NCBI GenBank assembly: GCA_020348065.1
Contig: CP070742.1
Coordinates: forward strand, 312,494 to 376,493
Length of the DNA stretch: 64,000 nt
Reading direction: 5' to 3'
DNA from: Candidatus Zixiibacteriota bacterium
GTDB lineage: Bacteria > Zixibacteria > MSB-5A5 > UBA10806
The notes beneath the pieces are model-generated. The model saw only the letters and a program-made list of their open reading frames with translations. It made no database searches and was not told where the DNA came from. Below are positions 1-64,000 of this stretch, in pieces (positions within the stretch are counted from its first letter, which is position 1; each line of letters starts with the position of its first letter). The position numbers were made by a program, and so were the translations under genes.

Positions 1-1216
1 CATGGGGCGCCGCCATGGAAGTGCCGTCCAGAATAAAATAGGAATCGTTAAAATAGGTTGAATAAATCCCGGTTCCCGGGGCCGAAATATCCACCCAGGC
101 GCCGTAATTCGAAAATGATGATTTAAAATCGTTCTGATCGGTCGACGCCACCGTGACAACATCGGGTCTCGAACCCAGGTATGATGGATTCTGGTTGTTG
201 CTGTTGCCGGCGGATGATACCACGATTACGCCGTTGTTGGTGGCGTAAGTGGTCGCAGCCCCGAGGCCGCCGGAGTTCGATGAGCTCCACGAGCAGTTTA
301 TAGATCTGGCTCCGTTGTCAGTAGCATAGTAAAAAGCCTGGGCCGCGAAATCCATCCTGATATAACCCTGCCCGGTAGGATCTTGCCATCCTACTCTTAG
401 AGGCATGACACGACAATTGAATCCGACGCCCGCGATGCCGATACCATTATCCGTCACCGCCGCCGACACGCCGCTGCAGTGGGTGCCATGGCCATTGAAA
501 TCCATGGGGTCGTTGTCAGGGTTCATATCGTCTTCGCCGGGAGCCCCGTTTACTCCATGTACCCAATCCCAGCCGCGATAATCGTCAATATAGTTGTTGC
601 CGTCGTCGTCAAATCCGCTAATCCCGTTAACTTCGGCCTCATTGACCCAGATATCATCGGCAAGGTCGGGATGATCCCAGTCGACTCCGGTATCGGCTAT
701 ACCGACCACAATATTGGAATCGCCCTGTGAAATATCCCAGGCCCCTCTCGCTTCGATTTTATTTATCGCCCACTGCTGGCCGATCTGCGGATCGTTGGGA
801 TCGTAATCAATGGGGTGAATCGCAATCGGCTCCACATGTTCCACCTCTATCAGCGCGTCATACGCCTCCAGCACGGAAATCATCTCGTTTCCAGAATCGA
901 ACGTTATGGAATAATATCCCGCAAGCTCGATTTCTCCTTTGTTTTCCGCGCCGGGGAATATTCGCCTGAATTCCGAAACCTCAAACCGCGAATTAAGATT
1001 ATCAATCCCGGCCCTGCCGGTAATGATTACTTTGTGCCCGGTATGGATATTCAGGGGGAGGATATCCGACGAGAACGCGACAACAACGGCGTCGGGCACG
1101 TAATTAACGCCTTCTTCAAAATGAATTTTGCTTCTCTCCGAAAGTGCGAAAGCCTTTGAAACGATCACCAGCATGGCGAGAAAAACCATCGCCAAAATTA
1201 ATCCGACTCTGTTCAT
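1..1216 (-). CDS. Secreted subtilisin-like serine peptidase (S8 family), C-terminus beyond left window edge
   Basis: Absent from the ORF track because no stop lies in the window. My reverse-strand translation from ATG 1216..1214 (AAGGAG about 6 nt upstream) gives the signal peptide MNRVGLILAMVFLAMLVIV. Subtilase motifs then follow in canonical order: GIADTGVD (Asp), HGTHCSG (His), NCSWS (oxyanion Asn) and GTSMAAPH (Ser) at the very edge. Confidence 0.85.
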   Translation of the reverse strand, partial: MNRVGLILAMVFLAMLVIVSKAFALSERSKIHFEEGVNYVPDAVVVAFSSDILPLNIHTGHKVIITGRAGIDNLNSRFEVSEFRRIFPGAENKGEIELAGYYSITFDSGNEMISVLEAYDALIEVEHVEPIAIHPIDYDPNDPQIGQQWAINKIEARGAWDISQGDSNIVVGIADTGVDWDHPDLADDIWVNEAEVNGISGFDDDGNNYIDDYRGWDWVHGVNGAPGEDDMNPDNDPMDFNGHGTHCSGVSAAVTDNGIGIAGVGFNCRVMPLRVGWQDPTGQGYIRMDFAAQAFYYATDNGARSINCSWSSSNSGGLGAATTYATNNGVIVVSSAGNSNNQNPSYLGSRPDVVTVASTDQNDFKSSFSNYGAWVDISAPGTGIYSTYFNDSYFILDGTSMAAPH

Positions 1217-1247
1217 CTCTTCTCCTTTTTCCTGACACTTCCGAAAT

Positions 1248-3449
1248 TTATTTTAACAACATCATTTTCCCTGCTTTAAATCCGCCCGCCGTATTGATTT
1301 TATAAAAATATATTCCCGAAGGATTGTTATGCGCCTGCCAGATTGCCTCATTTTCACCGGCCGGTTTTATATCGCGTACTATATTTTCAATTTTCTGACC
1401 GAGCACATTATAAATATCAATTTCGACAAAGGTTTCCCAGGATAAATCGTATTTTATGGAAACCGAGGAGTTAAATGGATTGGGATAAATAAAAGCGGAG
1501 AGGTTATGACTTACAGTATTTTCGAGGGATTTATAAATATCGGTCTGACCCATCGGCGCTCCCGTCACCCACTCCGTGGCGCTTAAAGCGCCATGATTGC
1601 CGTTTCCCGTGAAATCGTTTACGAATTGGCCGTTGCCCTCATTCATAAGCCAGTATCCGACCAGACCGGGTTCGCTGCCGTCTAAGTACTGATACATATA
1701 TGACTGAATCTCGCCAGCGGTTCTCACAACATTCCAGACCCTGACTTCGTCAATGACACCATCGAAAGTATTAATCAATGATGCTGAATTGCCGATCATC
1801 AAATCGATTGCGGAATTATCGTTCAGGGCGCCGGAAGGCGGGAGGGTTTGCGTAATTGTCTGCTCGGAGCCGTTGAGATAAATTTTCACCTCGCCCGCGG
1901 GCCCATCGTATGAAGTCGCGACATGCTGCCAGGTATTGAGCACAATCGAACTTTCGGGTATCGCCGAAAAGCTGTTCCCGCCGCTTTGAGTGAATAACCA
2001 GAGGCAGAGGGTGTTGTCTCCCAGGACAGGATTTGATTTTAAAGTAAAAAACCGGGTTACGTCCTTATCCACTATCCTGCCGAATCCGGTTCCGGGATTT
2101 TCGCCCCACCCGAACGGATTTATCCAGGCTTCTACGGTAAACTGATCTGTCAGGTTAATTGTCGGAGACGCCGGAACCGTGACAACGCTTTCTTCACCGT
2201 CAAACAACAGGGCGCTTTCACCGCCGAAAACTAAAACATAATCTTCCCGTACCCTGCTTTTATAAACTGTATCACAACCTATGATGAGCTCCACACTATA
2301 TGACCCTGCAGAGTTATAGGTCCATTCGGGATTCTGATCATATGAATCCACAATTCCATCGTTATTAAAATCCCACTCCCATGATGTTATGGTCCACTCG
2401 GGATTTGAAAGATCATTGAATTGAACGGTTAACGGAGACTGACCAGTTAACGGTTCCGCCGAAAAATCGCAAGGATTGATAGTTCCCATGGCTTCGGCCA
2501 GAAAGGAAAGCGAAATGGAAAAACGGTCAGGATTATAATGCCCGCCGGGGAAAAGCGGGAAAGCGTAATCCAGATTCAGGAGAGCCAGCGAATCGGCGAA
2601 CGCCATATTCATACTCATTTCCAAAAAAAGACCGCCATATCCGCAGTCGAAGTAAATAGCGGGCTCCTGCCCTGAAGGGATCTGGGCAGCAAGCGTCGGC
2701 AGGTTGTTTGGTTGCCATCTTGCGATAACGGTATCAACAACTCCACCGGAAGAATCCAGGGGAAAATCCACCTGGTAGGGTGAATTATTCAGGTTCGGTG
2801 AAAAAGCTCCGGCGCAGGTAAAAGCAATATTCGTTAATGTCCCATTGTTATAATTATATGTATACGGCGGGCCGGTACCGTTTTCCAAAAGAATATAATC
2901 TACCCAGCTGTAAAGACCGAAAACGACCTCCAGAAAGCCGTTGTGTGAAACCACAGCCCCGAATTTATCCGTATGTTTGAACGCGAGCTTCATGGCGCCG
3001 TAACCACCCATACTGTGCCCCATTATCGACCGTTTCCAACGAACCGAATTCGTGGAATAATTGGAATCGATAAACGCAATAAGATCCATGACTATATAAT
3101 CCTCAAAATCACCGTACAGTTCGGAATTTGTATAAAAACTGCCATCAAACGGGCCGACACCACCGTCTGGCATTACCAGAATCATCGGATCAAAACAACC
3201 ATTCGTAATCATGCTGTCAAGATAGTGGTATATTTCGACATAACCGGTATAATCGGCCAATGTGCCGTGGAGAAAATAGATCACCGGATAAAGTATTGTA
3301 TCGTTGGGATCGTAGCCTTCGGGAAGATAGATACACATATTTCGCGTTTCCCCCAGAGAATTGCTGTAAAACGATACTGTTTCCACAGATCCCTGGGAAA
3401 GAGTCAACGTTGGAATAAATAGAAAGAAAATCGTGGCAATCCGCCTCAA
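1248..3449 (-). CDS. Secreted esterase (esterase D/putative esterase fold) - PKD - LamG/concanavalin-like - T9SS-type C-terminal sorting domain
   Basis: 733-aa ORF. N-terminal signal peptide. LYPVIYFLHG and the nucleophile elbow GHSMGGYGA. PKD-like segment (TVQFNDLS..WDFNNDG). LamG-like segment (EAWINP..DEVRVWN). C-terminus IYPNPFNSS...GIYFYKI...KMMLLK is typical of T9SS type A CTDs. Confidence 0.8.
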   Translation of the reverse strand: MRRIATIFFLFIPTLTLSQGSVETVSFYSNSLGETRNMCIYLPEGYDPNDTILYPVIYFLHGTLADYTGYVEIYHYLDSMITNGCFDPMILVMPDGGVGPFDGSFYTNSELYGDFEDYIVMDLIAFIDSNYSTNSVRWKRSIMGHSMGGYGAMKLAFKHTDKFGAVVSHNGFLEVVFGLYSWVDYILLENGTGPPYTYNYNNGTLTNIAFTCAGAFSPNLNNSPYQVDFPLDSSGGVVDTVIARWQPNNLPTLAAQIPSGQEPAIYFDCGYGGLFLEMSMNMAFADSLALLNLDYAFPLFPGGHYNPDRFSISLSFLAEAMGTINPCDFSAEPLTGQSPLTVQFNDLSNPEWTITSWEWDFNNDGIVDSYDQNPEWTYNSAGSYSVELIIGCDTVYKSRVREDYVLVFGGESALLFDGEESVVTVPASPTINLTDQFTVEAWINPFGWGENPGTGFGRIVDKDVTRFFTLKSNPVLGDNTLCLWLFTQSGGNSFSAIPESSIVLNTWQHVATSYDGPAGEVKIYLNGSEQTITQTLPPSGALNDNSAIDLMIGNSASLINTFDGVIDEVRVWNVVRTAGEIQSYMYQYLDGSEPGLVGYWLMNEGNGQFVNDFTGNGNHGALSATEWVTGAPMGQTDIYKSLENTVSHNLSAFIYPNPFNSSVSIKYDLSWETFVEIDIYNVLGQKIENIVRDIKPAGENEAIWQAHNNPSGIYFYKINTAGGFKAGKMMLLK

Positions 3450-3723
3450 TAAATCCTCCTAATAATCATACACTTACAGCGCTCACGCGGCCGGTTTAAC
3501 TCCTTTAAATCCAGAAATAATGCTCCCCTGCAATATAGACTATCCCAAAGATGTACCGGGCGACTAACCCGACATCTCTGAAATACCTACAATACCATCT
3601 ACGAATTAGTTCCAGAAAGGTTAGGAACTAAATATATATTTGACATCAGCATAAAAAATTATGGATTTCCTCGTCAGTTTTTCTCGCGGATAGACCGGGC
3701 TGTTGTGCGATAAATCCTTATTA

Positions 3724-3752
3724 TTGACAGAAATCAATAAATCCCTTATCAT
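3724..3752 (+). promoter_or_regulatory. Sigma-70-like promoter, TTGACA-17 nt-TATCAT
   Basis: TTGACA at 3724-3729, a 17-nt spacer, then TATCAT at 3747-3752. It lies about 75 nt upstream of the 3828 start codon. Confidence 0.45.
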
Positions 3753-3827
3753 TCACCAGATTTCGCACTCCAAGCTTGCTCCCGTAGAGGTTTCTAATTG
3801 ATAATCGAATACTTAAGAGGAGTCGCC

Positions 3828-6800
3828 ATGAAAAAATCTATATTGCTATTCACTGCAGCATGGCTATTGGGTTTATATACCATCATATTTTCTAGCGTCT
3901 GGCAGAGAGACGTGGCCGACAGCACCGGTACATATAAAGGACTGTACAATTCTATGGCAATCGATAGCGAGGACAACCCGCATATCGCCTACTATGACGA
4001 AGATTTCAACGACCTCAGATATGCTTATTTCAACGGTGAAACCTGGTCGGTCGAAGTCGTAGACAGCATCGGTGATGCGGGGCTCTACTGCAGTATCGCC
4101 CTGGATTCGCAGAACGTACCTCATATAAGCTACCAGCAGGAATACCTCGGTTACCACTGGAGTCTCAAATACGCCACCCCGGCCGACACGGGATGGTATA
4201 AGATTTTCGTCGATTGTTCCTATGATACCAGCATCGCCGAAATCGGAGAATACTCGAGCATCGCGATTAATAACGACGGCTATCCATGCATATCTTATAC
4301 GCAGAACGGGCCTGACGAAGTAAAATATGCCTATAAAGACAGCGGCGGCTGGCATATCGACGTCGTCAATAATGATGTATATCAAACATACTATAATATG
4401 TTGAGATTATTCAACGGCGAAACGCCGGTAATAGGATATCATAGGCTGGGCGACCAGAACGATAATATCATGGAAATCGCCTCCTATAACTCGGCCGATT
4501 CAAGCTGGACTATCGTACAGGTACCCGATTCCGCTGAATATATAAGTTACGGAGATATGCTCGGATTTGATATAGACAATCAGAACAATTTTTATTTCAT
4601 GTATATCAATTCCGATTATGACCTTCAACTTGCCAGATACATCAAAAGCAGCCAGAGCTGGCTTATCGAAACATATCTGGACTACCCCTATTTCGGAGGC
4701 GCTCCGACAATTTATCTTAAAATTGACAATGCGGGCAATCCCTGCCTGGCGGCTTTCCAGGGCGAAATCTATTTTTACAGAAAACATAACGGGCAGATTG
4801 ATACATCCCTGGTCGATGAGCTGATCTCCCCCGCCTGGTGGTGTTGCCTGGATTTCGACAGTGAAAATTATCCGCGTCTTTCCGCATATGCTCATACGCC
4901 GGACTACAGCTACGGTTTATTCTATTATCGCTACTGGCCGGGAGATCCGACTATAATTCTCCCGGAAACATTCCATAATTACGGCGTTGTCTGGACGGAG
5001 AGCTATTCCGACTGGAACTGTCCTGTCGAGAATACCGGGACGGCGCCCCTGATAATAAGCGATCTCGTAACCGCCTCGCACTGGACCGACAGCTCTTTTC
5101 AGGTCATTAACGTTTCCCTTCCAATGACAGTTTTGCCGCAGAAATCCGATTCCATAACCATTCGTTTCACGCCCTTCGAAGATCTGGTTTACTATGACAC
5201 GCTTATTATCTATTCCAATGATTCCCTCCATCCCGAGGAACGCGTCGCTCTTCAGGGCACGGGAACATCCAGCGGCGATTTCGGCGATCTGACTGTCTAC
5301 GCCAGGAACTGCTATGCCGCCCTGGAATATCATGAATTGAATGAATCTCCGTTAACCGGCGCGCAGATATCTCTCTATCAAAATAACCAGCTTATCTACG
5401 GCCCGGTGGAATCGGGTACCGATGGGTCGGCGTATCTGGAAAACGTGGCAACCGGCGTATATAATCTGACGGTAGCCAAAGAGACCCTGATACCCGGAGA
5501 AGTGCCCGTACCGGATACGCTGGGACGAACATTTACGATTGAAGTCGGCCCGGGGACAAATACCGAATCAATTGTGCTTCCGGAATCTTTAACCGTGCAG
5601 AAGTATCAATCCATCTACGATCTTACCCATATCATACGGGAAGGTCCGCTGGGAGATACCGTATATATGTTCAGCTACCCTGCTGAACTGGAGGTGCGAG
5701 AATTGCTGGATTCATGGCAGCTCGATCTCGACCCGACCGTAAAGTTGAGCATTGCCAGACTGTATCTGGCCGAAAGAATGACCGACCTGATGTTCGGCTG
5801 CGGCTACTCCATAGGCGGCGCATTCGTTCATTGTATTACCGAGCTGATAAATTTCATATTTTTCTCGGATTCCTGGTTTGACGAAATTATTGATTTCCTG
5901 ACTTTCATCTGGAATCTATTCACCGATCCCATTTCCGCACTCCTGGACGTCGTAAACGCGTTCGCCAGATCATTATTGCTGGGCTTGATGGATGATGCTA
6001 TCCAGCAGGCGGCGGCGGAGCTTCCCTGCATTACATACAATTCAAACGTGATAGTCTGCGGCGAGGAAATCGTGGTGGATGCCTGGAGAGAAATAAAAGA
6101 GGAATTCTCGGGATGGGAACGCATATTCCCCGGATTTTCCGATGATTCCTGGGATGAAACCGAAAAATTCATGCATCGGGTTCTAATGGGCCCTCTCTTT
6201 CAGGTTGTCTACGTTGACCTTCTAACTAACGGCCAGATAGAAAAGGCCAGGGAATATTCCGAAAACTTCCAGTTTGATGGAGAATTCTCCGAAGCTTCCG
6301 AATATTCCGAATGGTTTATAAGCGACAGGACGGACGACGTTGAAACCGACGCGGATATCTGCCGGGACCTGATAATGTCCGCGCAATTATTCTACGCAAC
6401 TGCTACTCTGCTTGATATCGCCGGGAATCTCATACCGGGAGCCGGCATTCTCAGCTCCATCGGTGATGCTTTGGAAGTAGCAGCTTATATAGAAGTTATC
6501 GCGGGCATAGGAATCTCCGGACATACGTTTTTTACTCTGCCGGACCAAATGGACTATGCCGTAGACCGAATTTATCATCCTAACGGTTTATTACAAGAAA
6601 GACCGGATACCCGCTGTCCCTGGCCCCGTTCAAAGATGGATCCATCGCTAATTGCATCTTTGAAAACCAACCTTCAGCAAAGCTCCGAAGAGTACGATTC
6701 CACCCTGAGCAACATCGGAAATCTTATACAATCGGGCGATTACGAAAGCGCTTTGCTGGGCCTGGAAGACCTGATGAATGCCGAAAGCGATTTCAGAAAC

Positions 6801-7730
6801 GATCTCAACGTCTCCTGCGCGCCGGTCTACGCTATGGCAAATATAGCGAGGGACAGCCTGGCTGGTTTTCAAACAATATATGATTCCCTGAAATCCGAAT
6901 ATGCCGGCTCTGGAATGGGACGATTCAAGGATCTTCTTTACGTGGCTTTCTCTCCCGCGGATTCCGGACAGGAAATGATCGACAGCGTTCTGGCTCAGAT
7001 CGACAGGTCGATTTTACAAAATCAGGCTCTGGTAAACCGCGTCGGTGAAACCCTCGACACCGTCTCGGTTCTGGATATGCCGGCCATCGTAACCGTAAGC
7101 GACGCCGGCCAGAACGTTTATGATCTGGGACAGGGTCAAACCGCCACTATACGGTTAAGCCTTAAAAACGTGGGCGCCTTGCCTGCGGAAAATGTCAGCC
7201 TGGTTATGAGCACTAATGACGCCCTATCCATAAACGAGGCCGATAGCATGTATATAGGAAGCCTTCAGCCCGGAGAAGAAACCGAGACATATACCTGGAC
7301 TGTCGAACTGGCAAACAACGACTACTCACGGGGGATCTGGACTGCCAATATCAATTCCTCCAATGCCAGGACTTTTCCCTATAGCGGATCTCTTGTTACG
7401 CCATTGGTTATCACCCCCCCTACCGGCGGCAGGCTCACCAGGGATAACGTTTATTGTTATCCCAATCCTTTCAATCCCGACATCGTGGAAACGACCCTGA
7501 GATACAGCCTGGAGAGGGCCGCCGAGGTAACGGTTAGGATTTATGACGCCGGCGGTAACCTGGTGATAACCTTGATGGATGACGTTCGACAACCTGCAGG
7601 CGAGGAATTGAGCGTCGTATGGGAAGGCAGAAACGGTAAAGGAGACGTGGTTTCCAACGGTGTCTATTTCTTTATTATAGAGACGTCGGAAAATGAACGC
7701 GCGGTTGGCAAAATCGCGGTCTTAAGATAA
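3828..7730 (+). CDS. Large secreted multidomain protein: beta-propeller-like repeats, Ig-like/CARDB-like domains, long helical-hydrophobic core, FlgD-Ig/T9SS-like C-terminal domain
   Basis: The ORF is open from 3798 (TTG). ATG 3828 preceded by AAGAGGAG gives MKKSILLFTAAWLLG, a signal peptide. Repeats of the form SIAxDSxxxPHISY occur at about 45-aa spacing. Carboxypeptidase-regulatory-like segment (GAQISLYQNN..GVYNLTV). C-terminus CYPNPFNPD...GVYFFIIE...GKIAVLR. Confidence 0.75.
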   Translation: MKKSILLFTAAWLLGLYTIIFSSVWQRDVADSTGTYKGLYNSMAIDSEDNPHIAYYDEDFNDLRYAYFNGETWSVEVVDSIGDAGLYCSIALDSQNVPHISYQQEYLGYHWSLKYATPADTGWYKIFVDCSYDTSIAEIGEYSSIAINNDGYPCISYTQNGPDEVKYAYKDSGGWHIDVVNNDVYQTYYNMLRLFNGETPVIGYHRLGDQNDNIMEIASYNSADSSWTIVQVPDSAEYISYGDMLGFDIDNQNNFYFMYINSDYDLQLARYIKSSQSWLIETYLDYPYFGGAPTIYLKIDNAGNPCLAAFQGEIYFYRKHNGQIDTSLVDELISPAWWCCLDFDSENYPRLSAYAHTPDYSYGLFYYRYWPGDPTIILPETFHNYGVVWTESYSDWNCPVENTGTAPLIISDLVTASHWTDSSFQVINVSLPMTVLPQKSDSITIRFTPFEDLVYYDTLIIYSNDSLHPEERVALQGTGTSSGDFGDLTVYARNCYAALEYHELNESPLTGAQISLYQNNQLIYGPVESGTDGSAYLENVATGVYNLTVAKETLIPGEVPVPDTLGRTFTIEVGPGTNTESIVLPESLTVQKYQSIYDLTHIIREGPLGDTVYMFSYPAELEVRELLDSWQLDLDPTVKLSIARLYLAERMTDLMFGCGYSIGGAFVHCITELINFIFFSDSWFDEIIDFLTFIWNLFTDPISALLDVVNAFARSLLLGLMDDAIQQAAAELPCITYNSNVIVCGEEIVVDAWREIKEEFSGWERIFPGFSDDSWDETEKFMHRVLMGPLFQVVYVDLLTNGQIEKAREYSENFQFDGEFSEASEYSEWFISDRTDDVETDADICRDLIMSAQLFYATATLLDIAGNLIPGAGILSSIGDALEVAAYIEVIAGIGISGHTFFTLPDQMDYAVDRIYHPNGLLQERPDTRCPWPRSKMDPSLIASLKTNLQQSSEEYDSTLSNIGNLIQSGDYESALLGLEDLMNAESDFRNDLNVSCAPVYAMANIARDSLAGFQTIYDSLKSEYAGSGMGRFKDLLYVAFSPADSGQEMIDSVLAQIDRSILQNQALVNRVGETLDTVSVLDMPAIVTVSDAGQNVYDLGQGQTATIRLSLKNVGALPAENVSLVMSTNDALSINEADSMYIGSLQPGEETETYTWTVELANNDYSRGIWTANINSSNARTFPYSGSLVTPLVITPPTGGRLTRDNVYCYPNPFNPDIVETTLRYSLERAAEVTVRIYDAGGNLVITLMDDVRQPAGEELSVVWEGRNGKGDVVSNGVYFFIIETSENERAVGKIAVLR

Positions 7731-7742
7731 GGAGACGGCAAA

Positions 7743-8675
7743 ATGAAATGTCCGATAACGTTTTATGTCATCATATTTCAGATCTTATTGTGGTCGCCCT
7801 GTTTATCTGAAAGCGAATGCGGAGGAAGTGCCGGTGCCTTTCTTGATATCGGCATAGGCGCCAAGGCAATTGCCATGGGAAAGGCGTATTCAGCTATGGC
7901 TGGCGACGCCACGGCGTTGTTCTGGAATCCTGCGGGCTTGGCGCTTTCTGATAAAAAGGAAATCTCCGCTATGCACGCGTTTATATTCGAAGATCGGGCG
8001 ATCAATTACGCCGCCTTCGTGTATCCGATTTCCGGACACTCCCTCGGCGCGGCCTGGATCCGGTTCGGCGTTACTGGCATACAGGAAAGAGGCGATACCG
8101 GTCAATTAATCAGCGAATTCTCCGACTCGGAAAATCTCTACATGCTCGGTTATGGAAGATCCTTATGGTCTGATGCCTACAAGTCCATCAGCCTGGGGAC
8201 AACGATCAGGTATTATTATCATTCATTATTCGGCTACTCCGCCAGCGGCTGGGCGGCGGATTTCGGCGCGCTGTTTACATTATATGAGCAGGGTTTTGCC
8301 AATAATTTGAATCTTTCAATTGCCGTCCAGAATATCGGGGGCGATATCAAATGGAATACTCCGGGCAGCCTTGAAGAAAATATCCCGACTTCATTCAGAT
8401 TCGGTTCGTCGGCCGAATTAAACAGTCTGCCGATTACATTTGCCATAGATCTGGAGAAACAGGAAGATAGGTCCGTCAGATTTCATTCGGGGCTGGAATA
8501 TGTATACGGTTCAATTTTGCCGCTTCGAATAGGGTTCAGCCATAAATATCTCTCGGCCGGAATCGGATACATAATAGAAACCGGGAAAACCGACATTATC
8601 GTCGATTACGCCTTTACCGACGATCGAATTTCTGATAGGGGATTGCATTTCTTTTCCATCGGTGTGAGATTTTAA
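7743..8675 (+). CDS. PorV/PorQ-family-like outer-membrane beta-barrel protein
   Basis: 310 aa with a signal peptide. N-terminal motif GAKAIAMGKAYSAMAGDATALFWNPAGLA is as in PorV/PorQ-type barrels. Alternating beta-strand pattern and a terminal aromatic residue (GVRF). Starts 12 nt after the preceding cargo gene. Confidence 0.55.
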   Translation: MKCPITFYVIIFQILLWSPCLSESECGGSAGAFLDIGIGAKAIAMGKAYSAMAGDATALFWNPAGLALSDKKEISAMHAFIFEDRAINYAAFVYPISGHSLGAAWIRFGVTGIQERGDTGQLISEFSDSENLYMLGYGRSLWSDAYKSISLGTTIRYYYHSLFGYSASGWAADFGALFTLYEQGFANNLNLSIAVQNIGGDIKWNTPGSLEENIPTSFRFGSSAELNSLPITFAIDLEKQEDRSVRFHSGLEYVYGSILPLRIGFSHKYLSAGIGYIIETGKTDIIVDYAFTDDRISDRGLHFFSIGVRF

Positions 8676-8742
8676 GCAGGAACTTTTTTGCCTTTTATTT
8701 AAAAGACCGCCTCTGTGATATTACCGGAATTCTATAATAATG

Positions 8743-8773
8743 AAGAAGGGCTGATACGATATCAGCCCTTCTT
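8743..8773. terminator. Perfect 14-bp hairpin between convergent genes (candidate bidirectional terminator)
   Basis: aagaagggctgata (8743-8756), loop cga, tatcagcccttctt (8760-8773). Located between the stop at 8675 (+) and the stop at 8816 (-). U-tracts are weak. Confidence 0.5.
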
Positions 8774-8815
8774 AACCCCTGTTTCCTGAAAAAAACAAGT
8801 TAGCGGGTTGAATTC

Positions 8816-11089
8816 TTACTTAATTAATTTCCTGTCCTTTGATTTGCTTGAACGATCCCTGGTCATATCTTTCAACTTATCTCTAATCATCTGCATACGT
8901 ATTAATTCCGGCGGAGGACAATCCGCGCAGGGCATGGGATCGGCTCCGCCCTTGAAATAGGCCACGCCGTAGGTGATATCCAGGCCGTTGTAATTGCAAC
9001 TGCCGTTTACATCCCCGGAAACATACCAGATATTGCCGGGCGTGCACTCGCATTCATAAAGGGGAGCCGCACCGCCCTTGAAAAACGCTACACCGTAGGT
9101 AATATCCAGCCCGTTATAGCCGCCGCTGCCGTTCACGTCGCCTGCTACGTAATCGCATCCCGGACCCCCGCAACCGTAACCTATCTCCGCGGTCGCTTCC
9201 AGAAAATCAAATTCCCCGCCTGTTGCCACCAGAGAATCATTAAGAAATACATTGTAATAGCCGTTACCATTATCGCAGCAAATCCCGTCTCCGTACTCAT
9301 CGTAAATTATAAAATCATAACAGCCGGAATTTTCAGCGCAAATATATTCGACAAACAACATGTTGCGGCCGTTGTAAGGACCGCCGGAACCGATAACATC
9401 GGAGGTTCCGCTTTCCAGTATCTCCCATGTTGTCTCATAGGGATAATTGTCGGTCATTATCTCGATTACAATACTATCTTCAGGGCAACCGCCGCAGGGC
9501 GGATTGAAATCGGCGCAGGTCCCGTCAATTATAAATCTCACATCCGGTCCCTGGCAGCTATCCCGTTCAACGTTCTCATTGCATTCCGCCAGATCATCGT
9601 TACAGCACGCCCCCGTTATTGCCGGACAACCGTTGCCGACGTACGAAAAAAACGCGGAATCTCCTGCAAAACTATGGTTAGACTCTATCACAATCGAATT
9701 CAGGTATAGTTCATAGTATGCAGGTATAATCAAACCGTCTCCGTACTCATCATATATTATGAATGTGTAACATTCACTGGAATCCACGCAGACCGTATCA
9801 ATATATAAAGTATTTATATTATCATAAGGTCCGCCTGAAGCTATGTTCGCTCCTGCCGTATTCCTTAGAATCCATGTCGTTTCATCGGGGTAATCGTCGG
9901 TTAGGATGTGAACCTGCAATTCATCCTCCGGGCACTCGACTCCTCCCCCGCCGCAGGGGGGATTTAATTCGGAGCAGGATGAGAAGGCCCCGAAGCGACC
10001 TGCACAGCTGTCCCGCAAAACGTTCTCTTCGCATATTCCGCTTGAATCGTCGCAACATGCGCCAAGGATCGAGCCGCAGCCGTCGCCGATTCCAGCCACG
10101 GTATCCGCGACGCCATATTGACCTCCGGAATCAACCAGAGCCCCGTTAAGATAGATTCTATAATAACCTATCCCGTAACCGCAGCAGATTCCATCTCCTT
10201 CGGAATCAAAAATATAGAAATCGTAACAACTGTCGGGAGCGGCGCAATAATAATATTGATAAAGAGTGTTGTAGGCGTCCAGTCCTCCATACGCGACACC
10301 ATAGCCGGTACCGCCCGCGAAAAGGCCCCACGTTATCTCACTCGGATAATCGTCCGGCATGATTTCAATTGTAATTACGTAATCCAAACACCCCCCGCAG
10401 GGCGGGTTAAAATCTTCACACCTCCCGTCAGCAATAAATCGCATGGACGATCCCTGACAATTCTGTTCCTCTATACGCTCATTGCAATCGGCGGTTGTAT
10501 CATCACAGCAGGCGCCCAGCACCGGACCGCAACCGCTGCCGAGATGGGATACTATCAAAGATTCAGCACAGAATGTATTGTTGTAAATCAGCAGGCTGTC
10601 ATTGAGGTAAATTTCAAAGTAACCCGGCGGGAAGATACCGTCTCCCCATGCATCAAAAATCGCAAAACTGTAACATCCCGTGGAGTCCGCGCAAATAAAA
10701 TTTTTGATTAGCGTGTCCGGCAGGTTTGAGTAAGGTCCACCCGATGCCAGTACGCCACCCGATTCGTCTCTTAATTCCCATGTGATCTCACTTGGATCAC
10801 CATCGGTCATAATATGAATTTCAAATAGATCCTCGGGGCATCCCCCGCACGGCGGGCTGAAATCTTCACAGCTTCCGTCCGCCATAAATCTCATGTTCGG
10901 TCCCTGGCAGTTCTGTTCTTCGATATTTTCGTTACATTCGCCAGTTGAATCGTCGCAACAGGCGCCCCAGATCTCAACCCGGGTTTCACCCGGATTCCGG
11001 GACATGGCAGTAAAAGAAATTAGTAATATTATAACAAGCACCGCAAGCACTGATTTTAAGCCAAAGCCTTTTAGCATTTTTATGTTCAT
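8816..11089 (-). CDS. Secreted cysteine-rich modular protein: 4 x (GACC Cys-knot-like module + TDxYPxETxW module) + two dockerin-like repeats + basic tail
   Basis: 757 aa with a signal peptide (MNIKMLKGFGLKSVLAVLVIILL). Four alternating module pairs. C-terminus has GDVNGSGGYNGLDITYGVAFFKGG and GDVNGSCNYNGLDITYGVAYFKGG. Lys/Arg-rich end. Confidence 0.8.
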   Translation of the reverse strand: MNIKMLKGFGLKSVLAVLVIILLISFTAMSRNPGETRVEIWGACCDDSTGECNENIEEQNCQGPNMRFMADGSCEDFSPPCGGCPEDLFEIHIMTDGDPSEITWELRDESGGVLASGGPYSNLPDTLIKNFICADSTGCYSFAIFDAWGDGIFPPGYFEIYLNDSLLIYNNTFCAESLIVSHLGSGCGPVLGACCDDTTADCNERIEEQNCQGSSMRFIADGRCEDFNPPCGGCLDYVITIEIMPDDYPSEITWGLFAGGTGYGVAYGGLDAYNTLYQYYYCAAPDSCYDFYIFDSEGDGICCGYGIGYYRIYLNGALVDSGGQYGVADTVAGIGDGCGSILGACCDDSSGICEENVLRDSCAGRFGAFSSCSELNPPCGGGGVECPEDELQVHILTDDYPDETTWILRNTAGANIASGGPYDNINTLYIDTVCVDSSECYTFIIYDEYGDGLIIPAYYELYLNSIVIESNHSFAGDSAFFSYVGNGCPAITGACCNDDLAECNENVERDSCQGPDVRFIIDGTCADFNPPCGGCPEDSIVIEIMTDNYPYETTWEILESGTSDVIGSGGPYNGRNMLFVEYICAENSGCYDFIIYDEYGDGICCDNGNGYYNVFLNDSLVATGGEFDFLEATAEIGYGCGGPGCDYVAGDVNGSGGYNGLDITYGVAFFKGGAAPLYECECTPGNIWYVSGDVNGSCNYNGLDITYGVAYFKGGADPMPCADCPPPELIRMQMIRDKLKDMTRDRSSKSKDRKLIK
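9403..9570. repeat. Near-identical tract shared with 11753-11920 (copy A)
   Basis: My base-by-base comparison at a constant offset of 2350 nt finds 2 mismatches (9450, 9566) in 168 nt. The flanking homologous sequence is clearly more diverged. Confidence 0.8.
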
Positions 11090-11158
11090 GGTTTTAATTT
11101 CCTATATTTAGTCCTTACGTGTAAATAGCCGGGGCTTTTAAAGCACACGCTCTTCTCC

Positions 11159-13618
11159 TTATTTTTGCTTCTTTATCTTCTTAACATGATCCCCGGTATT
11201 ATAACCATCGAGATCATTTCTTATCAGCTTTCCGGAATCCGATGATATGCTAACCGCAGGGTTCGGAGGACAATCCGGGCAGGGCATGGGATCGGGACCG
11301 CCCTTGAAATAGGCCACGCCGTAGGTAATATCGAGTCCGTTGTAATTACAACTGCCGTTTACATCTCCCGAAACGTACCAGATATTGCCGGGCGTGCACT
11401 CACATTCATACAGGGGAGCCGGTCCGCCCTTGAAAAAGGCTACACCGTAGGTAATATCCAGCCCGTTATAGCCGCTGCTGCCGTTCACGTCGCCTACCAC
11501 GTAATCGCATCCCGGACCGCCGCAACCGTAACCTATCTCCGCGGTCATTTCCAGGTAGTCGAATTCTCCGCCCGCCGCTACCAGAGAACCATTGAGAAAT
11601 ACGTTGTAATAGCCATTTCCGCAATCACAGCAGAGACCGTCCCCGGAGTAGTCGTAAATTACAAAATCATAGCAACCGGAATTTTCTACACACAAATATT
11701 CGATAAACAGAGTGTTATAATTGTTGTAAGGACCGCCGGATCCAATAACGTTGGAGGTTCCGCTTTCCAGTATCTCCCATGTTGTCTCATAGGGATAATC
11801 GTCGGTCATTATCTCGATTACAATACTATCTTCAGGGCAACCGCCGCAGGGCGGATTGAAATCGGCGCAGGTCCCGTCAATTATAAATCTCACATCCGGT
11901 CCCTGGCAGCTATCCTGTTCGATGTTTTCATTGCAATCGGCCAGATTATCATCACAGCACGCGCCGGTTATAGCTGGACAACCGTTGCCCACATAAGGGA
12001 CTGCCGCGGAATCACCCATAAAACTGTGATTCGACGCTATCAAATCGGAATTCAAATAAAGTTCATAGTATCCCGGAATTATTATGCCGTCACCCCATTC
12101 ATCATAAATCGTGAATGTATAACATCCGGTGGAATCCACGCAGACCGTATCGATATATAAATTATATGGAATTGCATAAGGTCCGCCTGAAGCCACAGTT
12201 GTTCCTGCGGTATCCCTCAAAACCCAGATGGTCTCGCCAGGGTATTCATCGGTCATAATATACACCTGCAGCTCGTCCTCGGGACAGCCGTTAATGGCGC
12301 CGCACGACGGATTCAAATCAGCGCAAGATGTAAATGCCGTAAAGCGAGTGGTACAGCTATCCTGTAAAACGTTTTCATCGCATACCCCGGTGGAATCATC
12401 GCAACATGCGCCCCGGATCTCAACCAGCGAATCGCCCACGATTCTCACCAGATAAAAATCGGACGGGTAACTGAACGAAGCCGAATATCCAAATGCGACA
12501 TATCCACCATCCGCGGTCTGTTTTATTGAAAAGCAAAAATCGTAATTATGCCCGCCATAAGTCTTCTCCCAGCTTATATTACCGCTGGAGTCGATTTTCA
12601 TTACGTAAAAATCTTTCTCCCCCATGCCGAAAGATTCCGTGCGGCCGCCCACGATATAACCGCCATCAAACGTCTGCCAGGCCTCCTGGTCCATCTCGGC
12701 ATTAACCCCTCCGTAAGTACGTATCCATTCAGGGTTTCCATTAGAATAGGTTTTTATCAGGTAATTATCGGCGCTTCCGGCGCCGTAAGAAAATGTATAG
12801 CCGGCGATTATATAACCTCCATCGGAGGTTTGCTGAACCGTGTTGCCGCCCTCGCCGTAGGCGCCTCCAAAGGTTTGCGTCCACAATATATCGCCGTTGG
12901 CATCGGTCTTTACCAGCCACACGTCGGAACTGCCGGATCCGAATGAATAGGTCGACCCGGTAAATATAAATCCGCCATCCGATGTCTGCTGCCCGCAATA
13001 GCCGTCCTCGCGGGCGGAACCGCCATAGGTTCTGGCCCATAATGTATCACCGTTAGCGTCAGTCCTCAACATCCACACATCATAATTGCCGGCGCCGAAA
13101 GAATCGGTCCTGCCGACTATCACATACCCGCTGTCGGATGTCTGGCGCACCGAAAAACTCTTTTCCCAGCTGGGACCGCCATAAATCCGTGTCCATAAAG
13201 AATCCCCCGCAGAGTCGATTTTCATCAGCCATATGGACGAGGTTTCGGTCGCTGTGGAAGACGTATGCCCGGTAACGATGTAACCTCCGTCAAATGTGGG
13301 CTGAATATCATGCGCTATTTCTTCCCGGCCCCATCCGTAAACCCTGGTCCAGAGCGTATCACCCCATGCGTCGGTTCTTACAAACCAGAAATCGGCGCTT
13401 CCCGCGCCATATGATGCCGTCATGCCTACGGCCAAAAAACCGTCATCGCTGGTTGGAGTGACCGCGTGACCCTGATCCCAGAGGGTACCGCCATAAATCC
13501 TCGTCCATAGCGTATCGCCCGGGTTCTGGGACATGGCAGTAAGAGGAATTAGTAATATCATAACAGGCGCTGCAAGTACTGCTTTAAAGCCAATGCCTTT
13601 TAGCATTTTTCCGTTCAT
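11159..13618 (-). CDS. Secreted protein: beta-propeller (SBBP-like) repeats + 2 Cys-rich module pairs + dockerin-like pair + basic tail; paralogue of 8816..11089
   Basis: 819 aa. Signal peptide homologous to that of its neighbour. About 7 repeats of GDTLWTRTYGG..QTSDGGY..G.T.S.G.G..D.WL.KTD. Then the GACC and TDxYPxETxW modules. C-terminal 350 nt is collinear with the other two genes. Confidence 0.8.
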   Translation of the reverse strand: MNGKMLKGIGFKAVLAAPVMILLIPLTAMSQNPGDTLWTRIYGGTLWDQGHAVTPTSDDGFLAVGMTASYGAGSADFWFVRTDAWGDTLWTRVYGWGREEIAHDIQPTFDGGYIVTGHTSSTATETSSIWLMKIDSAGDSLWTRIYGGPSWEKSFSVRQTSDSGYVIVGRTDSFGAGNYDVWMLRTDANGDTLWARTYGGSAREDGYCGQQTSDGGFIFTGSTYSFGSGSSDVWLVKTDANGDILWTQTFGGAYGEGGNTVQQTSDGGYIIAGYTFSYGAGSADNYLIKTYSNGNPEWIRTYGGVNAEMDQEAWQTFDGGYIVGGRTESFGMGEKDFYVMKIDSSGNISWEKTYGGHNYDFCFSIKQTADGGYVAFGYSASFSYPSDFYLVRIVGDSLVEIRGACCDDSTGVCDENVLQDSCTTRFTAFTSCADLNPSCGAINGCPEDELQVYIMTDEYPGETIWVLRDTAGTTVASGGPYAIPYNLYIDTVCVDSTGCYTFTIYDEWGDGIIIPGYYELYLNSDLIASNHSFMGDSAAVPYVGNGCPAITGACCDDNLADCNENIEQDSCQGPDVRFIIDGTCADFNPPCGGCPEDSIVIEIMTDDYPYETTWEILESGTSNVIGSGGPYNNYNTLFIEYLCVENSGCYDFVIYDYSGDGLCCDCGNGYYNVFLNGSLVAAGGEFDYLEMTAEIGYGCGGPGCDYVVGDVNGSSGYNGLDITYGVAFFKGGPAPLYECECTPGNIWYVSGDVNGSCNYNGLDITYGVAYFKGGPDPMPCPDCPPNPAVSISSDSGKLIRNDLDGYNTGDHVKKIKKQK
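11753..11920. repeat. Near-identical tract shared with 9403-9570 (copy B)
   Basis: See copy A: 166/168 identical at offset 2350. Confidence 0.8.
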
Positions 13619-13650
13619 GGTTTCAATTCCTTTATTTACCCCTCATGCGT

Positions 13651-13680
13651 AAAAAAAAACGGGGGCTTTTGGAGCCCCCG
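13651..13680 (-). terminator. Rho-independent terminator of gene 13695..16862
   Basis: Read on the minus strand: CGGGGGCT-CCAAA-AGCCCCCG followed by TTTTTTTTT. This is an 8-bp GC-rich stem (13660-13667/13673-13680) plus a 9-nt U-tract (13651-13659), 15 nt after the stop. Confidence 0.8.
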
Positions 13681-13694
13681 TTGTCAATCGCCGT

Positions 13695-16600
13695 TTATCT
13701 TTGCTTCTTTATCTTCTTCACATGATCCCCGGTATTATAACTATCGAGGTCATTTCTTATCAGCTTTCCGGAATCCGATGATATACTAACCGCGGGATTC
13801 GGAGGACAATCCGGGCAGGGGAAAGGAGCAGCCCCGCCCTTGAAATAGGCAACACCGTAGGTGATATCGAGTCCGTTGTAATTACAACTGCCGTTTACAT
13901 CCCCCGAAACATACCAGATATTGCCGGGCGTGCACTCGCATTCATACAGGGGAGCTGCCCCGCCCTTGAAAAAGGCTACGCCGTAGGTAATATCCAGCCC
14001 GTTGTAGTTGTCGCTGCCGTTCACGTCACCTACTACGTAATCGCATGCGGGACCGCCGCAGGGCGGATCGAAATCTTCACACCTTCCGAAAGCTATAAAT
14101 CTCATAGTTGGTCCCTGGCAGTTTTGTTCTTCGATATATTCGTTACAATCGCCGGTTGAATCGTCGCAGCAGGCGCCGAGAATCAGGTCCCCGCAGGGCG
14201 GATCGAAATCTTCACACCGTCCGTCCGCTATAAATCTCATGGTCGGTCCCTGGCAGTCCTGTTCTTCGATATTTTCGTTACAATCGGCGGTTGAATCGTT
14301 ACAGCAGGCGCCAAAAACCGGACAGCTTATTTCTAAAACAGTATCGGTAGCTCCAAATTGGCCGCCGGAATCAACCAGAGCGCCGTTGGAATAGATTCTG
14401 TAATATCCGATCCCGTAATCACAGCAGATTCCATCCCCCGCAGTATCAAAAATATAGAAGTCGTAGCAGCTGTCGGGATCGGCGCAGTAATAATATTGAT
14501 AAAGCGTATTGTAGGCGTTAAGCGGTCCTCCATACGCGACAACATAGCTGGTGCCGCTTCGGGTCAGAATCCATGATATCTCATTCGGATAGTCGTCCGG
14601 CATTATCTCGATAACGATTTCGTCTTCGGGACATCCTCCGCAGGGCGGATTGAAGGCGGCACAGGTGCCGTTGGGCATAAAGCGCATTGACGGTTCCTGG
14701 CAGTTCTGCTCTTCGATATTCTCATTACAATCGGCGGTCGTATCATCGCAGCACGCCCCGTAGAGAGGTCCGCAGTCGTCGCCAAGACGCGGTATTGTCA
14801 ACGAAAAGCCGTAAAACGTGTTGTTGGATTCCAGAAGAGTTCCGTTCAGATAAATCTCGAAATACCCCGGAGGGGCAAGGCCGTCACCATATGAATCAAA
14901 AATAGTAAAACTGTAACATCCTATGGAATCGGCGCAAACATAATCGGTAAACAGCGTAATCTGCTCGGGATAGGGACCGCCCTGTGCTACTATAATGTTG
15001 CTGCTATTCCGTAATTCCCACGTGGTTTCGTCAGGCCCATAGTCGGTCATAATCCTAATTTCGAACAGATCCTCGGGGCATCCTCCGCACGGCGGGTAGA
15101 AATCGTCGCAGAATCCGTACTCGATGAACCTGCGGTTGCCGCCCCCGCAGTCAAACAGGTCGACATACATATTGCATTCTGCAAGAGAATCATCGCAACA
15201 GGCGCCCAGTCCGCCGCAACGGCTGCCCACGTAGGAGACAAACGCCGAATCGCCGTCAAAGCTGTAATCGGCCCCGACCAGCTGGGAATTCAAATATATC
15301 TCGAAATATCCGGGGGGAGTGATTCCGTTCACGCCGGAGTCGTATATTACAAAATTATAACATTCTAGCGAATCCACGCATACGGTGTCGACAATTAAAG
15401 TATTGTTCTGGCCGGGATACGGCCCGCCGGATGCTATCAGGCTGTCGTCTTTGTCGGTAAGCTCCCAGGTGGTCTCTTCCGGGAAATCATCGGTCATAAT
15501 CTTCACCAGAATTTCGTCTTCGTCGCAGCCCGCACCCGTGCCGGGGCAGGGAGGATCCATATCCACACAGAGAGTATCGGGCGCGAATCTTGCGGTACAT
15601 TGCGATTGCAGAACGTTGTCTTCGCAGATACTCAGCGTATCGTCGCAACACGCTCCGCGGGGTTCGCCCTGCAGCCCGCTGTTTATCGCTACCAGCCAGA
15701 AATCGTATTTCCCGATAGCGCTAAATGCATTGGAATGGCCGATGGTCATGAAGACGGTGTCGTCGGCTATACACCCCCCCCATCCGTACTCCCTGTATTC
15801 GGTTTTGCCGTAAGTCCGCTCCCAGATAACCGTACCCTGGGAATCTGTCCTGACGACATAGAAATCATCCGCAGGAGTTGGACCCTTACCGCCGAAAAGA
15901 GCATACCCGCCGTCAATGGTCTGCGCGATCTCCGCAGCCCTTTGAGAGCTCGATATGCCGTAATTTTTCTGCCAGATAAGGCTGCCGGCAGGACTGACCT
16001 TCAATACGTAAGCTCTCATTCCACCGCCGAAAGATAATGTAAAACCGCTGATCATGAAATCGCCGTCCGAGTTTTCGATAACCGACCAGGCTTCGTCATT
16101 TAATGTGCCGCCAAAGGTGTTTTCCCACTCCACGCCGCCGGTAAAGTTTGTTTTCACCACGTAAACGTCATCGTTACCCGACGCGTTAGTTTTACCTACG
16201 AGAATATACCCCCCGTCGCTCGTTTGCGTGACACAATTGCCGTATTCATCGGTCCGGTTGCCGCCGTATTCTTCGTCCCAGGCTAAATTTCCATTGGCGT
16301 AAGTCTTCACAAGATACGCGTTATGATATCCCTGGTTGCCCTGGTTCCATCCTGTAAGTATATATCCTCCGTCGGATGTCTGCTCGACCGACCAACCGAA
16401 ATCCGAATTGCTTCCCCCGAACGTTCTGGTCCACATGGTATCGCCGTTTGCGTCGGTTTTTATGAGCCATATATCATACTCATTTGTCGCTACCGCCGCA
16501 CTACCGGTAACGATATATCCTCCGTCTATGGTCTGTTGTACATCCTTAGCATAATCTACGGTGGCGATGTCCCCGCCATAGTTATAGTATTTTGACCAGA

Positions 16601-16862
16601 CTTGGTTGCCGACAGCATCCGTCTTCACCAAAAAGAAATTATATGACCAAAAATCCGGGATTTCTACTCCCATGCCACATAATATAAACCCCCCGTCTGA
16701 AGTTTGCCTGACCGCCTCACCCCAATCAGCCCCCTCCATACCGTAATTATGCGTCCAGATAGTATCGCCGGGGATCTGCGCGAAAAGCAATGCCGGCAGT
16801 AACCACACGATAGCTATCAGGTAAGTTAAGGTGGAGCTCATACTTGTCCTGTAGTTTTCCAT
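13695..16862 (-). CDS. Secreted protein: beta-propeller (SBBP-like) repeats + 3 module pairs + 2 extra GACC modules + dockerin-like pair + basic tail; third paralogue
   Basis: 1055 aa. GGGAG lies 6 nt upstream of ATG 16862. Repeat and module architecture matches the neighbours. The last 35 aa are nearly identical to those of 11159..13618 (PNPAVSISSDSGKLIRNDLD.YNTGDHVKKIKKQ). Confidence 0.8.
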   Translation of the reverse strand: MENYRTSMSSTLTYLIAIVWLLPALLFAQIPGDTIWTHNYGMEGADWGEAVRQTSDGGFILCGMGVEIPDFWSYNFFLVKTDAVGNQVWSKYYNYGGDIATVDYAKDVQQTIDGGYIVTGSAAVATNEYDIWLIKTDANGDTMWTRTFGGSNSDFGWSVEQTSDGGYILTGWNQGNQGYHNAYLVKTYANGNLAWDEEYGGNRTDEYGNCVTQTSDGGYILVGKTNASGNDDVYVVKTNFTGGVEWENTFGGTLNDEAWSVIENSDGDFMISGFTLSFGGGMRAYVLKVSPAGSLIWQKNYGISSSQRAAEIAQTIDGGYALFGGKGPTPADDFYVVRTDSQGTVIWERTYGKTEYREYGWGGCIADDTVFMTIGHSNAFSAIGKYDFWLVAINSGLQGEPRGACCDDTLSICEDNVLQSQCTARFAPDTLCVDMDPPCPGTGAGCDEDEILVKIMTDDFPEETTWELTDKDDSLIASGGPYPGQNNTLIVDTVCVDSLECYNFVIYDSGVNGITPPGYFEIYLNSQLVGADYSFDGDSAFVSYVGSRCGGLGACCDDSLAECNMYVDLFDCGGGNRRFIEYGFCDDFYPPCGGCPEDLFEIRIMTDYGPDETTWELRNSSNIIVAQGGPYPEQITLFTDYVCADSIGCYSFTIFDSYGDGLAPPGYFEIYLNGTLLESNNTFYGFSLTIPRLGDDCGPLYGACCDDTTADCNENIEEQNCQEPSMRFMPNGTCAAFNPPCGGCPEDEIVIEIMPDDYPNEISWILTRSGTSYVVAYGGPLNAYNTLYQYYYCADPDSCYDFYIFDTAGDGICCDYGIGYYRIYSNGALVDSGGQFGATDTVLEISCPVFGACCNDSTADCNENIEEQDCQGPTMRFIADGRCEDFDPPCGDLILGACCDDSTGDCNEYIEEQNCQGPTMRFIAFGRCEDFDPPCGGPACDYVVGDVNGSDNYNGLDITYGVAFFKGGAAPLYECECTPGNIWYVSGDVNGSCNYNGLDITYGVAYFKGGAAPFPCPDCPPNPAVSISSDSGKLIRNDLDSYNTGDHVKKIKKQR
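14058..14312 (-). repeat. Intragenic tandem duplication (period 135 nt = one 45-aa GACC module)
   Basis: 14058-14176 and 14193-14312 align with few mismatches. They encode GACCNDSTADCNENIEEQDCQGPTMRFIADGRCEDFDPPCG and GACCDDSTGDCNEYIEEQNCQGPTMRFIAFGRCEDFDPPCG. Confidence 0.75.
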
Positions 16863-17099
16863 TTTTTCTCCCGCATTTCATCACAAAAATTTTTAAAAAA
16901 TTATTAGACTTAAATTCTGGTTAAAATAAACCTCCTTCTGGATTAAATTTGCGGCCAACCATTATTCAAATTTTTTTCCTCATTTAACAAACCGAATCTC
17001 ATACAGAATTCGGAATGAAGCCCATATAAATATAGTAATTACCCTCCATAAGAGCAAGCATATTTTTCATTTTTTTATATTTTTTTATATTAAGTTTTA

Positions 17100-17481
17100 T
17101 CATTTTATCATTGTTATTTCCCGGGAAATTTCGTTACCGTCAACTAACAGCCTGCAGAAATAGATGCCGGTAAAGTATTTTCCGCCATCCCATTCTAAAT
17201 AATCGAATAAAAACCGGTATCCTGATTTCCATAACATATTGTTTCCAAATAGGTTCCCGGCAAATCACATACGTTCTGTCGTACACCGCATTATCATTAT
17301 TAAGATCATTGAAATTTATGTCCTCGTTATAAACAACAAGCCGAACCGTTGCCGTATCATCGTCTGTGCAGAAATTAATACCCTGCCGTATTGTGGCATA
17401 ATTATCCGGGATACTAATAACTGAAGCGGATATTCGGAATATGGGAAATAAAGATAGCAATATCGCTAATTGTCTAAACAT
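17100..17481 (-). pseudogene. Collapsed remnant of a T9SS cargo gene (signal peptide + first about 70 codons, frameshifted onto the last about 35 codons of a CTD)
   Basis: The 113-aa ORF starts with MFRQLAILLSLFPIFRISA SVISIPDNYATIRQGIN..DDDTATV..YNEDINF, a typical beta-helix cargo N-terminus. In a different frame, ending at stop 17100-17102, I read YRFLFDYLEWDGGKYFTGIYFCRLLVDGNEISREITMIK, a typical T9SS CTD end. Confidence 0.45.
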
Positions 17482-17829
17482 TAAAAAAAACCATGTGAGA
17501 ACAACAAAAGTCCCGGTACCGTAACTTCAAATCTTTCAATCAATTACCAGCCTCGAAGCACCTCACGCAAAGAGATCGCTCAAACAATATGCCGCTACTC
17601 TATATTAAATTACATTGTTATTTTTGATGATGTTTCATTTTAGCTATTTTTTTAAAAAATGACATCATTTATACTTTACTTTTATTGCCATCTTATTATT
17701 TAATTTATGGATATTTATTTTTAAACAAGATTTATAAGTCTCACAGCCTGTTAACCGTATCGCAGTCGTATTCCAATATATTCTATTTTTTTGCCGGCAT
17801 GAATCCGAAAATAATATTATAATTATATT

Positions 17830-18717
17830 TTATCTTCTTTTCATTTCTACAGTTAAGGGCGCCGCCTCTCCCATTTTATCCCGGCCCATATATAGCGTAA
17901 TATGCGGGAATGGTATTTCAATGTCCTGCTCATCGAACGCGATCTTCAAACGCCTGTTGAATTCACGTCCGATTCTCCATTGTTTGATAGGCTTGGTTTT
18001 GGTTCGGGCTTTAATAATTATGGCCGAATCCCCGAATTGATCCAGGCCGAGAACCTCGATTGGCTCCATAATATCATCAGAATATTCAGGATCATTTCGG
18101 AGACTCTCGTCTACCTTTTTTATAACCTCAACAACCTCGTCCACATTCTCCCGGTAAGCCACGCCGATATCGAATACGAACCTGGAATAATCCTGAGTCA
18201 TATTGGTTACGATATCAATCTGCCCGTTGCGGATGTAATGAACGTTGCCGGCGAGATCCCTCAGAACGGTCATACGCAGATTCACTTTTTCTACCAGTCC
18301 GCCCTTGCCGGCGGTCTGGACCACGTCCCCCACCCTTATCTGATCATCGATCAGGATGAAGAAACCGCTTATGATATCCTGTACCAGGTGCTGTGCTCCG
18401 AATCCTATGGCTACCCCGGCGATACCGGCCGCCGCAAGGATCGGTCCGATGGCGATTCCAAATTCGCCCAATATCATAACAAGGGCGATCCCCATAACGG
18501 TAGCGCTAAGAAGATAATTGAGGAGAGAGTTGAGCGTATCCAGCCGCTTCTTTGCCTCGGCTTCCTCAGCTTTTTTCTTAACGGTGGCGAGGATTTTGCC
18601 GGGGATAATTCTGACCAACTTTAAAGCGATTAATGTAATTATGACGATTACGACAATTCTCAGTCCGCTGGAAAGAAACCAATCTACAGCGCGATCCAAT
18701 AAAGCCTGAAATTCCAT
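17830..18717 (-). CDS. Small-conductance mechanosensitive channel (MscS family)
   Basis: 295 aa with N-terminal TM helices. The segment GFGAQHLVQDIISGFFILIDDQIRVGDVV is the MscS TM3/beta-domain hallmark. Confidence 0.85.
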   Translation of the reverse strand: MEFQALLDRAVDWFLSSGLRIVVIVIITLIALKLVRIIPGKILATVKKKAEEAEAKKRLDTLNSLLNYLLSATVMGIALVMILGEFGIAIGPILAAAGIAGVAIGFGAQHLVQDIISGFFILIDDQIRVGDVVQTAGKGGLVEKVNLRMTVLRDLAGNVHYIRNGQIDIVTNMTQDYSRFVFDIGVAYRENVDEVVEVIKKVDESLRNDPEYSDDIMEPIEVLGLDQFGDSAIIIKARTKTKPIKQWRIGREFNRRLKIAFDEQDIEIPFPHITLYMGRDKMGEAAPLTVEMKRR

Positions 18718-18760
18718 GGTACCCTCCTGAAGTTTATTTCATATTTAAGTATCTTCTTAT

Positions 18761-20554
18761 TTAAAATGCCTGCCCCATTCCAAGATACAATTTCCCGGAT
18801 GCTTCATCAGCCCCGGGGTCCACGTTGAATCCGTAGTCAAGACGCGCTATTCCTATGGGTGAGTTCAGTCTCAAGCCTAATCCTACGTCAAAACGGATAT
18901 CCTTCAAATGGGCAGATTTGATATTCGTCCATACGTCTCCGGCGTCGATAAATACCGCGCCGCCGAAGATCTTATATATCGACCGGCGAAGCTCCAGTAC
19001 GTTCCAGACAATCTTAAACTTGCCCCCTATGGGTTCGCCTTCGGCATCTAGCGGGCCGACCAGCTGATACCCGAATCCCCGTAACGAGGTAGGCCCTCCC
19101 GAGTAGAATCGCTCGTTTAACGGGATTTCCTCGTCCGAACCGAATGAATCCATCCATCCGATTTCAAAGGCGGATCCCAGAACGGATTCCCTGCCAAGAG
19201 AGCGGAAATGCTTCGCTATCAAAATAGACCGGACAAAGGTATTCGATCCTTTCAGGAAACTTCCCGCCAGCTCGTTACTCCATGATAGATAGATACCTTT
19301 CTGTGAATTAAACAGGTTGTCCCTGGTATCATGAGACAATGCCAGTATAAGGCTTCTGATCCTGGGATCTATATCAAGTGCCTGTTCGCTTATCTTGATA
19401 TCGCTTAATTTTGTATTTTCAAAACGGTAACTTTGTGACAACTTCGTAAAGGGCGAGAGTTTTCTTCCGACTGTAATTTTCCCCCCATAGGTCCTGGCGT
19501 CGTATCCGGGCTCCTGGCGGAGTTGGAAAAATAGGTTCAGATCGGACTGCCATCGAGTGCCGAATGTCCAGGGATCTGAGAATGATGCCGCTATTCCCTG
19601 CTTGATGAAATTGGCCTCAACCGCGATCCCGGTTTTGCGGGCGGTTCCACGCAGGTTGCCGGTATTCAACTCGATGCGTCCCCTGATCCTCTCCACCGAA
19701 CCGTAGCCCAGCGAAACCGCAATTTCGCTCGATTCTTTTTCCCGAATTTCGATAAGGATATTCTTTTTTGTGGAATCGTTGACCGCATTGGGCACCGCCC
19801 TGATAAATACGCTTTCGAACAATCCGGTAAGATATAGACTTCGCTGAGAATTAAGGAGCCTGGAATATTTGATGTATTCCCCGGAACGAAATTGAAGTTC
19901 GCGCTTTACCACGTGACGCCTGGTTTTCTCCAGGCCGGTTACGGCGATGCTGTCAACCGCGGACCTGTATCTCTCCTTTATCAGGAAATCCACCATGGCG
20001 AGATGAGATTCGGAATTAACTTTTACTTCGGGCGTAACAGAAACGTCGATAAAACCATTTTCCGCGTACCTGGATAGAATTGACGATACCGCGTCCTCGA
20101 TCAACGGTCTTTTCAGGGGATCGTCGCGCCGTAACTTAATAAATGAAAGAACCATTGAGTCGGAGAAGAATTCGTTGCCGAATATAGTGATATCCTCGAT
20201 CCGGGTTAGTTCGCCTTCCTTTATCCCGATCACAATATTAACACTATTATCAACTGTATCGATCGAGAGGGAGGTGTCCGCGAGGGCGGCTTCAAGGTAG
20301 CCGTTTTGACGATAAAACATAATAACATTGTTTAAATCATCCTCGAAGATCTCCGGATGGAATTTTGACGGCGAAAGGAAAGCGGCCTGCCGGGTCAGCA
20401 TCAAACCCTTAAGTCTACCTTCCGTATAGGCCGAATTCCCCTCGAATCTCACCGACCGAACGGAAACCTTCTCAGAAGCGTTTCCGCATGCCTGATTCGC
20501 TCCCAACGTCAACAACGCGGAAATGATAACAATGCCAAATCTTACGCGACTCAT
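18761..20554 (-). CDS. tamA: Omp85-family outer-membrane protein, TamA-like (POTRA + beta-barrel)
   Basis: 597 aa with a signal peptide, POTRA-like N-terminal repeats and an Omp85 barrel ending LGMGQAF. Its start overlaps the tamB stop (ATGA). Confidence 0.7.
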   Translation of the reverse strand: MSRVRFGIVIISALLTLGANQACGNASEKVSVRSVRFEGNSAYTEGRLKGLMLTRQAAFLSPSKFHPEIFEDDLNNVIMFYRQNGYLEAALADTSLSIDTVDNSVNIVIGIKEGELTRIEDITIFGNEFFSDSMVLSFIKLRRDDPLKRPLIEDAVSSILSRYAENGFIDVSVTPEVKVNSESHLAMVDFLIKERYRSAVDSIAVTGLEKTRRHVVKRELQFRSGEYIKYSRLLNSQRSLYLTGLFESVFIRAVPNAVNDSTKKNILIEIREKESSEIAVSLGYGSVERIRGRIELNTGNLRGTARKTGIAVEANFIKQGIAASFSDPWTFGTRWQSDLNLFFQLRQEPGYDARTYGGKITVGRKLSPFTKLSQSYRFENTKLSDIKISEQALDIDPRIRSLILALSHDTRDNLFNSQKGIYLSWSNELAGSFLKGSNTFVRSILIAKHFRSLGRESVLGSAFEIGWMDSFGSDEEIPLNERFYSGGPTSLRGFGYQLVGPLDAEGEPIGGKFKIVWNVLELRRSIYKIFGGAVFIDAGDVWTNIKSAHLKDIRFDVGLGLRLNSPIGIARLDYGFNVDPGADEASGKLYLGMGQAF

Positions 20555-23500
20555 TTGAATTTCAGCCCGTATCTTAGATCGATTCCCGACCTTCCCGCCT
20601 GGTCGGTCTCTCCCTGGATTGAAAGGCGGGGCGTCAACTTATATCCCAATCGGACTCCCTGATCGTTGAGATGACCCACCGTAGTGGAATAAGTCAATTC
20701 AACCCTTTTCGAAATGCGCCGTGACGCAACCAGGCGCGGCCCCCAGGAATCGTCGAATCTAAAGAGATTACCCTCGACGGTAAATTCATCAAAGCCGAAC
20801 ATGGAACCCACCTTATCAGAGATAAAACCCGAAATCCTGTTACTGGTAAGCCCGGCCGCCCTTTCTACCAGGGCGTTTTTGACGCCGCCGCTCTGAGCCT
20901 CTTCCCTGCCTGTTAAACTGGACCGCGTGGCCCCCAGAGTCAACAGGGCGATAATATCGGATTTATCCAGCGGAGGTTCCGAATATATATCGGGGCGGAG
21001 GTTTTCAAGGTCGCCCTCGACTTTGATATGAATTACATACTTTTGCGCGACAGTTCTTTGATATTCGGTTACCTGCGTTTTCGCATGCAGCATTATATCG
21101 GGATTTAATTTTAACGGATCGCTTAAATATAAATTTCCTTCTTCGTTTTTGAATCGCCGATCAAGATAAATAAGGTATCCCTCTTCAACTCTCACAAGCC
21201 CTGAAATATTCGGCCTGACAGGTGTCCCGATAATACCCAGTTCCGCTTTCATCCTGATATTGGCAAGATTGTTATCGATCCACAGATCGTCGTTTTCGCG
21301 AAAGCGCACATTCAACCGAGTGCGGGCAATTATATCGGGCAGCTCATATTCAACTGTCTCGACCGACCGCGCCCACGGCAATATTGACTTAAGGGGAAAT
21401 TTCGCCGTAAGTCTTGATTCACCAAGACTTATATCACCATCAAGAAAATACTGATCCTCTTTTCGGCCGTAATTAAGGTCCGCGGACTGCAGCTTTGCTT
21501 TGAAAATATCGGCCTTTTCATAGGAAATATTGGAGGCCTTAAGGATCAGGTTAATATCTGTCAGCGCTCCGGCGTCATGGACCAGGTATCCCGATACAAC
21601 CATAGAACCCCCGTTAATATCAGCATACAATGAATCTATATCTACGCGAGTCCTGTCGAACCTGGCATCCAGTAATCCGGATTTGATGTTGGCGGATAAT
21701 TCCGACGAAAGAAGCGAAAAATCGGAGACTTTAATAAATCCCGTAATCCCTGGCATAGCCAATTTACCGCTGATATGTACTTCAGATTTTAAATCCCCCC
21801 CCAGAGAATCCGCCATTGTTAAAAAGGGTCTCAGGATCTCCAGATCGAAATTATCGGAAAATATTCTTAAATCCAGACTATCTTTCAGGACCCTTCCCCC
21901 TACCGAAAGCAAAACTATATTATGAACGCTTAAATCGGCGAATATATCGTAGTCTTCGGGGAATTTGTATTTTACGGCCCCCTTGACCGACAAAGGCGTG
22001 CCTGATGAGTAACATGAAGCGCTGTCGATAGTCAATAATGAATCGCTCAGGTTTAGACGCAGGTGAATTTTATCCAGGGCGTTTGAGGCCTCCGTATATT
22101 TCAAATACCCATCGGTTATATCCACCCGACCCTCAAGACCGGGATTCTTTCTGGTACCGTCCCAGGTCATATTAGCGGATGCTTTCCCCGCTAATGCCCC
22201 GGTTGGTGTTACGTACGGTTGGAGAATTGACAGATCCAGGTTTTCCATGGCCATCTCGCCCGAGATCGCCGATTCGTCCCCCCAAATCAGGGTGTTGTCG
22301 GAGTCGCGATCAAGATAGATATCGGTATTGGCGTATATAGAATTGCCGTAAGCGAACAATCGGAATTTTTCCAGACGCAAATAATCGTCGTCGAGTTCGG
22401 CCGCGACGATAACCGAATCAATTTCATACGATGGGTGACTTATAGAATACGCGGAGGCCGATAGACTGCCAGCCGGATTGGCGAGGCTGCCCTCGAAATT
22501 CAGTCTGAGGTTCAGGAAACCTTTATCCGGAGCGTCAACCGCGAATAAAGATTTCAACAATCCCACCCAGACAGTATCGCATTTTATATTATATTTAAAA
22601 TTATTATCGCCCGATAAACCAAACTCGGTACTTATGATACCACGCTTGACCATTTCAATATTGACTCTTGATTCCCTCTCCTCGATAAAATTGCTATCAG
22701 CAGTGATAGAAAATATATTCGTTTTCAGGTTACCTTTCGCGGAAACGGTATCATACGACCCCGAAGACCTAAAAACAATATCCCTGAAATAAACGTTAAG
22801 ACTGTCGAGATCGACATTCGAACCGCGGACGGTGGCGGCCGCAAACGCTGAATCGACGGTATAACCCGGGTATTCCAGGGAGACAATTTTCACCGAAAGC
22901 TCGCCATCCAGATAATCCATCGATCCCCGAACGTCGCAGCTATATTCGAACTCGCCATAAAGGGAGTCTACACCGAGAATATTTTGGTGCATGGCGCTAT
23001 CAGGTCGCCTGCCCGATAATTTTAAAGAGTTTATAATAATGCTGCTATCTCGGTATTGTATATCACCTGTTAAATTATCTACGGGGAAATTTTGATACGA
23101 TATCTTATCTCCCTTTAAACGAATCTTTACGAGAGGATTTTCCGTAGATCCGCCGAATGTTCCTTCCGCGATGATATTTCCTTTCAAATCCGGGATATTA
23201 GCGAAGCGGGAAATGGAGGAGATCTCCGGAATATCGGCGTAAAATTCGCCTTCCATATTTCCGTTTTTTAATACCGCGGCCGTTCTTATCGTATCTTTGT
23301 CATGAACCAGCGTCATCTGAGCCGTATCGTTCAGGACTGAAAATTTCAGGCCGAGATCCGCCGCCGGCCGATCCTGATATCGCAGATTAGAAATATCCAG
23401 TCTTCCATTAATGTCCCAACCCGAGATATTATTAACCTTGCCTTTCGCCCGAACAGAGCCGTTTAAATTTCCACCAAACGGTGATTCGCTTTTGTAAATT

Positions 23501-24606
23501 GCCCCCCACAATTCAGACATTTCTATGTTTTCAATCCGCAAATCCACGTCTGTTGTGGCTGTATCCTCCAACGATATAAAACCACGAGCCCAAATATCGC
23601 CGCCCAGCGATTTCACCGTCGCCGTATCGACGCTGACCATATTTGAAGAATACCGAGCATAGAGCCGCAAAGTATCCAGATCTATATTTTCGACCCGGCT
23701 TTTGCCTGATGTTATACGAAGCGCAATTTCCGGTTCTTTGATACTTCCTCGGGCTTCGGCGCTGATTATAATATCATCGACTTCGACCGGGGGAAGCTCA
23801 TATCTCTTTTTGAGAATTTTAAGAACGTTTGTGGGATTGCCCTCAAAAGTGCCGTTCAAAAACAGCCCGTCAAGTTCGGGTATACGAAGAGAGACTCCGG
23901 CATTTAGTTTAATGTCCTCTATATCGGCAGTCGATGTTACCGACAACTTCTCGCCGTCCCATATGAAATCACATTGCAATTTCCTCATGAGAAACGGCTC
24001 GCCCTCATAACGAGCGATAACGCTATCGGTGCACAGCATGCCATCGTATTCGGCTTTGCCACGTCCGTTTATATGCGATGACAGATTATACAGATTGATA
24101 TCAACCGGTATCCGTTTATCACTATAGATCGCGTTAACCTGACTTAAAAGCATTTTATCAATGGATATGGAAACTGAAGTTCCCTCCTCATCAGGCGCTG
24201 TTTTTTCCGCTGTATCGAGCATTGGAATACCATAATTGCCGAGGCTATCCACGGAAATATTAAGATTTACATTGTCGATAACAGCGGATTTGAGATTGGT
24301 ATCACCGAAGAGCAGATCGAAAATCGAGTAGGTCACCTTTATCTTATTAATATAAAGCAACGAATCAGAATTGGAGGATATCGGGGAAATAACGGTTATT
24401 TCATCCAGCTGAATCCTCGAAAACAGGTTGGTCTCGAATCTCCCTATTGTTACCGATAATCCTGATTTCGAGTTAATTGTCTTAACGAGCTGGCCTTTTA
24501 TAATATTTTCTCCGGGCGAACCCGAAAAGAACAATAATGTCAGGACTATCAGTCCGGCGATGGTTGCGGCAAAAATAGAAATGATCTTTAAAATTCGTTT
24601 CGACAT
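20551..24606 (-). CDS. tamB: Translocation and assembly module protein TamB (DUF490 C-terminus)
   Basis: 1351 aa with a single N-terminal TM anchor and a long beta-rich repetitive body. C-terminus (GPRLVASRRISKRVELTYST...LGYKLTPRLSIQGE) is TamB/DUF490-like. Position upstream of tamA is canonical. Confidence 0.75.
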   Translation of the reverse strand: MSKRILKIISIFAATIAGLIVLTLLFFSGSPGENIIKGQLVKTINSKSGLSVTIGRFETNLFSRIQLDEITVISPISSNSDSLLYINKIKVTYSIFDLLFGDTNLKSAVIDNVNLNISVDSLGNYGIPMLDTAEKTAPDEEGTSVSISIDKMLLSQVNAIYSDKRIPVDINLYNLSSHINGRGKAEYDGMLCTDSVIARYEGEPFLMRKLQCDFIWDGEKLSVTSTADIEDIKLNAGVSLRIPELDGLFLNGTFEGNPTNVLKILKKRYELPPVEVDDIIISAEARGSIKEPEIALRITSGKSRVENIDLDTLRLYARYSSNMVSVDTATVKSLGGDIWARGFISLEDTATTDVDLRIENIEMSELWGAIYKSESPFGGNLNGSVRAKGKVNNISGWDINGRLDISNLRYQDRPAADLGLKFSVLNDTAQMTLVHDKDTIRTAAVLKNGNMEGEFYADIPEISSISRFANIPDLKGNIIAEGTFGGSTENPLVKIRLKGDKISYQNFPVDNLTGDIQYRDSSIIINSLKLSGRRPDSAMHQNILGVDSLYGEFEYSCDVRGSMDYLDGELSVKIVSLEYPGYTVDSAFAAATVRGSNVDLDSLNVYFRDIVFRSSGSYDTVSAKGNLKTNIFSITADSNFIEERESRVNIEMVKRGIISTEFGLSGDNNFKYNIKCDTVWVGLLKSLFAVDAPDKGFLNLRLNFEGSLANPAGSLSASAYSISHPSYEIDSVIVAAELDDDYLRLEKFRLFAYGNSIYANTDIYLDRDSDNTLIWGDESAISGEMAMENLDLSILQPYVTPTGALAGKASANMTWDGTRKNPGLEGRVDITDGYLKYTEASNALDKIHLRLNLSDSLLTIDSASCYSSGTPLSVKGAVKYKFPEDYDIFADLSVHNIVLLSVGGRVLKDSLDLRIFSDNFDLEILRPFLTMADSLGGDLKSEVHISGKLAMPGITGFIKVSDFSLLSSELSANIKSGLLDARFDRTRVDIDSLYADINGGSMVVSGYLVHDAGALTDINLILKASNISYEKADIFKAKLQSADLNYGRKEDQYFLDGDISLGESRLTAKFPLKSILPWARSVETVEYELPDIIARTRLNVRFRENDDLWIDNNLANIRMKAELGIIGTPVRPNISGLVRVEEGYLIYLDRRFKNEEGNLYLSDPLKLNPDIMLHAKTQVTEYQRTVAQKYVIHIKVEGDLENLRPDIYSEPPLDKSDIIALLTLGATRSSLTGREEAQSGGVKNALVERAAGLTSNRISGFISDKVGSMFGFDEFTVEGNLFRFDDSWGPRLVASRRISKRVELTYSTTVGHLNDQGVRLGYKLTPRLSIQGETDQAGRSGIDLRYGLKFK

Positions 24607-24657
24607 GTTGGTATTATGCTGAAATCAGGCTGTATTTTTCTATATCCGCAATACCGA

Positions 24658-25740
24658 TCACAGCCATTTTTTTCTTTTGAAGAACCAAAGAAGTCCCCCC
24701 GCCACAATTATCACAAGCCCCCAGAAAAAGAGATAGCCGTAACGGAAACCCAGTTCGGGCAAATTAAAGGGACTTATGCCGGTATCGAAATTCATTCCGT
24801 AGACCCCTGCCAGGAATCCCAGCGGGATAAATATGGTGGTAAATACGGTAAGGACTTTCATGACTTCGTTCATGCGATTGCTTACGCCGGTATGATAAAG
24901 GTCCAGCAATCCGGAAACCATGTCACGATAAGTTTCCACGGTATCGATAACCTGGATGATGTGCTCGTATAAATCCCTGAGGAATGGTTCGGTCGAGGGA
25001 TTGATAAGTTTGGATTCGGTCCGCTCCAGGCCGCTTATAACCTCGCGCAGAGGCCACAACGCCTTGCGCATAAATATCAGCCTCTTTTTAAGACTTCTAA
25101 TGATTTCTAGGCTTTCCATAGTGGGATTTTCGGAAATTTCGTCCTCCAGTTTCTCGATTTCCTCCCCAAAACTCTCCAGTATTACAAAATAGTTATCTAC
25201 AACCGCGTCTATAAGGGCGTAGGCCAGATAATCCGATGTCATGAATCGCACCCTGGGCACTGTTCTCTTAATTCTTTGCCGAACCAGGTCGAAAACGTCC
25301 TCACCGGTCTCTTGAAAGGTTATTGCCCAGGTAGAACCGAACAGTACGCTCACCTGCTCGGCTTTCAATCCATCATCTTCCTTGCCCTGATAAAGCATCT
25401 TCATGACCACCAAAAGATAATCCCCGGCATCCTCCATCTTGGGACGTTGACCGGTGTTGACAATATCCTCAAGTACGAGAGGATGCATACCAAAATGGGA
25501 CCCGATTTGTTCGACCATCTGGGGTTCATGGATGCCGTCCACATTTATCCAGCTGATGGTCGGGCTGTCCTTAAAAGGAAAACACTCTTCTACCGTGGTG
25601 GCGATCTTTTCCTGGTATTCCCTCTCGGTGTAATCGATTATGTTTATATTGACTTTTTCGGTACGCTCCGCCCCCACATAAACAACGCTTCCCGGCTTAA
25701 GCCCGAGCTTTTTCGATACTCTACTCACCCGCTTTGCCAT
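24658..25740 (-). CDS. corA: Magnesium/cobalt transporter CorA
   Basis: 360 aa. YGMNF motif (AGVYGMNFD) followed by the second C-terminal TM helix and a basic end. Confidence 0.85.
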   Translation of the reverse strand: MAKRVSRVSKKLGLKPGSVVYVGAERTEKVNINIIDYTEREYQEKIATTVEECFPFKDSPTISWINVDGIHEPQMVEQIGSHFGMHPLVLEDIVNTGQRPKMEDAGDYLLVVMKMLYQGKEDDGLKAEQVSVLFGSTWAITFQETGEDVFDLVRQRIKRTVPRVRFMTSDYLAYALIDAVVDNYFVILESFGEEIEKLEDEISENPTMESLEIIRSLKKRLIFMRKALWPLREVISGLERTESKLINPSTEPFLRDLYEHIIQVIDTVETYRDMVSGLLDLYHTGVSNRMNEVMKVLTVFTTIFIPLGFLAGVYGMNFDTGISPFNLPELGFRYGYLFFWGLVIIVAGGLLWFFKRKKWL

Positions 25741-25792
25741 GGTCTACGTCTCCTTTAATATTTTACCTGCCGTCCCGGCGTTTATAGCTATC

Positions 25793-26836
25793 TTATGAGT
25801 TACGAATTACTATGCCGCGAAGAAGCCTGCCCAGAATGTCCGCGCCGGTAATAATCTGTTTCTTATCGCTCCAGAGCAATATAATGTCTTTATCGATCAC
25901 GTCATCATCATGGGATTTGGGATCGACTTTTAATTGAGGCAATATTTCTCCCAGAGTCCGCATATCGTCATATACAATTATGGGGAGATGGCAATAATTC
26001 AGCGGGTTGCACTCCCCCGACTCAAAAATCAATGCCCGGAGAAAACCGTCCGCGTCCAATACAAATGCAGGCTTTTCATACCGGTCGGTGATGACAACCC
26101 ATTTTTTTCCCGATTTCTGTATCTTTTGTATAAAAGGATTATCAGCTGATCTCTCAAATTTCGGAAATACCGGCATATTGTTTTCTATTGCCAGCGATAT
26201 GATGCTTTCCGGATCGATAAATTCGCCCTCCTGTGAAACAGGAAGATCATCCAGAGCCAGGAAATTAAGGGCGCCGAAACCCTCCAGCCTGTCAATATCA
26301 ACATCATCCGCTTCGACATGTTTCTTGATCACTTCGCGCAGTTGATGTTCCCTGAAAAACTGTATGCCTTCACGCCCCAGCAGCCGGTCAAGAAAAAAAG
26401 CTGTGGGTTTCGCTATCGGATATAGAACAATCTGATATAACCTGATAACGGGAGCCAGCAGCGATCCCATGCGTAAAGCGTGACGCGAAAAATAGGCCTG
26501 TGGGATAATTTCTCCGATTAGAGTAATAATAAATGTCGAAAACATGAAAGCGTATAACCCCGCCAGCAGTGAATTTGACAGGATCGCCAGAAGAGTGTTG
26601 AAAGCAACGTTTCCCCAGAGAATCGTGGTTAATAGAAAATGTGAATCCTGCCTTAGCTTTAAAATCCGTTCCGCTGATTTGTTACCGCCTGAAACTTCGA
26701 CTTCCAGTCGCAACCTGGTTACCCCGAACAGCGCCAGGTTCAAACCTGAAAACATGCCCGAATGCAAAATGCAAATGCCGATCCCTATCCAGGTTATGAT
26801 TGTCACTTTAGCTGTCACCCTTTTCACGTTCGGCAA
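25793..26836 (-). CDS. DUF21/CNNM-domain membrane protein (CorC/CNNM-type divalent-cation transport mediator family)
   Basis: 347 aa. The N-terminal 4-TM DUF21 pattern (GLNLALFGVTRLRLEVE...TILWGNVAFNTLL...GEIIPQAY) is clear. The C-terminal cytoplasmic part is diverged. Confidence 0.65.
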   Translation of the reverse strand: MPNVKRVTAKVTIITWIGIGICILHSGMFSGLNLALFGVTRLRLEVEVSGGNKSAERILKLRQDSHFLLTTILWGNVAFNTLLAILSNSLLAGLYAFMFSTFIITLIGEIIPQAYFSRHALRMGSLLAPVIRLYQIVLYPIAKPTAFFLDRLLGREGIQFFREHQLREVIKKHVEADDVDIDRLEGFGALNFLALDDLPVSQEGEFIDPESIISLAIENNMPVFPKFERSADNPFIQKIQKSGKKWVVITDRYEKPAFVLDADGFLRALIFESGECNPLNYCHLPIIVYDDMRTLGEILPQLKVDPKSHDDDVIDKDIILLWSDKKQIITGADILGRLLRGIVIRNS

Positions 26837-27854
26837 TATATTCGGATAACCGCTCCAGCCGGGTTTTGATTGTATTCATTTCGAGCTTGCGGCCCGCCTT
26901 CCCGGATTCGTCCGATTCGCCGTTAGGATCCGACCTCAATCTCTCCAGTTCCTTCTGCAATTCTTCCTTTCTAATTCTCAGCTTTTCTATCGATTCCGCC
27001 TCTTCCGCTTTATCAAACATGACCTTTTCCGGAATCTCTTCAACTTCGGGTACGGATATAATTTCAGCGGCCGGCGACGGGATAAACCTCTTTTCGGCAG
27101 GTATCACGCGCTGGTTCATAAAAGAGGGCGATACGATTTCTATGCCGCCGGCGTGCAATTGATCCAGAATCATCTCGCGTAATTTTGAGCGGCAGGTAAG
27201 AACGCTTTTTACCTCGGTAAGAAGACCCGCGACACGGTAGGTCACCGAAAAATCTCCCAGTTCCGTCACATGCACAAACGGATCCTCCAGACCGGCGCCC
27301 TCCGCCGCCGAAAGAAGCAAGCGGTCCACCTTTTTTCTTTGAATGTCATAACCCAGCGATACTTCGGCCGTTATAAGCGTACCGGAAGATCGAATGACCT
27401 TTACGGGATTCGTAACCAGATACAGGTTCGGCAGAGTGCTAAGATCACGTTCCTCGGTCTGAATCTCGATATGAAAAAGTCCCCTCTCGGAAACCCTCCC
27501 GAAATGTTCCCCGACCCGAATGAAATCGCCCGGCCGAAAATTCTTTATGGCTCGAAGCATCAGGCCCGCCAGAATATTCCCCAGTAACGTTGTCGCCGAT
27601 AAGGCTATAGTGGCGCTTAGCAATAATCCCAGAAGGCTCAACAGTTGCCCGGTGGTAGATTCACTCACCGGAAGCGCGATAATTATAGCGATCAATCCCG
27701 CCAGGGAAAGGAATAGGGTAATAATTTGCAGTCGAAATCGATGCCCGGAATATTTCGCGAAACGTCTATTTAAAATAAAGCGCACCGCCGCCATTAAAAT
27801 TACGACAATCGCTACGGTAATTCCGGTGGGAATCAGATTATTTAGATCATACAA
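26808..27854 (-). CDS. MscS-family mechanosensitive channel with charged coiled-coil C-terminal extension
   Basis: 348 aa with 3 TM helices, then FRPGDFIRVGEHFGRVSERGLFHIEIQTEE (MscS beta domain). Overlaps the next gene by 29 nt. Confidence 0.75.
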   Translation of the reverse strand: MYDLNNLIPTGITVAIVVILMAAVRFILNRRFAKYSGHRFRLQIITLFLSLAGLIAIIIALPVSESTTGQLLSLLGLLLSATIALSATTLLGNILAGLMLRAIKNFRPGDFIRVGEHFGRVSERGLFHIEIQTEERDLSTLPNLYLVTNPVKVIRSSGTLITAEVSLGYDIQRKKVDRLLLSAAEGAGLEDPFVHVTELGDFSVTYRVAGLLTEVKSVLTCRSKLREMILDQLHAGGIEIVSPSFMNQRVIPAEKRFIPSPAAEIISVPEVEEIPEKVMFDKAEEAESIEKLRIRKEELQKELERLRSDPNGESDESGKAGRKLEMNTIKTRLERLSEYIAEREKGDS

Positions 27855-28067
27855 AATTTACCGCCTGAAATAGGTTTCATACTTTCATCCGATCATTAAA
27901 TGTATCCTAGAGTCATTATATCCCTATATTACGCCCAAATTGACGTTGACCTGTATTCCCTCCCGATGTTAAAATAATAAAAAATATATATGTCGAGGTT
28001 GAAAATGACAATTAAAATATTATTCGATAGTATAGATTAATAATGGCAAAATCGGATTTGTCTTGAA

Positions 28068-29930
28068 ATGGGTGATACGGCTCTCTCGCAAATGGCCCTG
28101 ACAGTATCTCTGGCGCTGTTATTCGGAATAATAATACATTCCCTGGCGGAGCATCTTCGAATACCCAGCATTGTCTTGCTATTGAGCGCGGGGGCGCTGC
28201 TCGGCCCCGATTTGCTGGGCTGGATAAAACCTGAATCCGTCAGGTTTGTCCTGCCTTCCATGATAGGCTACGCCGTGGCGGTAATTCTTTTCGAAGGAGG
28301 GATGAACCTTGAATTGAAGCGGTTGCGTCGAGAATCAACGGTGTTAAGACGTCTTGTCACGTACGGCGCTTTCATCACCGCCGCCGGGGGAACATTCGCC
28401 GCAAGGGTGATAATGGGTTGGGACTGGAATATTGCGGTGCTTTTCGGTACCCTGGTAATCGTGACCGGGCCCACAGTAATTACACCTATTCTGCGGCGAA
28501 TCAAACTGAATCAAAATCTGCATACCCTGCTTGAAGCCGAAGGGATCCTCATCGATCCTATCGGGGCCATAATTGCGATAGGCGTTCTGGAGGTGGTGCT
28601 GCACCCCTCGGAGCATTCATTCCTTTACAGCATAATTGACGCATTTTTGCGGATCGGCGCCGGTACCCTTCTGGGAATCGCAGGCGGATTCATAATTGTT
28701 GTTGTCCTGAGACCCAAAAATATAATACCGGAAGGCCTGGAAAACGTTTTCACTCTGGCGGCGGTGCTGGCTCTCTTCCAGTTGTCCGATCTCCTGATGC
28801 CGGAAAGCGGTATCGCCGCCGTCACGATAGCCGGATTGGTCGTGGGAAATTTCTGCCGGCGAATCCTCCGCGATCTGAGAGAATTTAAAGAACAGTTAAC
28901 CGTTCTATTAATAGCCATGCTTTTCATTCTTCTGGCCGCCGATGTTCGGTTTGAGGAGATCGCCCTCCTCGGGCGCTCAGGAATAATTACGGTAGTGTTC
29001 CTTATGATAATTGTAAGACCGATCAGCATTTTGATATGTACGCTCGGAATGAAAATGAAAATACGGGATCGGGCTTTCCTGAGCTGGCTTGCGCCACGGG
29101 GAATTGTGGCCGCCGCCATAGCCTCATTCTTCGCGGTCGCTCTTAACAACGCGGACATTCCGGGAGGCGACTCATTGCGGGCCCTGGTTTTCCTTGTTAT
29201 TGCGGTTACCGTAACCGTACAGGGATTATCCGCCGGAATGATCGCTCGCCTGTTAAAAATACGCCGGGAGACAAACAGCGGTTATGCCATACTGGGGGCT
29301 AACGAGTTGGCAAGAGCTCTGGCTCTGGAATTGAAAAATTATGACGAACGAGTCGTTCTGTTGGATTCAAACGCTGTTGCATGCAACCTGGCCGAAGAGG
29401 AAGGTCTGAAAGTAATTTTCGGAAATGCCATGGACGAACGCGTATTGATACGAGCTCGAATCGAAGATATGGCGGGATGCATTGGATTGACCCCGAATGA
29501 GGAGTTGAATTTATTGTTTGTCAACCGGGCCCGGGAGCAATTCAAGGTGCAGGGCCGCCTGATTTCGATAAGCGAATCCAAGGGACATACGTCTATAGAA
29601 GCCATAAACGAAACCGGGGTATCGGTGTTATTCGGCGCGCCTTATGACGTGGATTTATGGGCGATAAGAATACGCAGAAAAATAGCCCTGGTGGAACGCT
29701 GGAGGTTCGAACCGGACGATAAAGACCGGGATACGATTCCGATCTCCGATATACCGTTTCAAAGTCTCGTTCCGCTGGTAATACTGCGAAAGGGAAATCC
29801 CTTACCGGTTGATAACAGCATAGAGTTCCGGCCAAACGATCAGGTATCTTTTATTGTGTTTAAGGAAATGCAGGATGATGCCCGAGGATGGTTCGGGCAA
29901 AACGGATGGATTCCATCTCCCGGGCAATAA
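28068..29930 (+). CDS. Cation:proton antiporter (CPA1/NhaP type) with C-terminal RCK/TrkA-N-like domain
   Basis: 620 aa with a polytopic Na+/H+ exchanger region. Followed by GYAILGANELARALALELKNYDERVVLLDSN, a Rossmann-like RCK motif. Confidence 0.8.
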   Translation: MGDTALSQMALTVSLALLFGIIIHSLAEHLRIPSIVLLLSAGALLGPDLLGWIKPESVRFVLPSMIGYAVAVILFEGGMNLELKRLRRESTVLRRLVTYGAFITAAGGTFAARVIMGWDWNIAVLFGTLVIVTGPTVITPILRRIKLNQNLHTLLEAEGILIDPIGAIIAIGVLEVVLHPSEHSFLYSIIDAFLRIGAGTLLGIAGGFIIVVVLRPKNIIPEGLENVFTLAAVLALFQLSDLLMPESGIAAVTIAGLVVGNFCRRILRDLREFKEQLTVLLIAMLFILLAADVRFEEIALLGRSGIITVVFLMIIVRPISILICTLGMKMKIRDRAFLSWLAPRGIVAAAIASFFAVALNNADIPGGDSLRALVFLVIAVTVTVQGLSAGMIARLLKIRRETNSGYAILGANELARALALELKNYDERVVLLDSNAVACNLAEEEGLKVIFGNAMDERVLIRARIEDMAGCIGLTPNEELNLLFVNRAREQFKVQGRLISISESKGHTSIEAINETGVSVLFGAPYDVDLWAIRIRRKIALVERWRFEPDDKDRDTIPISDIPFQSLVPLVILRKGNPLPVDNSIEFRPNDQVSFIVFKEMQDDARGWFGQNGWIPSPGQ

Positions 29931-29987
29931 CTAAAACTCACCCCAAAAATCATCCTATCATACGACTAAATGGAATATTACATAATC

Positions 29988-30016
29988 TTGACATTTATCG
30001 TATTTGGCGATATAAT
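29988..30016 (+). promoter_or_regulatory. Consensus sigma-70 promoter TTGACA-17 nt-TATAAT
   Basis: TTGACA at 29988-29993, an exact 17-nt spacer, TATAAT at 30011-30016. About 150 nt upstream of the kinase start. Confidence 0.6.
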
Positions 30017-30169
30017 AGATGTTTGAGGTAATAAGGATCATACTTAATTGATTTTTTCAGAAACATTTAAAGAACGTGACGCCGCCGCAAAGATTTAAAT
30101 TTCAAATGACATGACCGGGATTCCAATAAAAAGGACGATTCGATAATAGAACCGCAGTAGTCTTCAGGA

Positions 30170-31882
30170 ATGAATATGTCGATCTCAAAGCAAAGAACTG
30201 TCGAGGATTTCCGTTTCCTGTCGCGTCGAATAATGGAATGCGCCAATCGCGGTATTCCAAAGGTCGAATTCCTTCATGAGATCGTGAAGATCCTGCTTGA
30301 ATTTACCGGCTGCGAAACTGCGGAGTTGTGGCTGAAAGAAAGCGACAAATATATTCATTGCGGGATCGATTATCAATCGGATGCCGCCTTTAAGTACGAA
30401 ATTGCTGATAAAAAAGACCACGATGATGGCGCTTCGTCTCCCTTTTTCGAAGAATCCTCCGTTATCAATCAGTTGATAGTCAACGTGATTCAAAAAAAAT
30501 TCGATGACTCTCTGGCTTTTTTCACCAAAAACGGGAGTTTCTGGACGGGAAATATGAAGTCAGACCTGCACGCCGCCATAAAATCCGGGGAAAAAAGTAG
30601 CGACCAAAATCTCGGTGTTGATAATTCGTATAATTCCCTGGCGTTGATTCCGCTGGTTGTGGGCGATGATTGTATAGGCCTTCTGCAATTTATGTGTTTG
30701 AAAAATGATTATTTTACGAAAAATGATATCGAGCATTTTGAGATCACCGCCGAAACAATCGGCGTTACGTTGGTTAACGAGAGAGCCCAGGCGGCGTTAC
30801 GTGAACGGGTCAAAGAACTGACTTGCTTATATAGTATTTCCCAGGTGGTTGATCGAAAAGGTATATCACTGGGTGAGATACTAAAAGGAATCGCCGATCT
30901 TTTGCCTCCGGCATGGCAATATCCGGAAATCACCGCTGGCAGAATAATACTCGATGACCAGATGTATTCCACCCCCGGTTTTCAGTCCGATAAACAGAAA
31001 CAGGAAGCGGACATCATCATAAATGGAATTCGGCGAGGCAGGATTGAAGTCGTATATCTGGAGGAAAAACCCGATCTGGATGAAGGACCTTTTTTGAGAG
31101 AGGAACGAAGCCTGGTTGACGCCATCGCCCGGCAGGTGGCGCTTATCGTGGAACGCAGAGAGGCGGAAGAGGAAAGATCGAAACTGCAGGAACAGCTCAG
31201 ACATGCGGATCGCCTGGCCACCCTCGGTCAGCTTGCAGCCGGAATAGCCCATGAAATCAACGAGCCCCTGGGAAGCGTACTCGGTTTCGCTCAACTGCTG
31301 AAGAAAAATCCCGGGATTTCCAAACAGGCCGTAAAGGACGTATCCAAGATTGAGGACGCTTCTTTACACGCCAGAGAGATTGTAAAAAAACTCATGCTAT
31401 TCGGCCGTCAGATGCCGCCACAAAAAACCGGCGTGGACTTGAATAAATTGGTTGAAGAAGGCCTGTATTTTCTAAAATCCCGCTGCAAAAAATCCGGGAT
31501 TGCCATAAAACTATCGCTGGATAAGAACATTCCCGAAATCCCCGCCGATCAATCGCAAATCTATCAGGTCCTGGTTAATTTGACGGTTAATGCCATGCAG
31601 GCTATGCCCGATGGCGGCGAGCTGACCCTGAAAACCGAATTGAAAGGTCCCTATGTATCTCTTACCGTTATGGATACCGGTGTCGGCATGGACGAAAACA
31701 CCAAAAAGAAAATATTCATGCCGTTTTTCACAACCAAAGATATCGGCGAAGGCACCGGCATAGGGCTATCCGTCGTTCATGGAATTGTCACCTCGCATAG
31801 CGGCAAGATTTCATTCCGGAGCGAGGTCGATAAGGGTTCGAGCTTTGAGGTCCAGTTGCCGGTCAAGGAGATTTCTCGATAA
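30170..31882 (+). CDS. Cytoplasmic GAF-domain sensor histidine kinase
   Basis: 570 aa with no obvious TM segment. H-box AAGIAHEINEPLGSV, N-box LVNLTVNAMQAM, G-boxes MDTGVGM and GTGIGLSVVHGIV. Confidence 0.85.
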   Translation: MNMSISKQRTVEDFRFLSRRIMECANRGIPKVEFLHEIVKILLEFTGCETAELWLKESDKYIHCGIDYQSDAAFKYEIADKKDHDDGASSPFFEESSVINQLIVNVIQKKFDDSLAFFTKNGSFWTGNMKSDLHAAIKSGEKSSDQNLGVDNSYNSLALIPLVVGDDCIGLLQFMCLKNDYFTKNDIEHFEITAETIGVTLVNERAQAALRERVKELTCLYSISQVVDRKGISLGEILKGIADLLPPAWQYPEITAGRIILDDQMYSTPGFQSDKQKQEADIIINGIRRGRIEVVYLEEKPDLDEGPFLREERSLVDAIARQVALIVERREAEEERSKLQEQLRHADRLATLGQLAAGIAHEINEPLGSVLGFAQLLKKNPGISKQAVKDVSKIEDASLHAREIVKKLMLFGRQMPPQKTGVDLNKLVEEGLYFLKSRCKKSGIAIKLSLDKNIPEIPADQSQIYQVLVNLTVNAMQAMPDGGELTLKTELKGPYVSLTVMDTGVGMDENTKKKIFMPFFTTKDIGEGTGIGLSVVHGIVTSHSGKISFRSEVDKGSSFEVQLPVKEISR

Positions 31883-31898
31883 AGGGGAATTGAATACA

Positions 31899-33236
31899 AT
31901 GTCTCGCGACGAAAAAAAAGAAAGTATCCTGGTTGTTGATGATGCTCCCGACACGCTGGAGTTGCTCAAGAGAAATTTGACGTCTCAGGGCTATAAGGTT
32001 TACACCTCATCCGGGGTTTCCGGGGCCATAAAAATACTGGAGTCCGCGCATATTGACCTGGTTATTACCGACCTTAAGATGCCGGAAATCAGCGGACTCG
32101 ATCTGGTAAAGCATGTCAGGGAAAATTTTAAAAACACCGAGGTGATGATGATCACCGGGTACGCCTCTGTCAACGGCGCAGTCGAAGCCGTAAAAAGCGG
32201 CGCCGAGGAGTACCTCGCCAAACCGTTTACCGACCAGGAACTTTTTTCCGCGGTCAGGAGCGTGATCGAAAAACTTCACATAAGAAGATCGACAAACTCG
32301 GTAACGATCCCGCAGAAATATGATACGTACGGTCTTCTGGGAAAATCAGACGCCATGAACGAGGTTTTCAGGGCCATACCAAAGATATCAAGCTCCAACG
32401 CCAACGTTTTGATAACCGGGGAAAGCGGCACCGGAAAGGAATTGGTCGCCAGAGCGATTCACTATAACAGTGGCCGCGCGTCGTCTCCTTTTGTGCCGGT
32501 AAATTGCGGGGGAATCCCGGAGGGGCTTCTGGAGAGCGAGCTTTTCGGATATGTTAAGGGAGCTTTTACAGGGGCTACCGAATCCCGGGCGGGGTTCTTT
32601 CAGACGGCCGACGGAGGCACGATTTTTCTCGACGAAATAGGCGAGATGAGCTTGTCAATGCAGGTAAAACTGCTGCGAGTTTTGCAGGATAAAGAAGTCT
32701 GCATGGTGGGGGCAACTAAAACGCGCAAAGTGGATGTAAGGATTCTGACCGCGACCAATAAAGATTTGTTCGGATTGGTCAAAAAGGGCGTTTTCAGGGA
32801 AGACCTTTTTTTCCGGCTGCATGTTATTACAATCTCCATCCCTCCCCTGCGCGATAGAAAAGACGATATCCTTTTCCTGGCGCAACACTTCGCGGACAAA
32901 TACGCCAAAGAAATGGGAATAGCCGCGCCCCGGTTCGGCGAAAAGGCGCTGGAGGTTATAAGAAACTACAACTGGCCCGGAAATGTAAGGGAGCTCGAAA
33001 ACGTCATACAGAGACTCATAGTTATGAACGAGGGGGAACCGATCGAAGTCCCCGATCTCCCTTCCCTCATGCGTTTTTCCGCGCTCCGCGAAACCGGGCT
33101 TACGCGAACCCTTGAGGATGTCGAAACTGAATATATCCGAAACGTTCTGGAAAGCGTTAACGGCAATAAAACTCGAGCCGCCGAAATTTTAGGAATCGAT
33201 CGAAAAACTCTGCGGGAAAAGCTCAAACACCGCTAA
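31899..33236 (+). CDS. Sigma-54-dependent response regulator (NtrC family enhancer-binding protein)
   Basis: Start moved to ATG 31899 (MSRDEKKESILVVDD) because the track ORF start at 31779 overlaps the kinase. Receiver domain (LVITDLKMP). AAA+ Walker A GESGTGKE. GAFTGA motif. ESELFGY. C-terminal Fis-type HTH (NKTRAAEILGIDRKTL). Confidence 0.9.
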   Translation: MSRDEKKESILVVDDAPDTLELLKRNLTSQGYKVYTSSGVSGAIKILESAHIDLVITDLKMPEISGLDLVKHVRENFKNTEVMMITGYASVNGAVEAVKSGAEEYLAKPFTDQELFSAVRSVIEKLHIRRSTNSVTIPQKYDTYGLLGKSDAMNEVFRAIPKISSSNANVLITGESGTGKELVARAIHYNSGRASSPFVPVNCGGIPEGLLESELFGYVKGAFTGATESRAGFFQTADGGTIFLDEIGEMSLSMQVKLLRVLQDKEVCMVGATKTRKVDVRILTATNKDLFGLVKKGVFREDLFFRLHVITISIPPLRDRKDDILFLAQHFADKYAKEMGIAAPRFGEKALEVIRNYNWPGNVRELENVIQRLIVMNEGEPIEVPDLPSLMRFSALRETGLTRTLEDVETEYIRNVLESVNGNKTRAAEILGIDRKTLREKLKHR

Positions 33237-33263
33237 TCTCAGGATTCCTTTCGAGAATTCAGC

Positions 33264-33280
33264 CGGGGAAAAATTCCCCG
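33264..33280 (+). terminator. Hairpin after the regulator gene (weak terminator candidate)
   Basis: cggggaa-aaa-ttccccg, a 7-bp stem lying 28 nt after the stop. There is no U-tract, hence the low confidence. Confidence 0.3.
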
Positions 33281-33419
33281 ACGATTCAAAATCCCCCATT
33301 TCAAGAACATATAAATGTCGATCCGATATCACCATCATAATATCGATAATCTATTGTTAGATATGTAATTATAATGAGGGTGAACTGCTCCCTATTCTCT
33401 TTTCTACCCGAAAGGCCAT

Positions 33420-33435
33420 TGGCATAGCAATTGCT
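33420..33435 (+). promoter_or_regulatory. Sigma-54 (-24/-12) promoter
   Basis: TGGCATAGCAATTGCT against the consensus TGGCACG-N4-TTGCW. GG and GC elements have exact spacing and 14/16 positions match. It lies 86 nt upstream of the first start codon of the downstream operon and about 185 nt downstream of the EBP gene. Confidence 0.75.
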
Positions 33436-33520
33436 TTATACCGGTTATGGAATTGAATGGTTTGATTTTCCTCGATGGCAAGGAGATTACGGATTAAAGG
33501 CGACGTAAGGAGGAAATAAC

Positions 33521-33874
33521 GTGGCAGATACTTTTGAATCTGGCCGACTGCGTTTCAGCAGTAAGGAGGAAAATATCATGGCGGATATTATCGAATACAA
33601 CGACCTTTGCACTACGTGCAATTACGGTCCCGATTGCGTCAGGCGTAAACATCACGGCAAACCGGTGCTGTATTGCGAGGAGTTTGAAGATTATCAGCCC
33701 TCCCCCGAAAAATCCCACAGGGCACTCGCGGATTATGATCCCGGCGAAAAGCTGGAAACATCAAAGCTGGCGACGTCGCGAAGCATGGGTTTATGTGCGT
33801 TCTGCGAAAACCAGGATTTATGCACTATTCCGAAAAATGAGGGAGGCATTTGGCATTGTGAGGAATATCGTTAA
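33521..33874 (+). CDS. Small cysteine-rich protein with two CxxC-x(4-5)-C...CEE[FY] repeats
   Basis: 117 aa from GTG 33521 (TAAGGAGG upstream), or 98 aa from ATG 33578 (AAGGAGG upstream). Repeats are CTTCNYGPDC..VLYCEEFE and CAFCENQDLC..IWHCEEYR. I cannot assign a named family. Confidence 0.6.
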   Translation: MADTFESGRLRFSSKEENIMADIIEYNDLCTTCNYGPDCVRRKHHGKPVLYCEEFEDYQPSPEKSHRALADYDPGEKLETSKLATSRSMGLCAFCENQDLCTIPKNEGGIWHCEEYR

Positions 33875-33929
33875 AAATTTCCGGCTGATCGGAAATTAGG
33901 ACGGTTTTTTTAATTTTGAAAGGATTGAT

Positions 33930-34778
33930 ATGAATCCCGTTAACAGCGATGGTAGCCTGAAGAAACTCGCGGAAGAGCGTGACAGCCTGATTGCCATCCT
34001 TGAAAATATTCAGGCCAAGTATGGCTATTTGCCTGAAGATGCATTAAGAGAGGTTGCCACGGAAACCGGCAGGTCCCTGGTGGATATTTACGGCGTGGCC
34101 ACGTTTTACCGGGCCTTCAGCCTTAAACCGAGAGGTCGACATCTGGTATCGGCATGCCTCGGTACCGCCTGCCATGTGCGCGGCGGCCCGGTTATCGCCA
34201 AGGAAATCGGCAAACAGCTCGATATAAAACCGGGACAGACCGCCTCGGATAATGAATTCACCTTTGAAACCGTGAACTGTCTCGGAGCATGTGCCCTGGG
34301 ACCGGTAGTTGTTGTGGATGGCCACTATTTCCCCAATATGAAGACCTCGATAGTTAAACAGATCCTGGAAAAATCAAAACTGGGTCTTGAAGCGATTGAA
34401 ATTGACACCGATCAACGTGTTTTCCCGGTGGAGGTTAGTTGTTCGAGGTGCAACCACAGCCTGATGGATTCCGGCCATCTTATCGACGGACATCCTTCAA
34501 TTCGCATAACCATATCTTTCGGCAATGTTCATGGCTGGCTTGCTTTGTCGAGCCTTTATGGCAGCTATAACGTTTCCTCTGAATACGAAATTCCTCCTGA
34601 TATAATTGTTAATTTTTTCTGCCCGCATTGCCATGCCGAGCTTTTAGGGGCCTCAAAGTGCGGAGAGTGCGGCGCTCCCATGGTACCGATGATCGTCAGA
34701 GGGGGAGGGGTAGTACAAATTTGTTCTCGCCGGGGCTGCAAAGGTCACATGCTGGATCTGGACGGCGTAAATGTTTAA
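33930..34778 (+). CDS. NuoE/HoxE-like thioredoxin-fold [2Fe-2S] protein with C-terminal Cys4 zinc-ribbon-like extension
   Basis: 282 aa. YGYLPEDALREVA...VATFYRAFSLKP.GRHLVSACLGTACHVRGG...VNCLGACALGPVVVVDG. A C-terminal extension of about 120 aa has the pairs CSRCNH, CPHCHAEL, CGECGAPM and CSRRGCKGH. Confidence 0.8.
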   Translation: MNPVNSDGSLKKLAEERDSLIAILENIQAKYGYLPEDALREVATETGRSLVDIYGVATFYRAFSLKPRGRHLVSACLGTACHVRGGPVIAKEIGKQLDIKPGQTASDNEFTFETVNCLGACALGPVVVVDGHYFPNMKTSIVKQILEKSKLGLEAIEIDTDQRVFPVEVSCSRCNHSLMDSGHLIDGHPSIRITISFGNVHGWLALSSLYGSYNVSSEYEIPPDIIVNFFCPHCHAELLGASKCGECGAPMVPMIVRGGGVVQICSRRGCKGHMLDLDGVNV

Positions 34779-34815
34779 TTGATAAGTTAAATGAAATTGA
34801 CAATGGGATAGAATT

Positions 34816-37800
34816 ATGCAAAGCGTAAAATCGGCAGAGGAATTTTTAGACCTTCGTAAAAGAATCATCACTGATCGAGATTTAAAAATTCCTACTATCG
34901 TAATATCGGCGGGTACCTGCGGACAGGCAAGCGGCGCCAACGATCTTATTCGGGTGGCGAAGCGTGAACTTCTCTTCAAAAGTCTGACCGAGAGAATTCA
35001 TCTCCGTATTACAGGATGCCATGGTTTTTGTGAAATCGAACCGTCTGTGCTGATCGAACCAAGGGGAACGATTTATCCGAAAGTCGGGATAAATGAGATG
35101 GTTCGTATAATTGAAGGCATAGACCAGGGAAGAGTAGTAGAGGATCTTCTATATACAAATCCGGCTACCGGACAGAAAATCGAGAAACAAGCGGATTTAC
35201 CATTTTATAAAAGACAAACCCGCACCATACTATCTCAGAACGAAAAAATCGATCCTATTCGCACCTACAACTACATAGAAAACAATGGCTACTTAGCATT
35301 GGTAAGAGTCCTGCAAAAGAGCGATTCCAAATGGATAATCGAAGAAATTAAGGCCTCAGGCCTTCGGGGCCGCGGGGGAGCGGGATTTCCCACCGGTCTA
35401 AAATGGGAATTTCTGGCTAATCAGTGTGACAGCGGCGAGAAGTATCTTGTATGTAATGCCGATGAGGGTGATCCCGGCGCATATATGGATCGAAGCATCC
35501 TCGAAGGCAACCCTCACAGTGTTATCGAGGGGATGATTATCGGCGCTTATGCCACCGGAGCTACAAAAGGAATTATATACGTTCGTAACGAATACCCGTT
35601 AGCTATCAAGCATCTGGTAATAGCTTTACGACAGGCCCGCGAATTGGGGGTCCTGGGCGATAATATTCTTGGAAGCGGATTTTCATTTGATATCGAACTG
35701 GTAAGGGGCGCGGGTGCCTTCGTTTGCGGTGAAGAAACCGCCCTCATAAGATCTATCGAGGGAAAAATGGGCGAACCGCGTCAACGACCCCCTTTCCCCG
35801 TTCAAAAAGGAATAAACGGCAACCCGACCGCAATAAACAATGTCGAGTCCTGGGCTAATATCCCGGTCATAATAAGGGATACCGCTCGCAAATATTCAAA
35901 AATCGGAACCAAAGGCAACTCGGGCACCAAAATATTCTCCCTGGTTGGAAAGATAAAAAACACCGGCTTGGTGGAGGTTCCGCTGGGCATTAAAATCAGC
36001 GAGGTAATTTACGATATTGGAGGAGGCCCGGTCGGCGACGCTAAAATAAAAGCGGTACAGACCGGGGGGCCGTCCGGCGGCTGTATTCCCGCCAGCATGT
36101 TCGATTTATCCATCGACTATGACAGCCTCACCAAAGCCGGATCCATAATGGGTTCGGGCGGAATGATCGTTATGGATGAGAACACCTGCATGGTCGATGT
36201 CGCCAAATACTTTATGAATTTTCTCAAAGACGAATCCTGCGGCAAATGTTTCACCTGCCGCAAAGGCACTCAGCGAATGTATGAAATTCTGGATGATATC
36301 ACGAAGGGTAACGCCGGGATGGAAGACCTCGACCTTCTCGAGGAACTCGCTTCGGTCGTTAAAGATACAACCATGTGCGGTCTCGGGCATGGCGCTTCAA
36401 ATCCGGTACTGAGCACGTTGCGTTATTTCCGCAGTGAATATATAAGGCATATTGTGGATAAGCGCTGCGACGCTTATGTATGCAAGGATCTGGTGGGGGC
36501 GCCCTGCCAGTCGGCCTGTCCCGTGGGAACCGAACCCTGGAGATACATTGCCCACCTGGCCCGAGGCGAGTATGAAGAAGCCTATCGCGTTATAAGGGAA
36601 ACCAACCCTTTCCCGTCAATATGCGCCCGCGTATGCGACCACAATTGTGAAAACCGATGCAAGCTGGGTACCACCGGGAGCAAGCCTGTGGCGGTAAGGG
36701 CTTTAAAACGGTTTATCGCCGATAGGGTTGATCCGGCAAGTTACCGTCCGGTCAGGCAGCCGACCGCTGAAAACGAATCCAAAAAAGTGGCCGTTGTAGG
36801 TTCCGGCCCGGCGGGGCTTACGACCGCTCATTATCTCTCTCTGAAAGGATATAAAGTAACGATTTTCGAGGCGGACAAGGAGCCGGGGGGAATGTTGCTG
36901 GCCGGAATTCCGGAATATCGCCTCCCCAGAAACGTCCTTCGCAAAGAAATCGAATGCCTTTTGGACGAGAATATAAACGTAAAATGCGAGACAACGTTGG
37001 GCAAGGATTTTACCGCTGATGACCTTTTTAAGGATGGTTTCGGTGCGGTTTTCCTGGCCCTTGGCGCCCATCACAGCAAAAGTATGGGGATAGAGGGAGA
37101 AAACGCGGATGGCATTTATCCTTCCATAAATTTCTTGAGGGAGTTTAACTTTAAAGGGCAAAATTTGGCGAAGGGGCATGTGGGAATAATCGGCGGAGGC
37201 AATTCCGCCATCGATGCTGCGCGTGTCGCCTTAAGACAATCCGACGTGGAAAGCGTTACGATCTTCTATCGCCGGTCGCGGAAGGAAATGCCGGCTTTTC
37301 AGATGGAAATCGACGCGGCGTTGGAAGAGGGAGTGAATCTGCAAACCCTCGTTTCACCGACCGGAATAATATCTGAAAATGGCCGTTTATCGAAGGTTGA
37401 ATTTATACGTAACGAGCTCGGTAAACCGGATGCCAGCGGCCGCCGCAGCTTTAGAGAAATACCGGGCTCCGAATTCAGCGCCCCGCTGGATACCCTGATA
37501 GTCGCCATTGGCGAACAGATGTATCCATACGCTCTCGACGGTTCGTCCGGAATCGAGACAGTCAGAGGCGGCGCCATAGCTATCGATGAGAATAATCTTT
37601 CAACCAAACGTGAAGGCGTGTTCGCTGGCGGCGATGTTGTTACCGGTCCCAACAGTGTTATCAACGCTATCGCGACCGGCAAAAAGGCGGCTCATATAAT
37701 CGACTGCTATCTGAATGAAAGGCCGATGATTATACCGGCGGAGAAGAGATTGCCGGAAGTCTACGTGGAGCCCGTTGCCGTCTCTCCTGAAGATCAGGGA

Positions 37801-37992
37801 TCGGCTGATAGAATTGAGCCTCCCAACCTGCCCGTTGAAGAGCGAAAACGCACGTTTGCCGAGATTGAATTATGTTATTCCGTTGAGGATGCCCGCTGTG
37901 AAGCCAGGCGATGTTTGAGGTGCGATCTGGAATTCACACAACCGGAAGTCGAAGAAGATGACTACGTTAAAGTAGGAGAAAATAAAGCATGA
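34816..37992 (+). CDS. Fusion protein: NuoF/HydB-like NADH-binding FMN/[4Fe-4S] subunit + GltD-like FAD/NAD(P)H oxidoreductase
   Basis: 1058 aa. N-terminal thioredoxin-like domain. GLRGRGGAGFPTGLKW (FMN/NADH site). CGKCFTCRKG cluster. Then NPFPSICARVCDHNCENRC (GltD N-terminal FeS motif). VAVVGSGPAGLTTAHYL and IIGGGNSAIDAAR dinucleotide folds. Confidence 0.85.
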   Translation: MQSVKSAEEFLDLRKRIITDRDLKIPTIVISAGTCGQASGANDLIRVAKRELLFKSLTERIHLRITGCHGFCEIEPSVLIEPRGTIYPKVGINEMVRIIEGIDQGRVVEDLLYTNPATGQKIEKQADLPFYKRQTRTILSQNEKIDPIRTYNYIENNGYLALVRVLQKSDSKWIIEEIKASGLRGRGGAGFPTGLKWEFLANQCDSGEKYLVCNADEGDPGAYMDRSILEGNPHSVIEGMIIGAYATGATKGIIYVRNEYPLAIKHLVIALRQARELGVLGDNILGSGFSFDIELVRGAGAFVCGEETALIRSIEGKMGEPRQRPPFPVQKGINGNPTAINNVESWANIPVIIRDTARKYSKIGTKGNSGTKIFSLVGKIKNTGLVEVPLGIKISEVIYDIGGGPVGDAKIKAVQTGGPSGGCIPASMFDLSIDYDSLTKAGSIMGSGGMIVMDENTCMVDVAKYFMNFLKDESCGKCFTCRKGTQRMYEILDDITKGNAGMEDLDLLEELASVVKDTTMCGLGHGASNPVLSTLRYFRSEYIRHIVDKRCDAYVCKDLVGAPCQSACPVGTEPWRYIAHLARGEYEEAYRVIRETNPFPSICARVCDHNCENRCKLGTTGSKPVAVRALKRFIADRVDPASYRPVRQPTAENESKKVAVVGSGPAGLTTAHYLSLKGYKVTIFEADKEPGGMLLAGIPEYRLPRNVLRKEIECLLDENINVKCETTLGKDFTADDLFKDGFGAVFLALGAHHSKSMGIEGENADGIYPSINFLREFNFKGQNLAKGHVGIIGGGNSAIDAARVALRQSDVESVTIFYRRSRKEMPAFQMEIDAALEEGVNLQTLVSPTGIISENGRLSKVEFIRNELGKPDASGRRSFREIPGSEFSAPLDTLIVAIGEQMYPYALDGSSGIETVRGGAIAIDENNLSTKREGVFAGGDVVTGPNSVINAIATGKKAAHIIDCYLNERPMIIPAEKRLPEVYVEPVAVSPEDQGSADRIEPPNLPVEERKRTFAEIELCYSVEDARCEARRCLRCDLEFTQPEVEEDDYVKVGENKA

Positions 37993-38666
37993 TCAATTTG
38001 CATATTAACGGTCTTCGGGTATCGGTCGAGAAAGGCACAACCATCCTCGAGGCGGCGAAATTTCTGGGATTCCCCATACCTACTCTTTGCCACATGGAGG
38101 GTCTCTCGCCCTACGGCGCCTGCAGGCTTTGCGTTGTGGAAATCGGGGAAGGCCCGAGATCTAAACTGGTGTCGTCCTGCACTTACCCGGCGGAAGAGGG
38201 ATTGAAAGTCCGGACCGCTTCGTCCAGGGTTGTGAAAGCGAGAAAAATGGTTCTGGAGCTTTTGCTGGCCTCGTGCCCGCAATCGAAAGTCATCCAGGAC
38301 CTGGCTTCGGCTCATCAGGTTTCCCGGCAGCGCTTCAAGCAGGAATATGAAGATTGTATCCTCTGCGGATTGTGCACACGAATGTGCGAGGAGCAGATGA
38401 TGGCAAAAGCCATAGGCTTTCGCGGAAGAGGCGAAAATAGAAGCATCGGCACGCCCTTCGATATCAAATCGGAAGTCTGCCGTCTCTGCGGCGGATGCAT
38501 CTACGTTTGCCCGGCCTGTCAACTCAGATGCACTTACAATCAGCCGGAAAAAGCCATTTGCGGCGGATGCGCAAACCTGAGCCCGCCCTGCGTTGAAAAG
38601 GAAAAATTCGATGATATGATGTGTTACATGGACCCTTGCGTCGTTTGTGAAATAAAGAAAGACTGA
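37989..38666 (+). CDS. NuoG-N-terminal-like [2Fe-2S]/[4Fe-4S] ferredoxin subunit
   Basis: 225 aa. MINLHINGLRVSVEKGTTILEAA...CH..GLSPYGACRLCVVEI, plus CILCGLCTRMC and CRLCGGCIYVCP cluster motifs. 4-nt overlap with the upstream gene. Confidence 0.8.
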   Translation: MINLHINGLRVSVEKGTTILEAAKFLGFPIPTLCHMEGLSPYGACRLCVVEIGEGPRSKLVSSCTYPAEEGLKVRTASSRVVKARKMVLELLLASCPQSKVIQDLASAHQVSRQRFKQEYEDCILCGLCTRMCEEQMMAKAIGFRGRGENRSIGTPFDIKSEVCRLCGGCIYVCPACQLRCTYNQPEKAICGGCANLSPPCVEKEKFDDMMCYMDPCVVCEIKKD

Positions 38667-38687
38667 TATAAACGGAGGAAAAATACA

Positions 38688-40277
38688 ATGGCAATCACGT
38701 TTTCAAGAATAAACTCCTCGGCAGCAACCCTGACGAAAAATAGAACTGAAGGTTCCATAACGCCCAATTCAGGGATGTGCGTAACCTGCGTTGACGGTTG
38801 TATAGGAATGTGCGAAATCGGGAAATCGGCATACCGGGGCCACGAGGTGATATATCCCCAGCCTTTCGGGGTCATCACCACCGCCGCCGAGAAAACCTAT
38901 CCTGTAGATTACTCGCATTTTAATATCATGGGCACCGCCGTCGGGGCCCACGGTATCGAGGCCGACAGCGATAAGGCCATATTCCCCGCCGTAAATCTTG
39001 AAGTCCATTTCGGGCATGATAAAGGAATAAAATTCCGCTATCCCTGGATAATCCCGGGAATAGGCTCGACCGACATCGCCAGGAACAACTGGGAGGGTCT
39101 GGCTATCGGCTCTGCTCTAGCCGGTACCGGCCTCACCATCGGCGAAAATGTGGCCGGCATGGATATGGAATCGGTCATCAAAAACGGAAGGGTCGTCGAT
39201 ACTGTGGATCTTAAACGCCGTATCAAACTTTATCAGGACCATCAGAGAGATGGCTATGGCGCGATAATAGTACAGGCCAATGTGGAGGATACCCGTCTGG
39301 GCGTACAGGAGTACGCTATTAACGAGTTGGGAGTCCAGGTTGTTGAGCTCAAATGGGGTCAGGGTGCGAAGAATATCGGCGGTGAGGTAAAAATCCGCAA
39401 TCTCAAAAAAGCGCAAATGCTTTATGAACGCGGATACGTGGTGTTGCCCAATCCGACCGACCCGAACGTAATCAAAGCTTTTGAACGGGGAGCTTTCAAA
39501 GAGTTCGAAAGACATTCCAGAGTCGGTATGGTTTCAGAAGAATCGTTCGCCGCCAGAGTGGAGGAGTTGCGCAAGGCCGGAGCGAAATATGTGTCTCTTA
39601 AAACCGGAGCCTACAGACCCGCCGATCTGGCCCGGGCGATTAAATTTTCCTCCAAATACAAAATCGATCTGCTTACGGTGGACGGCGCGGGAGGCGGAAC
39701 CGGCATGAGTCCGTGGAGAATGATGAACGAGTGGGGAGTCCCCCCGGTCGAACTTCACTCCCTGCTTTATCAGTATGCAAAATCCCTTGCAGATAAGGGA
39801 GAATACGTTCCCGCTCTGGCGCTTGCCGGCGGTTTCACATTTGAAGACCAGATATTCAAAGGCCTTGCCATTGGAGCTCCCTTCGTAAAATTGGTCGGTA
39901 TGGCAAGAAGCCCGATTGCCGCGGCCATGGTGGGCAAGACCATAGGCCGCACCATTGACGAGCACCAGCTTCCGGTTTATGTTGAGCGGTTCGGCAACAG
40001 CAAAGATGAAATATTCGTTACCTCCGGGGAATTGCGCAAGGAATTGGGTGATGATGAATTCGAGAAATTGCCCACCGGCGCAATCGGACTCTATACCTAC
40101 TATGAGCGCCTGGCCCAGGGTCTGCGACAGCTTATGTGCGGCAGCAGAAAGTTCACGCTGGAGCATATAACGCGAGACGATATAGCTTCCTTGACCCGTG
40201 AGGCGTCCGAGATAAGCGGTATTCCACACGTGATGGATTTTGACAAACAGGAGGTTGAGGAAATCCTCAAGAATTAG
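38688..40277 (+). CDS. Glutamate-synthase-related FMN-binding protein (GltB domain-2-like, no amidotransferase domain)
   Basis: 529 aa. N-terminal CVTCVDGCIGMC motif. TIM-barrel region with LLTVDGAGGGTGMSPW, comparable to the GltS FMN-domain signature. Confidence 0.75.
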   Translation: MAITFSRINSSAATLTKNRTEGSITPNSGMCVTCVDGCIGMCEIGKSAYRGHEVIYPQPFGVITTAAEKTYPVDYSHFNIMGTAVGAHGIEADSDKAIFPAVNLEVHFGHDKGIKFRYPWIIPGIGSTDIARNNWEGLAIGSALAGTGLTIGENVAGMDMESVIKNGRVVDTVDLKRRIKLYQDHQRDGYGAIIVQANVEDTRLGVQEYAINELGVQVVELKWGQGAKNIGGEVKIRNLKKAQMLYERGYVVLPNPTDPNVIKAFERGAFKEFERHSRVGMVSEESFAARVEELRKAGAKYVSLKTGAYRPADLARAIKFSSKYKIDLLTVDGAGGGTGMSPWRMMNEWGVPPVELHSLLYQYAKSLADKGEYVPALALAGGFTFEDQIFKGLAIGAPFVKLVGMARSPIAAAMVGKTIGRTIDEHQLPVYVERFGNSKDEIFVTSGELRKELGDDEFEKLPTGAIGLYTYYERLAQGLRQLMCGSRKFTLEHITRDDIASLTREASEISGIPHVMDFDKQEVEEILKN

Positions 40278-40398
40278 AAAATATATTAAAAATAAAGCTT
40301 AATCGATATGCCGGGTGACTCGGATTCTCCTTGCCTGGGGACATAAATCCGTAAGTTTCAGATTTCACAAATCAGCCCGGCATATTGATTTTATAAAA

Positions 40399-40427
40399 GC
40401 CTCGCGGCTAATTCCGCGGGATTTTTA
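40399..40427 (+). terminator. Rho-independent terminator candidate at the end of the sigma-54 operon
   Basis: GC-rich stem cgcgg/ccgcg (40403-40407/40414-40418), extendable with one bulge, followed by ATTTTTA (40421-40427). Confidence 0.45.
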
Positions 40428-40510
40428 TGTTTATACGATTACGCGAACTTAGAATTAGTGTGGACACTCTTACCTGTTAGAATCTATTTAGAGACATAGG
40501 AATAATAAAC

Positions 40511-40530
40511 CGGAGAGGCAAGGGTTCGAA
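40511..40530 (-). repeat. Distal direct repeat of the tRNA-Ser 3' end (att-like site)
   Basis: cggagaggcaagggttcgaa here against cggagaggcagggattcgaa at 45324-45343. 18/20 identical in the same orientation. Confidence 0.65.
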
Positions 40531-40675
40531 AACCGGCGATTTTTTAATTTCTTAGCTATTAGTAAATTACTTGGAATCCGTCGCCTGGTAAGGGATTACT
40601 TTATTCAAGTACAGGCAAGTTGGCTCAAGTACAAGCGAGTTTTATGATGTTTGCTGTTGGAAAATTGTTGGAAAA

Positions 40676-41038
40676 CTACAATTCTGCAGTTGGATTGTCT
40701 TTACCCAATATTTTAATATTTCCCTCCCCTCCACAGTATTTACTTATTAACTCTTTAAGTTCAACAAGAGCCTCATATATTTTCTTATTATCTTCCGGGA
40801 TTGGATTTTCTATAACTACGATAGCATTTTTTGTATTAGCGGTTAATTTAGTTCTGTCTCCTTCCCTCCAATTCCAACATCTACAAACAATCCCTTTATC
40901 GTCTTTGTATACTACTTCACCTTCCCATGGAGGATTATTCTCTTCTTCTCCTAATGGAATAAACTCTTCATTTCCTTTAGCAAACCCTATGGTCAAATCA
41001 CCTTCTATTGAATCCAGGTCTTCTCCTTCAATAGTCAA
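40676..41038 (-). pseudogene. B3/B4 (PheT-like tRNA-binding) domain protein, C-terminal half only
   Basis: 120-aa ORF starting at TTG, with a stop 2 codons upstream. The sequence GEVVYKDDKGIVCRCWNWREGDRTKLTANTKNAIVVIE matches my recollection of the COG3382/B3_4 family core. Full-length members are roughly twice as long. Confidence 0.5.
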
Positions 41039-41116
41039 AGTGTCTTAACTAACTATCCACTTTTTCGGGGGAAGGTCAATGCATATCGGTTCCCTTGCGA
41101 ATAAATTAATCTGTTT

Positions 41117-42460
41117 CTAAATATCAATTTTTTGGGAAATATTCCTAAAATGGTGTTTTACAACTTCATAATTATAGTCCTGACAATGCCCAATATTTGC
41201 TTTACTTCTCTCGAATTTTATAATTTCCCACAAGTCGCTTAGGGCAAATATTTCACAATCCTTATTTTGTACCGAATATTTTATTATTTCTGGATCAGAT
41301 TTCAATAGTTGTTCGTTCAACTCTCTCTCTCTTTTTATTCTTTTTAGCCGAGCTTCATCGCTTTGCGATAACCCACTTTTCGATAATTTATCTAAGGAAT
41401 ATTCGATGTCAACCACAATATGAATTGCTATTATATTACTCACATTTACTTTTTTCAGGTCTTTACTTAATTCCACCACCCCTGCTAGACTATGTCCTGA
41501 TAGCAAAAGATCATACTTATAATTTTCCATTATATCTTCAAATAGAATCCCATATTCAGATTCATCAAATTCGCTATTTTTAGTATTAATGAATTTATTT
41601 TCTTTTTTAAGCCGCTCGAAATCAAATAAAGAAATATATCTATAATCAAGACAGTATGCTTCTCCCTTACGCTTATCCCGCGTTGTACATTTGGCTACGA
41701 TTTTCAGTTCGTTACATCTATTACTTAGGGCACTTATCAATTTACTCTTGCCGGAACCTGAGGGGCCAACCAAAATGAAGGCTATTCTACCTAAAGGAAT
41801 AGGAGAATATACAGGATTTATTGCGTGGTATGTTCTTATTGTAAATTCTTGCATCCATTTCAATCTAGAAATATATGCAAGGAATATACCAATAGTTGAA
41901 AATATAAATAATCCAGTTAGAGTAAAATAAAGCGCAGCGTTTTTTAAAAATAAATTTAAGCAATAAGGAAATACTAACATTAACAACAAGTTCGGTATAA
42001 TTAAGCCCCTGCAAAATCTCACGTCGTTTCTATGAATTTTAAGTTGATTAATAACATCAGCAGAATGAACATTTAAATGAGCTCTAATTAAACTAAATAA
42101 ATCAGCGATTTCATCCGACTGAATTTCAAGGCGATTCTTTAGATATCTTTTTATCAAAGGAAGATTAGAATATTGCTGGGATTTTATGAATTTATTCAAT
42201 GTATTTTTTCTAACACCAATTTCTATGGACTTAAATATTTTCATTGAAAGCGCATTATTGCTTGCGCCTAACGCATATGATATTGTAATCCCCAAAATGC
42301 CAATAATTATAAAAAGTTGTGTCGGGATATTATTAATAATCTTGTAAATATTGTCTATATTATTATAATTATAAACAACACATAAGACTATTAACGCTGA
42401 GCAAAATAGCAACAGTATCCCACTAAAAAAGTATTCGGCTATTAATGACTTTTTTTCCAA
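41117..42460 (-). CDS. Membrane-anchored (about 4 TM) guanylate-kinase-like P-loop protein
   Basis: 447 aa. Hydrophobic helices at about aa 6-30, 46-66, 153-172 and 175-197. Then ILVGPSGSGKSKLISAL (P-loop), CTTRDKRKGE (compare TTRxPRxGE of Gmk/PhnN) and LDYRYIS..F. Confidence 0.7.
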   Translation of the reverse strand: MEKKSLIAEYFFSGILLLFCSALIVLCVVYNYNNIDNIYKIINNIPTQLFIIIGILGITISYALGASNNALSMKIFKSIEIGVRKNTLNKFIKSQQYSNLPLIKRYLKNRLEIQSDEIADLFSLIRAHLNVHSADVINQLKIHRNDVRFCRGLIIPNLLLMLVFPYCLNLFLKNAALYFTLTGLFIFSTIGIFLAYISRLKWMQEFTIRTYHAINPVYSPIPLGRIAFILVGPSGSGKSKLISALSNRCNELKIVAKCTTRDKRKGEAYCLDYRYISLFDFERLKKENKFINTKNSEFDESEYGILFEDIMENYKYDLLLSGHSLAGVVELSKDLKKVNVSNIIAIHIVVDIEYSLDKLSKSGLSQSDEARLKRIKRERELNEQLLKSDPEIIKYSVQNKDCEIFALSDLWEIIKFERSKANIGHCQDYNYEVVKHHFRNISQKIDI

Positions 42461-42462
42461 CT

Positions 42463-43227
42463 CTATGTTAACTTGAATTCTTGGTTATCTTCAAGTATTA
42501 TTAGATTTTTTAACTTTAAATCATATAATTCATCCATAATTTCTAAGCGCCTTTTTGGTTTTAAATGAAATACATAAAGATTGCACGACCCAAGATTATT
42601 TTCCCTGACAATTGAATTCAATAGAGTGGGTGTTAAATGACCATCAATGTGAGCTTTTTTTAACTGTGAATTCGGAAGTGAGCATTCAATTATGATATCT
42701 TTCACCTTATTTATTCTGCAATAATTCCAAAATTCACAGCTTGGTCCTGTGTCTGAAGAATATCCAAAAACGACAGCCCCATTTTTAATTATATAAGAAT
42801 ATGTTGGGACCGTATGGCTAACTGGAACTGCCATAATATCATACTCAGAAAAATTATAATACTTTTTTTCCAAAATAGGAAAATAAATTAACGGCGCTGG
42901 ATTAAATTTATTAGTATTCGAATAATCAAACCAAATATTTGAATTAAATATATGACTCCTAAGAGCTGAAATAATCGCTTTAGGAGCAATTATTTGAATG
43001 GGAGTATCGTGATTCATGTCTCTTGAGGGAGGTAAAAATCCTAATTCTTTTATGTGATCCAAATGCATATGAGATATCAACACATATTTTATTTTTCTAC
43101 GTTCATTGATATCTAGCTGTGAGGCAACAGAACCAGCGTCGATCAGTAAATCATTGTTTATTAAAAAGCAAGACGAATATTTACCGGGATAAGGACTGCC
43201 GTTACACCCCAAAATTCTTAAATTCAT
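42463..43227 (-). CDS. MBL-fold metallo-hydrolase, phosphodiesterase-like (class II cNMP PDE / PhnP / YhfI-Apyc1-like)
   Basis: 254 aa. MNLRILGCNGS...CFLINNDLLIDAGS...YVLISHMHLDHIKELG (HxHxDH metal motif). The stop is 2 nt from the next start. Confidence 0.75.
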   Translation of the reverse strand: MNLRILGCNGSPYPGKYSSCFLINNDLLIDAGSVASQLDINERRKIKYVLISHMHLDHIKELGFLPPSRDMNHDTPIQIIAPKAIISALRSHIFNSNIWFDYSNTNKFNPAPLIYFPILEKKYYNFSEYDIMAVPVSHTVPTYSYIIKNGAVVFGYSSDTGPSCEFWNYCRINKVKDIIIECSLPNSQLKKAHIDGHLTPTLLNSIVRENNLGSCNLYVFHLKPKRRLEIMDELYDLKLKNLIILEDNQEFKLT

Positions 43228-43890
43228 TTATACCTCACTATAACTTATATATTCAACCTCAAAATTTACTATATTGAAAATCACTTTATAAATTGCTGTA
43301 AATGGAATATCTTTAATGTGTCTTCCAAATCCACCCCACAAAATAGCCCTAATGAGGCTACTGTGTGTTACGACTAGAGGATATTGAAATAAGATATTAC
43401 CGATATTATTTAAAATGAAGGAATTTAGTCGCAAAAATCCTTTTTTATAACTCTCTATACCATAATGCTCGCTTTCAAAGTTCCATTTATCATCACTCCT
43501 TTTACCATGTAATGATTTTAAAATTGTATTTGAATCAATTTCTTTTTTCGTTAATCAGTAAAGAACACCCTTAGCAACGTCGGATAATTCCAAATAGGTA
43601 ATAATATTTAATTTCATGATATTAGCAATTATTCTACTTGTTTCAATGCTTCTCGCATATGGAGAAGAATAAATATACCGAATATTTAAATGTTTTAATG
43701 TTTCCATTTTCTTTTTTACAGATTCTATTCCATTTTTACTCAATTTTGAAAGTTTAGAGATATGTATCGTTTTTGATTCGTGTTCATTTGTCTGGCCATG
43801 CCTCATAAAATGTAAAGATATTATTCTCAAAGCAATTAAAGAATTAAAAATATTTCGGTAAAAAAAATCTCGTATTATCTTTAATATCAT
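43228..43890 (-). pseudogene. Histidine phosphatase (phosphoglycerate-mutase-like) family gene interrupted by a single in-frame TGA
   Basis: Track ORFs 43555..43890 and 43228..43434 are in the same frame (663 nt = 221 codons), separated only by TGA at 43555-43557. Motifs are FMRHGQT, IYSSPYARSIETS and, after the stop, LVVTHSSLIRAIL. Confidence 0.65.
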
Positions 43891-43900
43891 TCATTACCGG

Positions 43901-43929
43901 AATATATCGGTTATTAATGTTCTTTGCAA
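43901..43929 (-). promoter_or_regulatory. Sigma-70-like promoter for the island cassette (TTGCAA-17 nt-TATATT)
   Basis: On the minus strand: TTGCAA (43929-43924), 17-nt spacer, TATATT (43906-43901). It ends 10 nt before ATG 43890, so the transcript would be near-leaderless unless a downstream start is used. Confidence 0.35.
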
Positions 43930-44090
43930 CAATTATTTGGATTGATTTTAAAACTGGCATGGTGCTTAATTATATATTAAATTAACTTGTTAAAATAATG
44001 AAGATTACGAAAACTCAAGAGGTTTAAAATAGATTTTTGCTTTGATTGTGTGAATATTGTGAAACATTATTATAGATAAATTGAAAATAA

Positions 44091-45224
44091 TTAAATCCCA
44101 ATCTTCTCAATAGACCTCTTCAAATGCTCCTCGGTCTGGTGAGTATAGATCATGGTGGTTTCTATGTCTTTATGTCCCAATATCTTGCCCATTGTAGCCA
44201 CATCCACACCATTCATCTGCATAATGCTATTGAAAGTATGTCTGAGGTTATGAACTCTTGTAAAATCCTCTAGACCTGCAGACTCAGCTACTTTTATCAA
44301 TGCACTCCTCAGTTGATCATTATCCAATTTTTTCCCTGAAATATCCTTGAATATATACCCTTCCTTATCTTTAAAGGATCTTAATAAATCCAAACAGGTT
44401 TCATTTAAATAAAATTCCCGGGCATAGGTCTTGGGCGACCAATCTGGTTTTTCCTGAATTTTTATTAATCCTGCTTCTAAGTCTATATCATTCCACGTTA
44501 AATTACATATCTCACCCGACCGAAGGCCAGAATTCAGAATAAACTTAAAGGCTTTGAAATAAACCAGAATTCGTTTATCCGATTTCGCCATCGATTTAGC
44601 TGTCTTCAAAAAGAGCGCGCATTCTTTTGGCGAAAGTATCTTTGTTTTATTTAAGATCTTTGGTTTGAGTTTTTTGACTTTTTTAGTAGGAATTTTATCA
44701 ATTAATTCATGATTCTGAGCCCAAATAAACGCCGTCCTCAAAACTCCAATCTCATAATTCACTGTCTGAGGTAAGGGTAATTTTTTATTTTTATGATTGC
44801 CATTTTTTACTCCGTCAGCCTCAATTTTTAACTCAATTGATTGGAGCCTTTGTTTTTGATAAGATTCAATATGTTCGGCTTTTATCTGTGAAAGATGTTT
44901 TATGCCTGGATGGAACTTTTTCAGAAACACCAGAAACGTGTTTAAAACAGCTAGATATCTTTTTACAGTATTAGAGGACTTATGCAATCTGACATAATCA
45001 GCGAAATTCTGAAAAAAATCATCTATGCGGATAGACCGAGAAGTAAATCCAAGTTTCTCAATTCTCTTTGATTCTTCCAAAGATTCAACCTGCTTTTTTA
45101 GCTTCCTGGCGTCAACAAGAGTGCCGGCCTTGAGCCATTTATGTCTTCCTTTCAAGGATACAACAACATAAAAGGTCTTTTTGCCGGTCTTATTTTTCTT
45201 GAATTGAATGCTCGCCATTGGCAA
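44091..45224 (-). CDS. int: Tyrosine-type site-specific integrase
   Basis: 377 aa. N-terminal SAM-like domain. Catalytic residues in GLRSGEICNL (Arg), HNLRHTF (His-x-x-Arg) and GHKDIETTMIYTH (His/Tyr). Adjacent to the tRNA-Ser 3' end. Confidence 0.9.
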   Translation of the reverse strand: MPMASIQFKKNKTGKKTFYVVVSLKGRHKWLKAGTLVDARKLKKQVESLEESKRIEKLGFTSRSIRIDDFFQNFADYVRLHKSSNTVKRYLAVLNTFLVFLKKFHPGIKHLSQIKAEHIESYQKQRLQSIELKIEADGVKNGNHKNKKLPLPQTVNYEIGVLRTAFIWAQNHELIDKIPTKKVKKLKPKILNKTKILSPKECALFLKTAKSMAKSDKRILVYFKAFKFILNSGLRSGEICNLTWNDIDLEAGLIKIQEKPDWSPKTYAREFYLNETCLDLLRSFKDKEGYIFKDISGKKLDNDQLRSALIKVAESAGLEDFTRVHNLRHTFNSIMQMNGVDVATMGKILGHKDIETTMIYTHQTEEHLKRSIEKIGI

Positions 45225-45323
45225 AATCCTGTTAGAAAATTATTAGAAATATAGAAAATCGGAGAACCAATTGTCAATAACTATTTTGATTTCAATAGGT
45301 TAATTTGTTAGAAAAAAATAATA

Positions 45324-45412
45324 CGGAGAGGCAGGGATTCGAACCCTGGAGGGGCTTTTGACCCCTACACACTTTCCAGGCGTGCTCCTTCGGCCAGCTC
45401 GGACACCTCTCC
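45324..45412 (-). tRNA. tRNA-Ser, anticodon GGA
   Basis: Hand-folded 89 nt. Acceptor stem GGAGAGG/CCTCTCC. Anticodon stem CACGC/GTGTG with loop CTGGAAA. Long variable arm GGGG..CCCC. T-arm CAGGG-TTCGAAT-CCCTG. CCA is not encoded. Confidence 0.9.
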
Positions 45413-45427
45413 TGTTCGAAAAAACGA

Positions 45428-45456
45428 AACATAATGCCGCCTCATCAATATGTCAA
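45428..45456 (-). promoter_or_regulatory. Sigma-70-like promoter of tRNA-Ser (TTGACA-17 nt-TATGTT)
   Basis: On the minus strand: TTGACA (45456-45451), 17-nt spacer, TATGTT (45433-45428). 15 nt upstream of the mature tRNA 5' end. Confidence 0.5.
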
Positions 45457-45537
45457 GCAACTGATTTTTCTCCTCTTTTAGTAAACGGTGAAATTATGAG
45501 GTTGACTTGGGTACGTCACACAAATACTATATCGACC

Positions 45538-46320
45538 ATGAACAATTTCGAAAGGCTTGTTGAAATAATGGCCAAACTCAGGGGACCCGAAGGATGCCCT
45601 TGGGATAAGGAGCAGGATCATAAATCCCTAAAACCGTATCTGATAGAGGAAGCCTACGAGGTTCTGGAGGCGATTGAAACGGGAAACGACAGCAAATTCG
45701 CCGAGGAACTCGGAGATCTGTTATCGCAAGTTGTTATGCACGCGCAGCTTGCGAAAGAACGAGAGGTTTTTGATATCGATATTGTGGCGAGAAAGATATC
45801 CGAAAAACTAATCGAAAGACATCCCCACGTCTTCGGGAACAAAAAAGGCCTGACATCCAGAGAGGTCCTCCATAATTGGGAAATAATCAAATCGAAGCAG
45901 GCGACAAACAATGACTATTCCATACTTCAGGGTCTTCCAAAATCACTGCCTGCTCTTCTGAAGGCGTTCAGGATTCAGGAAAAAGTCGGCCGATACGGTT
46001 TCGATTGGGACAATATTCTGGACGTGGTCAATAAAGTCAAAGAAGAATTCTCGGAGTTCGAATCAGCCTTAAAAAATAATGAAGATAAGTCGGAATTGGA
46101 GAATGAATTCGGAGATCTTCTTTTCGCTCTGGTTAACCTGGGAAGACATCTCGACCTTCAGGCCGAACAATCGTTAAATACCACGATAACCAAATTCATG
46201 AAGCGGTTTAGATATATTGAAGATAGATTGCGCGGGATGGGAAAAACCGTCTCCGAATCTAATCTCGAAGAGATGGACAGGCTCTGGGATGAATCCAAAA
46301 AAGAGAGCGATCTTCAATAA
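45538..46320 (+). CDS. mazG: Nucleoside triphosphate pyrophosphohydrolase MazG
   Basis: Start set at ATG 45538 (MNNFERLVEIMAKLRGPEGCPWDKEQ), because the track ORF start at 45358 overlaps the tRNA. Two MazG repeats with EEAYEVLEAI and EFGDLLFALVNL motifs. Confidence 0.85.
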   Translation: MNNFERLVEIMAKLRGPEGCPWDKEQDHKSLKPYLIEEAYEVLEAIETGNDSKFAEELGDLLSQVVMHAQLAKEREVFDIDIVARKISEKLIERHPHVFGNKKGLTSREVLHNWEIIKSKQATNNDYSILQGLPKSLPALLKAFRIQEKVGRYGFDWDNILDVVNKVKEEFSEFESALKNNEDKSELENEFGDLLFALVNLGRHLDLQAEQSLNTTITKFMKRFRYIEDRLRGMGKTVSESNLEEMDRLWDESKKESDLQ

Positions 46321-46323
46321 ATC

Positions 46324-46356
46324 AAAAAAAAGCGAGGCCGCAGAAGCCTCGCTTTC
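46324..46356. terminator. Bidirectional rho-independent terminator between convergent mazG and ompA-like genes
   Basis: A-tract (46324-46331), stem agcgaggc/gcctcgct (46331-46338/46346-46353), 7-nt loop, then TTT. Confidence 0.65.
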
Positions 46357-46376
46357 CGTATTCCATTTACCGCTGA

Positions 46377-47888
46377 TTATTCTTGGGTCGATTGTTGTAC
46401 CGGGACTATTTCCACTCGTCTGTTTTTCTGTCTCCCCTCGGACGTGCTGTTATCGCCTATAAAGAATTTCGGATCTTCGCCGTATCCGGCGGATGTCATT
46501 CTGTCGGTGGAAATTCCCTTTTCGAGCAGGTAATCCATGACCGCCTTCGCCCTTTTTTCAGAAAGTTTCTTGTTCCCTCTCGCCGATCCCAGGGCGTCTG
46601 TGTAACCGTTTATTTCTATTTTCAGGCCGGGATATGCTCTCATAGTCTCATACAAATCATCGAGGATAGAGCGTGCTGCCACATCGGGTTTGAAAGATCC
46701 CGGCGAGTATTTTATATTCAACATAATCTTTTCGGTTAACGGTTTCGCTTTTGGACATCCGAATTCGTCCACGGCAACGTCCGCGGGCGTATCCGTGCAC
46801 TTGTCTATGCCGTCGGCGACACCGTCGGCGTCGCCGTCAAGCGCTACGCCGTCGACATCGACAATCGCCCCGGCCGGCGTATCGGCTTCCTTATCCTTGA
46901 AATCAGGCACTCCATCACCATCCGTATCCAAAGGACATCCGCGGGAATCCACCGATACGCCAAGTGGCGTATTGGGGCATTTATCCAAACCGTCGAAAAC
47001 CCCGTCCTTATCGTTATCCAGAGGACATCCAAGATGATCGACAACAGCGCCTTCGGGGGTATTCTCGCAGGCGTCTATTCCATCATATATTCTATCTCCA
47101 TCGCTGTCTTTGGGGCAGCCGTATTCATCCACCAGGGCGCCTAACGGGGTGTCGGGACACTGGTCGAACTTATCCTTGATACCATCCGCATCCGAATCGC
47201 GCGGTCCGCCGAAGAAATAGGTCAGGGCTATGGACGGTTCCAGATAACCGTTGAAAGGACGGCTTTTCGAACTGCTCCAGTCAACGTCATTATAAAATCC
47301 CGCCTCCTCCGAGGAAATGTTGGCCACGCTGTAACTCATTTTGCCCTGCAGGTCTATAAGGAAATCCTCACCCAGCCAGAACCCGATCCCGGCTCCGAAT
47401 CTCAGACCGAGATCCTTGAAATTTTCCTTGTCGCCGTTGTCCTGATTTTCCAGACTCCACATATCCAGGCCCAGGCCCCCCAGCAAAAATGGTTGGACAT
47501 TTCCTTCCGGGTAGAAATAGTATTGCCCCTCGAGTCCAAACCTTATTCCGTTGAGCTTAAAGCCGGCATTATCAGAGTTGAAAAACGCAAAAGATCTGTC
47601 GGATCTCGCCGTGGAATCGTCATAAGTGACGGTATATCCTCCCGTCAGACCCAGCACAAAAGTTTCGCTGAAACCATATTTTATAGCCCCGGATACGTTC
47701 AAGCCCATCATGAACGGTTGGAGAGCGGCGCTTCTATAATCCCTGAACTCCGAGCCTTTTAACAACGGAGCTAAAACCGGTCCGCGCACCTCCACTCCCA
47801 AACGTCTGTCCCATTCCGCGGAAAAGGCCGCGCCGGTCATTATAAATAGTATAAGAACAATCGCCAGAATCCTTAGCTCTTTAGACAA
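46377..47888 (-). CDS. OmpA-family outer-membrane protein with thrombospondin type-3 (Ca-binding) repeats
   Basis: Start chosen at TTG 47888 after AAAGGAGG, giving the signal peptide (M)SKELRILAIVLILFIMTGAAFSA. The track ORF extends to 48014. N-terminal barrel. Repeated DxDxDGxxDxxDxC motifs. C-terminal OmpA domain (NGYTDALGS...NRRVEI). Confidence 0.8.
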   Translation of the reverse strand: MSKELRILAIVLILFIMTGAAFSAEWDRRLGVEVRGPVLAPLLKGSEFRDYRSAALQPFMMGLNVSGAIKYGFSETFVLGLTGGYTVTYDDSTARSDRSFAFFNSDNAGFKLNGIRFGLEGQYYFYPEGNVQPFLLGGLGLDMWSLENQDNGDKENFKDLGLRFGAGIGFWLGEDFLIDLQGKMSYSVANISSEEAGFYNDVDWSSSKSRPFNGYLEPSIALTYFFGGPRDSDADGIKDKFDQCPDTPLGALVDEYGCPKDSDGDRIYDGIDACENTPEGAVVDHLGCPLDNDKDGVFDGLDKCPNTPLGVSVDSRGCPLDTDGDGVPDFKDKEADTPAGAIVDVDGVALDGDADGVADGIDKCTDTPADVAVDEFGCPKAKPLTEKIMLNIKYSPGSFKPDVAARSILDDLYETMRAYPGLKIEINGYTDALGSARGNKKLSEKRAKAVMDYLLEKGISTDRMTSAGYGEDPKFFIGDNSTSEGRQKNRRVEIVPVQQSTQE

Positions 47889-48141
47889 TTTTCCTCCTTT
47901 ATGATACCATTTCATACATTTCCATAAAAACACAGTCATTACCGGCAACCGAACAACTGCCAGAATTCTGTCCTCCGCCAATAAAAAACCTTTCTCCTTC
48001 TTGATATTCGCCATTTTTAACGAGCCAAATTATAGGCCCAGATTCATAAACTGGCAAGATATTTTTACTCTATATTATTTTCGGGAAATGATCAAAATAA
48101 TTTACTAAAATATTATTATTTAACATTCAGGTTATTCGCCA

Positions 48142-49497
48142 TCAATCCAGAGAATTATCGATCTCCGGATAATATCCCGCCGCCGATTTGAGATTCAGCC
48201 TTGCCAACGCCAGCCTGTAAACCGATAAATTCAATCCCATCTCCGCCTCCGCCTTTTCCAATTCCGAATCGAGAAGATCGGAAATACTTAAAAATCCCTC
48301 CCTGTAGCGGGCCTCGGCGATTTCTAATCCTTTCCCGGCCAATTCAAGCCTTTTTTGCGCCAGAACGATTTCATCTTCCGCGGCCGCTATTTGCAATTGT
48401 GACGATTTTATATCGGCCTTAATTCGCAATGCCAGATCCGATCTCAGATTCCCGGCCCGTCTCGATTCATATCTCGCTCTGGCAACCCTGCTACGCCTGC
48501 CGCCGCCGTCAAAAAGGTTCATATTTAAGGATAAGCCGACCGTCCAGAAATCCTTGATCCTGTCGAGATCCGGCTGATAACCGTTTTGCCAATTGTAACT
48601 GGCAGAATAAGATAGGCTTGGGAAAAAGGTCCTTTTATGATATTTTGCGAACTCATCCTGTATCTCAATGGATTTTTCAAGCTTTAATATATCGATATTT
48701 TCACGGATATCTGATTCCGGCGATTCCGGAACCGCCGTTTCGAATAATTTCAGATCCCCTATCGGCATGATCTCTTCAGTCTGCTCCATATTTAATAAAG
48801 CCTTTAAGTCCGCCCGAACGTCTGTATATTCTTCCTCGGATATGTTCAAATCGGACTCATACCTGGATACCAACAGTTCCGCCCTGATACTGTCATAATC
48901 TGACGCCAATCCTTCGGATATCATCGACCTTACAATTTCAAGTTTCTTCCGTGCCCTGGAGACGTTATTCCTTCGAATTGTCAGGTTGTCCCGTGTGAGA
49001 AGGGACTTCAGGAAAATCCTCGCCAATTTATCATACAAAGACCTTTTATATTCTTCTTTTTCAAGCTTCGAAATATCGATACCGAGCTTACCTGCGCGCT
49101 TTAACGCGGATCGTTTTCCAAACGTAAAAAAGTTGTGTGATAGAGTTATTCCAAAATTATACTTGTCTTCGGGAAATAGACCTATTCTCTCGGTCCCGGA
49201 CGTCAGCGGATTAAAAAACTCTATTTCACTTTCCAATGAGGACCTCGAATATGATGAAAATATATCGAGTCTCGGGTTGAAATTCGCCACCGATTCGGAT
49301 ACTCCATATTCGTCGATCTTTATTCGATTTTCCCTTGCCATAAGGCCCGGATCGTCGGTCAGGGCCATCTTCAACGCCTCCTCAAATCTCAACGGAATCG
49401 GATTCTCCTGTGAATTGGCGTTTACAAATACCGCCCCGACAATTACAGCAATCGAAATTAATTTGTTAATATTTATATTGTATTTTCCATAATTCAT
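48142..49497 (-). CDS. TolC-family outer-membrane efflux protein
   Basis: About 450 aa with two repeated halves in a coiled-coil/barrel pattern and a signal peptide after MNYGKYNININKLISIAVIVGAVFVNA. An alternative GTG start lies at 49536. Confidence 0.7.
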   Translation of the reverse strand: MNYGKYNININKLISIAVIVGAVFVNANSQENPIPLRFEEALKMALTDDPGLMARENRIKIDEYGVSESVANFNPRLDIFSSYSRSSLESEIEFFNPLTSGTERIGLFPEDKYNFGITLSHNFFTFGKRSALKRAGKLGIDISKLEKEEYKRSLYDKLARIFLKSLLTRDNLTIRRNNVSRARKKLEIVRSMISEGLASDYDSIRAELLVSRYESDLNISEEEYTDVRADLKALLNMEQTEEIMPIGDLKLFETAVPESPESDIRENIDILKLEKSIEIQDEFAKYHKRTFFPSLSYSASYNWQNGYQPDLDRIKDFWTVGLSLNMNLFDGGGRRSRVARARYESRRAGNLRSDLALRIKADIKSSQLQIAAAEDEIVLAQKRLELAGKGLEIAEARYREGFLSISDLLDSELEKAEAEMGLNLSVYRLALARLNLKSAAGYYPEIDNSLD

Positions 49498-49558
49498 TCC
49501 GCGAACCTTATCTGGAAAGTTATTGAAAATTCTCACCGGGACCTATTGAAAATGGGGT

Positions 49559-50848
49559 TTAATTTTCGACTATTATCGTGCTTTCTCGCGAACTGCCGGT
49601 GGATATAAGCCATACCGGCACGTCAGTTTTAACCGAAATATAATCTATATATCTACGGGCGTTTTTCGGTAATTTATCAAACTTGTTTATACCGACCGTC
49701 GGTTTTCCCCAACCCGCGATTTTCGTCAGCACCGGCCTGGCATTTGCGAAATCGGGATGATTCGGCGGAATCACGTCGGTTTTGTTGCCCTCCAACTCAT
49801 AAGATTCGCAAATAAATAGCTCATCAAACCCGTCAAGAACGTCCAGTTTGGTCACCGCCAGTTTATCGATACCGTTAGCCTTGATGGCTCTTTTTAACGC
49901 CACCATATCGAGCCAGCCGACCCGTCGCGGCCGTCCCGTCACCGAACCGTATTCGCCACCGCTCTCGCGAAGCTCATCGGCCTGTTTACCCTCGATTTCA
50001 GATACAAAGGGCCCATGACCGACACGGGTCATGTAAGCCTTCGTAATACCGATAATCTCGCCCACACAATCGGGCGGAATCCCGAGGCCGGTGAAAAGTC
50101 CGCCGATTGTGGTATGAGACGACGTAACGTAAGGATAGGTGCCCAGATCGACGTCGAGCAGCATCCCCTGCGCCCCCTCAAACAATACTTTTTTTCTGGA
50201 GGATATAAGCTCCATAACCCTGGCGGCAACGTCGGCAACAAACGGCTCATACTGCGAGGCCAGCTCATCGAGCATATTTTTCAGCTGCTCTCTGTCTCTC
50301 AGACTTTCGTCGCCGGCCTTATTAATACACTCCTCGTGCCTTGATAAAACATAATCGATTTTCTCTTCCAGCCGGGTTCCATTGTATAAATCCGCCATAC
50401 GCAAACCGACTCTCGATACCCTGTCGGCATAAGAGGGGCCAATTCCCCTTTTGGTAGTATCTAAAGCCCCTTTTCCGCGGAGCGATTCCTGGTAACCGTC
50501 GGCCACTTTATGTAACGGCAGGACGAGATGAGCCGCAAAATCGATGAACAACCTCCCGTCAACAGTTATGCCTCTTTCGGCCAGTTCTTCAATCTCGGTC
50601 TTCAAGATCCAGGGATCCAGGGCCACGCCGGAGCCGATAAGACAGATCTTACCCTCATGCAACACCCCTGATGGCAGCAGCTTCAGGATATATTTCTGGC
50701 CGTCGACCACGATGGTATGGCCGGCGTTGGCGCCCCCGCTGAATCGCGCCACCGCGTCGCATCTCTCGCTCAAATAATCGATTACCTTACCCTTGCCCTC
50801 GTCGCCCCACTGCAGCCCCAGAACCGCTATGCTATTCGGTCTCATCAT
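49559..50848 (-). CDS. purA: Adenylosuccinate synthetase
   Basis: 429 aa. GLQWGDEGKGK P-loop, GANAGHT and TTKRGIGPSY motifs. Confidence 0.95.
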   Translation of the reverse strand: MMRPNSIAVLGLQWGDEGKGKVIDYLSERCDAVARFSGGANAGHTIVVDGQKYILKLLPSGVLHEGKICLIGSGVALDPWILKTEIEELAERGITVDGRLFIDFAAHLVLPLHKVADGYQESLRGKGALDTTKRGIGPSYADRVSRVGLRMADLYNGTRLEEKIDYVLSRHEECINKAGDESLRDREQLKNMLDELASQYEPFVADVAARVMELISSRKKVLFEGAQGMLLDVDLGTYPYVTSSHTTIGGLFTGLGIPPDCVGEIIGITKAYMTRVGHGPFVSEIEGKQADELRESGGEYGSVTGRPRRVGWLDMVALKRAIKANGIDKLAVTKLDVLDGFDELFICESYELEGNKTDVIPPNHPDFANARPVLTKIAGWGKPTVGINKFDKLPKNARRYIDYISVKTDVPVWLISTGSSRESTIIVEN

Positions 50849-51449
50849 CTATCCTTTCGCCAATCCATCGCCAGATAAGATCGTTCCCCTCACCGGTTTT
50901 CGCAGAATGCAGTATCGGGAAAAGACTATCGCCCGCAAACCCGGACAGGATCTCCATCGTTTTTTTTAAAATCTGCGTCTTTTGCTGCCGACCCAATTTA
51001 TCCGATTTGGTGAGAATTGGACAGGTTTTTTTGCCCAGCGACTGCAGATATTCCATAAGCTGAATATCGTCATCCTGAATCCCCCGCCGGGAATCGATCA
51101 AGAGTAAAAAACCTTTAAGACGTTGTGAATTTTCGAGATAACCTTCGACAAGAGCCTTCCAGCTGTCCCGCGTTTCGTGCGAAACTCTGGCGTAGCCGTA
51201 GCCGGGAAGATCGACAAAGTAGATTTTATCGACATTTTTGTTGTTCATAACGGCGAAATAATTCAAAAGCCGCGTCTTCCCCGGCGTTTTGGAGATCTGC
51301 GCCAGCTTTTTCTGGTTTAAAAGGCTGTTTAATAGCGATGATTTCCCCACGTTGGACCTGCCCCCGAAGGCTATCTCCGGCAAACCGGTTTTGGGCGCCA
51401 GTTTATAACTCGGATATGATGCCAGGTAGCGCGCTTTCGAGTATTTCAT
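50832..51449 (-). CDS. engB: Ribosome-biogenesis GTPase YihA/YsxC (EngB)
   Basis: GRSNVGKSSLLNSL G1 motif, DLPGYGY G3 and TKSDK G4. Start set at ATG 51449 (GGGAG 7 nt upstream, MKYSKARY..). The ORF is open to TTG 51494. Confidence 0.85.
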   Translation of the reverse strand: MKYSKARYLASYPSYKLAPKTGLPEIAFGGRSNVGKSSLLNSLLNQKKLAQISKTPGKTRLLNYFAVMNNKNVDKIYFVDLPGYGYARVSHETRDSWKALVEGYLENSQRLKGFLLLIDSRRGIQDDDIQLMEYLQSLGKKTCPILTKSDKLGRQQKTQILKKTMEILSGFAGDSLFPILHSAKTGEGNDLIWRWIGERIDDETE

Positions 51450-51543
51450 CAAATTCTCCCGCGCCATTATAGGAGTGTTGGATGGATGAAGCAAGGATTG
51501 TTAATATAATTCTATTTTTCGCTAATTAGAATATTAACAGTTA

Positions 51544-51800
51544 CGGCAGGTCGTAGCCCCACCCACGGCGGGGCGTGACCGGACGGTATCGAATAAAAAT
51601 CGGCAGGTCACGTCCTGACTGAAAAGTCAGTGGTAGGTCGGATTTCGAATTTATGAGAAACCCGACAAAATATGAATTTTTGAATAATTTTAAACTTATA
51701 TTAAATTATACGTTATATAAAACTAATCGGGATTCGTTACATAAAAAAGATGTCGGCTTTTTCTCCCCGACTAATAGTCGGGGTTCAGAACCCGACCTAC
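51544..51800. repeat. Cluster of REP-like palindromic units sharing a GGYAGGTC head motif
   Basis: cggcaggtcgtagcccc..ggggcgtgacc (51544-51580). cggcaggtcacgtcctgact-gaaa-agtcag (51601-51630). ggtaggtcggattt..aaacccgac (51632-51666). ccccgact-aat-agtcgggg (51765-51783). On the opposite strand, gtaggtcgggttctgaacccc (51800-51780). Confidence 0.5.
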
Positions 51801-51830
51801 ACAATTATATAGAATATTAAAAACTTTGAT

Positions 51831-53096
51831 TTACGCCGACTTCCGCTTCTTTTCGGCCCTGTAGATCAACTGCGGCGGGGATTTCTTTTCGATAACCTCT
51901 CTGGAAATTATACATCTCTCGATATCTTTTTTCGAGGGGATATCATACATGATATCGATCATCACGTTTTCCACTATGGAGCGAAGCGCCCGCGCGCCGG
52001 TCCCTTTCTTCAAAGCGGCATCGGCTATAGCTTCCAGGGCTGTCTCCTCGAACTCCAGTTCCACCCCCTCGAGCTCGAAGTATTTTTTGTACTGTTTCAC
52101 CAATGCGTTTTTCGGCTCTTTCAGAATTGTTACAAGCGCCTCCTTGTCGAGCTCCTCCAGGGCGCAGACCACCGGCAGCCTGCCTATTATCTCCGGTATC
52201 AAACCGTATCCCAGCAGATCCTCATCCTCGACAAGTTTAAGCAGTTCCGATATCCTTCCGCTCACGGTTTCGGTGTCAGTCCGGAAACCTACCACCTTCC
52301 TGCCCACGCGCCGTGCGATGATCTTCTCCAGGCCGTCAAACGCCCCGCCGCAGATAAACAGTATGTTCTTGGTATTGATCTGTACCAGCGGCTGTTCCGG
52401 ATGTTTCCGTCCGCCCTTGGGCGGCACCGCCGCCACCGTGCCCTCCAGTATCTTCAAAAGCCCCTGCTGCACCCCCTCGCCCGAGACATCGCGGGTTATG
52501 GACGGGTTCGCCGAACGCCTGCTGATCTTATCGAGCTCATCTATATATATGATGCCCCTTTCGGCCTCCTCCACGCTGTAATCGGCGGCCTGCAGCAGCC
52601 TGACCAGAACGTTCTCGACATCCTCCCCCACGTATCCGGCCTCGGTCAATACCGTGGCGTCGGCAATGGTAAACGGGACATGTAACATTTTCGCCAGCGT
52701 CTGGGCTATCAAGGTCTTGCCCGTACCCGTCGGCCCCACCAGCAGTATGTTGGATTTCTCCAGCTCCACCTCGTCCCGGTTGGACGGCGATTGATTTAGA
52801 ATCCGCTTGTAATGATTGTAAACGGCCACGGAGATAACCTTTTTGGCGCGTTCCTGCGCGATAACATATTTGTCGAGAAACCCTTTAATCTCAACGGGTG
52901 GGGGAATATCGAATTCTACAGGCTTCGATGCCTTCTTTTCTTCGGTCAGGGCGTTATGGCACAGATCTACGCATACCTCGCAAATGACAGCGTTGCCGCC
53001 GCCGAACAGCTTGCCCGCCTGACCGGCAGGGCGCCCGCAGAAATCGCATCTGCGTTCGCCGCCGTTATTAGATGTCTTGCCCTTTTTATCCGGCAT
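51831..53096 (-). CDS. clpX: ATP-dependent Clp protease ATP-binding subunit ClpX
   Basis: 421 aa. N-terminal zinc finger [14 protein letters not shown]. Walker A GPTGTGKT. Confidence 0.95.
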
Positions 53097-53689
53097 TACT
53101 TCTTTTTGTCTTTTCTTTCGTAAACCTCATCCACCAGGCCGTACGCCTTGGCTTCCTCCGCGGACATGAAATTGTCCCGGTCGGTATCGGTTACGATTTT
53201 CTCAAGAGGCTGGCCGGTATGGTTGGCAAGTATCTGGTTTATCTGTTCTTTGGTTTTGACAATCTCCTTGGCATGTATTTCGATGTCCGAGGCGGCACCC
53301 TGAAAACCTCCCCAGGGCTGATGGATCATTATCTTGGAATTTCTCAAAGCCGCTCTTTTGCCCTTGGCTCCTCCCGCCAGCAGTACCGCCCCCATGGATG
53401 CCGCCAATCCCACGCAGGTGGTGTTCACGTCAGGCTTGATGAATTGCATGGTATCGTAGATCGCCATGCCCGCGGTGACCGAACCGCCTGGAGAATTTAT
53501 ATAGACGAAAATATCCTTTTCGGGATCCTCCGCCTGCAAAAACAAAAGCTGCGCTATCACCAGGTTGGCGATATTATCGTCAATCGGAGTCCCAACGAAC
53601 ACGATCCTGTCTTTCAGCAACCTGGAATATATATCGTATGCCCGTTCGCCTCTTCCGGTTTGCTCTACAACCATCGGTATTAATGTCAT
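53096..53689 (-). CDS. clpP: ATP-dependent Clp protease proteolytic subunit ClpP
   Basis: 197 aa. [11 protein letters not shown], and [11 protein letters not shown] (catalytic Ser context). The stop overlaps the clpX start by 1 nt. Confidence 0.95.
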
Positions 53690-53702
53690 TTAATTTCCCT
53701 CT

Positions 53703-55040
53703 CTATTTTTCCATTTTTATTATTTCCGAATTGTCAATTATATATTCGAGGACCTTGCCCTCGATAATTGAATCGTCTATTTCACTTTGTTTCCTCGATT
53801 TACCTAAAGCCTCCCGGGCCCTTTCTTCGGTCAGGTTATGAGCTACCGAGAAATCGTGAACCCATTTTGCCCTATCTTCCGACGTCACCCTGATATTTTC
53901 CGCCCTGGCGATCTCATAAAACAGGAAATTCCAGCGTATCAGATTTTCGCCCATGGGACGATATTGATTCCTTATTGAATCTTCATCGACAGCTTCGCCC
54001 CTCGATTTATAATCATCCACCACAGTATTCAGATATTTATCTAAAAGGGATATGGGAACATCAAAGCTGTTAGTCTCAACAACCTTCTTGATTATTTCGG
54101 ACCGCAGGGCTCTGGTGGCTTCGTTTTCAGCTTGTCGCTCAAGGTTTTTCTTTAAAGATTCCCGAAATTCGCTAACCTTTTTATGAGGAGAGACTTTAGC
54201 AACCAACTCGTCATTAACTTCCGGTAAATTCCTTTTCTTGACCTCCTTGACCACCGCTGTATACGTAATTTCATTACCGGCAAGATTTTTATCATAGTAA
54301 TCCTCTGGATACTTGACAGCGATATCCTTCATTTCACCGATGCGCATATCCAGCAGACCCTCCTGAAACTCCTTCAGGACGCCCTCGGCGCCCAATATTA
54401 TCTCAACGTCTTCAAGCTTATCTTCCTTTAGCCGGTTCAGCTTATCGAATTTCTTCAAAAGATCGACTTTCAGCTGATCGCCGTTCATCGACCGCCGTTC
54501 CACCGGCTCGAATTCCGCCATCCTTTCGCGCATGTACTCTATGGAATCATCCACGTCCTTCTCAGCGACTTTGCGGACAATTTTCTCCACCCGGAATCCC
54601 TTATACTTTTTCAGCTTAACATCCGGCCTTATTTCAATTTCGGCCTTGAATCTTAAGGATTTGTTCTTCTCGAACTCAACGTCGGTCACTTTCGGGCTGG
54701 CCAGGGGCCAGATCTTTTCCCGTATAATGGCCTGCTTATAGGCCTCATCGACAAGCGATTCCAGCACCTCCAGATTGACATCGGCCTCGAATTTTTTCTC
54801 GATTATATTCATCGGAGCTTTGCCCGGCCGGAAACCGGGGATATTGGCTTTCTGGCGAAAATCGCCGTAGACTTCCCGGAACTTCGCATCCACTTTTTCG
54901 GACGGGACTTCGATGGCAAGAAACCTGGTCCAGGACTGTCCCTTGGAAATATCAACTTTTAAATTCTCTATTTCGTTGCCGGATTCAATCTCCGGATCAA
55001 TAGCGCCGTTTTTCTGATCGTCATCAGGGTTCTTGGTCAT
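53703..55040 (-). CDS. tig: Trigger factor
   Basis: 445 aa. GFRPGKAP ribosome-binding signature. Canonical tig-clpP-clpX order. Confidence 0.9.
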   Translation of the reverse strand: MTKNPDDDQKNGAIDPEIESGNEIENLKVDISKGQSWTRFLAIEVPSEKVDAKFREVYGDFRQKANIPGFRPGKAPMNIIEKKFEADVNLEVLESLVDEAYKQAIIREKIWPLASPKVTDVEFEKNKSLRFKAEIEIRPDVKLKKYKGFRVEKIVRKVAEKDVDDSIEYMRERMAEFEPVERRSMNGDQLKVDLLKKFDKLNRLKEDKLEDVEIILGAEGVLKEFQEGLLDMRIGEMKDIAVKYPEDYYDKNLAGNEITYTAVVKEVKKRNLPEVNDELVAKVSPHKKVSEFRESLKKNLERQAENEATRALRSEIIKKVVETNSFDVPISLLDKYLNTVVDDYKSRGEAVDEDSIRNQYRPMGENLIRWNFLFYEIARAENIRVTSEDRAKWVHDFSVAHNLTEERAREALGKSRKQSEIDDSIIEGKVLEYIIDNSEIIKMEK

Positions 55041-55065
55041 CTCAAATCCTTATTTTATCTCTTAA

Positions 55066-55147
55066 TGCGAAAGGGGGGATTTGAACCCCCACCCCTTGCG
55101 GGACTGGATCCTAAATCCAGCGCGTCTGCCGGTTCCGCCACTCTCGC
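55066..55147 (-). tRNA. tRNA-Leu, anticodon TAG
   Basis: Hand-folded 82 nt. Acceptor stem GCGAGAG/CTTTCGC. Anticodon stem CTGGA/TCCAG with loop TTTAGGA. Variable arm CCC..GGG. T-arm GGGGG-TTCAAAT-CCCCC. Confidence 0.9.
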
Positions 55148-55164
55148 AAAACGCCTAAACCAAA

Positions 55165-55193
55165 ATATTACACAAATATCGCTGAAAACGCAA
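55165..55193 (-). promoter_or_regulatory. Sigma-70-like promoter of tRNA-Leu (TTGCGT-17 nt-TAATAT)
   Basis: On the minus strand: TTGCGT (55193-55188), 17-nt spacer, TAATAT (55170-55165). 17 nt upstream of the tRNA 5' end. Confidence 0.4.
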
Positions 55194-55337
55194 TTGACTT
55201 TTCTATTTGCCGATGCGGCGATTGATAAAAACCTTTCGCTAAATAGAGAATTTTCGACCGCTAAGTTATAGAATCCAGGTCAAACGATTTTAAACCGCTC
55301 CATAATAACTACAATATAAATATCATATCGGTGAAAT

Positions 55338-56303
55338 TTATTTAAATAGTATCGGAGGGTGCCTAAGATATTCCGTCGTTCGTTTTTTCTGATCCAGGTC
55401 GCGCCATACCCGTTCAACCTGTTCGACCGTTAATCCCATAACTTCGGCAACCTCATCAATAGGAAACCCGCTTTCCTTGGCATACCACAACTGATCCATA
55501 ATCTTGAAATCGAGCCCGAAAAAGAACTCCTTTTGGCTGACATCGGATGGGTAAGTTTCCGCGGACGGCGTTCTGGCACATATTTCCTCCGGGATATCCA
55601 GATATTGGGCAAGCTGAAAAACCTGCGTTTTGTAGAAGCCCACTATCGGTTTAATGTCTACGCCGCCGTCGCCGTATTTTACAAAAAAACCCTGTTCATA
55701 CTCATTTTTATTGGCCGTACCGACTACCGCGTAATTGCGCTTTTCCGCCTCATGATATAGTGTCAGCATCCTTATGCGCTGCTTCATGTTGGAGGCCGCC
55801 ACAATCTTCAGGTAAGATTTCAGCGGGAGCCTCTTTTCCATCTTTTGACCATCCGGAGACTCCACCGCGAGACGATAAACGTTTATCCTGTCTGATTCCA
55901 GAATATTGGATGGCAAAACTATCTTGGCCTCCCATCCCTCATCCCATTCCGGGAAAACCATTCTGAAACCGTCATTCCGATTTTTATAGCAGCCCGCGGC
56001 TTTCAACGGTTCCGTAACATCATCGATCACATACTCATACCCCACGGTCTTTGCCAGTTTGACGGCGAACTCCGTCGACTCCGGAGAATTGTCCCGGTCC
56101 GGCATTATCACTCCCAGTACCTTACCCGGGCCGAAAGCCTTTACGCATAACGCGGCTACCACCGATGAATCCACCCCGCCGGATGTCCCGACAACCACTC
56201 CCTGTCGCCTGAACTTCGTATAAACATTGTCCTTAAGTTTTCTGACCAATTCATTAACGACGTTCGGACAATCGAGTTTTATCAGGCCTTTAGAAAATCT
56301 CAA
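55338..56303 (-). CDS. nadE: NAD+ synthetase-like PP-loop ATPase (NadE family)
   Basis: 321 aa. SGGVDSSV PP-loop. Length and overall pattern fit ammonia-dependent NadE. It is the last gene of the exosortase-linked operon. Confidence 0.7.
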   Translation of the reverse strand: MRFSKGLIKLDCPNVVNELVRKLKDNVYTKFRRQGVVVGTSGGVDSSVVAALCVKAFGPGKVLGVIMPDRDNSPESTEFAVKLAKTVGYEYVIDDVTEPLKAAGCYKNRNDGFRMVFPEWDEGWEAKIVLPSNILESDRINVYRLAVESPDGQKMEKRLPLKSYLKIVAASNMKQRIRMLTLYHEAEKRNYAVVGTANKNEYEQGFFVKYGDGGVDIKPIVGFYKTQVFQLAQYLDIPEEICARTPSAETYPSDVSQKEFFFGLDFKIMDQLWYAKESGFPIDEVAEVMGLTVEQVERVWRDLDQKKRTTEYLRHPPILFK

Positions 56304-56313
56304 TGCTACCTCA

Positions 56314-56562
56314 TCAACCGGATTTTTTGCGATTGACGAAATTGATCAGGTTTACTACGGAATCAAGGTTTTCGGGGATAAGCTCTTCGTCATCAATCTG
56401 TATATCAAAATTCTCCTCCAGAAATCCTATAAGCTCAAGGATGCCCGTAGAGTCTACTATCCCTTTATCCAGAAGCGAATCGCCGTCCGCAAGATTTTCC
56501 GGATTCATGCCCATCATAAAATTATCCGTAATGAAATTTCTAACTTTATCCCGAATCTCCAA
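56314..56562 (-). CDS. Acyl carrier protein
   Basis: 82 aa. LDKGIVDSTGILELIGFLEE with the phosphopantetheine-attachment Ser in the DS motif. Confidence 0.8.
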   Translation of the reverse strand: MEIRDKVRNFITDNFMMGMNPENLADGDSLLDKGIVDSTGILELIGFLEENFDIQIDDEELIPENLDSVVNLINFVNRKKSG

Positions 56563-56738
56563 AATTCCTCCAAATATCTGTCTGGTCGGAGTAGTAGGCG
56601 ACGTAATTTTTATTTAACAAAGGTTCCCCCCGCATCTTAACTTAATGACCCCAAAACAAGTTTCGACTTTATTCACATATCCTTTATTTAGGCACAAAAT
56701 TTAATCGGCAAATATCTAATATTCAACTATTATCTGGC

Positions 56739-58721
56739 TTACTCAGAAAAATCATGCCACACCTTATAAGAGTTTTCGCTTAAGGACACGGCCGGGCTAA
56801 AATTATCGACATACCGGTCTATTAGAAGTTGAGCGGACAAAATACCTATAAATGACATATTATCCTTGAACGACAGGTGAGCGTGATAAAGCCTCGAGCA
56901 TTTCGCCGACAGCTTCGAGACGAATAAAGGATTAAATACGCCTGCCTCCTTTAGAGAGGTCTCGGAAAGTATATCGCTGATATAAGCCGGGGAATCCTTT
57001 TGAAAGAAACTGTTTGAATCCGGCGCCATATACGGCTGTTTGACTCTCTCGGTAATTTCCGGCGGAAGCTCTTTTTTCATGGCCTTTTTAAGAACCAGTT
57101 TCTCCTTGAGCCCCAATATCTTATACCAGGGAGGAATCCTCGCTCCCAGTTCCACAATCCGATGATCCAGAAACGGATATCGCCCCTCAATTGAATTCGC
57201 CGCCGATACCCTGTCGCCCTGCGATGAGAGCAGATAACCCGAAAGCAATGATCCTGCTTCAAGATATTGTGCTCTTAAAAGATGACGCCATCCATAAAAA
57301 GATTCCGGTATATGATCTTTAAAAGATCCCACCGAATCATGGCCCTTCAGCTGCGATTTAACTTCATCCGTAAAATAGTCTTTTATCTTGGTTGTGGTGT
57401 TTATTCTGGGAATATGAGAAAAATAAAACTCCTCCGTCTCCAAAAGGCCCGACCTGTAAAAGGTTTCAAGATAAAATCTTGCCCTGGAGGCCGAAAGCGG
57501 CAAGGTCGGATAGAGCCTTTTCAATAAGAGAGGCCTCCATTTCGATTCGGGTTCTTTAGCCCAGAAATTACGGATCAACGTTTCCTTAAAGATATCATAT
57601 CCCGCCAGAATTTCGTCCGCGCCCTCGCCGGTTAATACCACTTTGAAATTATTCTGCCGCACCAGACCGGACAGCATATAAAGAGGTGCGGGGGCCGTGC
57701 GAAGGATCGGGCGTTCCGTATGCCATACAACCTTCGGGAAATTCTCGGCGATATCTTTATAAGAGCACTTTATTTGGTGATGGTTGGTGCCGAGAAACTC
57801 AGCCATCTGATTCTGGTATTCCGATTCGTCATAGGCCTTATCGTGAAACGCGATAGAAAACGTCTCGACTCTTGTATCCGTGAAGTTCCTTATAAGAGCC
57901 GTCGTAGTCGATGAATCGAGCCCACCGGATAGATACGCTCCCACGGGAACATCCGCCCTCAATCTTAACCTGACGGCGTCGACTAAAAGGGCATGCAGTT
58001 CCTCGGCCCAGGAATCCAGATTCCTACCTGAATCGAACTCAGCCGGAAAATCCATAGACCAGTACTGTCTTTTCTCAAGCCGACCATTCTTAATCTCAAT
58101 AAAAGTCCCGGCCTCAAGCTCATTGATATTTTCAAATGCCGTGCGGGGCGGCGAGGTCGTCCACCAGGTGAATATCTCGTCCAGTCCCTTATAATCCAAT
58201 CTTCTCGGAATCGCCGGCTCGCAGAAAATCGATTTTATTTCGGACGCGAAGTAAAAACGCCCGTTATACGTGGTATAAAAGACAGGCCTTATCCCCAACC
58301 TGTCCCTGGCCACGAAAAGAGATTTATCTTTTTTATCATATATGGCAAACGCAAACTGCCCATTGAAATGGCTGAGGCAGTCTTCCCCCCATTGCTCGTA
58401 TGAGTGAACGATCACCTCCGTATCGGAACGGGTCTTGAATTTGTGCCCGCTTTTTTCCAGCTCAGTCCTCAGTTCAATATAATTAAAAATTTCGCCGTTA
58501 AATGTAATCCATAATGTCTCATCCTCGTTGGAAAGCGGCTGAGAACCGGTGGCCAGGTCTATGATCGACAGCCTCGCCTGTCCCAGTGTGCATATATTAT
58601 CCATGTACGCCCCGAATTCATCCGGCCCCCGATGCCGTATCATATTCACCATCCGGCCGATTAATTCCCGGTCGGGCGATGATTCGCTTTTCAGGTTGAA
58701 ATATCCCGCTATACCGCACAT
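56739..58721 (-). CDS. Asparagine synthase (glutamine-hydrolysing)-family amidotransferase, exosortase-locus type
   Basis: 660 aa. MCGIAG N-terminal nucleophile Cys. SGGLDSS PP-loop. Confidence 0.85.
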   Translation of the reverse strand: MCGIAGYFNLKSESSPDRELIGRMVNMIRHRGPDEFGAYMDNICTLGQARLSIIDLATGSQPLSNEDETLWITFNGEIFNYIELRTELEKSGHKFKTRSDTEVIVHSYEQWGEDCLSHFNGQFAFAIYDKKDKSLFVARDRLGIRPVFYTTYNGRFYFASEIKSIFCEPAIPRRLDYKGLDEIFTWWTTSPPRTAFENINELEAGTFIEIKNGRLEKRQYWSMDFPAEFDSGRNLDSWAEELHALLVDAVRLRLRADVPVGAYLSGGLDSSTTTALIRNFTDTRVETFSIAFHDKAYDESEYQNQMAEFLGTNHHQIKCSYKDIAENFPKVVWHTERPILRTAPAPLYMLSGLVRQNNFKVVLTGEGADEILAGYDIFKETLIRNFWAKEPESKWRPLLLKRLYPTLPLSASRARFYLETFYRSGLLETEEFYFSHIPRINTTTKIKDYFTDEVKSQLKGHDSVGSFKDHIPESFYGWRHLLRAQYLEAGSLLSGYLLSSQGDRVSAANSIEGRYPFLDHRIVELGARIPPWYKILGLKEKLVLKKAMKKELPPEITERVKQPYMAPDSNSFFQKDSPAYISDILSETSLKEAGVFNPLFVSKLSAKCSRLYHAHLSFKDNMSFIGILSAQLLIDRYVDNFSPAVSLSENSYKVWHDFSE

Positions 58722-58758
58722 CCAATAAAACCGGCCGTTTAAAGTTCCTTATAATATT

Positions 58759-60270
58759 TTACTTTTTCAATATTTTCCCGGATTCCGATTGGGGAAGTTT
58801 TTCGACAATCTCTATATACCTGGGGATCATCAAATCCTCGAGGTTTTCCCGGCAGTGACGAAGTATCTCATCGATCGAAATATCCGATCCCTGCTTTCTG
58901 ACAACCTCCGCCTTTATGGCATTGCCCATGATTTCATCCGGAACCGGGGTAACCCTGACCGCGATAATATCTTTCAATTCATATAGTACGTTTTCTATCT
59001 CCTTGGGGGATACTCTTTCCCCCCGGCATTTAATTATATCATCCAATCGGCCCCTAAAATATAGATAACCGCCCTCATCGATCCTGAATAGATCGCCGGT
59101 ATACAACACCTGTTCCCAGGGGTACCGACCCGGTTTGAGCACCTTCGCGGTTCCTTCCGGGTCATTCCAGTAACACCTCATAACGTTCGATCCCCTGACG
59201 ACAAGCTCGCCGGTTGCATCTCGTTCTTTGAAATCCCCCCTTTCATCGACCACATATACTTCGGTATTGGGCATTGCAATCCCTACCGAATCCGGTTTTT
59301 TATCTATCATGGCCGGCGAAAGGTAGGCGACCCGCTTGCATTCAGTAAGCCCGTACATCGAATAAATCTTGGCGTTTGGAAATATCTTTTTCAACCGGGG
59401 AATATAGCTGGGCGGAAGCGCCGCCCCGGTATTGCTTATATAGCGGACACTGGAAAGATCCTTTTTCTCTAAACCTTCCATTTGCAGAAAAATGGCCATC
59501 ATGGTGGGCACGCAGGGAAGACCGGTTACTTGCTTTGACTGTATCAATTTAACCAGCTTGAAGGGATAGCCGAATTTTTTCTCTAAAACCACTGTCCCGG
59601 AAAATAAAAACGCCGTAAGTACCTGGTAAAGACCGTAATCGAAAGACAGCGGCAGAACGTCCAGAATTATATCCGAGGTCACGTTTTCCAGATACTGTGT
59701 AATCGATCGCGCCGCAGTAACCATGTTCCGATGAGACAGGGTCACTCCCTTGGGATCGCCCGTTGAACCTGATGTATATATTATAGCAGCGAGATCGAGA
59801 TCTATAATTCTAAGATTCGGTAGTTCCGAATCTTCGTTCATTATATCCTGGAATTGTAGCGCCCATCCGGGATTATCATCAATTGTGATTATCGGCGGTA
59901 GATCGATTTGCGTCTTAAGCTTTTCCAGCATCTCTGTCTTGGTACTGTCGGTTACTATAAACTCGGGAGAGCAATTTTTTAAGATATAAAGGAATTTGTT
60001 CGATTTTATGGTTTGATTTACTACCGAGAAAGCCCCTCCGGCCAGGAGAGTCCCGAAAATAGATATTACCGTCTCCGGATTATTCTCGAGGTAAGTAATG
60101 ACTCGATCCCCTTTTTTAAGCCCACGCTTGGCCATGAAACCTGCAAAATTACGGGAATATCTATATATCCGGCCATAACTGTATGAATCGTCGCCAAAAT
60201 GCAGGGCGGCCTTATCCGGATAATCCGAGGCCGATCTTTTCAGAAAATCGCTGAGTAAAAAAACATTCAT
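58759..60270 (-). CDS. AMP-forming acyl-CoA/acyl-ACP ligase
   Basis: IYTSGSTGDPKG AMP-binding motif and a C-terminal GKILKK. Start set at ATG 60270 (MNVFLLSDFLKRSASDYPDKAAL). The ORF is open to TTG 60336. Confidence 0.85.
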   Translation of the reverse strand: MNVFLLSDFLKRSASDYPDKAALHFGDDSYSYGRIYRYSRNFAGFMAKRGLKKGDRVITYLENNPETVISIFGTLLAGGAFSVVNQTIKSNKFLYILKNCSPEFIVTDSTKTEMLEKLKTQIDLPPIITIDDNPGWALQFQDIMNEDSELPNLRIIDLDLAAIIYTSGSTGDPKGVTLSHRNMVTAARSITQYLENVTSDIILDVLPLSFDYGLYQVLTAFLFSGTVVLEKKFGYPFKLVKLIQSKQVTGLPCVPTMMAIFLQMEGLEKKDLSSVRYISNTGAALPPSYIPRLKKIFPNAKIYSMYGLTECKRVAYLSPAMIDKKPDSVGIAMPNTEVYVVDERGDFKERDATGELVVRGSNVMRCYWNDPEGTAKVLKPGRYPWEQVLYTGDLFRIDEGGYLYFRGRLDDIIKCRGERVSPKEIENVLYELKDIIAVRVTPVPDEIMGNAIKAEVVRKQGSDISIDEILRHCRENLEDLMIPRYIEIVEKLPQSESGKILKK

Positions 60271-60437
60271 CTCGTAATTTAAATCGCTCCTTTGGATATT
60301 CGGGGCCAAAATATCACATCCCGGGAAAAATGTCAATCCCCGGCTCTACAAAGACAAAACTTCAATAATATTGTCGGAAACCGAGGCGCCTTTTTAATAA
60401 ATATGACCCCCGATTGACACTTATTTTAGAATAATAA

Positions 60438-61061
60438 TTAAAAATTCAGATGCCTGTAAATCTCTTGCGCGAATACGCTTTCGAATTCATTCAGATGCCT
60501 CAGGCTTTCTTCGTCCCTATCGCTGATAATTCTCACAAAAGCTATATCGTTGGATCTGAATGTCAGGGAACTGATCATGCTGTAGAATTTAAACATGTAA
60601 TCGTTAGAGGTTTCGCCATATCTGGTAATATACCAGAAATCCATAACCATTTTTGATTCGCCCCGGCTTATATCGAAACTCCCGATTTTTATAACGCGAT
60701 CATTTACCATAATTTCACGTTCGGTCTCTTTTAAAATCGCCCAGCCCGAACCCGGCACGCAATTACGGGGGGAATGGGGTCCCCCGGGATTACTCTGGCC
60801 GGTAAAATAATCGAAAAACAGGTGAGCCGTAACCCCATCTCTATTTGTATACGTGGCGGAAAAAATAACGGAGGGATTTAGCATTTCGATAAATTCCGGT
60901 ATCAAATTATCCCTGCTGCCGATCCAACCGTCCTTCTCCAGCGGAAATTTGTCAATATTAACAACGTTTAATGCTTCCGGTTGGAAGCGTTTTATGGCAA
61001 ATCCAAACAGGAAGACAAAAATCTCCACCGAGAGAAATATTACGAACGCTTTTCTGACCAT
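60438..61061 (-). CDS. epsI: Exosortase-associated EpsI-family protein
   Basis: 207 aa with one N-terminal TM helix, then the periplasmic EpsI-like domain (HSPRNCVPGSGW motif). Overlaps the exosortase gene by 22 nt. Confidence 0.7.
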   Translation of the reverse strand: MVRKAFVIFLSVEIFVFLFGFAIKRFQPEALNVVNIDKFPLEKDGWIGSRDNLIPEFIEMLNPSVIFSATYTNRDGVTAHLFFDYFTGQSNPGGPHSPRNCVPGSGWAILKETEREIMVNDRVIKIGSFDISRGESKMVMDFWYITRYGETSNDYMFKFYSMISSLTFRSNDIAFVRIISDRDEESLRHLNEFESVFAQEIYRHLNF

Positions 61062-61891
61062 CTCAAAATCGACCCCATAATTACAATGAAAATAAAAGCT
61101 ACTGCGAACACCATTATTCCGGCTATTTCATGAAGAAAGCCTTCAGCGAATTCCACACTGATCGTATAGGCCGCAATAGCCGAGAAGATGAGCCTTAGAA
61201 TATTCGTGGCAATGGCTATGGGAATCGCGGCTAAAAACAGAATAAGTGGACGAATTTTCCCGGAAAGCGTTAAATGCCCATACAACGAACTAAGAGCCAG
61301 AAGCGAAACCAGGCTTCTCAAACCGCTGCAGGCCTCAACCACTTCCAGCGAGTACCCGGGGAGATTAAGGATATTTCCATGTCTGACCAGAGGTACTCCC
61401 AATACGTGTAGAAAAACCTCCGAGACTTTGCTGGCGAAAAGCTGCATGGGAAAGGTTGCGGAATAATAGACAACCGCCGGAACCGGCACCATAAAAATCA
61501 GAAACGCAAAGGAAAACCAGACTTTCTTAAAATTCGCTTCGCCAATATAATAGAGCGAAATACCGGCAATCATCATGAGCATTGAAACCCGGGTCGTAAA
61601 ATGCTCGCTGGAAGCGATTCCTAAAATATAAACAAATGAACCGAAACCGAATAGCAGAATCCCCCATCGGCTCGGCCTCGCCGGCAATAAAAGTTCCTTT
61701 CTTTTGCGCCAAATCAGAAAAATAAAGACCGGTATGACCAGAAATCCGTGCGAATAATTGCTGTCATACAGCCAATCCCCCACCAGGTTTGCGATTTCCG
61801 GGATATTGGCCAATAATATCGGTAATATTAAAATATAGAGATACTTATGTAATCTCCAGTGGCGCCATAAAACTTCACTGCCTGATTGCAT
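61040..61891 (-). CDS. Exosortase (EpsH/XrtA-like polytopic transpeptidase)
   Basis: YSHGFLVIP motif, catalytic-Cys motif VVEACSGLRSL, and 8 or more TM helices. Start set at ATG 61891 (AAGGAG 6 nt upstream). The ORF is open to TTG 61927. Confidence 0.85.
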   Translation of the reverse strand: MQSGSEVLWRHWRLHKYLYILILPILLANIPEIANLVGDWLYDSNYSHGFLVIPVFIFLIWRKRKELLLPARPSRWGILLFGFGSFVYILGIASSEHFTTRVSMLMMIAGISLYYIGEANFKKVWFSFAFLIFMVPVPAVVYYSATFPMQLFASKVSEVFLHVLGVPLVRHGNILNLPGYSLEVVEACSGLRSLVSLLALSSLYGHLTLSGKIRPLILFLAAIPIAIATNILRLIFSAIAAYTISVEFAEGFLHEIAGIMVFAVAFIFIVIMGSILRWSEKRS

Positions 61892-62114
61892 AAAAATCTC
61901 CTTATCGAAATTTATATCGGCCTCCAAAAAATATCAATAAGATATTTTTAATCCTCATCGTATGGTATTTTATGCCGGTAATGAATCTCTATCAATAATA
62001 TTCTTAACTCACTGCTTTTAAATGCAACCTAAAGGCGCCGCTCTATTCCAAAACCGATTGAGTACTGTTCAAATATCATATCGCGGTCGCGTATATATCG
62101 ACCGGAGACATGTA

Positions 62115-64000
62115 TTATCTTATCACCATTAATTTACCCCTGGACGTTCCCGAAGGGAACTCAATGGCATATAGATAAACGCCGGGAGCAAGCTCATTGC
62201 CCCTCGCGTTTTTCACATCCCAGATCCAATTTCCGCCGGAACGAACCTTCTCGGATATCTTCACGATGTTTTCCGAAACGGTCATAATTGTGATATGGGA
62301 TCCCTCCGGGAGATTGGTAAATGTAATGTTTGAATGACCCTCTTTCACCATGAAAGGAACGGGATACGCATACATATCTATTGCCACCCCGAAACTTATC
62401 GCCGAAAACCATTCCAGGTTATCTATACCAGCCCGCCAATAATATATTTTTTCATTAGAAAGCGGTTGGGAAATTTCCCATATGGCGGTATTATTCGCGG
62501 CGATGGTGATAGGTCCCGACTCGATCGGCGAATCAAAGTCCACATTATCGTCAACCTGGAAATATATATAATTGTTGGCGTCTTCGCACGACGCTTCGAA
62601 GGTTGGAGTGAGGGTGTCAATTGTAGCACCTTCTGGAGGGAAGATACCGATGCATTCTTCCCCCGCCGCTACTCCGCCGCCCAGCGAAAAAGTTGCGGTC
62701 GATGACCAGTCGCTAAATAAGGAAGTATTATTCGACGAAACTGCTCTAACCCTCCAGCAGTATTCGACGCCGGAAATTAGACCACCAAATGATGCGATTA
62801 CCGTATCGGTAACCGAAAAAGGAAAAACTAACTCGGGGGCCGGGAAATTAATGAGCGTATCAAGCTCAAATTCATAAAATACCGGCATGCCGGCATCCAC
62901 TGCAGAGGCATAAGCAAGCGCGGAACTGCTGTCAATAATAGTCCCCAGAGTGTCAGGCGTTGGGATTATAGGAAGAGTCCGAACAGACAATGTTGATGAT
63001 GTATCTACAATACCTTCCGATGTATCCCAGGATATAGCTCTTATCTGGTATGTGGTATTTTGCTCCAAACCACCTATATGAATCGTGTCAGGATTTTGTG
63101 GAGCCACCACTGCATCTTTCCCGACAAACGAAGAGAAATTGTCCGTGCTCCATTGATATTCAGTCGTATCTACTGTTACATCGATTAATATATAATCGTT
63201 CTTTACATCTATGATAGACCACGTGGTATCCACTACACTTAGGACCTGCCCCAGTGAGTCATTGTAATCGTTCTGGTATGCGCCGTAATTATAAGCATAA
63301 AATGTGTCGCTAATCGGCGGCCCGGTAACCACCTGAACGCCCCCCAGTTCGTTGCTGGCTAATGGTCTCCTGAAGTCTCCTGCGGCAGTACTGTTGAAAG
63401 CGGGATCGGTGCCCACGACAGTGTTTGAATCCCACCCAAACCGAGAACGCCATGTCGCCAGATCAAAATGAGTTCCCGAACCGACAGCCTGAAAGGTCGT
63501 ATCTCCCGCTTGCACATAATACATATTGGAATCCAGCGTCCAGTAAAGAGAATCATTCCATAATATCTTACATATACCGCCGCTCCAACTATCATTTGCA
63601 TCCGGCACGAGGTAAACGATATTATATTTGAACCTGTTATCGCCGGTATGGTAATTTGCCGCATTCCAGTCACACGCTTTGAATCCGTTATAACTACAAT
63701 TAACCATCGTATTGTTCACAATTAGCAAATCGGTCTTATATTCGCTACCGAGAAATGCGCGACAACCTATACCGGTTGTCAAAACGCCGTTTCCGACGAT
63801 AACATTCCCATAAATACTAATATCGGTATAATCTGCAGTCAGGGCTATGCCGTTGCCCCCTGATGGCATTTCAATATAATTATGCCTTATGGCGCTATGC
63901 CAGCAATCCGATTTATATTTTATTCCCTTATAATATTCTCCCGCCACATAACAACTTTCGACAATCGCCCCCCACTGACTGTAAAAGCACAATCCAAATC
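62115..64000 (-). CDS. Secreted right-handed beta-helix / FN3 protein with FlgD-Ig/T9SS-like C-terminal domain, N-terminus beyond right edge
   Basis: The reading frame stays open to the window end. Beta-helix-like repeats (GNGI..NVIVGNG). FN3-like segments (YQIRAISWD; YCWRVRAVS). C-terminus YAYPVPF...GVYLYAIEF...GKLMVIR. Confidence 0.75.
   Translation of the reverse strand, partial: FGLCFYSQWGAIVESCYVAGEYYKGIKYKSDCWHSAIRHNYIEMPSGGNGIALTADYTDISIYGNVIVGNGVLTTGIGCRAFLGSEYKTDLLIVNNTMVNCSYNGFKACDWNAANYHTGDNRFKYNIVYLVPDANDSWSGGICKILWNDSLYWTLDSNMYYVQAGDTTFQAVGSGTHFDLATWRSRFGWDSNTVVGTDPAFNSTAAGDFRRPLASNELGGVQVVTGPPISDTFYAYNYGAYQNDYNDSLGQVLSVVDTTWSIIDVKNDYILIDVTVDTTEYQWSTDNFSSFVGKDAVVAPQNPDTIHIGGLEQNTTYQIRAISWDTSEGIVDTSSTLSVRTLPIIPTPDTLGTIIDSSSALAYASAVDAGMPVFYEFELDTLINFPAPELVFPFSVTDTVIASFGGLISGVEYCWRVRAVSSNNTSLFSDWSSTATFSLGGGVAAGEECIGIFPPEGATIDTLTPTFEASCEDANNYIYFQVDDNVDFDSPIESGPITIAANNTAIWEISQPLSNEKIYYWRAGIDNLEWFSAISFGVAIDMYAYPVPFMVKEGHSNITFTNLPEGSHITIMTVSENIVKISEKVRSGGNWIWDVKNARGNELAPGVYLYAIEFPSGTSRGKLMVIR

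Follow-up and report, generated by a model that had tools for sequence, protein, structure and literature searches.

The stretch of Zixibacteria DNA analysed here, 64,000 nucleotides of contig CP070742.1 (the window), carries an array of three consecutive minus-strand genes for cysteine-rich modular proteins, and the question raised by this locus is what such proteins might do. An earlier note on the sequence assigned no function to them, proposing instead a variable surface or adhesin family or an extracellular metal- or polymer-binding scaffold, and regarded the array as a candidate for an undescribed extracellular system.

Organization of the array

The three genes, here termed g1, g2 and g3 (Table 1), were confirmed as intact open reading frames, and the alternation of two cysteine-rich module types (A and B) noted earlier is present in each. 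Their products are predicted to be secreted, their N-termini reading on inspection as typical Sec signal peptides that lack a lipobox cysteine, and none of the three proteins matched a catalytic family in Pfam or NCBIfam. Cysteine accounts for 3.8-6.7% of residues in the complete proteins and for 7.6-8.4% in their A/B regions. The statement that each B module holds more cysteines than an A module was not borne out in terms of density, with exactly six cysteines in the 42 residues of A and only 4-7 in the 107-110 residues of B.

Table 1. Position of the g1-g3 genes, their modules and adjacent hairpins in the window.
Feature	Position	Strand	Description
g1	8816..11089	-	757 aa; signal peptide, (A-B)x4 in type order beta-gamma-alpha-delta, dockerin-like module, basic tail type 1
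g1 A-B region, residues 42-644	9158..10966	-	A-B unit repeated four times; A of 42 aa with 6 Cys, B a beta-sandwich of 107-110 aa
g1 dockerin-like module, residues 645-726	8912..9157	-	two loop-helix units, six conserved Cys, PCxDCPP end
g1 basic C-terminal tail type 1, residues 727-757	8819..8911	-	PPPELIRMQ...KSKDRKLIK; low-confidence prediction
g2	11159..13618	-	819 aa; signal peptide, 7-blade propeller, (A-B)x2 types alpha-delta, dockerin-like module, tail type 2
g2 propeller, residues 38-400	12419..13507	-	seven 52-aa repeats, W-T-R-x-Y-G-G ... Q-T-S-D-G-G-Y ... D-x-W-L-x-K-T-D
g2 A-B region, residues 403-703	11510..12412	-	two A-B units
g2 dockerin-like module, residues 704-785	11264..11509	-	
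g3	13695..16862	-	1055 aa; own signal peptide, 7-blade propeller, (A-B)x3 types alpha-beta-gamma, A-A, dockerin-like module, tail type 2
g3 propeller, residues 36-400	15663..16757	-	seven repeats, 42% identity to g2 repeats
g3 A-B region, residues 403-939	14046..15656	-	three A-B units, then two free A modules
g3 dockerin-like module, residues 940-1021	13800..14045	-	
Terminator-like hairpin after g3 stop	13658..13682	-	10 pairs + T run; intrinsic-terminator-like
Terminator-like hairpin after g1 stop	8743..8773	-	14 pairs

Homologous signal peptides and 5′ leaders had been attributed to all three genes. This holds for g1 and g2, whose first 100 nt are 86% identical and whose 70 nt of upstream sequence are 68% identical, but not for g3, whose identity to the other two is about 48% and 40-44% over the same intervals and whose signal peptide and leader are read as having no detectable homology to theirs. 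Likewise, near-identical C-terminal ends are a feature of g2 and g3 (94% identity over the 3′ 123 nt, comprising tail and stop codon), while the g1 tail is of a different type with 56-58% identity to the g2 and g3 3′ ends; upstream of the tails, the three genes share a closely similar module of about 82 residues (83-92% DNA identity). The position of one hairpin directly 3′ of the g3 stop suggests that g3 may be a transcription unit of its own. No terminator-like hairpin was found in the g2-g1 interval.

The propeller repeats expected at the N-terminus of the two larger genes are indeed present, seven of about 52 residues each in g2 and g3. They scored 25.5 bits against DUF5122 (PF17164; threshold 27), 29-30 bits against TIGR02608 (threshold 76.5) and 29-35 bits against NF047494 (threshold 400).

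Module copies in the window share 36-88% protein and 60-92% DNA identity and no near-identical repeats were seen among them. The array also recurs in three other assemblies, namely CP070813.1 (with two genes rather than three), one Logan contig and one further metagenome-assembled genome (MAG). The copies are thus real and diverged, which excludes the collapse or expansion of a repeat during assembly, a possibility that the earlier note had named as grounds for rejecting the array. With the reading frames intact as well, the chance that an assembly artefact or decaying pseudogenes explain the locus is practically nil.

The B modules fall into four types (alpha, beta, gamma and delta), which together with their order are kept as orthologs in at least six proteins of other genomes, with 64-78% identity within a type. 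This conservation of order across genomes argues for differentiated, selected functions. From sequence comparison, g1 is a chimera of the two conserved paralog types, joining g3-type (beta-gamma) and g2-type (alpha-delta) units behind a g2 leader. No protein of the same propeller-free architecture was found among the matches examined.

The A and B modules

Module B is a beta-sandwich of 108 residues with the signature T-D-x-Y-P-x-E-T-x-W ... D-x-x-G-D-G-I-C-C, and is recognisable by an adjacent Cys-Cys pair and by its acidic cluster. It belongs to a very large unnamed family, in which 13,065 representative clusters were counted at E≤1e-3 (7,787 at the stricter E≤1e-10) and positions D13, E18, W21, D63, D67, G68 and G76 are conserved. 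The Cys70-Cys71 pair occurs in 81% of family copies, its two cysteines co-occurring with a phi of 0.92, and these are often the sole cysteines of the domain. The family-wide consensus has six cysteines; for connectivity beyond the pair, co-occurrence gave phi values of 0.2-0.35. All nine B copies in the window match the family profile and keep D13, E18, W21, D63 and G68, with D67 replaced by N in the first B module of g3. The Cys-Cys pair is kept in four of the nine and absent from the other five.

Elsewhere, B occurs in secreted peptidases of Bacteroidota, in lysyl oxidases of marine archaea and in eukaryotic transcriptomes, adjoining peptidase domains of the M12B, M43, M4, S8 and S1 families, lysyl oxidase, Omp28 and type IX secretion system (T9SS) sorting domains; the domain table of B-containing relatives also includes cohesin proteins. 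By a hand count of that table, a peptidase domain is present in about 37 of about 109 B proteins outside the g1-g3 gene family. Association with so many unrelated secreted-protein domains is what an accessory or targeting domain would show.

No sequence match of B to any Pfam or NCBIfam model was obtained, either with whole proteins or with isolated modules. DUF1508/YegP (PF07411) was considered as its identity and rejected; the family needs a match to its full 48 residues, and the similarity is confined to a sub-match of 24-30 residues (W-x-L ... I-A-S-G-G-x-Y), observed inside B of two proteins, P0023 and P0029, and against PDB 3bid (E 1.5), but nowhere in g1-g3.

Module A, with six conserved cysteines, had no match in Pfam, NCBIfam or a PDB sequence profile search, and a homolog search with its 42-residue profile gave only eight word candidates and no matches. 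AlphaFold modelled the A-B unit with a pLDDT of 95.7 and a pTM of 0.84, as a small three-stranded A followed by an eight-stranded B sandwich; A and B are accordingly predicted to form one compact unit, with A as a six-cysteine knot. The A-B profile, which models the B columns only, gave nothing usable against PDB sequences. With Foldseek, the A-B model had no PDB match at E<1e-3, the best being MmpS5 (E 0.019), and among viral models it matched only other B-containing proteins without a function. Galectin, CBM and C2 domains were discarded as structural relatives, their TM-scores of less than 0.3 being generic beta-sandwich noise. The family and structure searches that the earlier note had recommended for the individual modules therefore place neither A nor B in a curated family or a solved structure.

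The C-terminal dockerin-like module

The module shared by all three C-termini, referred to here as the tag, consists of two units, each a D-x-N-x-S-x-x-x-N-x-x-D loop with a helix behind it, and has six conserved cysteines and a PCxDCPP end. Type I dockerins are built of two tandem segments, each a 12-residue calcium loop (D/N at positions 1, 3, 5, 9 and 12) and a helix. In the tag the motif DVNGSxxYNGLD occurs twice, and its D, N, S, N and D, invariant or nearly so in sets of 28 and of 74 sequences, fall in both halves on exactly these positions of the dockerin/EF-hand loop. The AlphaFold model has two loop-helix units with helices at residues 16-26 and 58-68, and block pLDDT values that lie at 81-95 for most core positions and fall to 63-68 in the inter-unit linker. 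In a Foldseek search of the PDB the best 20 matches were all dockerins, with probabilities up to 0.98, TM-scores to the target of 0.46-0.79 (at least 0.6 in 18 of the 20) and rmsd of 1.9-6.4 Å; the E-values of 0.1-3 are, for so small a domain, not significant alone. By sequence, the g1 tag lies below the gathering threshold of Pfam Dockerin_1 (PF00404), at 16.7 against 22.9 bits (E 0.008), the same model reached E<1e-4 in three of 74 tagged relatives, and a search of the tag profile against PDB sequences gave nothing usable. On the predicted structure, the tag is of the type-I-dockerin fold with both calcium-loop patterns intact. Its loops would probably bind calcium, and the cysteine patterns suggest disulfides in the modules.

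At least 109 ORFs, spread over 77 loci of about eight related Zixibacteria MAGs, terminate in the tag, and CP070813.1 alone accounts for at least 24 of these loci. Its passengers are diverse and include CarboxypepD_reg, FG-GAP, S8, M14, beta-lactamase, PAD, cupredoxin, BNR and beta-helix domains. About one fifth of the tagged proteins stop right after CPP and have no tail.

Genomic neighbourhood and search for a docking partner

Two genes of the window (1248-3449 and 3798-7730) carry sorting domains of the Por_Secre_tail/CHU_C/FlgD_ig type, and a PorV/PorQ-family gene adjoins the array both here and in CP070813.1; this gene directly follows an FlgD_ig-tailed gene on its own strand. No T9SS C-terminal sorting domain was detected in g1-g3 at E≤1 with Pfam or NCBIfam, and no peptidase gene adjoins the array.

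The advice to seek cohesin-like partners was apt in view of the dockerin fold of the shared C-terminus; the search itself found none. No cohesin or scaffoldin was recovered from about 660 kb of the window and related loci in a weak jackhmmer search started from one cohesin domain, nor from the 25 commonest Pfam families of 81 untagged neighbour ORFs (a top-25 summary only). The searchable literature held nothing relevant on dockerin, cysteine-rich or cellulosome proteins of Zixibacteria, or on the GDGICC motif or a vicinal disulfide with peptidase domains.

Proposed function and alternatives

Enzyme-free exported proteins with a dockerin-like end that is shared across the lineage resemble binding proteins that are docked extracellularly. 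The favoured explanation, given about an even chance of being correct, is that g1-g3 are Sec-exported, non-catalytic, multi-module ligand-binding proteins tethered by their dockerin-like module at the cell surface or within a complex. The working part would be the seven-bladed propeller of g2 and g3 followed by the rigid string of A-B units found in all three, and the attachment part would be the disulfide-stapled, calcium-loop module with its basic tail. After export through Sec, as the N-termini imply, the proteins may undergo oxidative folding and calcium loading, the tag could then dock onto a cohesin-like or other surface protein, either at the cell surface or as part of an extracellular complex, and the propeller and four differentiated B types might bind an extracellular macromolecule, perhaps a protein or glycan matrix. 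A broader and more tentative proposal is that the tag marks a docking or surface-display system of Zixibacteria with dozens of cargoes per genome and a partner other than canonical cohesin, g1-g3 being non-catalytic substrate-binding subunits. No description of such a tag-based system was found in the searchable literature. The notion of an undescribed extracellular system may be retained for the lineage-wide set of proteins sharing the tag, of which the array is a member, but not for the three-gene array itself.

An alternative considered unlikely is that the tag serves a lineage-specific export pathway parallel to T9SS as a signal for sorting, secretion or covalent anchoring, with g1-g3 as mere cargo, and is not a docking module. 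Its strictly C-terminal position on so many unrelated passengers would suit such a role, as would the conservation of a basic segment behind it, and genes neighbouring tagged loci often carry Por_Secre_tail or FlgD_ig on similar passengers; the array also has its PorV/PorQ-family neighbour. However, known T9SS sorting domains are beta-sandwiches whereas the tag is a predicted alpha-helical calcium-loop pair, the PorV/PorQ gene is more simply paired with the FlgD_ig-tailed gene preceding it, and the basic segment is missing from about a fifth of the tagged proteins. There is a smaller chance still that the array is, as first proposed, a variable surface or adhesin family whose modules are shuffled, either as an escape from phage or predators or as a way of switching adhesion specificity. 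The recombinant g1, the copy number of three against two in CP070813.1 and the apparent conversion of the g2 tail to the g3 type are what shuffling would produce; the orthology of the four B types and of their order across genomes, together with the lack of near-identical repeats, makes this improbable.

The other proposal of the earlier note, a metal-binding scaffold, here taken as an extracellular metal-binding or redox scaffold with the cysteines, especially the Cys-Cys pairs, as thiolate ligands, is regarded as slightly less credible again. It draws on the cysteine content of the A/B regions, on B domains whose only cysteines are the pair beside the acidic cluster, and on the presence of B in copper-dependent lysyl oxidase proteins. 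Against this, the six conserved cysteines in A, in the tag and in the B consensus form a pattern that fits disulfides, the Cys-Cys pair is dispensable in five of the nine window copies of B, and neither A nor B is hit by any of the few metal-binding Pfam families encountered, for example the cupredoxins of other tagged proteins. The fusion of B to peptidases in roughly a third of the proteins counted might also indicate that g1-g3 regulate or inhibit secreted peptidases. This has a very low probability. The peptidases concerned belong to at least five unrelated families, B is also found with lysyl oxidase, with Omp28 and in cohesin proteins, and such a spread is easier to reconcile with a targeting domain than with an inhibitor specific to one clan; nor does the array have a peptidase gene beside it.

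Significance

Zixibacteria are an uncultured phylum common in sediments, and the dockerin-like tag provides a sequence handle on their extracellular proteome. The tag also suggests that these bacteria may build complexes on their surface in the manner of a cellulosome. A and B are two domains, predicted to fold confidently, that have no curated model or solved structure, and naming and solving B would annotate thousands of proteins. If the docking-system reading is true, B would be a major uncharacterised ligand-binding fold whose binding site is formed by a vicinal Cys-Cys disulfide with a calcium site beside it. With four B types, present with and without a propeller, the three genes are a compact experimental set.

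Comparison with known systems

The propellers of g2 and g3 are similar to SBBP, DUF5122 and delta-60 repeat proteins, in which seven repeats of about 52 residues with a similar motif likewise form the N-terminal part of secreted proteins; however, all the g2 and g3 matches fall under the curated thresholds. T9SS cargo with Por_Secre_tail or FlgD_ig domains occurs in the same genomes and neighbourhoods as the tagged proteins and has similar passengers, the two such genes and the PorV/PorQ gene next to the array being a case in point, whereas the C-terminus of g1-g3 is helical and dockerin-like.

B resembles the accessory domains PPC, P-domain and PKD in being a compact beta-sandwich of about 110 residues placed between the catalytic and sorting domains of secreted peptidases. 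Unlike these, it has no Pfam or NCBIfam match and no significant structural match in the PDB, it has a signature of its own, and in the window it forms enzyme-free arrays.

The closest likeness is to type I dockerins (PF00404; PDB 2mte, 5nrk, 4dh2, 2ccl), with which the tag shares a duplicated segment of about 22 residues made of a 12-residue calcium loop (D1, N3, D/S5, N9, D12) and a helix, a C-terminal position on many different proteins per genome, as a cellulosome-like system would have, and a predicted fold superposing at TM 0.6-0.79. It differs in its six conserved cysteines, PCxDCPP end and ECEC-type linker, in the basic tail of 20-50 residues that follows it, in the Ser rather than Asp at loop position 5 and, for g1, in scoring under the Pfam threshold. 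In contrast to cellulosomal dockerins, it is hosted by a diderm candidate phylum and its passengers are mostly not glycoside hydrolases.

Anatomy of the gene array

The array under study consists of three neighbouring minus-strand genes (g1, g2 and g3), and all three ORFs described by the earlier note were found at exactly the coordinates that it gave. Their products, as resolved by motif mapping and alignment, are built from two alternating Cys-rich modules (A and B), a C-terminal dockerin-like module (here termed the tag) and a tail following it, arranged as listed in the table. The propeller repeats previously noticed in the two larger genes were borne out, with seven regular N-terminal repeats of ~52 aa in each of g2 and g3 and 42% identity between the two propellers. 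Cysteine content is 3.8-6.7% over the full-length proteins and 7.6-8.4% in their A/B regions; the claim that B is the richer module did not hold, its Cys density being lower than that of A. A leader and signal peptide had been described as common to all three genes. These are indeed shared by g1 and g2 (86% and 68% identity), but not by g3 (~48% and 40-44%).

Features of the window, in window coordinates; T9SS, type IX secretion
Feature	Position	Strand	Size	Remarks
Esterase	1248-3449			T9SS sorting domain; flanks array
Protein with FlgD_ig/CHU_C-type C-terminal domain	3798-7730	+	1310 aa	Flanks array
PorV/PorQ-family outer-membrane protein	7743-8675	+		NF033709, 142 bits (cut-off 90)
g1	8816-11089	-	757 aa	Signal peptide, (A-B)x4, tag, tail
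g2	11159-13618	-	819 aa	Signal peptide, propeller, (A-B)x2, tag, tail
Tail of g2	11162-11263	-
g3	13695-16862	-	1055 aa	Signal peptide, propeller, (A-B)x3, A-A, tag, tail
Tail of g3	13698-13799	-
Decayed gene remnant	17103-17481	-		Between g3 and MscS gene
Iron-sulfur flavoprotein cluster	33930-40277	+		NADH-dependent
Low-GC stretch	~40300-45400			GC 0.29-0.38, ~0.47 elsewhere
Guanylate-kinase-like protein	41117-42460			In low-GC stretch
Metallo-beta-lactamase/class II phosphodiesterase-like protein	42463-43227			In low-GC stretch
Phage-type integrase	44091-45224			In low-GC stretch, beside tRNA-Ser
tRNA-Ser	45324-45412

An assembly artefact is ruled out by the divergence of the module copies (protein identity 41-88% for A and 36-85% for B) and of the DNA repeats within the array (60-92% identical), as well as by recurrence in three other assemblies. 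In the related Zixibacteria genome CP070813.1 two of the genes stand in tandem within the same neighbourhood, a contig from Logan carries one g3 ortholog and one g2 ortholog, and the array is also present in a further MAG (L003).

The A and B modules

Module A has 42-45 aa with six Cys in every copy, following the pattern GACCDDxxxxCxxxxxxxxCxxxxxRFxxxxxCxxxxPPCGG, and nothing in the family and PDB libraries matched it. Among the related proteins retrieved with the homologs of the array, 29 carry A, in 71 copies, of which 39 lie immediately before B and 14 before another A; in one protein eight copies follow each other in tandem. From these contexts A is therefore considered an independent small module, presumably disulfide-bonded, that often caps B.

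Module B has 107-110 aa and 4-7 Cys. No Pfam or NCBIfam model matched it, even at E<=10, and neither did any PDB sequence. An AlphaFold model of one A-B unit, built from a 59-sequence alignment (mean pLDDT 95.7, pTM 0.84), predicts A to be a three-strand mini-domain followed by B as an eight-strand sandwich. Foldseek gave no match to solved structures at E<1e-3, the top match being MmpS5 (E 0.019, TM 0.56). The first hairpin of B (W-x-L ... I-A-S-G-G-P-Y) does give short local matches to DUF1508/YegP (UPF0339), seen with B of the related proteins P0023 (561-584) and P0029 (547-570) and with PDB 3bid, which may reflect a shared hairpin motif or chance.

The B family is very large, an exhaustive profile search returning 13,065 representative clusters (E<=1e-3), of which 7,787 remain at the stricter E<=1e-10, with hosts that include Bacteroidota, Planctomycetota, marine Euryarchaeota and one eukaryotic transcriptome. 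Elsewhere B is an accessory domain, its partners including peptidases (reprolysin-like M12B, M43, M4, S8 and trypsin-like), lysyl oxidase, Omp28, an InhA-like MAM domain and a cohesin protein, with a T9SS sorting domain as a very frequent companion. Over 541 distinct copies the most conserved residues are D13, D63 and G68 (99%), G76 (96%), D67 (93%), W21 (91%) and E18 (88%). The pair Cys70-Cys71 occurs in 81% of these copies (co-occurrence phi 0.92), and in many of them the domain has no other Cys. The two residues may be joined in a vicinal disulfide or act as a functional site of paired thiols; the acidic site beside them is probably a calcium binder. In five of the nine B copies of the window the Cys-Cys loop is replaced by a shorter Pro-containing loop. 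There is also a B module (E 3e-34) inside an untagged 1271-aa ORF of CP070813.1 (locus L015, 4523-8335), just downstream of a tagged gene; with no Pfam match whatever, its product is one more large secreted-type protein without annotation.

The C-terminal dockerin-like module

Alignments of the tag, with 11, then 28 and then 74 sequences, reveal two copies of G-D-V-N-G-S-x-x-Y-N-G-L-D-I-T-Y-G-V-x-Y-F-K-G-G, in both of which D, N, S, N and D vary hardly or not at all. These correspond to positions 1, 3, 5, 9 and 12 of the type I dockerin calcium loop, a pattern typical of type I dockerins, and would be candidate calcium ligands. The match of g1 to Pfam Dockerin_1 stays below threshold (E 0.008, 16.7 bits with a cut-off of 22.9), and just three of 74 tagged relatives match this model at E<1e-4. 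The AlphaFold model of the tag predicts a pair of loop-helix units. Its block pLDDT is 81-95 for most of the core and 63-68 in the linker, and the tail is unstructured or low-confidence. All of the best 20 PDB matches to this model are dockerins (probability up to 0.98, E 0.1-3), with a TM to target of 0.46-0.79, and at least 0.6 in 18 of them.

A profile search returned 516 tagged proteins, several from the window's own genome, and 179 tag stretches were confirmed in about eight Zixibacteria-type MAGs by a scan of species-representative genomes, at least 24 tagged loci being present in CP070813.1. The 109 tagged ORFs, in 77 loci, mostly have the tag at their end and are frequently in tandem. 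Their passengers are varied, with CarboxypepD_reg in 17 of 74 and also FG-GAP, SdrD_B, Big_5, LVIVD, beta-lactamase, S8, M14, PAD_porph, cupredoxins, BNR and beta-helix. In untagged neighbours, T9SS sorting domains are frequently found on passengers of similar kinds. With its wide distribution and varied passengers, the tag has the character of a C-terminal address or docking module in general use across the secretome, and g1-g3 are one family within this lineage-wide tagged set. An abundant tagged family of ~160-200 aa comprises a signal peptide, a ~55-aa domain (QNYQIDWYVIASGGG...GFWVG) and the tag (P0137, P0200, P0175, P0197, P0129 and P0209; loci L047, L051, L059 and L064, sometimes in tandem). 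P0137 weakly resembles PamT, a pilus protein of CPR type, with a sub-threshold score (E 6e-6, 25.8 against 240 bits).

Evolution of the array

Clustering separates B into four types (alpha, beta, gamma and delta), with 64-78% identity within and 38-50% between types, and two paralog lineages are kept across genomes. The first (g3, P0002, P0005, P0006, P0007 and P0008) has the propeller, alpha-beta-gamma, optional free A modules and the tag; the second (g2, P0011, P0009, P0003 and the second gene of locus L001) has the propeller, alpha, sometimes twice, delta and the tag. Gene g1 is without a propeller and has the B order beta-gamma-alpha-delta, together with the leader of g2 and the tail type borne by g2 orthologs elsewhere. 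On this mixture, g1 is judged a recombinant of the two lineages, and its architecture was not found in other proteins in the homolog search. Near-identical C-terminal ends, earlier attributed to all three genes, are confined to the extreme tails of g2 and g3 (94% DNA identity) and do not extend to g1. As g2 orthologs in other genomes bear the g1 tail type and not that of g3, a recent gene conversion of the 3′ end of g2 with g3 is suggested.

Genomic neighbourhood

On its other flank, the array is followed by genes for MscS, an Omp85/POTRA protein, TamB, CorA, CNNM, a second MscS-type channel and a Na+/H+ exchanger. No operon function of the array follows from the genes on either flank. The window's proteins belong to a contig of 3,744,838 bp, on which further proteins bear JSU85_ locus tags of NCBI and are named as Candidatus Zixiibacteriota. 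A strong terminator-like hairpin lies 3′ of g3 and another 3′ of g1, with none found between g2 and g1. The FlgD_ig/CHU_C gene precedes the PorV/PorQ gene by 12 bases, a layout resembling pairs of T9SS cargo and PorP/PorV-like proteins, and the PorV/PorQ gene adjoins the array in CP070813.1 too. The decayed remnant, in the low-GC 16-18 kb interval (0.40), retains residues 1-61 and ~408-466 in different frames, with ~345 codons deleted; its intact counterpart in CP070813.1 and the Logan contig is a 466-aa protein ending in a T9SS sorting domain.

Further along, the low-GC stretch is probably an integrated mobile element. The flavoprotein cluster comes after a histidine kinase and sigma-54 activator pair and includes a NuoE-like 2Fe-2S protein, a ferredoxin, a glutamate-synthase-domain protein and a 1058-aa fusion of NuoF-like and pyridine-nucleotide-disulfide-oxidoreductase parts.

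Possible function and comparison with known systems

On the best-supported reading, g1-g3 encode a family of binding proteins that are exported and have no catalytic role. Their ligand would be an extracellular macromolecule, recognised through the propeller and the A-B units, and a partner would hold the protein by its dockerin-like module. The analysis shows the anatomy, the folds, the family sizes, the distribution and the orthology; ligand binding and docking, like the export route, the disulfides and the binding of calcium, are what we infer. The main rival explanation takes the tag for a sorting signal and not a docking module. A search of ~660 kb of sampled DNA by weak methods (jackhmmer from one cohesin and a top-25 Pfam summary) found no cohesin.

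A variable surface family, as the earlier note had considered, would make g1-g3 a case of antigenic variation. This is less likely, as the module types are conserved and differentiated across genomes, which argues for distinct binding roles and not for a rapidly varying antigen family. Metal binding by these Cys-rich proteins, or a role as regulators of peptidases such as those that accompany B elsewhere, is likewise less likely.

Dockerin-bearing modular extracellular proteins are already known as a general kind. New or undescribed, according to the family libraries and the searchable literature, are the dockerin variant stapled by cysteines and the breadth of its use in Zixibacteria, as well as the A module and so large a B family without any annotation. 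Compared with known dockerins, the tag adds six conserved Cys, the PCxDCPP end among them, and is usually trailed by a basic tail of 20-50 aa.

Follow-up and report, generated by a model that had tools for sequence, protein, structure and literature searches.

Genomic islands integrated into tDNAs have been catalogued in Islander (Hudson, Lau & Williams 2015, PMC4383910), with sublocation classes that go back to Williams 2002; 1836 of its 3919 islands are in the 'T-stem region attP site' class and there are 125 cases of tandem arrays at one tDNA (PMC4383910). Common to these islands are a regenerated tRNA, a 3′ fragment of it displaced without change of orientation and an on-board tyrosine integrase beside the tRNA, and all three are present in a Zixibacteria genome at the 3′ end of its tRNA-Ser(GGA) gene. 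There an AT-rich interval of ~4.8 kb, positions 40511-45343 of the 64-kb stretch of DNA analysed (the window), has the displaced fragment, the interior tyrosine integrase, the accessory DNA and the foreign composition that make up the Islander signature. To our knowledge Zixibacteria are known only from metagenomes, and in the literature searched no tRNA-integrated island has been described for them. The interval is very probably a genomic island that entered by tyrosine-integrase site-specific recombination at the 3′ part of the tRNA gene. An earlier note, made from the letters of the sequence alone, had proposed integration of this type, and the proposal is now supported by the placement of related integrases, by both attachment arms, by the likeness of the flanking bases to a tRNA trailer and by relatives that have no integrase at this tRNA. 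As a mobile element the island is of an ordinary kind, and its cargo alone is unusual.

The anatomy is as had been described, with ARAGORN also finding the tRNA, and the features are listed in Table 1. The tRNA is the same at 89 of 89 nt as an unoccupied tRNA-Ser(GGA) in a relative (L089). Its last 20 nt, the core, extend from the T-loop to the discriminator, and the displaced copy, which differs at tRNA positions 60 and 63, is the sole other match to this 20-mer in the 64-kb window when up to 3 mismatches are allowed; two matches were found in 0 of 100 dinucleotide shuffles. To the left lies a sigma-54-activator-linked oxidoreductase operon and to the right MazG, also as claimed. The AT-richness previously judged by eye is matched by a GC content of 0.316 in 40531-45323 versus 0.474 in the rest of the window (sd of 1-kb windows 0.034), and in the composition check that the earlier note had called for, the tetranucleotide distance of the island from the rest, with 62 other 4.8-kb windows as reference, sets it apart as well (z = 15.9). 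The genes of the island have a GC3 of 0.22-0.37, those of the flanks one of 0.49-0.58. An absence of integration, with the 20-mer matching by chance or left from a decayed tRNA pseudogene and the AT-rich block native, is extremely improbable: in its favor are the two core mismatches and the fact that no contiguous empty site was found, and nothing else, and against it are the shuffles, the tetranucleotide distance, the family-specific arm architecture beside both cores and the absence of the island genes from relatives.

Table 1. Features of the island and its borders, in window coordinates
Feature	Position	Strand	Basis or remark
Host-side flank	40473-40510	minus	First 10 nt like native tRNA trailer; 40473-40502 weakly like P′ arm end
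attR core (displaced tRNA 3′ fragment)	40511-40530	minus	18/20 identical to tRNA, same orientation
Distal arm (P)	40531-40675	minus	Same architecture beside core copy in L001, L006, L107
B3/4-domain gene, 3′ fragment, 5′ third missing	40676-41038	minus	Pfam B3_4 positions 53-174 of 174
Membrane protein fused to guanylate-kinase-like P-loop domain, 447 aa	41117-42460	minus	Guanylate_kin 7e-11; phrog_1815 2.5e-23
MBL-fold class-II phosphodiesterase-like protein, 254 aa	42463-43227	minus	PDEase_II 2e-13
Histidine phosphatase (His_Phos_1), 220 aa	43228-43890	minus	3e-20 over whole read-through protein; homologue in L081
AT-rich spacer, GC about 0.25	43891-44090		Site of HTH_17 excisionase gene in relatives
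Tyrosine integrase	44091-45224	minus	Phage_integrase 8e-29 (Pfam)
Int-proximal arm (P′)	45225-45323	minus	Conserved in L082-L086 (five loci)
attL core (tRNA 3′ 20 nt, tRNA positions 54-73)	45324-45343	minus	Within intact tRNA-Ser(GGA)
tRNA-Ser(GGA), intact	45324-45412	minus	ARAGORN

The integration would have joined the attP of an element to the 3′ part of the chromosomal tRNA-Ser(GGA) gene, from T-loop to discriminator, through the 20-nt core. A new 3′ end supplied by the element would have left the tRNA intact, with an attL composed of the tRNA, the P′ arm and int, and the original 3′ end with its trailer would have been displaced by 4.8 kb, with an attR composed of the P arm, the core and the native trailer. 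Immediately beyond the left repeat the sequence is GTTTATTATT, which is indeed similar to GTTTATTTTT, the native trailer of tRNA-Ser(GGA) in L087, where that gene is unoccupied. Part of the same flank, 40473-40502, may be what is left of an older element's P′ arm, with marginal support: gapped local alignment to four P′ arms gave p = 0.07-0.28, and the shared 10-mer has p of about 0.03-0.04.

TTCTAAC-type motifs occur in the P′ arm at 45231-45239 and 45307-45315, and upstream of int the arm has a promoter-like TTGACA-18-TATATT at 45277-45248 (promoter scan 11/12). In the P arm a double TTTTCCAAC motif (40656-40675) is followed by AACTT-type repeats of ~11 nt (TCAAGTAC at 40605 and 40625), ~70 nt and then the core, so that the family pattern of double TTTTCYAAC, AACTT-type repeats and core is present at the far end of the island. 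Six of the seven GTTRGAAAA motifs in the window fall inside the island, and four of those are clustered at its two ends.

The integrase likely starts at the ATG at 45218, which gives 375 aa; it aligns full-length with 375-aa relatives, its R235, K259, H325, R328, H351 and Y360 are all in invariant columns, and it is apparently functional. Its family comprises at least 149 related clusters of 50-87% identity, mostly from Zixibacteria, and in 21 of 29 family loci examined a tRNA-Ser (CGA, GCT, GGA or TGA) or tRNA-Gln(CTG) gene ends ~100 nt before int. The island is a member of an element family that is large and mostly Zixibacterial, with integrases that target a 3′ core common to tRNA-Ser isoacceptors and use tRNA-Gln too. 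Its closest members (L082, L083, L085 and L086; int 78-87% identical) share with it int, the P′ arm, the core and a tRNA-Ser target, and nucleotide homology to L082 and L083, at 81-82%, is confined to 44091-45349, that is int, P′ arm and core, ending exactly at the int stop codon. Downstream of int all four have an HTH_17 excisionase-like gene, adjacent to int in L082 and L083, and then ThiF/E1- and E2-like genes and many small ORFs; the island has none of these, and the three-gene operon of the island is in none of the four. The other family members examined extend more than 6-10 kb past int, and the 6-10 kb of downstream sequence available for the family loci has no further copy of the core.

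By comparison with these members the island copy is a probable stripped derivative, in which int, its promoter and both arms are kept, the excisionase and any replication or transfer genes are missing, the B3/4 gene is truncated, and a compact foreign operon of three genes is carried between int and the B3/4 and P-arm parts. Relaxase, oriT and type IV secretion domains were looked for in every island ORF and not found, and tblastn with three HTH_17 proteins detected no remnant of the excisionase in the island. The earlier note had taken the two mismatches between the cores as a sign that the element might be old or immobilised. Mismatches alone do not show age and are not the argument for immobilisation either, but the missing excisionase does suggest that the island may now be unable to excise unaided. 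Degraded prophage or phage satellite is a very unlikely identity: the integrase matches phage integrase families (phrog_1), and the guanylate-kinase domain and the MBL protein match phage protein families, but structural, packaging, replication and regulatory genes of phages are all absent from the island, and in Pfam and PHROGs its ORFs match, besides one family of unknown function, only an integrase, a metal-dependent hydrolase and a guanylate kinase. Further, searches of 2.9 million viral contigs with the integrase and the kinase fusion returned no relatives, and the Pfam annotation of larger family members has ThiF/E2-like, AAA and methyltransferase genes with no phage-structural family listed.

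A search for the empty site in relatives, as had been proposed, was answered in part. Three relatives (L087, L089 and L090) keep the order tRNA-Ser(GGA)-MazG-OmpA with no integrase there, but a clean empty site with contiguous left and right flanks was found in none, the DNA downstream of tRNA-Ser(GGA) being different in every relative examined. One relative (L001), with 91% nucleotide identity in the left flank, has an exact 20/20 core copy at the equivalent place and, at the same spot, a larger island whose cargo is different and at least 10 kb long, together with a second tRNA fragment; another (L002) has the left flank in common with the window and neither the island genes nor a core copy. 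The site behind tRNA-Ser(GGA) has long been a hotspot of gene turnover in this lineage. A loose contig end beside the tRNA, seen on comparing sequencing run X1 with L001, was considered as an empty site and rejected, as it is from a different organism at 87.8x.

In X1, the sole public run that holds island DNA, the assembly is broken into contigs that overlap by exactly 30 nt at 40998-41027 and 45324-45353, and depth goes from 15.6 to about 8 only across 41028-45323, which puts the island interior at about half of the depth of the chromosome. Near-chromosomal depth must hold for the leftmost 517 nt, because the host part of the contig would otherwise need about 20x. Since the depth step is at 41027 and the left core shows none, what varies in the X1 population is a unit other than the att-bounded element. 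The change and the contig break there coincide with the point at which the B3/4 gene is truncated, a gene which the earlier note had rightly seen to be incomplete. The island could, on a reading that is possible but less likely than not, be the fused remains of two elements. The P arm and the B3/4 gene would come from an older family element, and int with the three-gene operon from one that arrived later or replaced it; an internal deletion would then have taken away the junction together with the excisionase and the 5′ part of the B3/4 gene. The truncation at about 41038, the overlaps at the contig breaks, the confined depth drop and the near-chromosomal depth to its left are consistent with such a composite origin, as are the higher GC3 of int (0.37, against 0.22-0.27 in other island genes), the end of family homology at the int stop codon and the tandem arrays or junctions elsewhere in the family (two fragments in L001; a P-core-P′-int arrangement in L107). 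The B3/4-plus-arm sequence also occurs at 92-98% identity in three other metagenomes (runs X4-X6), on short contigs of which none is informative beyond 41036. Against it, a third copy of the core was looked for inside the island and not found with up to 4 mismatches allowed, and a narrower search of X1 at both island ends gave the window's own contigs and short alternative branches, without recovery of the alternative haplotype at 41027. A composite origin is in any case a refinement of integration at the tRNA and does not contradict it.

The uneven depth might also be read as ongoing gain and loss of an island that is still mobile by its own integrase, with a directionality factor provided in trans by a related element or with none. 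Full length and all catalytic residues of the integrase, the promoter-like site and the retention of both arms would suit continuing mobility, which is nevertheless unlikely: the absence of a depth change at the left core argues against a sizeable empty-site population, neither an excisionase gene nor a trace of one is present, the two cores are not identical (two positions differ), and no excised circle, attP junction or restored attB was present among the assembled Logan contigs in the 69% of run X1 that was covered, contigs of a kind that drop rare variants.

The cargo operon of the integrated island codes for the histidine phosphatase, the class-II phosphodiesterase and the membrane-anchored guanylate-kinase-like protein, with gene spacings of 0 and 2 nt. 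For the first of these a premature stop had been reported, and the window does have an in-frame TGA at 43555-43557 (minus strand), but run X1 has C at 43557 at a depth of 7.1 of 7.1, which makes the codon GGA (Gly), and the homologue in L081 has Gly at this position. Recoding of TGA to glycine (code 25) was considered as an explanation and dismissed, because the case is a single one and the reads give GGA. The description of the cargo as decayed mostly falls, since the stop is absent from the reads and catalytic motifs are kept in all three enzymes. The metal-binding set (HxHxDH, H138, D159, H197 and H221) is complete in the 254-aa protein, whose PDB matches include yeast PDE1 and B. subtilis YhfI-type proteins and which is 47% identical to the L081 protein. 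The 447-aa kinase fusion, with a TTG start supported by its homologue, has about 4-5 hydrophobic helices in residues 1-200 by hydropathy and conserves the P-loop GxSGSGKS and the GMP-site motif TTRxxRxxE...DYR(Y/F); its AlphaFold2 model has a mean pLDDT of 47.5 and is unusable.

Among 1.84 billion (1.84e9) representative proteins the kinase fusion has two full-length members in all, and the operon was found in one other contig only (L081), in the same gene order, at 35-47% identity and in a high-GC background. Exact-protein matching of the 529-aa flank gene and of the kinase as called (375 aa) gave no other contigs. With the PADLOC-DB 2.0 defence models the kinase had P-loop-level matches only (E 4e-4 or weaker) and the other proteins none. 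From domain-level homology the most likely role of the operon is to turn over or convert, at the membrane, a nucleotide or a compound of cyclic-nucleotide type. That it is an undescribed nucleotide-signal module, for defence, counter-defence or signal quenching, travelling on minimal integrase islands, is a speculation to which only a small probability is given; if true, the island would be kept in part of the population because of the operon.

The comparative evidence documents a family of integrative elements in Zixibacteria that target tRNA-Ser and tRNA-Gln, and the defined 20-nt core with both arm architectures could be used for mapping islands in these genomes or as a source of new integrase/att pairs. 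Cargo aside, the finding is an ordinary genomic island. The operon itself is nearly unique in current sequence space and, with three nucleotide-acting enzymes whose active sites are conserved, is a reasonable small target for biochemistry.

Compared with the islands in Islander, the present one has its core in the region from T-stem and loop to the 3′ end and so falls in the 'T-stem region attP site' class, and the tandem arrangement in L001 has parallels among the Islander arrays. In contrast to them it is very small (4.8 kb), lacks excision, replication and transfer functions, and its integrase family uses four tRNA-Ser isoacceptors as well as tRNA-Gln. For the cargo, the 254-aa protein has HxHxDH and the other metal ligands in common with class-II (MBL-fold) cyclic-nucleotide phosphodiesterases such as yeast PDE1, B. 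subtilis YhfI and phage Apyc1, with matches to class II that are weak (E 1e-6 to 1e-13) and all below NCBIfam family cut-offs. Apyc1 has a specific loop and relaxed specificity for cCMP and cUMP (PMC9117128), and is phage-encoded (Hobbs et al. 2022, PMC9117128), whereas the 254-aa protein is encoded beside a kinase and a phosphatase; its L081 homologue has a precomputed match to PF23023 Anti-Pycsar_Apyc1, and the window's own protein has no family-level match to Apyc1. The kinase fusion shares the P-loop and GMP-site motifs with guanylate kinases, including phage-encoded ones (phrog_1815), scoring far below equivalog cut-offs, and the pairing of kinase and MBL phosphodiesterase recalls, through weak matches, PhnN and PhnP of the C-P lyase pathway. 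Unlike guanylate kinase or PhnN, the cargo kinase is fused to an N-terminal membrane domain of ~220 residues, an arrangement it has in common with one other protein among the 1.84 billion.

The interval 40511-45343 is a tDNA-integrated tyrosine-integrase island of a well-known kind, in a minimal form. An earlier note had claimed an intact tRNA-Ser whose 3′ end is repeated in the same orientation across an AT-rich interval, with a tyrosine integrase between the copies, and these features were confirmed by ARAGORN, by the Phage_integrase match and by a mismatch scan. The 20 nt that end the tRNA (positions 54-73; TTCGAATCCCTGCCTCTCCG in the sense of the gene) recur on the same strand at the left core with two mismatches (positions 60 and 63); there is no further match at up to three mismatches in the 64-kb window, and dinucleotide-preserving shuffles with two matches to the 20-mer numbered 0/100. 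GC is 0.316 inside the island versus 0.474 outside (1-kb windows, sd 0.034), the tetranucleotide distance of the island has z = 15.9, GC3 of its genes is 0.22-0.37 versus 0.49-0.58 in the flanking genes, and all sizeable ORFs between the two core copies are on the minus strand. The truncated gene that had also been noticed proves to be the B3/4-domain gene. Elsewhere in the window there is a second low-GC patch (16800-17900; GC 0.27-0.39 over 1.1 kb), with the gene of a secreted repeat protein (1055 aa) on one side and that of an MscS-like channel on the other, and its sole ORF is of 113 aa.

Features of the island and its flanks, in window positions
Feature	Position	Strand	Remarks
Left flank			sigma-54-activator-linked oxidoreductase operon, last gene 529-aa glutamate-synthase-like
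Left core (attR core)	40511-40530		
P arm (distal)	40531-40675		
B3/4-domain gene	40676-41038	minus	3′ two-thirds
Gene for 447-aa protein	41117-42460	minus	N-terminal hydrophobic domain and guanylate-kinase-like domain
MBL/class-II phosphodiesterase-like gene	42463-43227	minus	
His_Phos_1 gene	43228-43890	minus	one in-frame TGA
Tyrosine integrase	44091-45224	minus	Phage_integrase, 8e-29
P′ arm (integrase-proximal)	45225-45323		
tRNA-side core (attL core)	45324-45343		
tRNA-Ser(GGA)	45324-45412	minus	ARAGORN
Right flank			MazG

At E < 1e-10 there are 149 clusters related to the integrase, the 120 of them listed being 50-87% identical to it, and wherever a name exists among the matches listed it is Zixibacteria; no description of this zixibacterial element family was found in the literature searched. 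An alignment of 13 sequences shows no variation at any of the catalytic residues. In 21 of the 29 family loci examined, some of which are near-duplicates, the integrase starts ~100 nt after a tRNA 3′ end, the targets being tRNA-Ser CGA (5), GCT (5), GGA (6) and TGA (2) and tRNA-Gln CTG (3). The sequence from tRNA to integrase, the P′ arm, is conserved and has in order the core, a TTTCTAAC motif, TAGTTATTGACAA, which resembles a promoter (a match of 11/12 in the window), and, immediately ahead of the start codon, a double TTCTAAC. In the P arm a double TTTTCYAAC precedes four to six ~11-nt repeats of the AACTT type, after which come ~70 nt and the core, an architecture present in the window and in the family or relative loci L001, L006 and L107. 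Six of the seven GTTRGAAAA motifs in the window are inside the island, with four clustered at its two ends. Since the P′ arm is conserved and the P arm recognizable, the interval terminates on each side in an end of this element family, and the family-specific arms are the strongest evidence for the repeat being a true att pair. With the integrase so regularly behind a tRNA, they support the claimed site-specific integration into a tRNA 3′ end.

In the family member L107 a host cydB gene is directly followed (1534-1900) by a run of P arm, degenerate core (GGCGAATCCCAGCCTCTCCG), P′ arm and integrase in which no whole tRNA occurs; the arrangement is attP-like or that of a tandem junction. Just outside the left repeat of the window, 40473-40502 has CCTGTTAGAA in common with 45228-45257 of the integrase-proximal arm, with 23/30 positions alike; this could be what is left of an older element, though the statistics are marginal (p ~0.03-0.04).

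Searched against 185,579 species genomes, the 529-aa flank protein places the window in Zixibacteria. DNA identity to one relative, L001, is 91% over window 30002-40408 and to another, the closed chromosome L002, 83% up to window 40396, and synteny with both stops ~100 nt left of the repeat. At the position equivalent to the left repeat, the tRNA 3′ end is matched 20/20 in L001 (11858-11877), and no tRNA lies less than 10 kb away; the ~170 nt right of this copy align with window 40531-40690, and beyond them the cargo is different, with large T9SS-type secreted proteins and GC of ~0.40 versus 0.52 in the flank. A second, 16-nt tRNA-Ser 3′ fragment at 15825 (15825-15844), ~4 kb from the first and in the same orientation, has a truncated transposase-like start after it (MPWKETSVMDERMKF...), the two fragments indicating a tandem island array. 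Given the core copy, the shared end and the other cargo, the site is occupied in this close relative by a tandem island that differs from that of the window and is larger, but has the element end in common with it. In L006 (12256-12420) a P arm and degenerate core lie in opposite orientation, ~670 nt beyond the 529-aa gene. Relics of the element family thus stand immediately behind that gene in three lineages of Zixibacteria (window, L001 and L006), suggesting an old hotspot.

On the tRNA side, loci with MazG homologues of 86%, 83% and 70% identity (L087, L089 and L090) keep tRNA-Ser(GGA)-MazG-OmpA-OEP synteny with no integrase adjoining the tRNA, and the L089 tRNA is identical to that of the window over 89 nt. 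The native tRNA trailer of L087 (GTTTATTTTT) resembles the bases after the window's displaced fragment (GTTTATTATT), and the occupied tRNA has element sequence directly after it instead of such a trailer. No contiguous empty tRNA-Ser site, for which the earlier note proposed a search, was found among the relatives examined because the DNA downstream of tRNA-Ser(GGA) differs in every one.

Close relatives (integrase 78-87% identical) have an HTH_17 excisionase-like gene right after the integrase, or a few genes on (L085, L086), followed by genes like ThiF/E1 and E2 and by numerous small ORFs, with no second core in the available 6-10 kb downstream of the integrase. The ThiF/E1-like and Prok-E2-like genes downstream of the integrase in the larger family members L082, L085 and L086 form a ubiquitin-like conjugation module of a kind seen in defence islands. 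Nucleotide homology of the window to the close relatives, at 81-82%, is exactly 44091-45349, ending at the integrase stop codon; no excisionase remnant was found in the island, and its other parts show likeness, among all fetched loci, to the contig L081 only. Thus the island, whose content is the integrase with its promoter, both arms, the truncated B3/4 gene and a foreign operon, is a stripped derivative. Its gene content argues that it is probably unable to excise unaided, the missing directionality factor weighing more than the two core mismatches.

The only public sequencing run found to hold DNA of the window, X1, is a sediment metagenome, read as Logan contigs, with 92% of the sampled words of 39800-46200. 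At 43557 its base is C (depth 7.1 of 7.1), so that the in-frame codon reads GGA (Gly) instead of TGA, and the L081 homologue has Gly at the same codon; the premature stop, though present in the window as had been claimed, is therefore a variant or assembly error and not a sign of general decay of the cargo. With two more single-base differences (44979 C>G and 46019 T>A), the window assembly and X1 are not identical in sequence.

Chromosomal contigs of X1 have depth 13.6-16.5, and the value is 15.6 for the contig that spans host flank and left core as far as 41027; contigs of 40998-45353 are fragmented, at 6.6-8.0, and at both breaks (40998-41027 and 45324-45353) neighbouring contigs overlap by exactly 30 nt. 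GC bias as the cause of this drop is ruled out, as the leftmost 517 nt of the island, of similar GC, must nonetheless have nearly full depth. Short alternative contigs of 5.8x and 2.9x lie left of the tRNA beside the path of the window (8x), the tRNA contig itself having 20.8x. From the half depth and these alternatives, about half of the population seems to have other sequence between 41027 and the tRNA, with the left core, P arm and B3/4 fragment in all genomes. Excision at the att sites is ruled out as the source of the polymorphism, since depth changes at 41027 and the left core is common to all; a composite or replacement history fits, the alternative path itself not having been recovered. 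No excised circle or empty-site joint was seen among the X1 contigs, contigs being a poor test for such joints. A contig of another organism in the same sample (87.8x) matches L001 15575-15841 and carries a genuine tRNA-Ser 3′ end, after which comes the flank that the second fragment of L001 also has (GTTTGATGGTATATTCCGG...).

The value of the island rests mainly on a nearly unique three-enzyme operon and a defined att architecture. The three cargo genes are spaced by 0 and 2 nt. For the 447-aa membrane-kinase protein, a word-indexed search of 5.8 billion clusters gave one non-self relative, and exhaustive HMMER search of 1.84 billion representatives gave two full-length members, itself and that relative, the remaining matches being to the kinase domain alone. 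The relative is on L081, a 3.2-kb high-GC JGI contig with the gene order of the window: a partial histidine phosphatase (35% identity), a 253-aa MBL protein (47%) with precomputed matches to Anti-Pycsar_Apyc1 and Lactamase_B_2, and a 433-aa membrane-kinase (39%). Active-site motifs of all three enzymes are kept in both copies: RHG and THS in the phosphatase, HxHxDH, H138, D159, H197 and H221 in the phosphodiesterase, and the P-loop and TTRxxRxxE...DYR in the kinase.

Database matches of the cargo proteins are domain-level only: the MBL protein matches PDEase_II, RNase Z, PhnP and a cyclic-nucleotide-degrading phosphodiesterase model, the phosphatase phosphoglycerate-mutase and cobC-type models, and the kinase guanylate kinase and, weakly, PhnN. 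For the kinase domain the match to phage guanylate kinases (phrog_1815, 2.5e-23) is better than that to Pfam Guanylate_kin; the kinase-fusion protein, the sole cargo protein scanned there, has no relatives in viral contigs. PADLOC gave nothing meaningful on the cargo, and the AlphaFold model of the membrane-kinase protein was unusable. Tentatively, the cargo could be a membrane-associated module hydrolysing a cyclic or diester nucleotide-type compound and then phosphorylating or dephosphorylating the product. Its role might be in defence, counter-defence (compare Apyc1, PMC9117128) or metabolism. The MBL phosphodiesterase beside a P-loop kinase (41117-43227) is a loose parallel, by weak NCBIfam matches, to PhnP/PhnN of the C-P lyase pathway, and the arrangement of the island as a whole is the signature used by Islander, of the T-stem-region class (PMC4383910).

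Follow-up and report, generated by a model that had tools for sequence, protein, structure and literature searches.

A small genomic island in the DNA analyzed here (64,000 nucleotides, hereafter the window) carries the decayed copy of what is well supported as a very rare, conserved, horizontally moving and so far undescribed operon. Its three genes, all on the minus strand, encode a His_Phos_1 phosphatase, an MBL hydrolase and a 4-TM protein with a C-terminal guanylate kinase (GK) fold. The best explanation, to which we give a probability of roughly 0.35, is that this GK-TM/hydrolase operon is a conflict or addiction module, similar to abortive infection or toxin-antitoxin systems, carried as cargo by integrative elements.

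The sequence-only reading had placed these genes in a mobile, low-GC, tRNA-linked setting, and this was borne out. The island spans 4.8 kb, adjoins a tRNA-Ser gene and has a GC content of 0.316, compared with 0.474 for the remaining window. A tRNA gene, an adjacent integrase gene, a direct repeat of the tRNA 3' end and a deviant GC content are all present in the window, and the locus is a tRNA-integrated genomic island (Table 1). The flanking direct repeat is imperfect (40511-40532 and 45324-45345); the repeat search returned it as family D2, with 83% over 30 nt, and the alignment gave TGCCTCTCCG as its exact core. Synteny with the nearest Zixibacteria genomes breaks at position 40408. The candidate promoter proposed for the cassette did not stand out, with 26 promoter-like sites found and 25.7 expected, no more than chance.

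Table 1. Coordinates in the window of the features of the tRNA-Ser island and the evidence for each.
Feature	Positions	Strand	Evidence
Imperfect second copy of the tRNA-Ser 3' end at the far island border	40511..40532	-	Repeat search and alignment
Truncated B3_4-domain ORF, 120 aa, profile positions 53-174 only	40676..41038	-	Pfam B3_4, 62.7 bits
GK-fold P-loop domain, aa 223-447 plus stop	41117..41794	-	Pfam, 42.6 bits; phrog_1815, 84 bits; AF2; Foldseek
N-terminal membrane module, aa 1-222, four hydrophobic helices, TTG start	41795..42460	-	Hydropathy; AF2; three-way alignment
MBL-fold phosphodiesterase, 254 aa, class-II cNMP PDE/YhfI/Apyc1 kind	42463..43227	-	Pfam; metal ligands; AF2; Foldseek
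His_Phos_1 (branch-1 histidine phosphatase) gene, interrupted by TGA	43228..43890	-	Translation; Pfam, 73 bits with the TGA repaired; homologue alignment
Island tyrosine recombinase/integrase, 377 aa	44091..45224	-	Pfam Phage_integrase, 101 bits; phrog_1 integrase, 189 bits
tRNA-Ser(GGA), integration target	45324..45412	-	ARAGORN; full-length Rfam tRNA match, 47.6 bits; intact

The stop and start coordinates confirmed the tight packing of the genes, with spacers of 0 nt and 2 nt. The TAA stop of the phosphatase gene (43228-43230) directly abuts the ATG of the MBL gene at 43227, and the TAG stop of the latter (42463-42465) lies 2 nt from the TTG start (42460) of the kinase-like gene, whose ORF ends at 41117. 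The three domain calls made without database searches were also right, with Pfam scores of 73 bits for His_Phos_1, 50.6 bits for PDEase_II (PF02112; gathering cut-off, 23.7) and 42.6 bits for Guanylate_kin (cut-off, 25.2).

The window copy is partly decayed. An in-frame TGA at 43555-43557 breaks the reading frame of the phosphatase, in place of a Gly codon (GGA/GGC) that is conserved in the homologues of loci L001 and L002; the RHG motif and THS histidine are still encoded. In the place where other lineages have a HAD phosphatase gene, the window has the truncated B3_4 ORF, probably a remnant, and a tblastn search detected no HAD homologue in the whole window. Because of the nonsense codon and the missing HAD gene, the window copy is possibly only partly functional. 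These two lesions, together with the imperfect flanking repeats, would also fit a dead remnant without current function, whatever intact versions do. We regard this as a real possibility but on balance doubtful, as the MBL and TM-GK genes are full-length with all catalytic and binding motifs intact. With a single disabling change, the phosphatase gene was either damaged recently or is one that the cassette can do without, as L087/L088 and L091 use other phosphatases. The presence of a phosphatase pseudogene and the loss of the HAD gene next to intact MBL and TM-GK genes argue against these phosphatases being essential antidotes.

The idea that the genes belong together held when other genomes were considered. 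Homologues co-localize in the same order (HisPhos-MBL-TMGK) in L001 and L002/L003, two other metagenomic lineages where a HAD gene comes fourth, and they are rearranged in L091. Identities of L001 and L002 to the window are 38 and 31% for HisPhos, 52 and 47% for MBL, and 44 and 40% for TM-GK, respectively, L001 and L002 being nearer to each other than to the window in all three genes. Start and stop codons overlap or lie 0-2 nt apart in the conserved unit. GC content differs strongly among the three lineages (30, 36 and 54%), and the recombinase next to the cassette in L002, a locus that also has a wHTH gene and a HerA/VirB4/CedD-like ATPase, is unrelated to the window integrase. The cassette is thus cargo on different mobile backbones.

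The partners of the GK-like protein vary among loci. In L091, the gene for the GK-like protein P0112 is followed by an overlapping Inositol_P phosphatase gene and then by an MBL gene (P0007) of the same clade; the C-terminal 4-TM module of P0112 is unrelated to the window TM module (hhalign probability 1.5%). P0086 and the GK-TM protein of L087 each precede a conserved HD protein, and in L087/L088 an HD hydrolase is the sole phosphohydrolase partner of GK-TM, without MBL. An MBL phosphodiesterase belongs to the hydrolase set in four lineages. The recurring set, given this variation, is a GK-like-TM protein with at least one phosphohydrolase. It is well supported that the phosphomonoesterases are interchangeable, be they His_Phos and HAD, an enzyme of the inositol-monophosphatase family (L091) or HD alone (L087/L088).

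The cassette had no match in species-representative genomes, viral contigs, phages or plasmids. An exhaustive HMMER search placed the TM module in two 50%-identity clusters only, and no further protein with the window TM module was found among 1.84 billion representatives. Neither the island nor L001, L002, L087, L088 and L091 encode a cyclase, CD-NTase or TIR domain, and no recognizable defense island was seen among the loci, whose contigs are short (3-26 kb) and offer a thin context. Such extreme rarity is unusual for a successful defense system, and it limits the general importance of the cassette.

The MBL protein, which also matched Lactamase_B_2, has a complete binuclear metal site (H53, H55, D57, H58, H138, D159, H197 and H221 are all conserved) and an AF2 model with a pLDDT of 96.6. 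Foldseek TMq values were 0.83 for yeast PDE1, 0.79 for YhfI, 0.72 for Apyc1 and 0.66 for PhnP. A clade signature, ELGFLP / W[FY]D[YL], the second part of which replaces WPDF of relatives, was present in 4 of 78 MBL homologues, and all four adjoin a GK-like-TM gene. Relatives without the signature, including the closest ones in sequence (30-38%), lie beside accD-folC, a Crp-like gene or a class III cyclase gene, and a GK-like neighbor was absent from all of 80 further MBL loci. No phage homologue of the MBL protein exceeded 28% coverage. It is well supported that the ELGFLP clade branches from housekeeping class-II cNMP phosphodiesterases and is dedicated to the cassette.

This family membership brings up an anti-defense role, in which an Apyc1-like MBL would destroy host cyclic-nucleotide immune signals (cCMP/cUMP of Pycsar, cAMP/cGMP) while the kinase-like protein and the phosphatases would recycle or remove NMPs. 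The MBL protein has precomputed PF23023 matches besides its structural likeness to Apyc1, and integrative elements carry the cassette. Enzymes of the Apyc1 family cleave all four 3',5'-cNMPs and most are bacterial housekeeping enzymes, but phages have co-opted the class-II PDE/Apyc1 family several times (PMC11724313, PMC9117128). We nevertheless consider this role distinctly unlikely: Apyc1 acts alone, which leaves unexplained why the MBL is strictly coupled to a membrane-bound GK-like partner, and the MBL-free pairs of GK-TM and HD are not accounted for either; the cassette occurs on no phage or plasmid searched; and the Apyc1 profile of NCBIfam (NF041851, cyc_nuc_deg_phdiest) gave 28.3 bits against a cut-off of 400.

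The top NCBIfam match of the MBL protein was RNase Z (54.7 bits, N-terminal half), and the phosphatase domain of T4 Pnkp has the HAD fold, as does the fourth protein of the cassette in other lineages. Both would suit RNA end-healing, whereby the MBL would open a 2',3'-cyclic phosphate, the phosphatases remove the 3'-phosphate and the kinase act on the 5'-OH in the repair of tRNA cut by an anticodon nuclease. The chemistry resembles that of Pnkp of T4 and Clostridium, which combines kinase and phosphatase/cyclic phosphodiesterase (PMC2190708). We hold this to be very improbable, as there is no ligase, the kinase has a GK fold with an NMP-type clamp unlike that of Pnkp/Clp1, the MBL is without the RNase Z exosite and nearest to cNMP PDEs, and RNA repair gives no reason for a membrane anchor.

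In the kinase-like protein, the Guanylate_kin domain (residues 228-403) lies behind four hydrophobic segments. The public gene call, a 375-aa protein starting at Met73, omits two of the TM helices. The TTG start is real: two homologues have N-termini (MELKSLISEYF and MDLRSLITEYF) that line up with it, and the 2-nt spacer recurs in L002. The membrane-module helices were modeled by AF2 with pLDDT values of 50-79; a helical insert of basic character separates TM2 from TM3, and the three-way alignment revealed invariant polar motifs, LGA(S/G)NNA in TM2 and HRND(V/I)RFCRG preceding TM3. The GK domain was modeled with a pLDDT above 90 and had a Foldseek TM-score of about 0.8 (target-normalised) to true GKs, with a TIGR03263 score of 56.3 bits, below the equivalog cut-off of 160.45.

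The description of this protein as guanylate-kinase-like holds for the fold, the P-loop and the phosphate clamp, but the residues that read guanine have been replaced. The kept residues (G232-K238-S239, T259, T260, R261, R264, E267, Y273 and Y303) fall in columns at least 90% conserved among 70 GK homologues. The guanine-reading Glu (53 of the 70 GKs) is replaced by Lys294 following a two-residue insert, the Ser/Thr column (Thr in 34) by Ile305, and the Asp/Glu (41) by Ser324 with an inserted His323. One lid Arg (62 of 70) is Ser/His and a second (59 of 70) is Lys358, lid indels making the alignment less certain here; the lid is shortened in the L001/L002 GK-like proteins. The signature KxSD[FY]D and [ST]xHS is common to P0086, P0088, P0095 and P0113, and P0230 has the KxSD[FY]D part. 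With its guanine readers and one lid arginine lost, the protein is not Gmk, and because one conserved lid arginine is missing and another is Lys, kinase activity is uncertain.

A conserved clamp would also be expected of a module for metabolism or salvage that works on a small phosphoester at the membrane, where the kinase-like protein would add phosphate onto phosphate and the TM module would position it. GK-fold enzymes such as Gmk and PhnN make diphosphates from phosphomonoesters, Lys294 and His323 could bind a second anionic group, and every partner is a phosphohydrolase of a metabolic superfamily. Versions of this idea include a PhnP/PhnN-like route from ribose cyclic phosphate through the bisphosphate to the diphosphate, phosphate scavenging, and phosphorylation of a lipid-linked monophosphate; taken jointly, they seem unlikely to us. 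The PhnP and PhnN matches are weak (33.3 bits against a cut-off of 272, and 17.3-20.3 bits against 153-156, respectively), and C-P lyase genes are absent nearby. Moreover, two unrelated TM modules speak against a conserved membrane-substrate site, a kinase and phosphatases in one operon would make a futile cycle, and the patchy, mobile and extremely rare distribution suits accessory conflict genes better.

Under the conflict-module reading that we favor, the MBL would open a cyclic phosphodiester, of which a 3',5'-cyclic nucleotide is the likeliest, and the GK-like domain would bind the resulting 5'-phosphomonoester as ligand or substrate. The ligand would not be GMP, since the base pocket is rebuilt (Lys294, His323-Ser324 insert, Ile305) while the Thr-Thr-Arg/Arg/Tyr/Tyr clamp is kept. 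The GK-like domain would phosphorylate this ligand or be gated by it and would relay its state to the membrane module as the output, and the phosphatases and phosphodiesterase would hold ligand or product low, as an off-switch or enzymatic antidote. We thereby infer a nucleotide-gated or nucleotide-converting membrane effector checked by hydrolases. A point against this reading is that the TM modules might do no more than tether the protein next to a membrane-bound substrate. The role in defense, anti-defense or abortive infection first suggested from the DNA letters remains plausible. More specifically, GK-like-TM proteins could form a new class of nucleotide-gated membrane effectors whose GK fold acts as sensor, or sensor-kinase, for a non-guanine NMP arising during phage or plasmid attack (an NMP derived from a cNMP, or dNMPs from degraded host DNA), the MBL and swappable phosphatases setting the trigger threshold of an abortive-infection or addiction system without its own synthase; this version is tentative and rather unlikely.

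We know of no GK fold serving as sensor in nucleotide-signaling defense. If our reading is true, guanylate kinase would be a new sensor fold in bacterial nucleotide-based conflict systems, a membrane effector with built-in ligand-clearing hydrolases and without signal synthase would be a new wiring plan, and housekeeping class-II/Apyc1 phosphodiesterases would have been recruited a second, independent time into mobile-element function. Regardless of function, the loci provide a gene set that is well defined and open to testing, a clade of GK-fold proteins whose acceptor pocket has been rebuilt, and a membrane domain without relatives among 1.8 billion representative proteins.

Comparison with known systems agrees with the initial impression that no named system has this composition. 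No system model of PADLOC-DB 2.0 matched: TM-GK hit only generic P-loop models with E no better than 4e-4, and MBL, His_Phos and HAD had no match. The MBL shares its fold and the complete HxHxDH...H...D...H...H metal site with class-II cNMP PDEs (YhfI, yeast PDE1, Apyc1) and is structurally closest to PDE1 and YhfI, but it forms a small separate clade found solely beside GK-like-TM genes and, unlike Apyc1, is not phage-borne. With Gmk and the phage GK-like proteins (phrog_1815), the kinase-like protein shares the full GK fold, the GxxGxGK(S/T) P-loop and the TTR/Arg/Glu/Tyr/Tyr phosphate-binding residues; it differs from Gmk by the replaced guanine readers, the lost lid Arg and the fused 4-TM module.

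The sequence-only reading had drawn an analogy with PhnP/PhnN, where an MBL phosphodiesterase acts just ahead of a GK-fold kinase on a phosphoester. The analogy is weak in view of the sub-cut-off scores, a structural match poorer for PhnP than for PDE1/YhfI, and the context, with no phn genes in the island, L001, L002 or L091; the cassette kinase is also membrane-bound. Membership of PhnP/PhnN fails on the family scores and the absent phn operon.

Fusion of a nucleotide-binding domain to unrelated membrane modules is a pattern of nucleotide-signaling defense sensor-effectors. The membrane effectors of Pycsar, CBASS and type III CRISPR resemble the cassette in having a soluble nucleotide-binding domain on interchangeable TM modules, a mobile context and, with ring nucleases, co-encoded enzymes able to degrade the nucleotide ligand; as the cassette has no signal synthase and no defense HMM match, the resemblance is one of architecture only. 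Enzymatic toxin-antitoxin pairs include toxSAS alarmone synthetases with HD-domain small alarmone hydrolase antitoxins, as well as zeta toxin kinases. Compared with these, the cassette transferase has another fold, is membrane-anchored and is accompanied by several hydrolases instead of one. By analogy, the cassette would share with them a mobile setting and a phosphotransferase translationally coupled to a hydrolase that possibly undoes its product, and the HD partners in L087 and L088 are also reminiscent of toxSAS.

The phosphatase, the MBL-fold hydrolase and the kinase-like gene lie together on an island with a GC content of 31.6%, against 47.4% in the rest of the window. The kinase-like protein, hereafter TM-GK, combines an N-terminal membrane module with a C-terminal guanylate-kinase (GK)-like domain. 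An imperfect repeat of the tRNA 3' end marks both borders of the island (40511-40532 and 45324-45345), and the two copies share an exact TGCCTCTCCG core. Just beyond this repeat, both borders carry a second imperfect direct repeat of 30 nt with 77% identity (40473-40502 and 45228-45257), which may represent recombinase arm sites or chance similarity in AT-rich DNA. The B3_4-domain ORF (35% GC) covers profile positions 53-174 only and occupies the place of a HAD phosphatase gene in other lineages. A further low-GC patch (34%) was seen at 17001-18000; its sole content is a 113-aa ORF, flanked by a large repeat-rich surface protein gene and a mechanosensitive-channel-like gene.

Table. Coordinates of the island genes and of related gene sets in metagenomic loci
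Feature	Locus	Coordinates	Strand	Remarks
tRNA-Ser(GGA)	window	45324-45412	-	intact, 47.6 bits
Tyrosine integrase, 377 aa	window	44091-45224	-	Phage_integrase, 101 bits
Branch-1 histidine phosphatase	window	43228-43890	-	in-frame TGA inside
MBL-fold hydrolase, 254 aa	window	42463-43227	-	class-II cAMP phosphodiesterase Pfam match
TM-GK, 447 aa	window	41117-42460	-	TTG start
B3_4-domain ORF, 120 aa	window	40676-41038	-	C-terminal two thirds of B3_4 domain only
GK-like-TM + HD two-gene module	L087	1274-3158		HD gene 4 nt downstream; DUF6414 gene upstream
GK-like-TM + HD two-gene module	L088	478-2350		HD gene overlapping; DUF559/MTES_1575 gene downstream
Rearranged cassette variant	L091	2804-6607		P0112 (GK-like-TM), overlapping inositol-monophosphatase-family phosphatase, then P0007 (MBL)

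The host belongs to the Zixibacteria, and the proteins of the flanking genes are 96-97% identical to those of Candidatus Zixiibacteriota genomes. The window is collinear with the closest of these over 9.7 kb, at 91% and 84% nucleotide identity, up to about 40408, where collinearity breaks off abruptly about 100 nt short of the island border. From there to the window end, no counterpart was found in the flanks of these genomes, and because synteny ends at this point the comparison is uninformative about an empty site.

The tight packing described in the sequence-only reading was correct: the phosphatase stop abuts the ATG of the MBL gene, whose own stop lies 2 nt from the TTG start of TM-GK. 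This start at 42460 is backed by the N-termini of two aligned homologs and by an identical 2-nt spacer in the metagenomic locus L002. The public gene model takes Met73 as its first residue; the resulting protein of 375 aa misses the first two membrane helices. The promoter proposed at 43901-43929 as a sign of a single transcription unit was rejected, since promoter-like sites occur at chance density (26, against 25.7 in shuffled sequence). In neither the window nor L002 was a riboswitch or other RNA element detected upstream of the cassette.

The MBL protein scores 50.6 bits against the Pfam family of class-II cAMP phosphodiesterases, above the cut-off, and retains all metal ligands. Its predicted fold (pLDDT 96.6) matches yeast PDE1 (TMq 0.83), Bacillus subtilis YhfI (0.79), Apyc1 (0.72) and PhnP (0.66). 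Members of this family cleave all four 3',5'-cNMPs and are mostly bacterial housekeeping enzymes that have been co-opted by phages (PMC11724313, PMC9117128). Relatives at 30-38% identity carry cNMP phosphodiesterase annotations and have accD-folC, a Crp-like regulator or a class III cyclase as neighbors. In L089 (1616-4344), a housekeeping-type relative, P0012, is encoded two genes away from a class III nucleotide cyclase fused to Fer2, which supports the view that the parent family has a role involving cyclic nucleotides. A distinct motif, H.H.DH.[KR]ELGFLP together with W[FY]D[YL] in place of WPDF, was found in 4 of 78 MBL homologs (the window protein, P0004, P0005 and P0007), and a GK-like-TM gene adjoins all four. 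When the alignment of this clade was used for a further scan, the 80 additional MBL loci were all of the housekeeping type, and GK-like or TM matches were absent from every one of them.

The membrane part of TM-GK comprises four hydrophobic helices and includes a basic helical insert; it is followed by a complete guanylate-kinase fold (pLDDT >90; target-normalized TM-score of ~0.8 to solved GKs). Foldseek searches with the whole model returned GKs only, leaving the membrane part, modeled with middling confidence, unmatched. We compared the GK-like domain column by column with 70 GK-domain homologs. Both the P-loop and the phosphate-clamp residues T259, T260, R261, R264, E267, Y273 and Y303 are kept. 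The guanine-reading Glu is replaced by Lys294, preceded by a two-residue insert, the Ser/Thr of the guanine pocket by Ile305, and its Asp/Glu by Ser324, next to an inserted His323. One lid arginine is gone and another is Lys358. These replacements are identical in all three orthologs. With its guanine-reading residues replaced, TM-GK is not a guanylate kinase; the residues predict a protein of the GK fold with a phosphomonoester as its ligand.

Among 5.8 billion proteins searched, one other full-length TM-GK was found, P0002, with 39% identity. When 1.84 billion representatives were searched exhaustively with HMMER, the membrane module occurred in only two clusters, those of the window protein and of P0002, and the remaining matches covered the GK domain only, with at most 79 bits. 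In locus L001, P0002 is encoded in the order phosphatase-MBL-TMGK-HAD, and the same order is found in L002/L003 around the closest MBL protein, P0004 (52% identity). Homologs of the cassette genes thus co-localize elsewhere, so that the sequence-only reading is not refuted by the absence of co-localization that it had named as a refuting outcome. The L002 cassette is flanked on one side by a divergent tyrosine recombinase, a Csa3-like wHTH gene and a coiled-coil gene (L002 5-2532) and on the other by a HerA/VirB4/CedD/DndH-like ATPase (L002 6387-8105); the element may be integrative or conjugative. GC contents of the three cassette lineages are 30, 36 and 54%. The gene order is shared, all three genes show the same relatedness (L001 and L002 closest, the window more distant), and the recombinases of the window and L002 are unrelated. 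These comparisons therefore indicate that the cassette genes are inherited together and travel as cargo of different mobile backbones.

The phosphatase carries RHG and THS motifs and a conserved KDKWN...YG(I/V)ESY insert. The in-frame TGA lies at 43555-43557 on the minus strand, where both homologs encode glycine (GGC and GGA). It represents a nonsense mutation, or else perhaps an error of the assembly. TGA does not serve as the stop codon in any of the four island genes. Acquisition from a code-25 donor, in which TGA encodes glycine, was considered and rejected: the homologs use GGC or GGA, and this TGA is the only one among about 1,300 island codons, which makes a simple GGA-to-TGA change far more likely. 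The HAD gene, 48% identical between L001 and L002, is absent throughout the window. Together with the TGA, this loss shows that the window copy is eroding. That the copy no longer works at all, judged separately from any reading of its function, seems somewhat unlikely.

The pocket signature KxSD[FY]D and [ST]xHS was also found in other proteins among the best GK-domain matches. In these proteins, namely P0086, P0112, P0229 and the one encoded in L087, a different membrane module of 3-4 helices follows an N-terminal GK-like domain. No homology between the two kinds of module was detectable (hhalign probability 1.5%), and we therefore treat them as unrelated. The HD-domain hydrolases paired with these proteins in L087 and L088 are conserved (~190 aa, 52% identical between the loci). 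A truncated integrase-like ORF adjoins the L091 set on the opposite strand. Phosphomonoesterase partners of GK-like-TM proteins belong to four different superfamilies. Given the partners seen in L087, L088, L091 and the cassette loci, a GK-like-TM protein with a phosphohydrolase is a recurring set, into which the special MBL clade has been recruited in four lineages.

In the proposed mechanism, the MBL enzyme would open a cyclic nucleotide to the 5'-monophosphate, the GK-like domain would bind or phosphorylate this product, the membrane module would act as the output, and the hydrolases would hold ligand or product low. We tentatively favor a conflict or addiction module (probability of about 0.35), because one soluble nucleotide-binding domain is fused to two unrelated membrane modules and because the ligand-degrading enzymes are interchangeable, the elements mobile and the distribution patchy. 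Several observations argue against it: the cassette has no signal synthase, no defence-island context and no PADLOC HMM matches, a lid arginine is missing in the GK-like domain, and the window MBL and TM-GK persist without two of the phosphatases. Among the rival readings, a metabolic or salvage role is considered unlikely, erasure of a defence signal (anti-defence) slightly more so, and RNA end healing highly improbable.

Scanning by pattern and by tblastn with the TM-GK alignment recovered no further copy from species-representative genomes, viral contigs or JGI metagenome contigs. In phages and plasmids, the tblastn matches were confined to ordinary gmk or phage GK sequences and to short stretches of the MBL N-terminus. 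Literature searches on the domain combination returned nothing relevant. The earlier statement that no named system has this composition agrees with the lack of a PADLOC match for the proteins, and within the libraries and literature searched there is no described defence, anti-defence or metabolic system of this kind. The cassette is an undescribed gene set built from known parts, clean and testable; it carries less weight because it is extremely rare, its context is thin and the window copy is damaged.

Compared with known systems, the MBL protein qualifies at the domain level as a class-II cNMP phosphodiesterase but falls short of the curated thresholds for both Apyc1 and PhnP. TM-GK shares the GK fold with Gmk and PhnN, yet neither its residues nor its scores qualify it as either enzyme. 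The PhnP/PhnN analogy drawn initially was not borne out, as the two proteins score under the curated cut-offs for PhnN and PhnP, and PhnP gave the lowest value among the structural matches reported here. The architecture and context of the GK-like-TM proteins differ from the pattern of an enzyme anchored beside a fixed membrane substrate and fit that of sensor-effector proteins.
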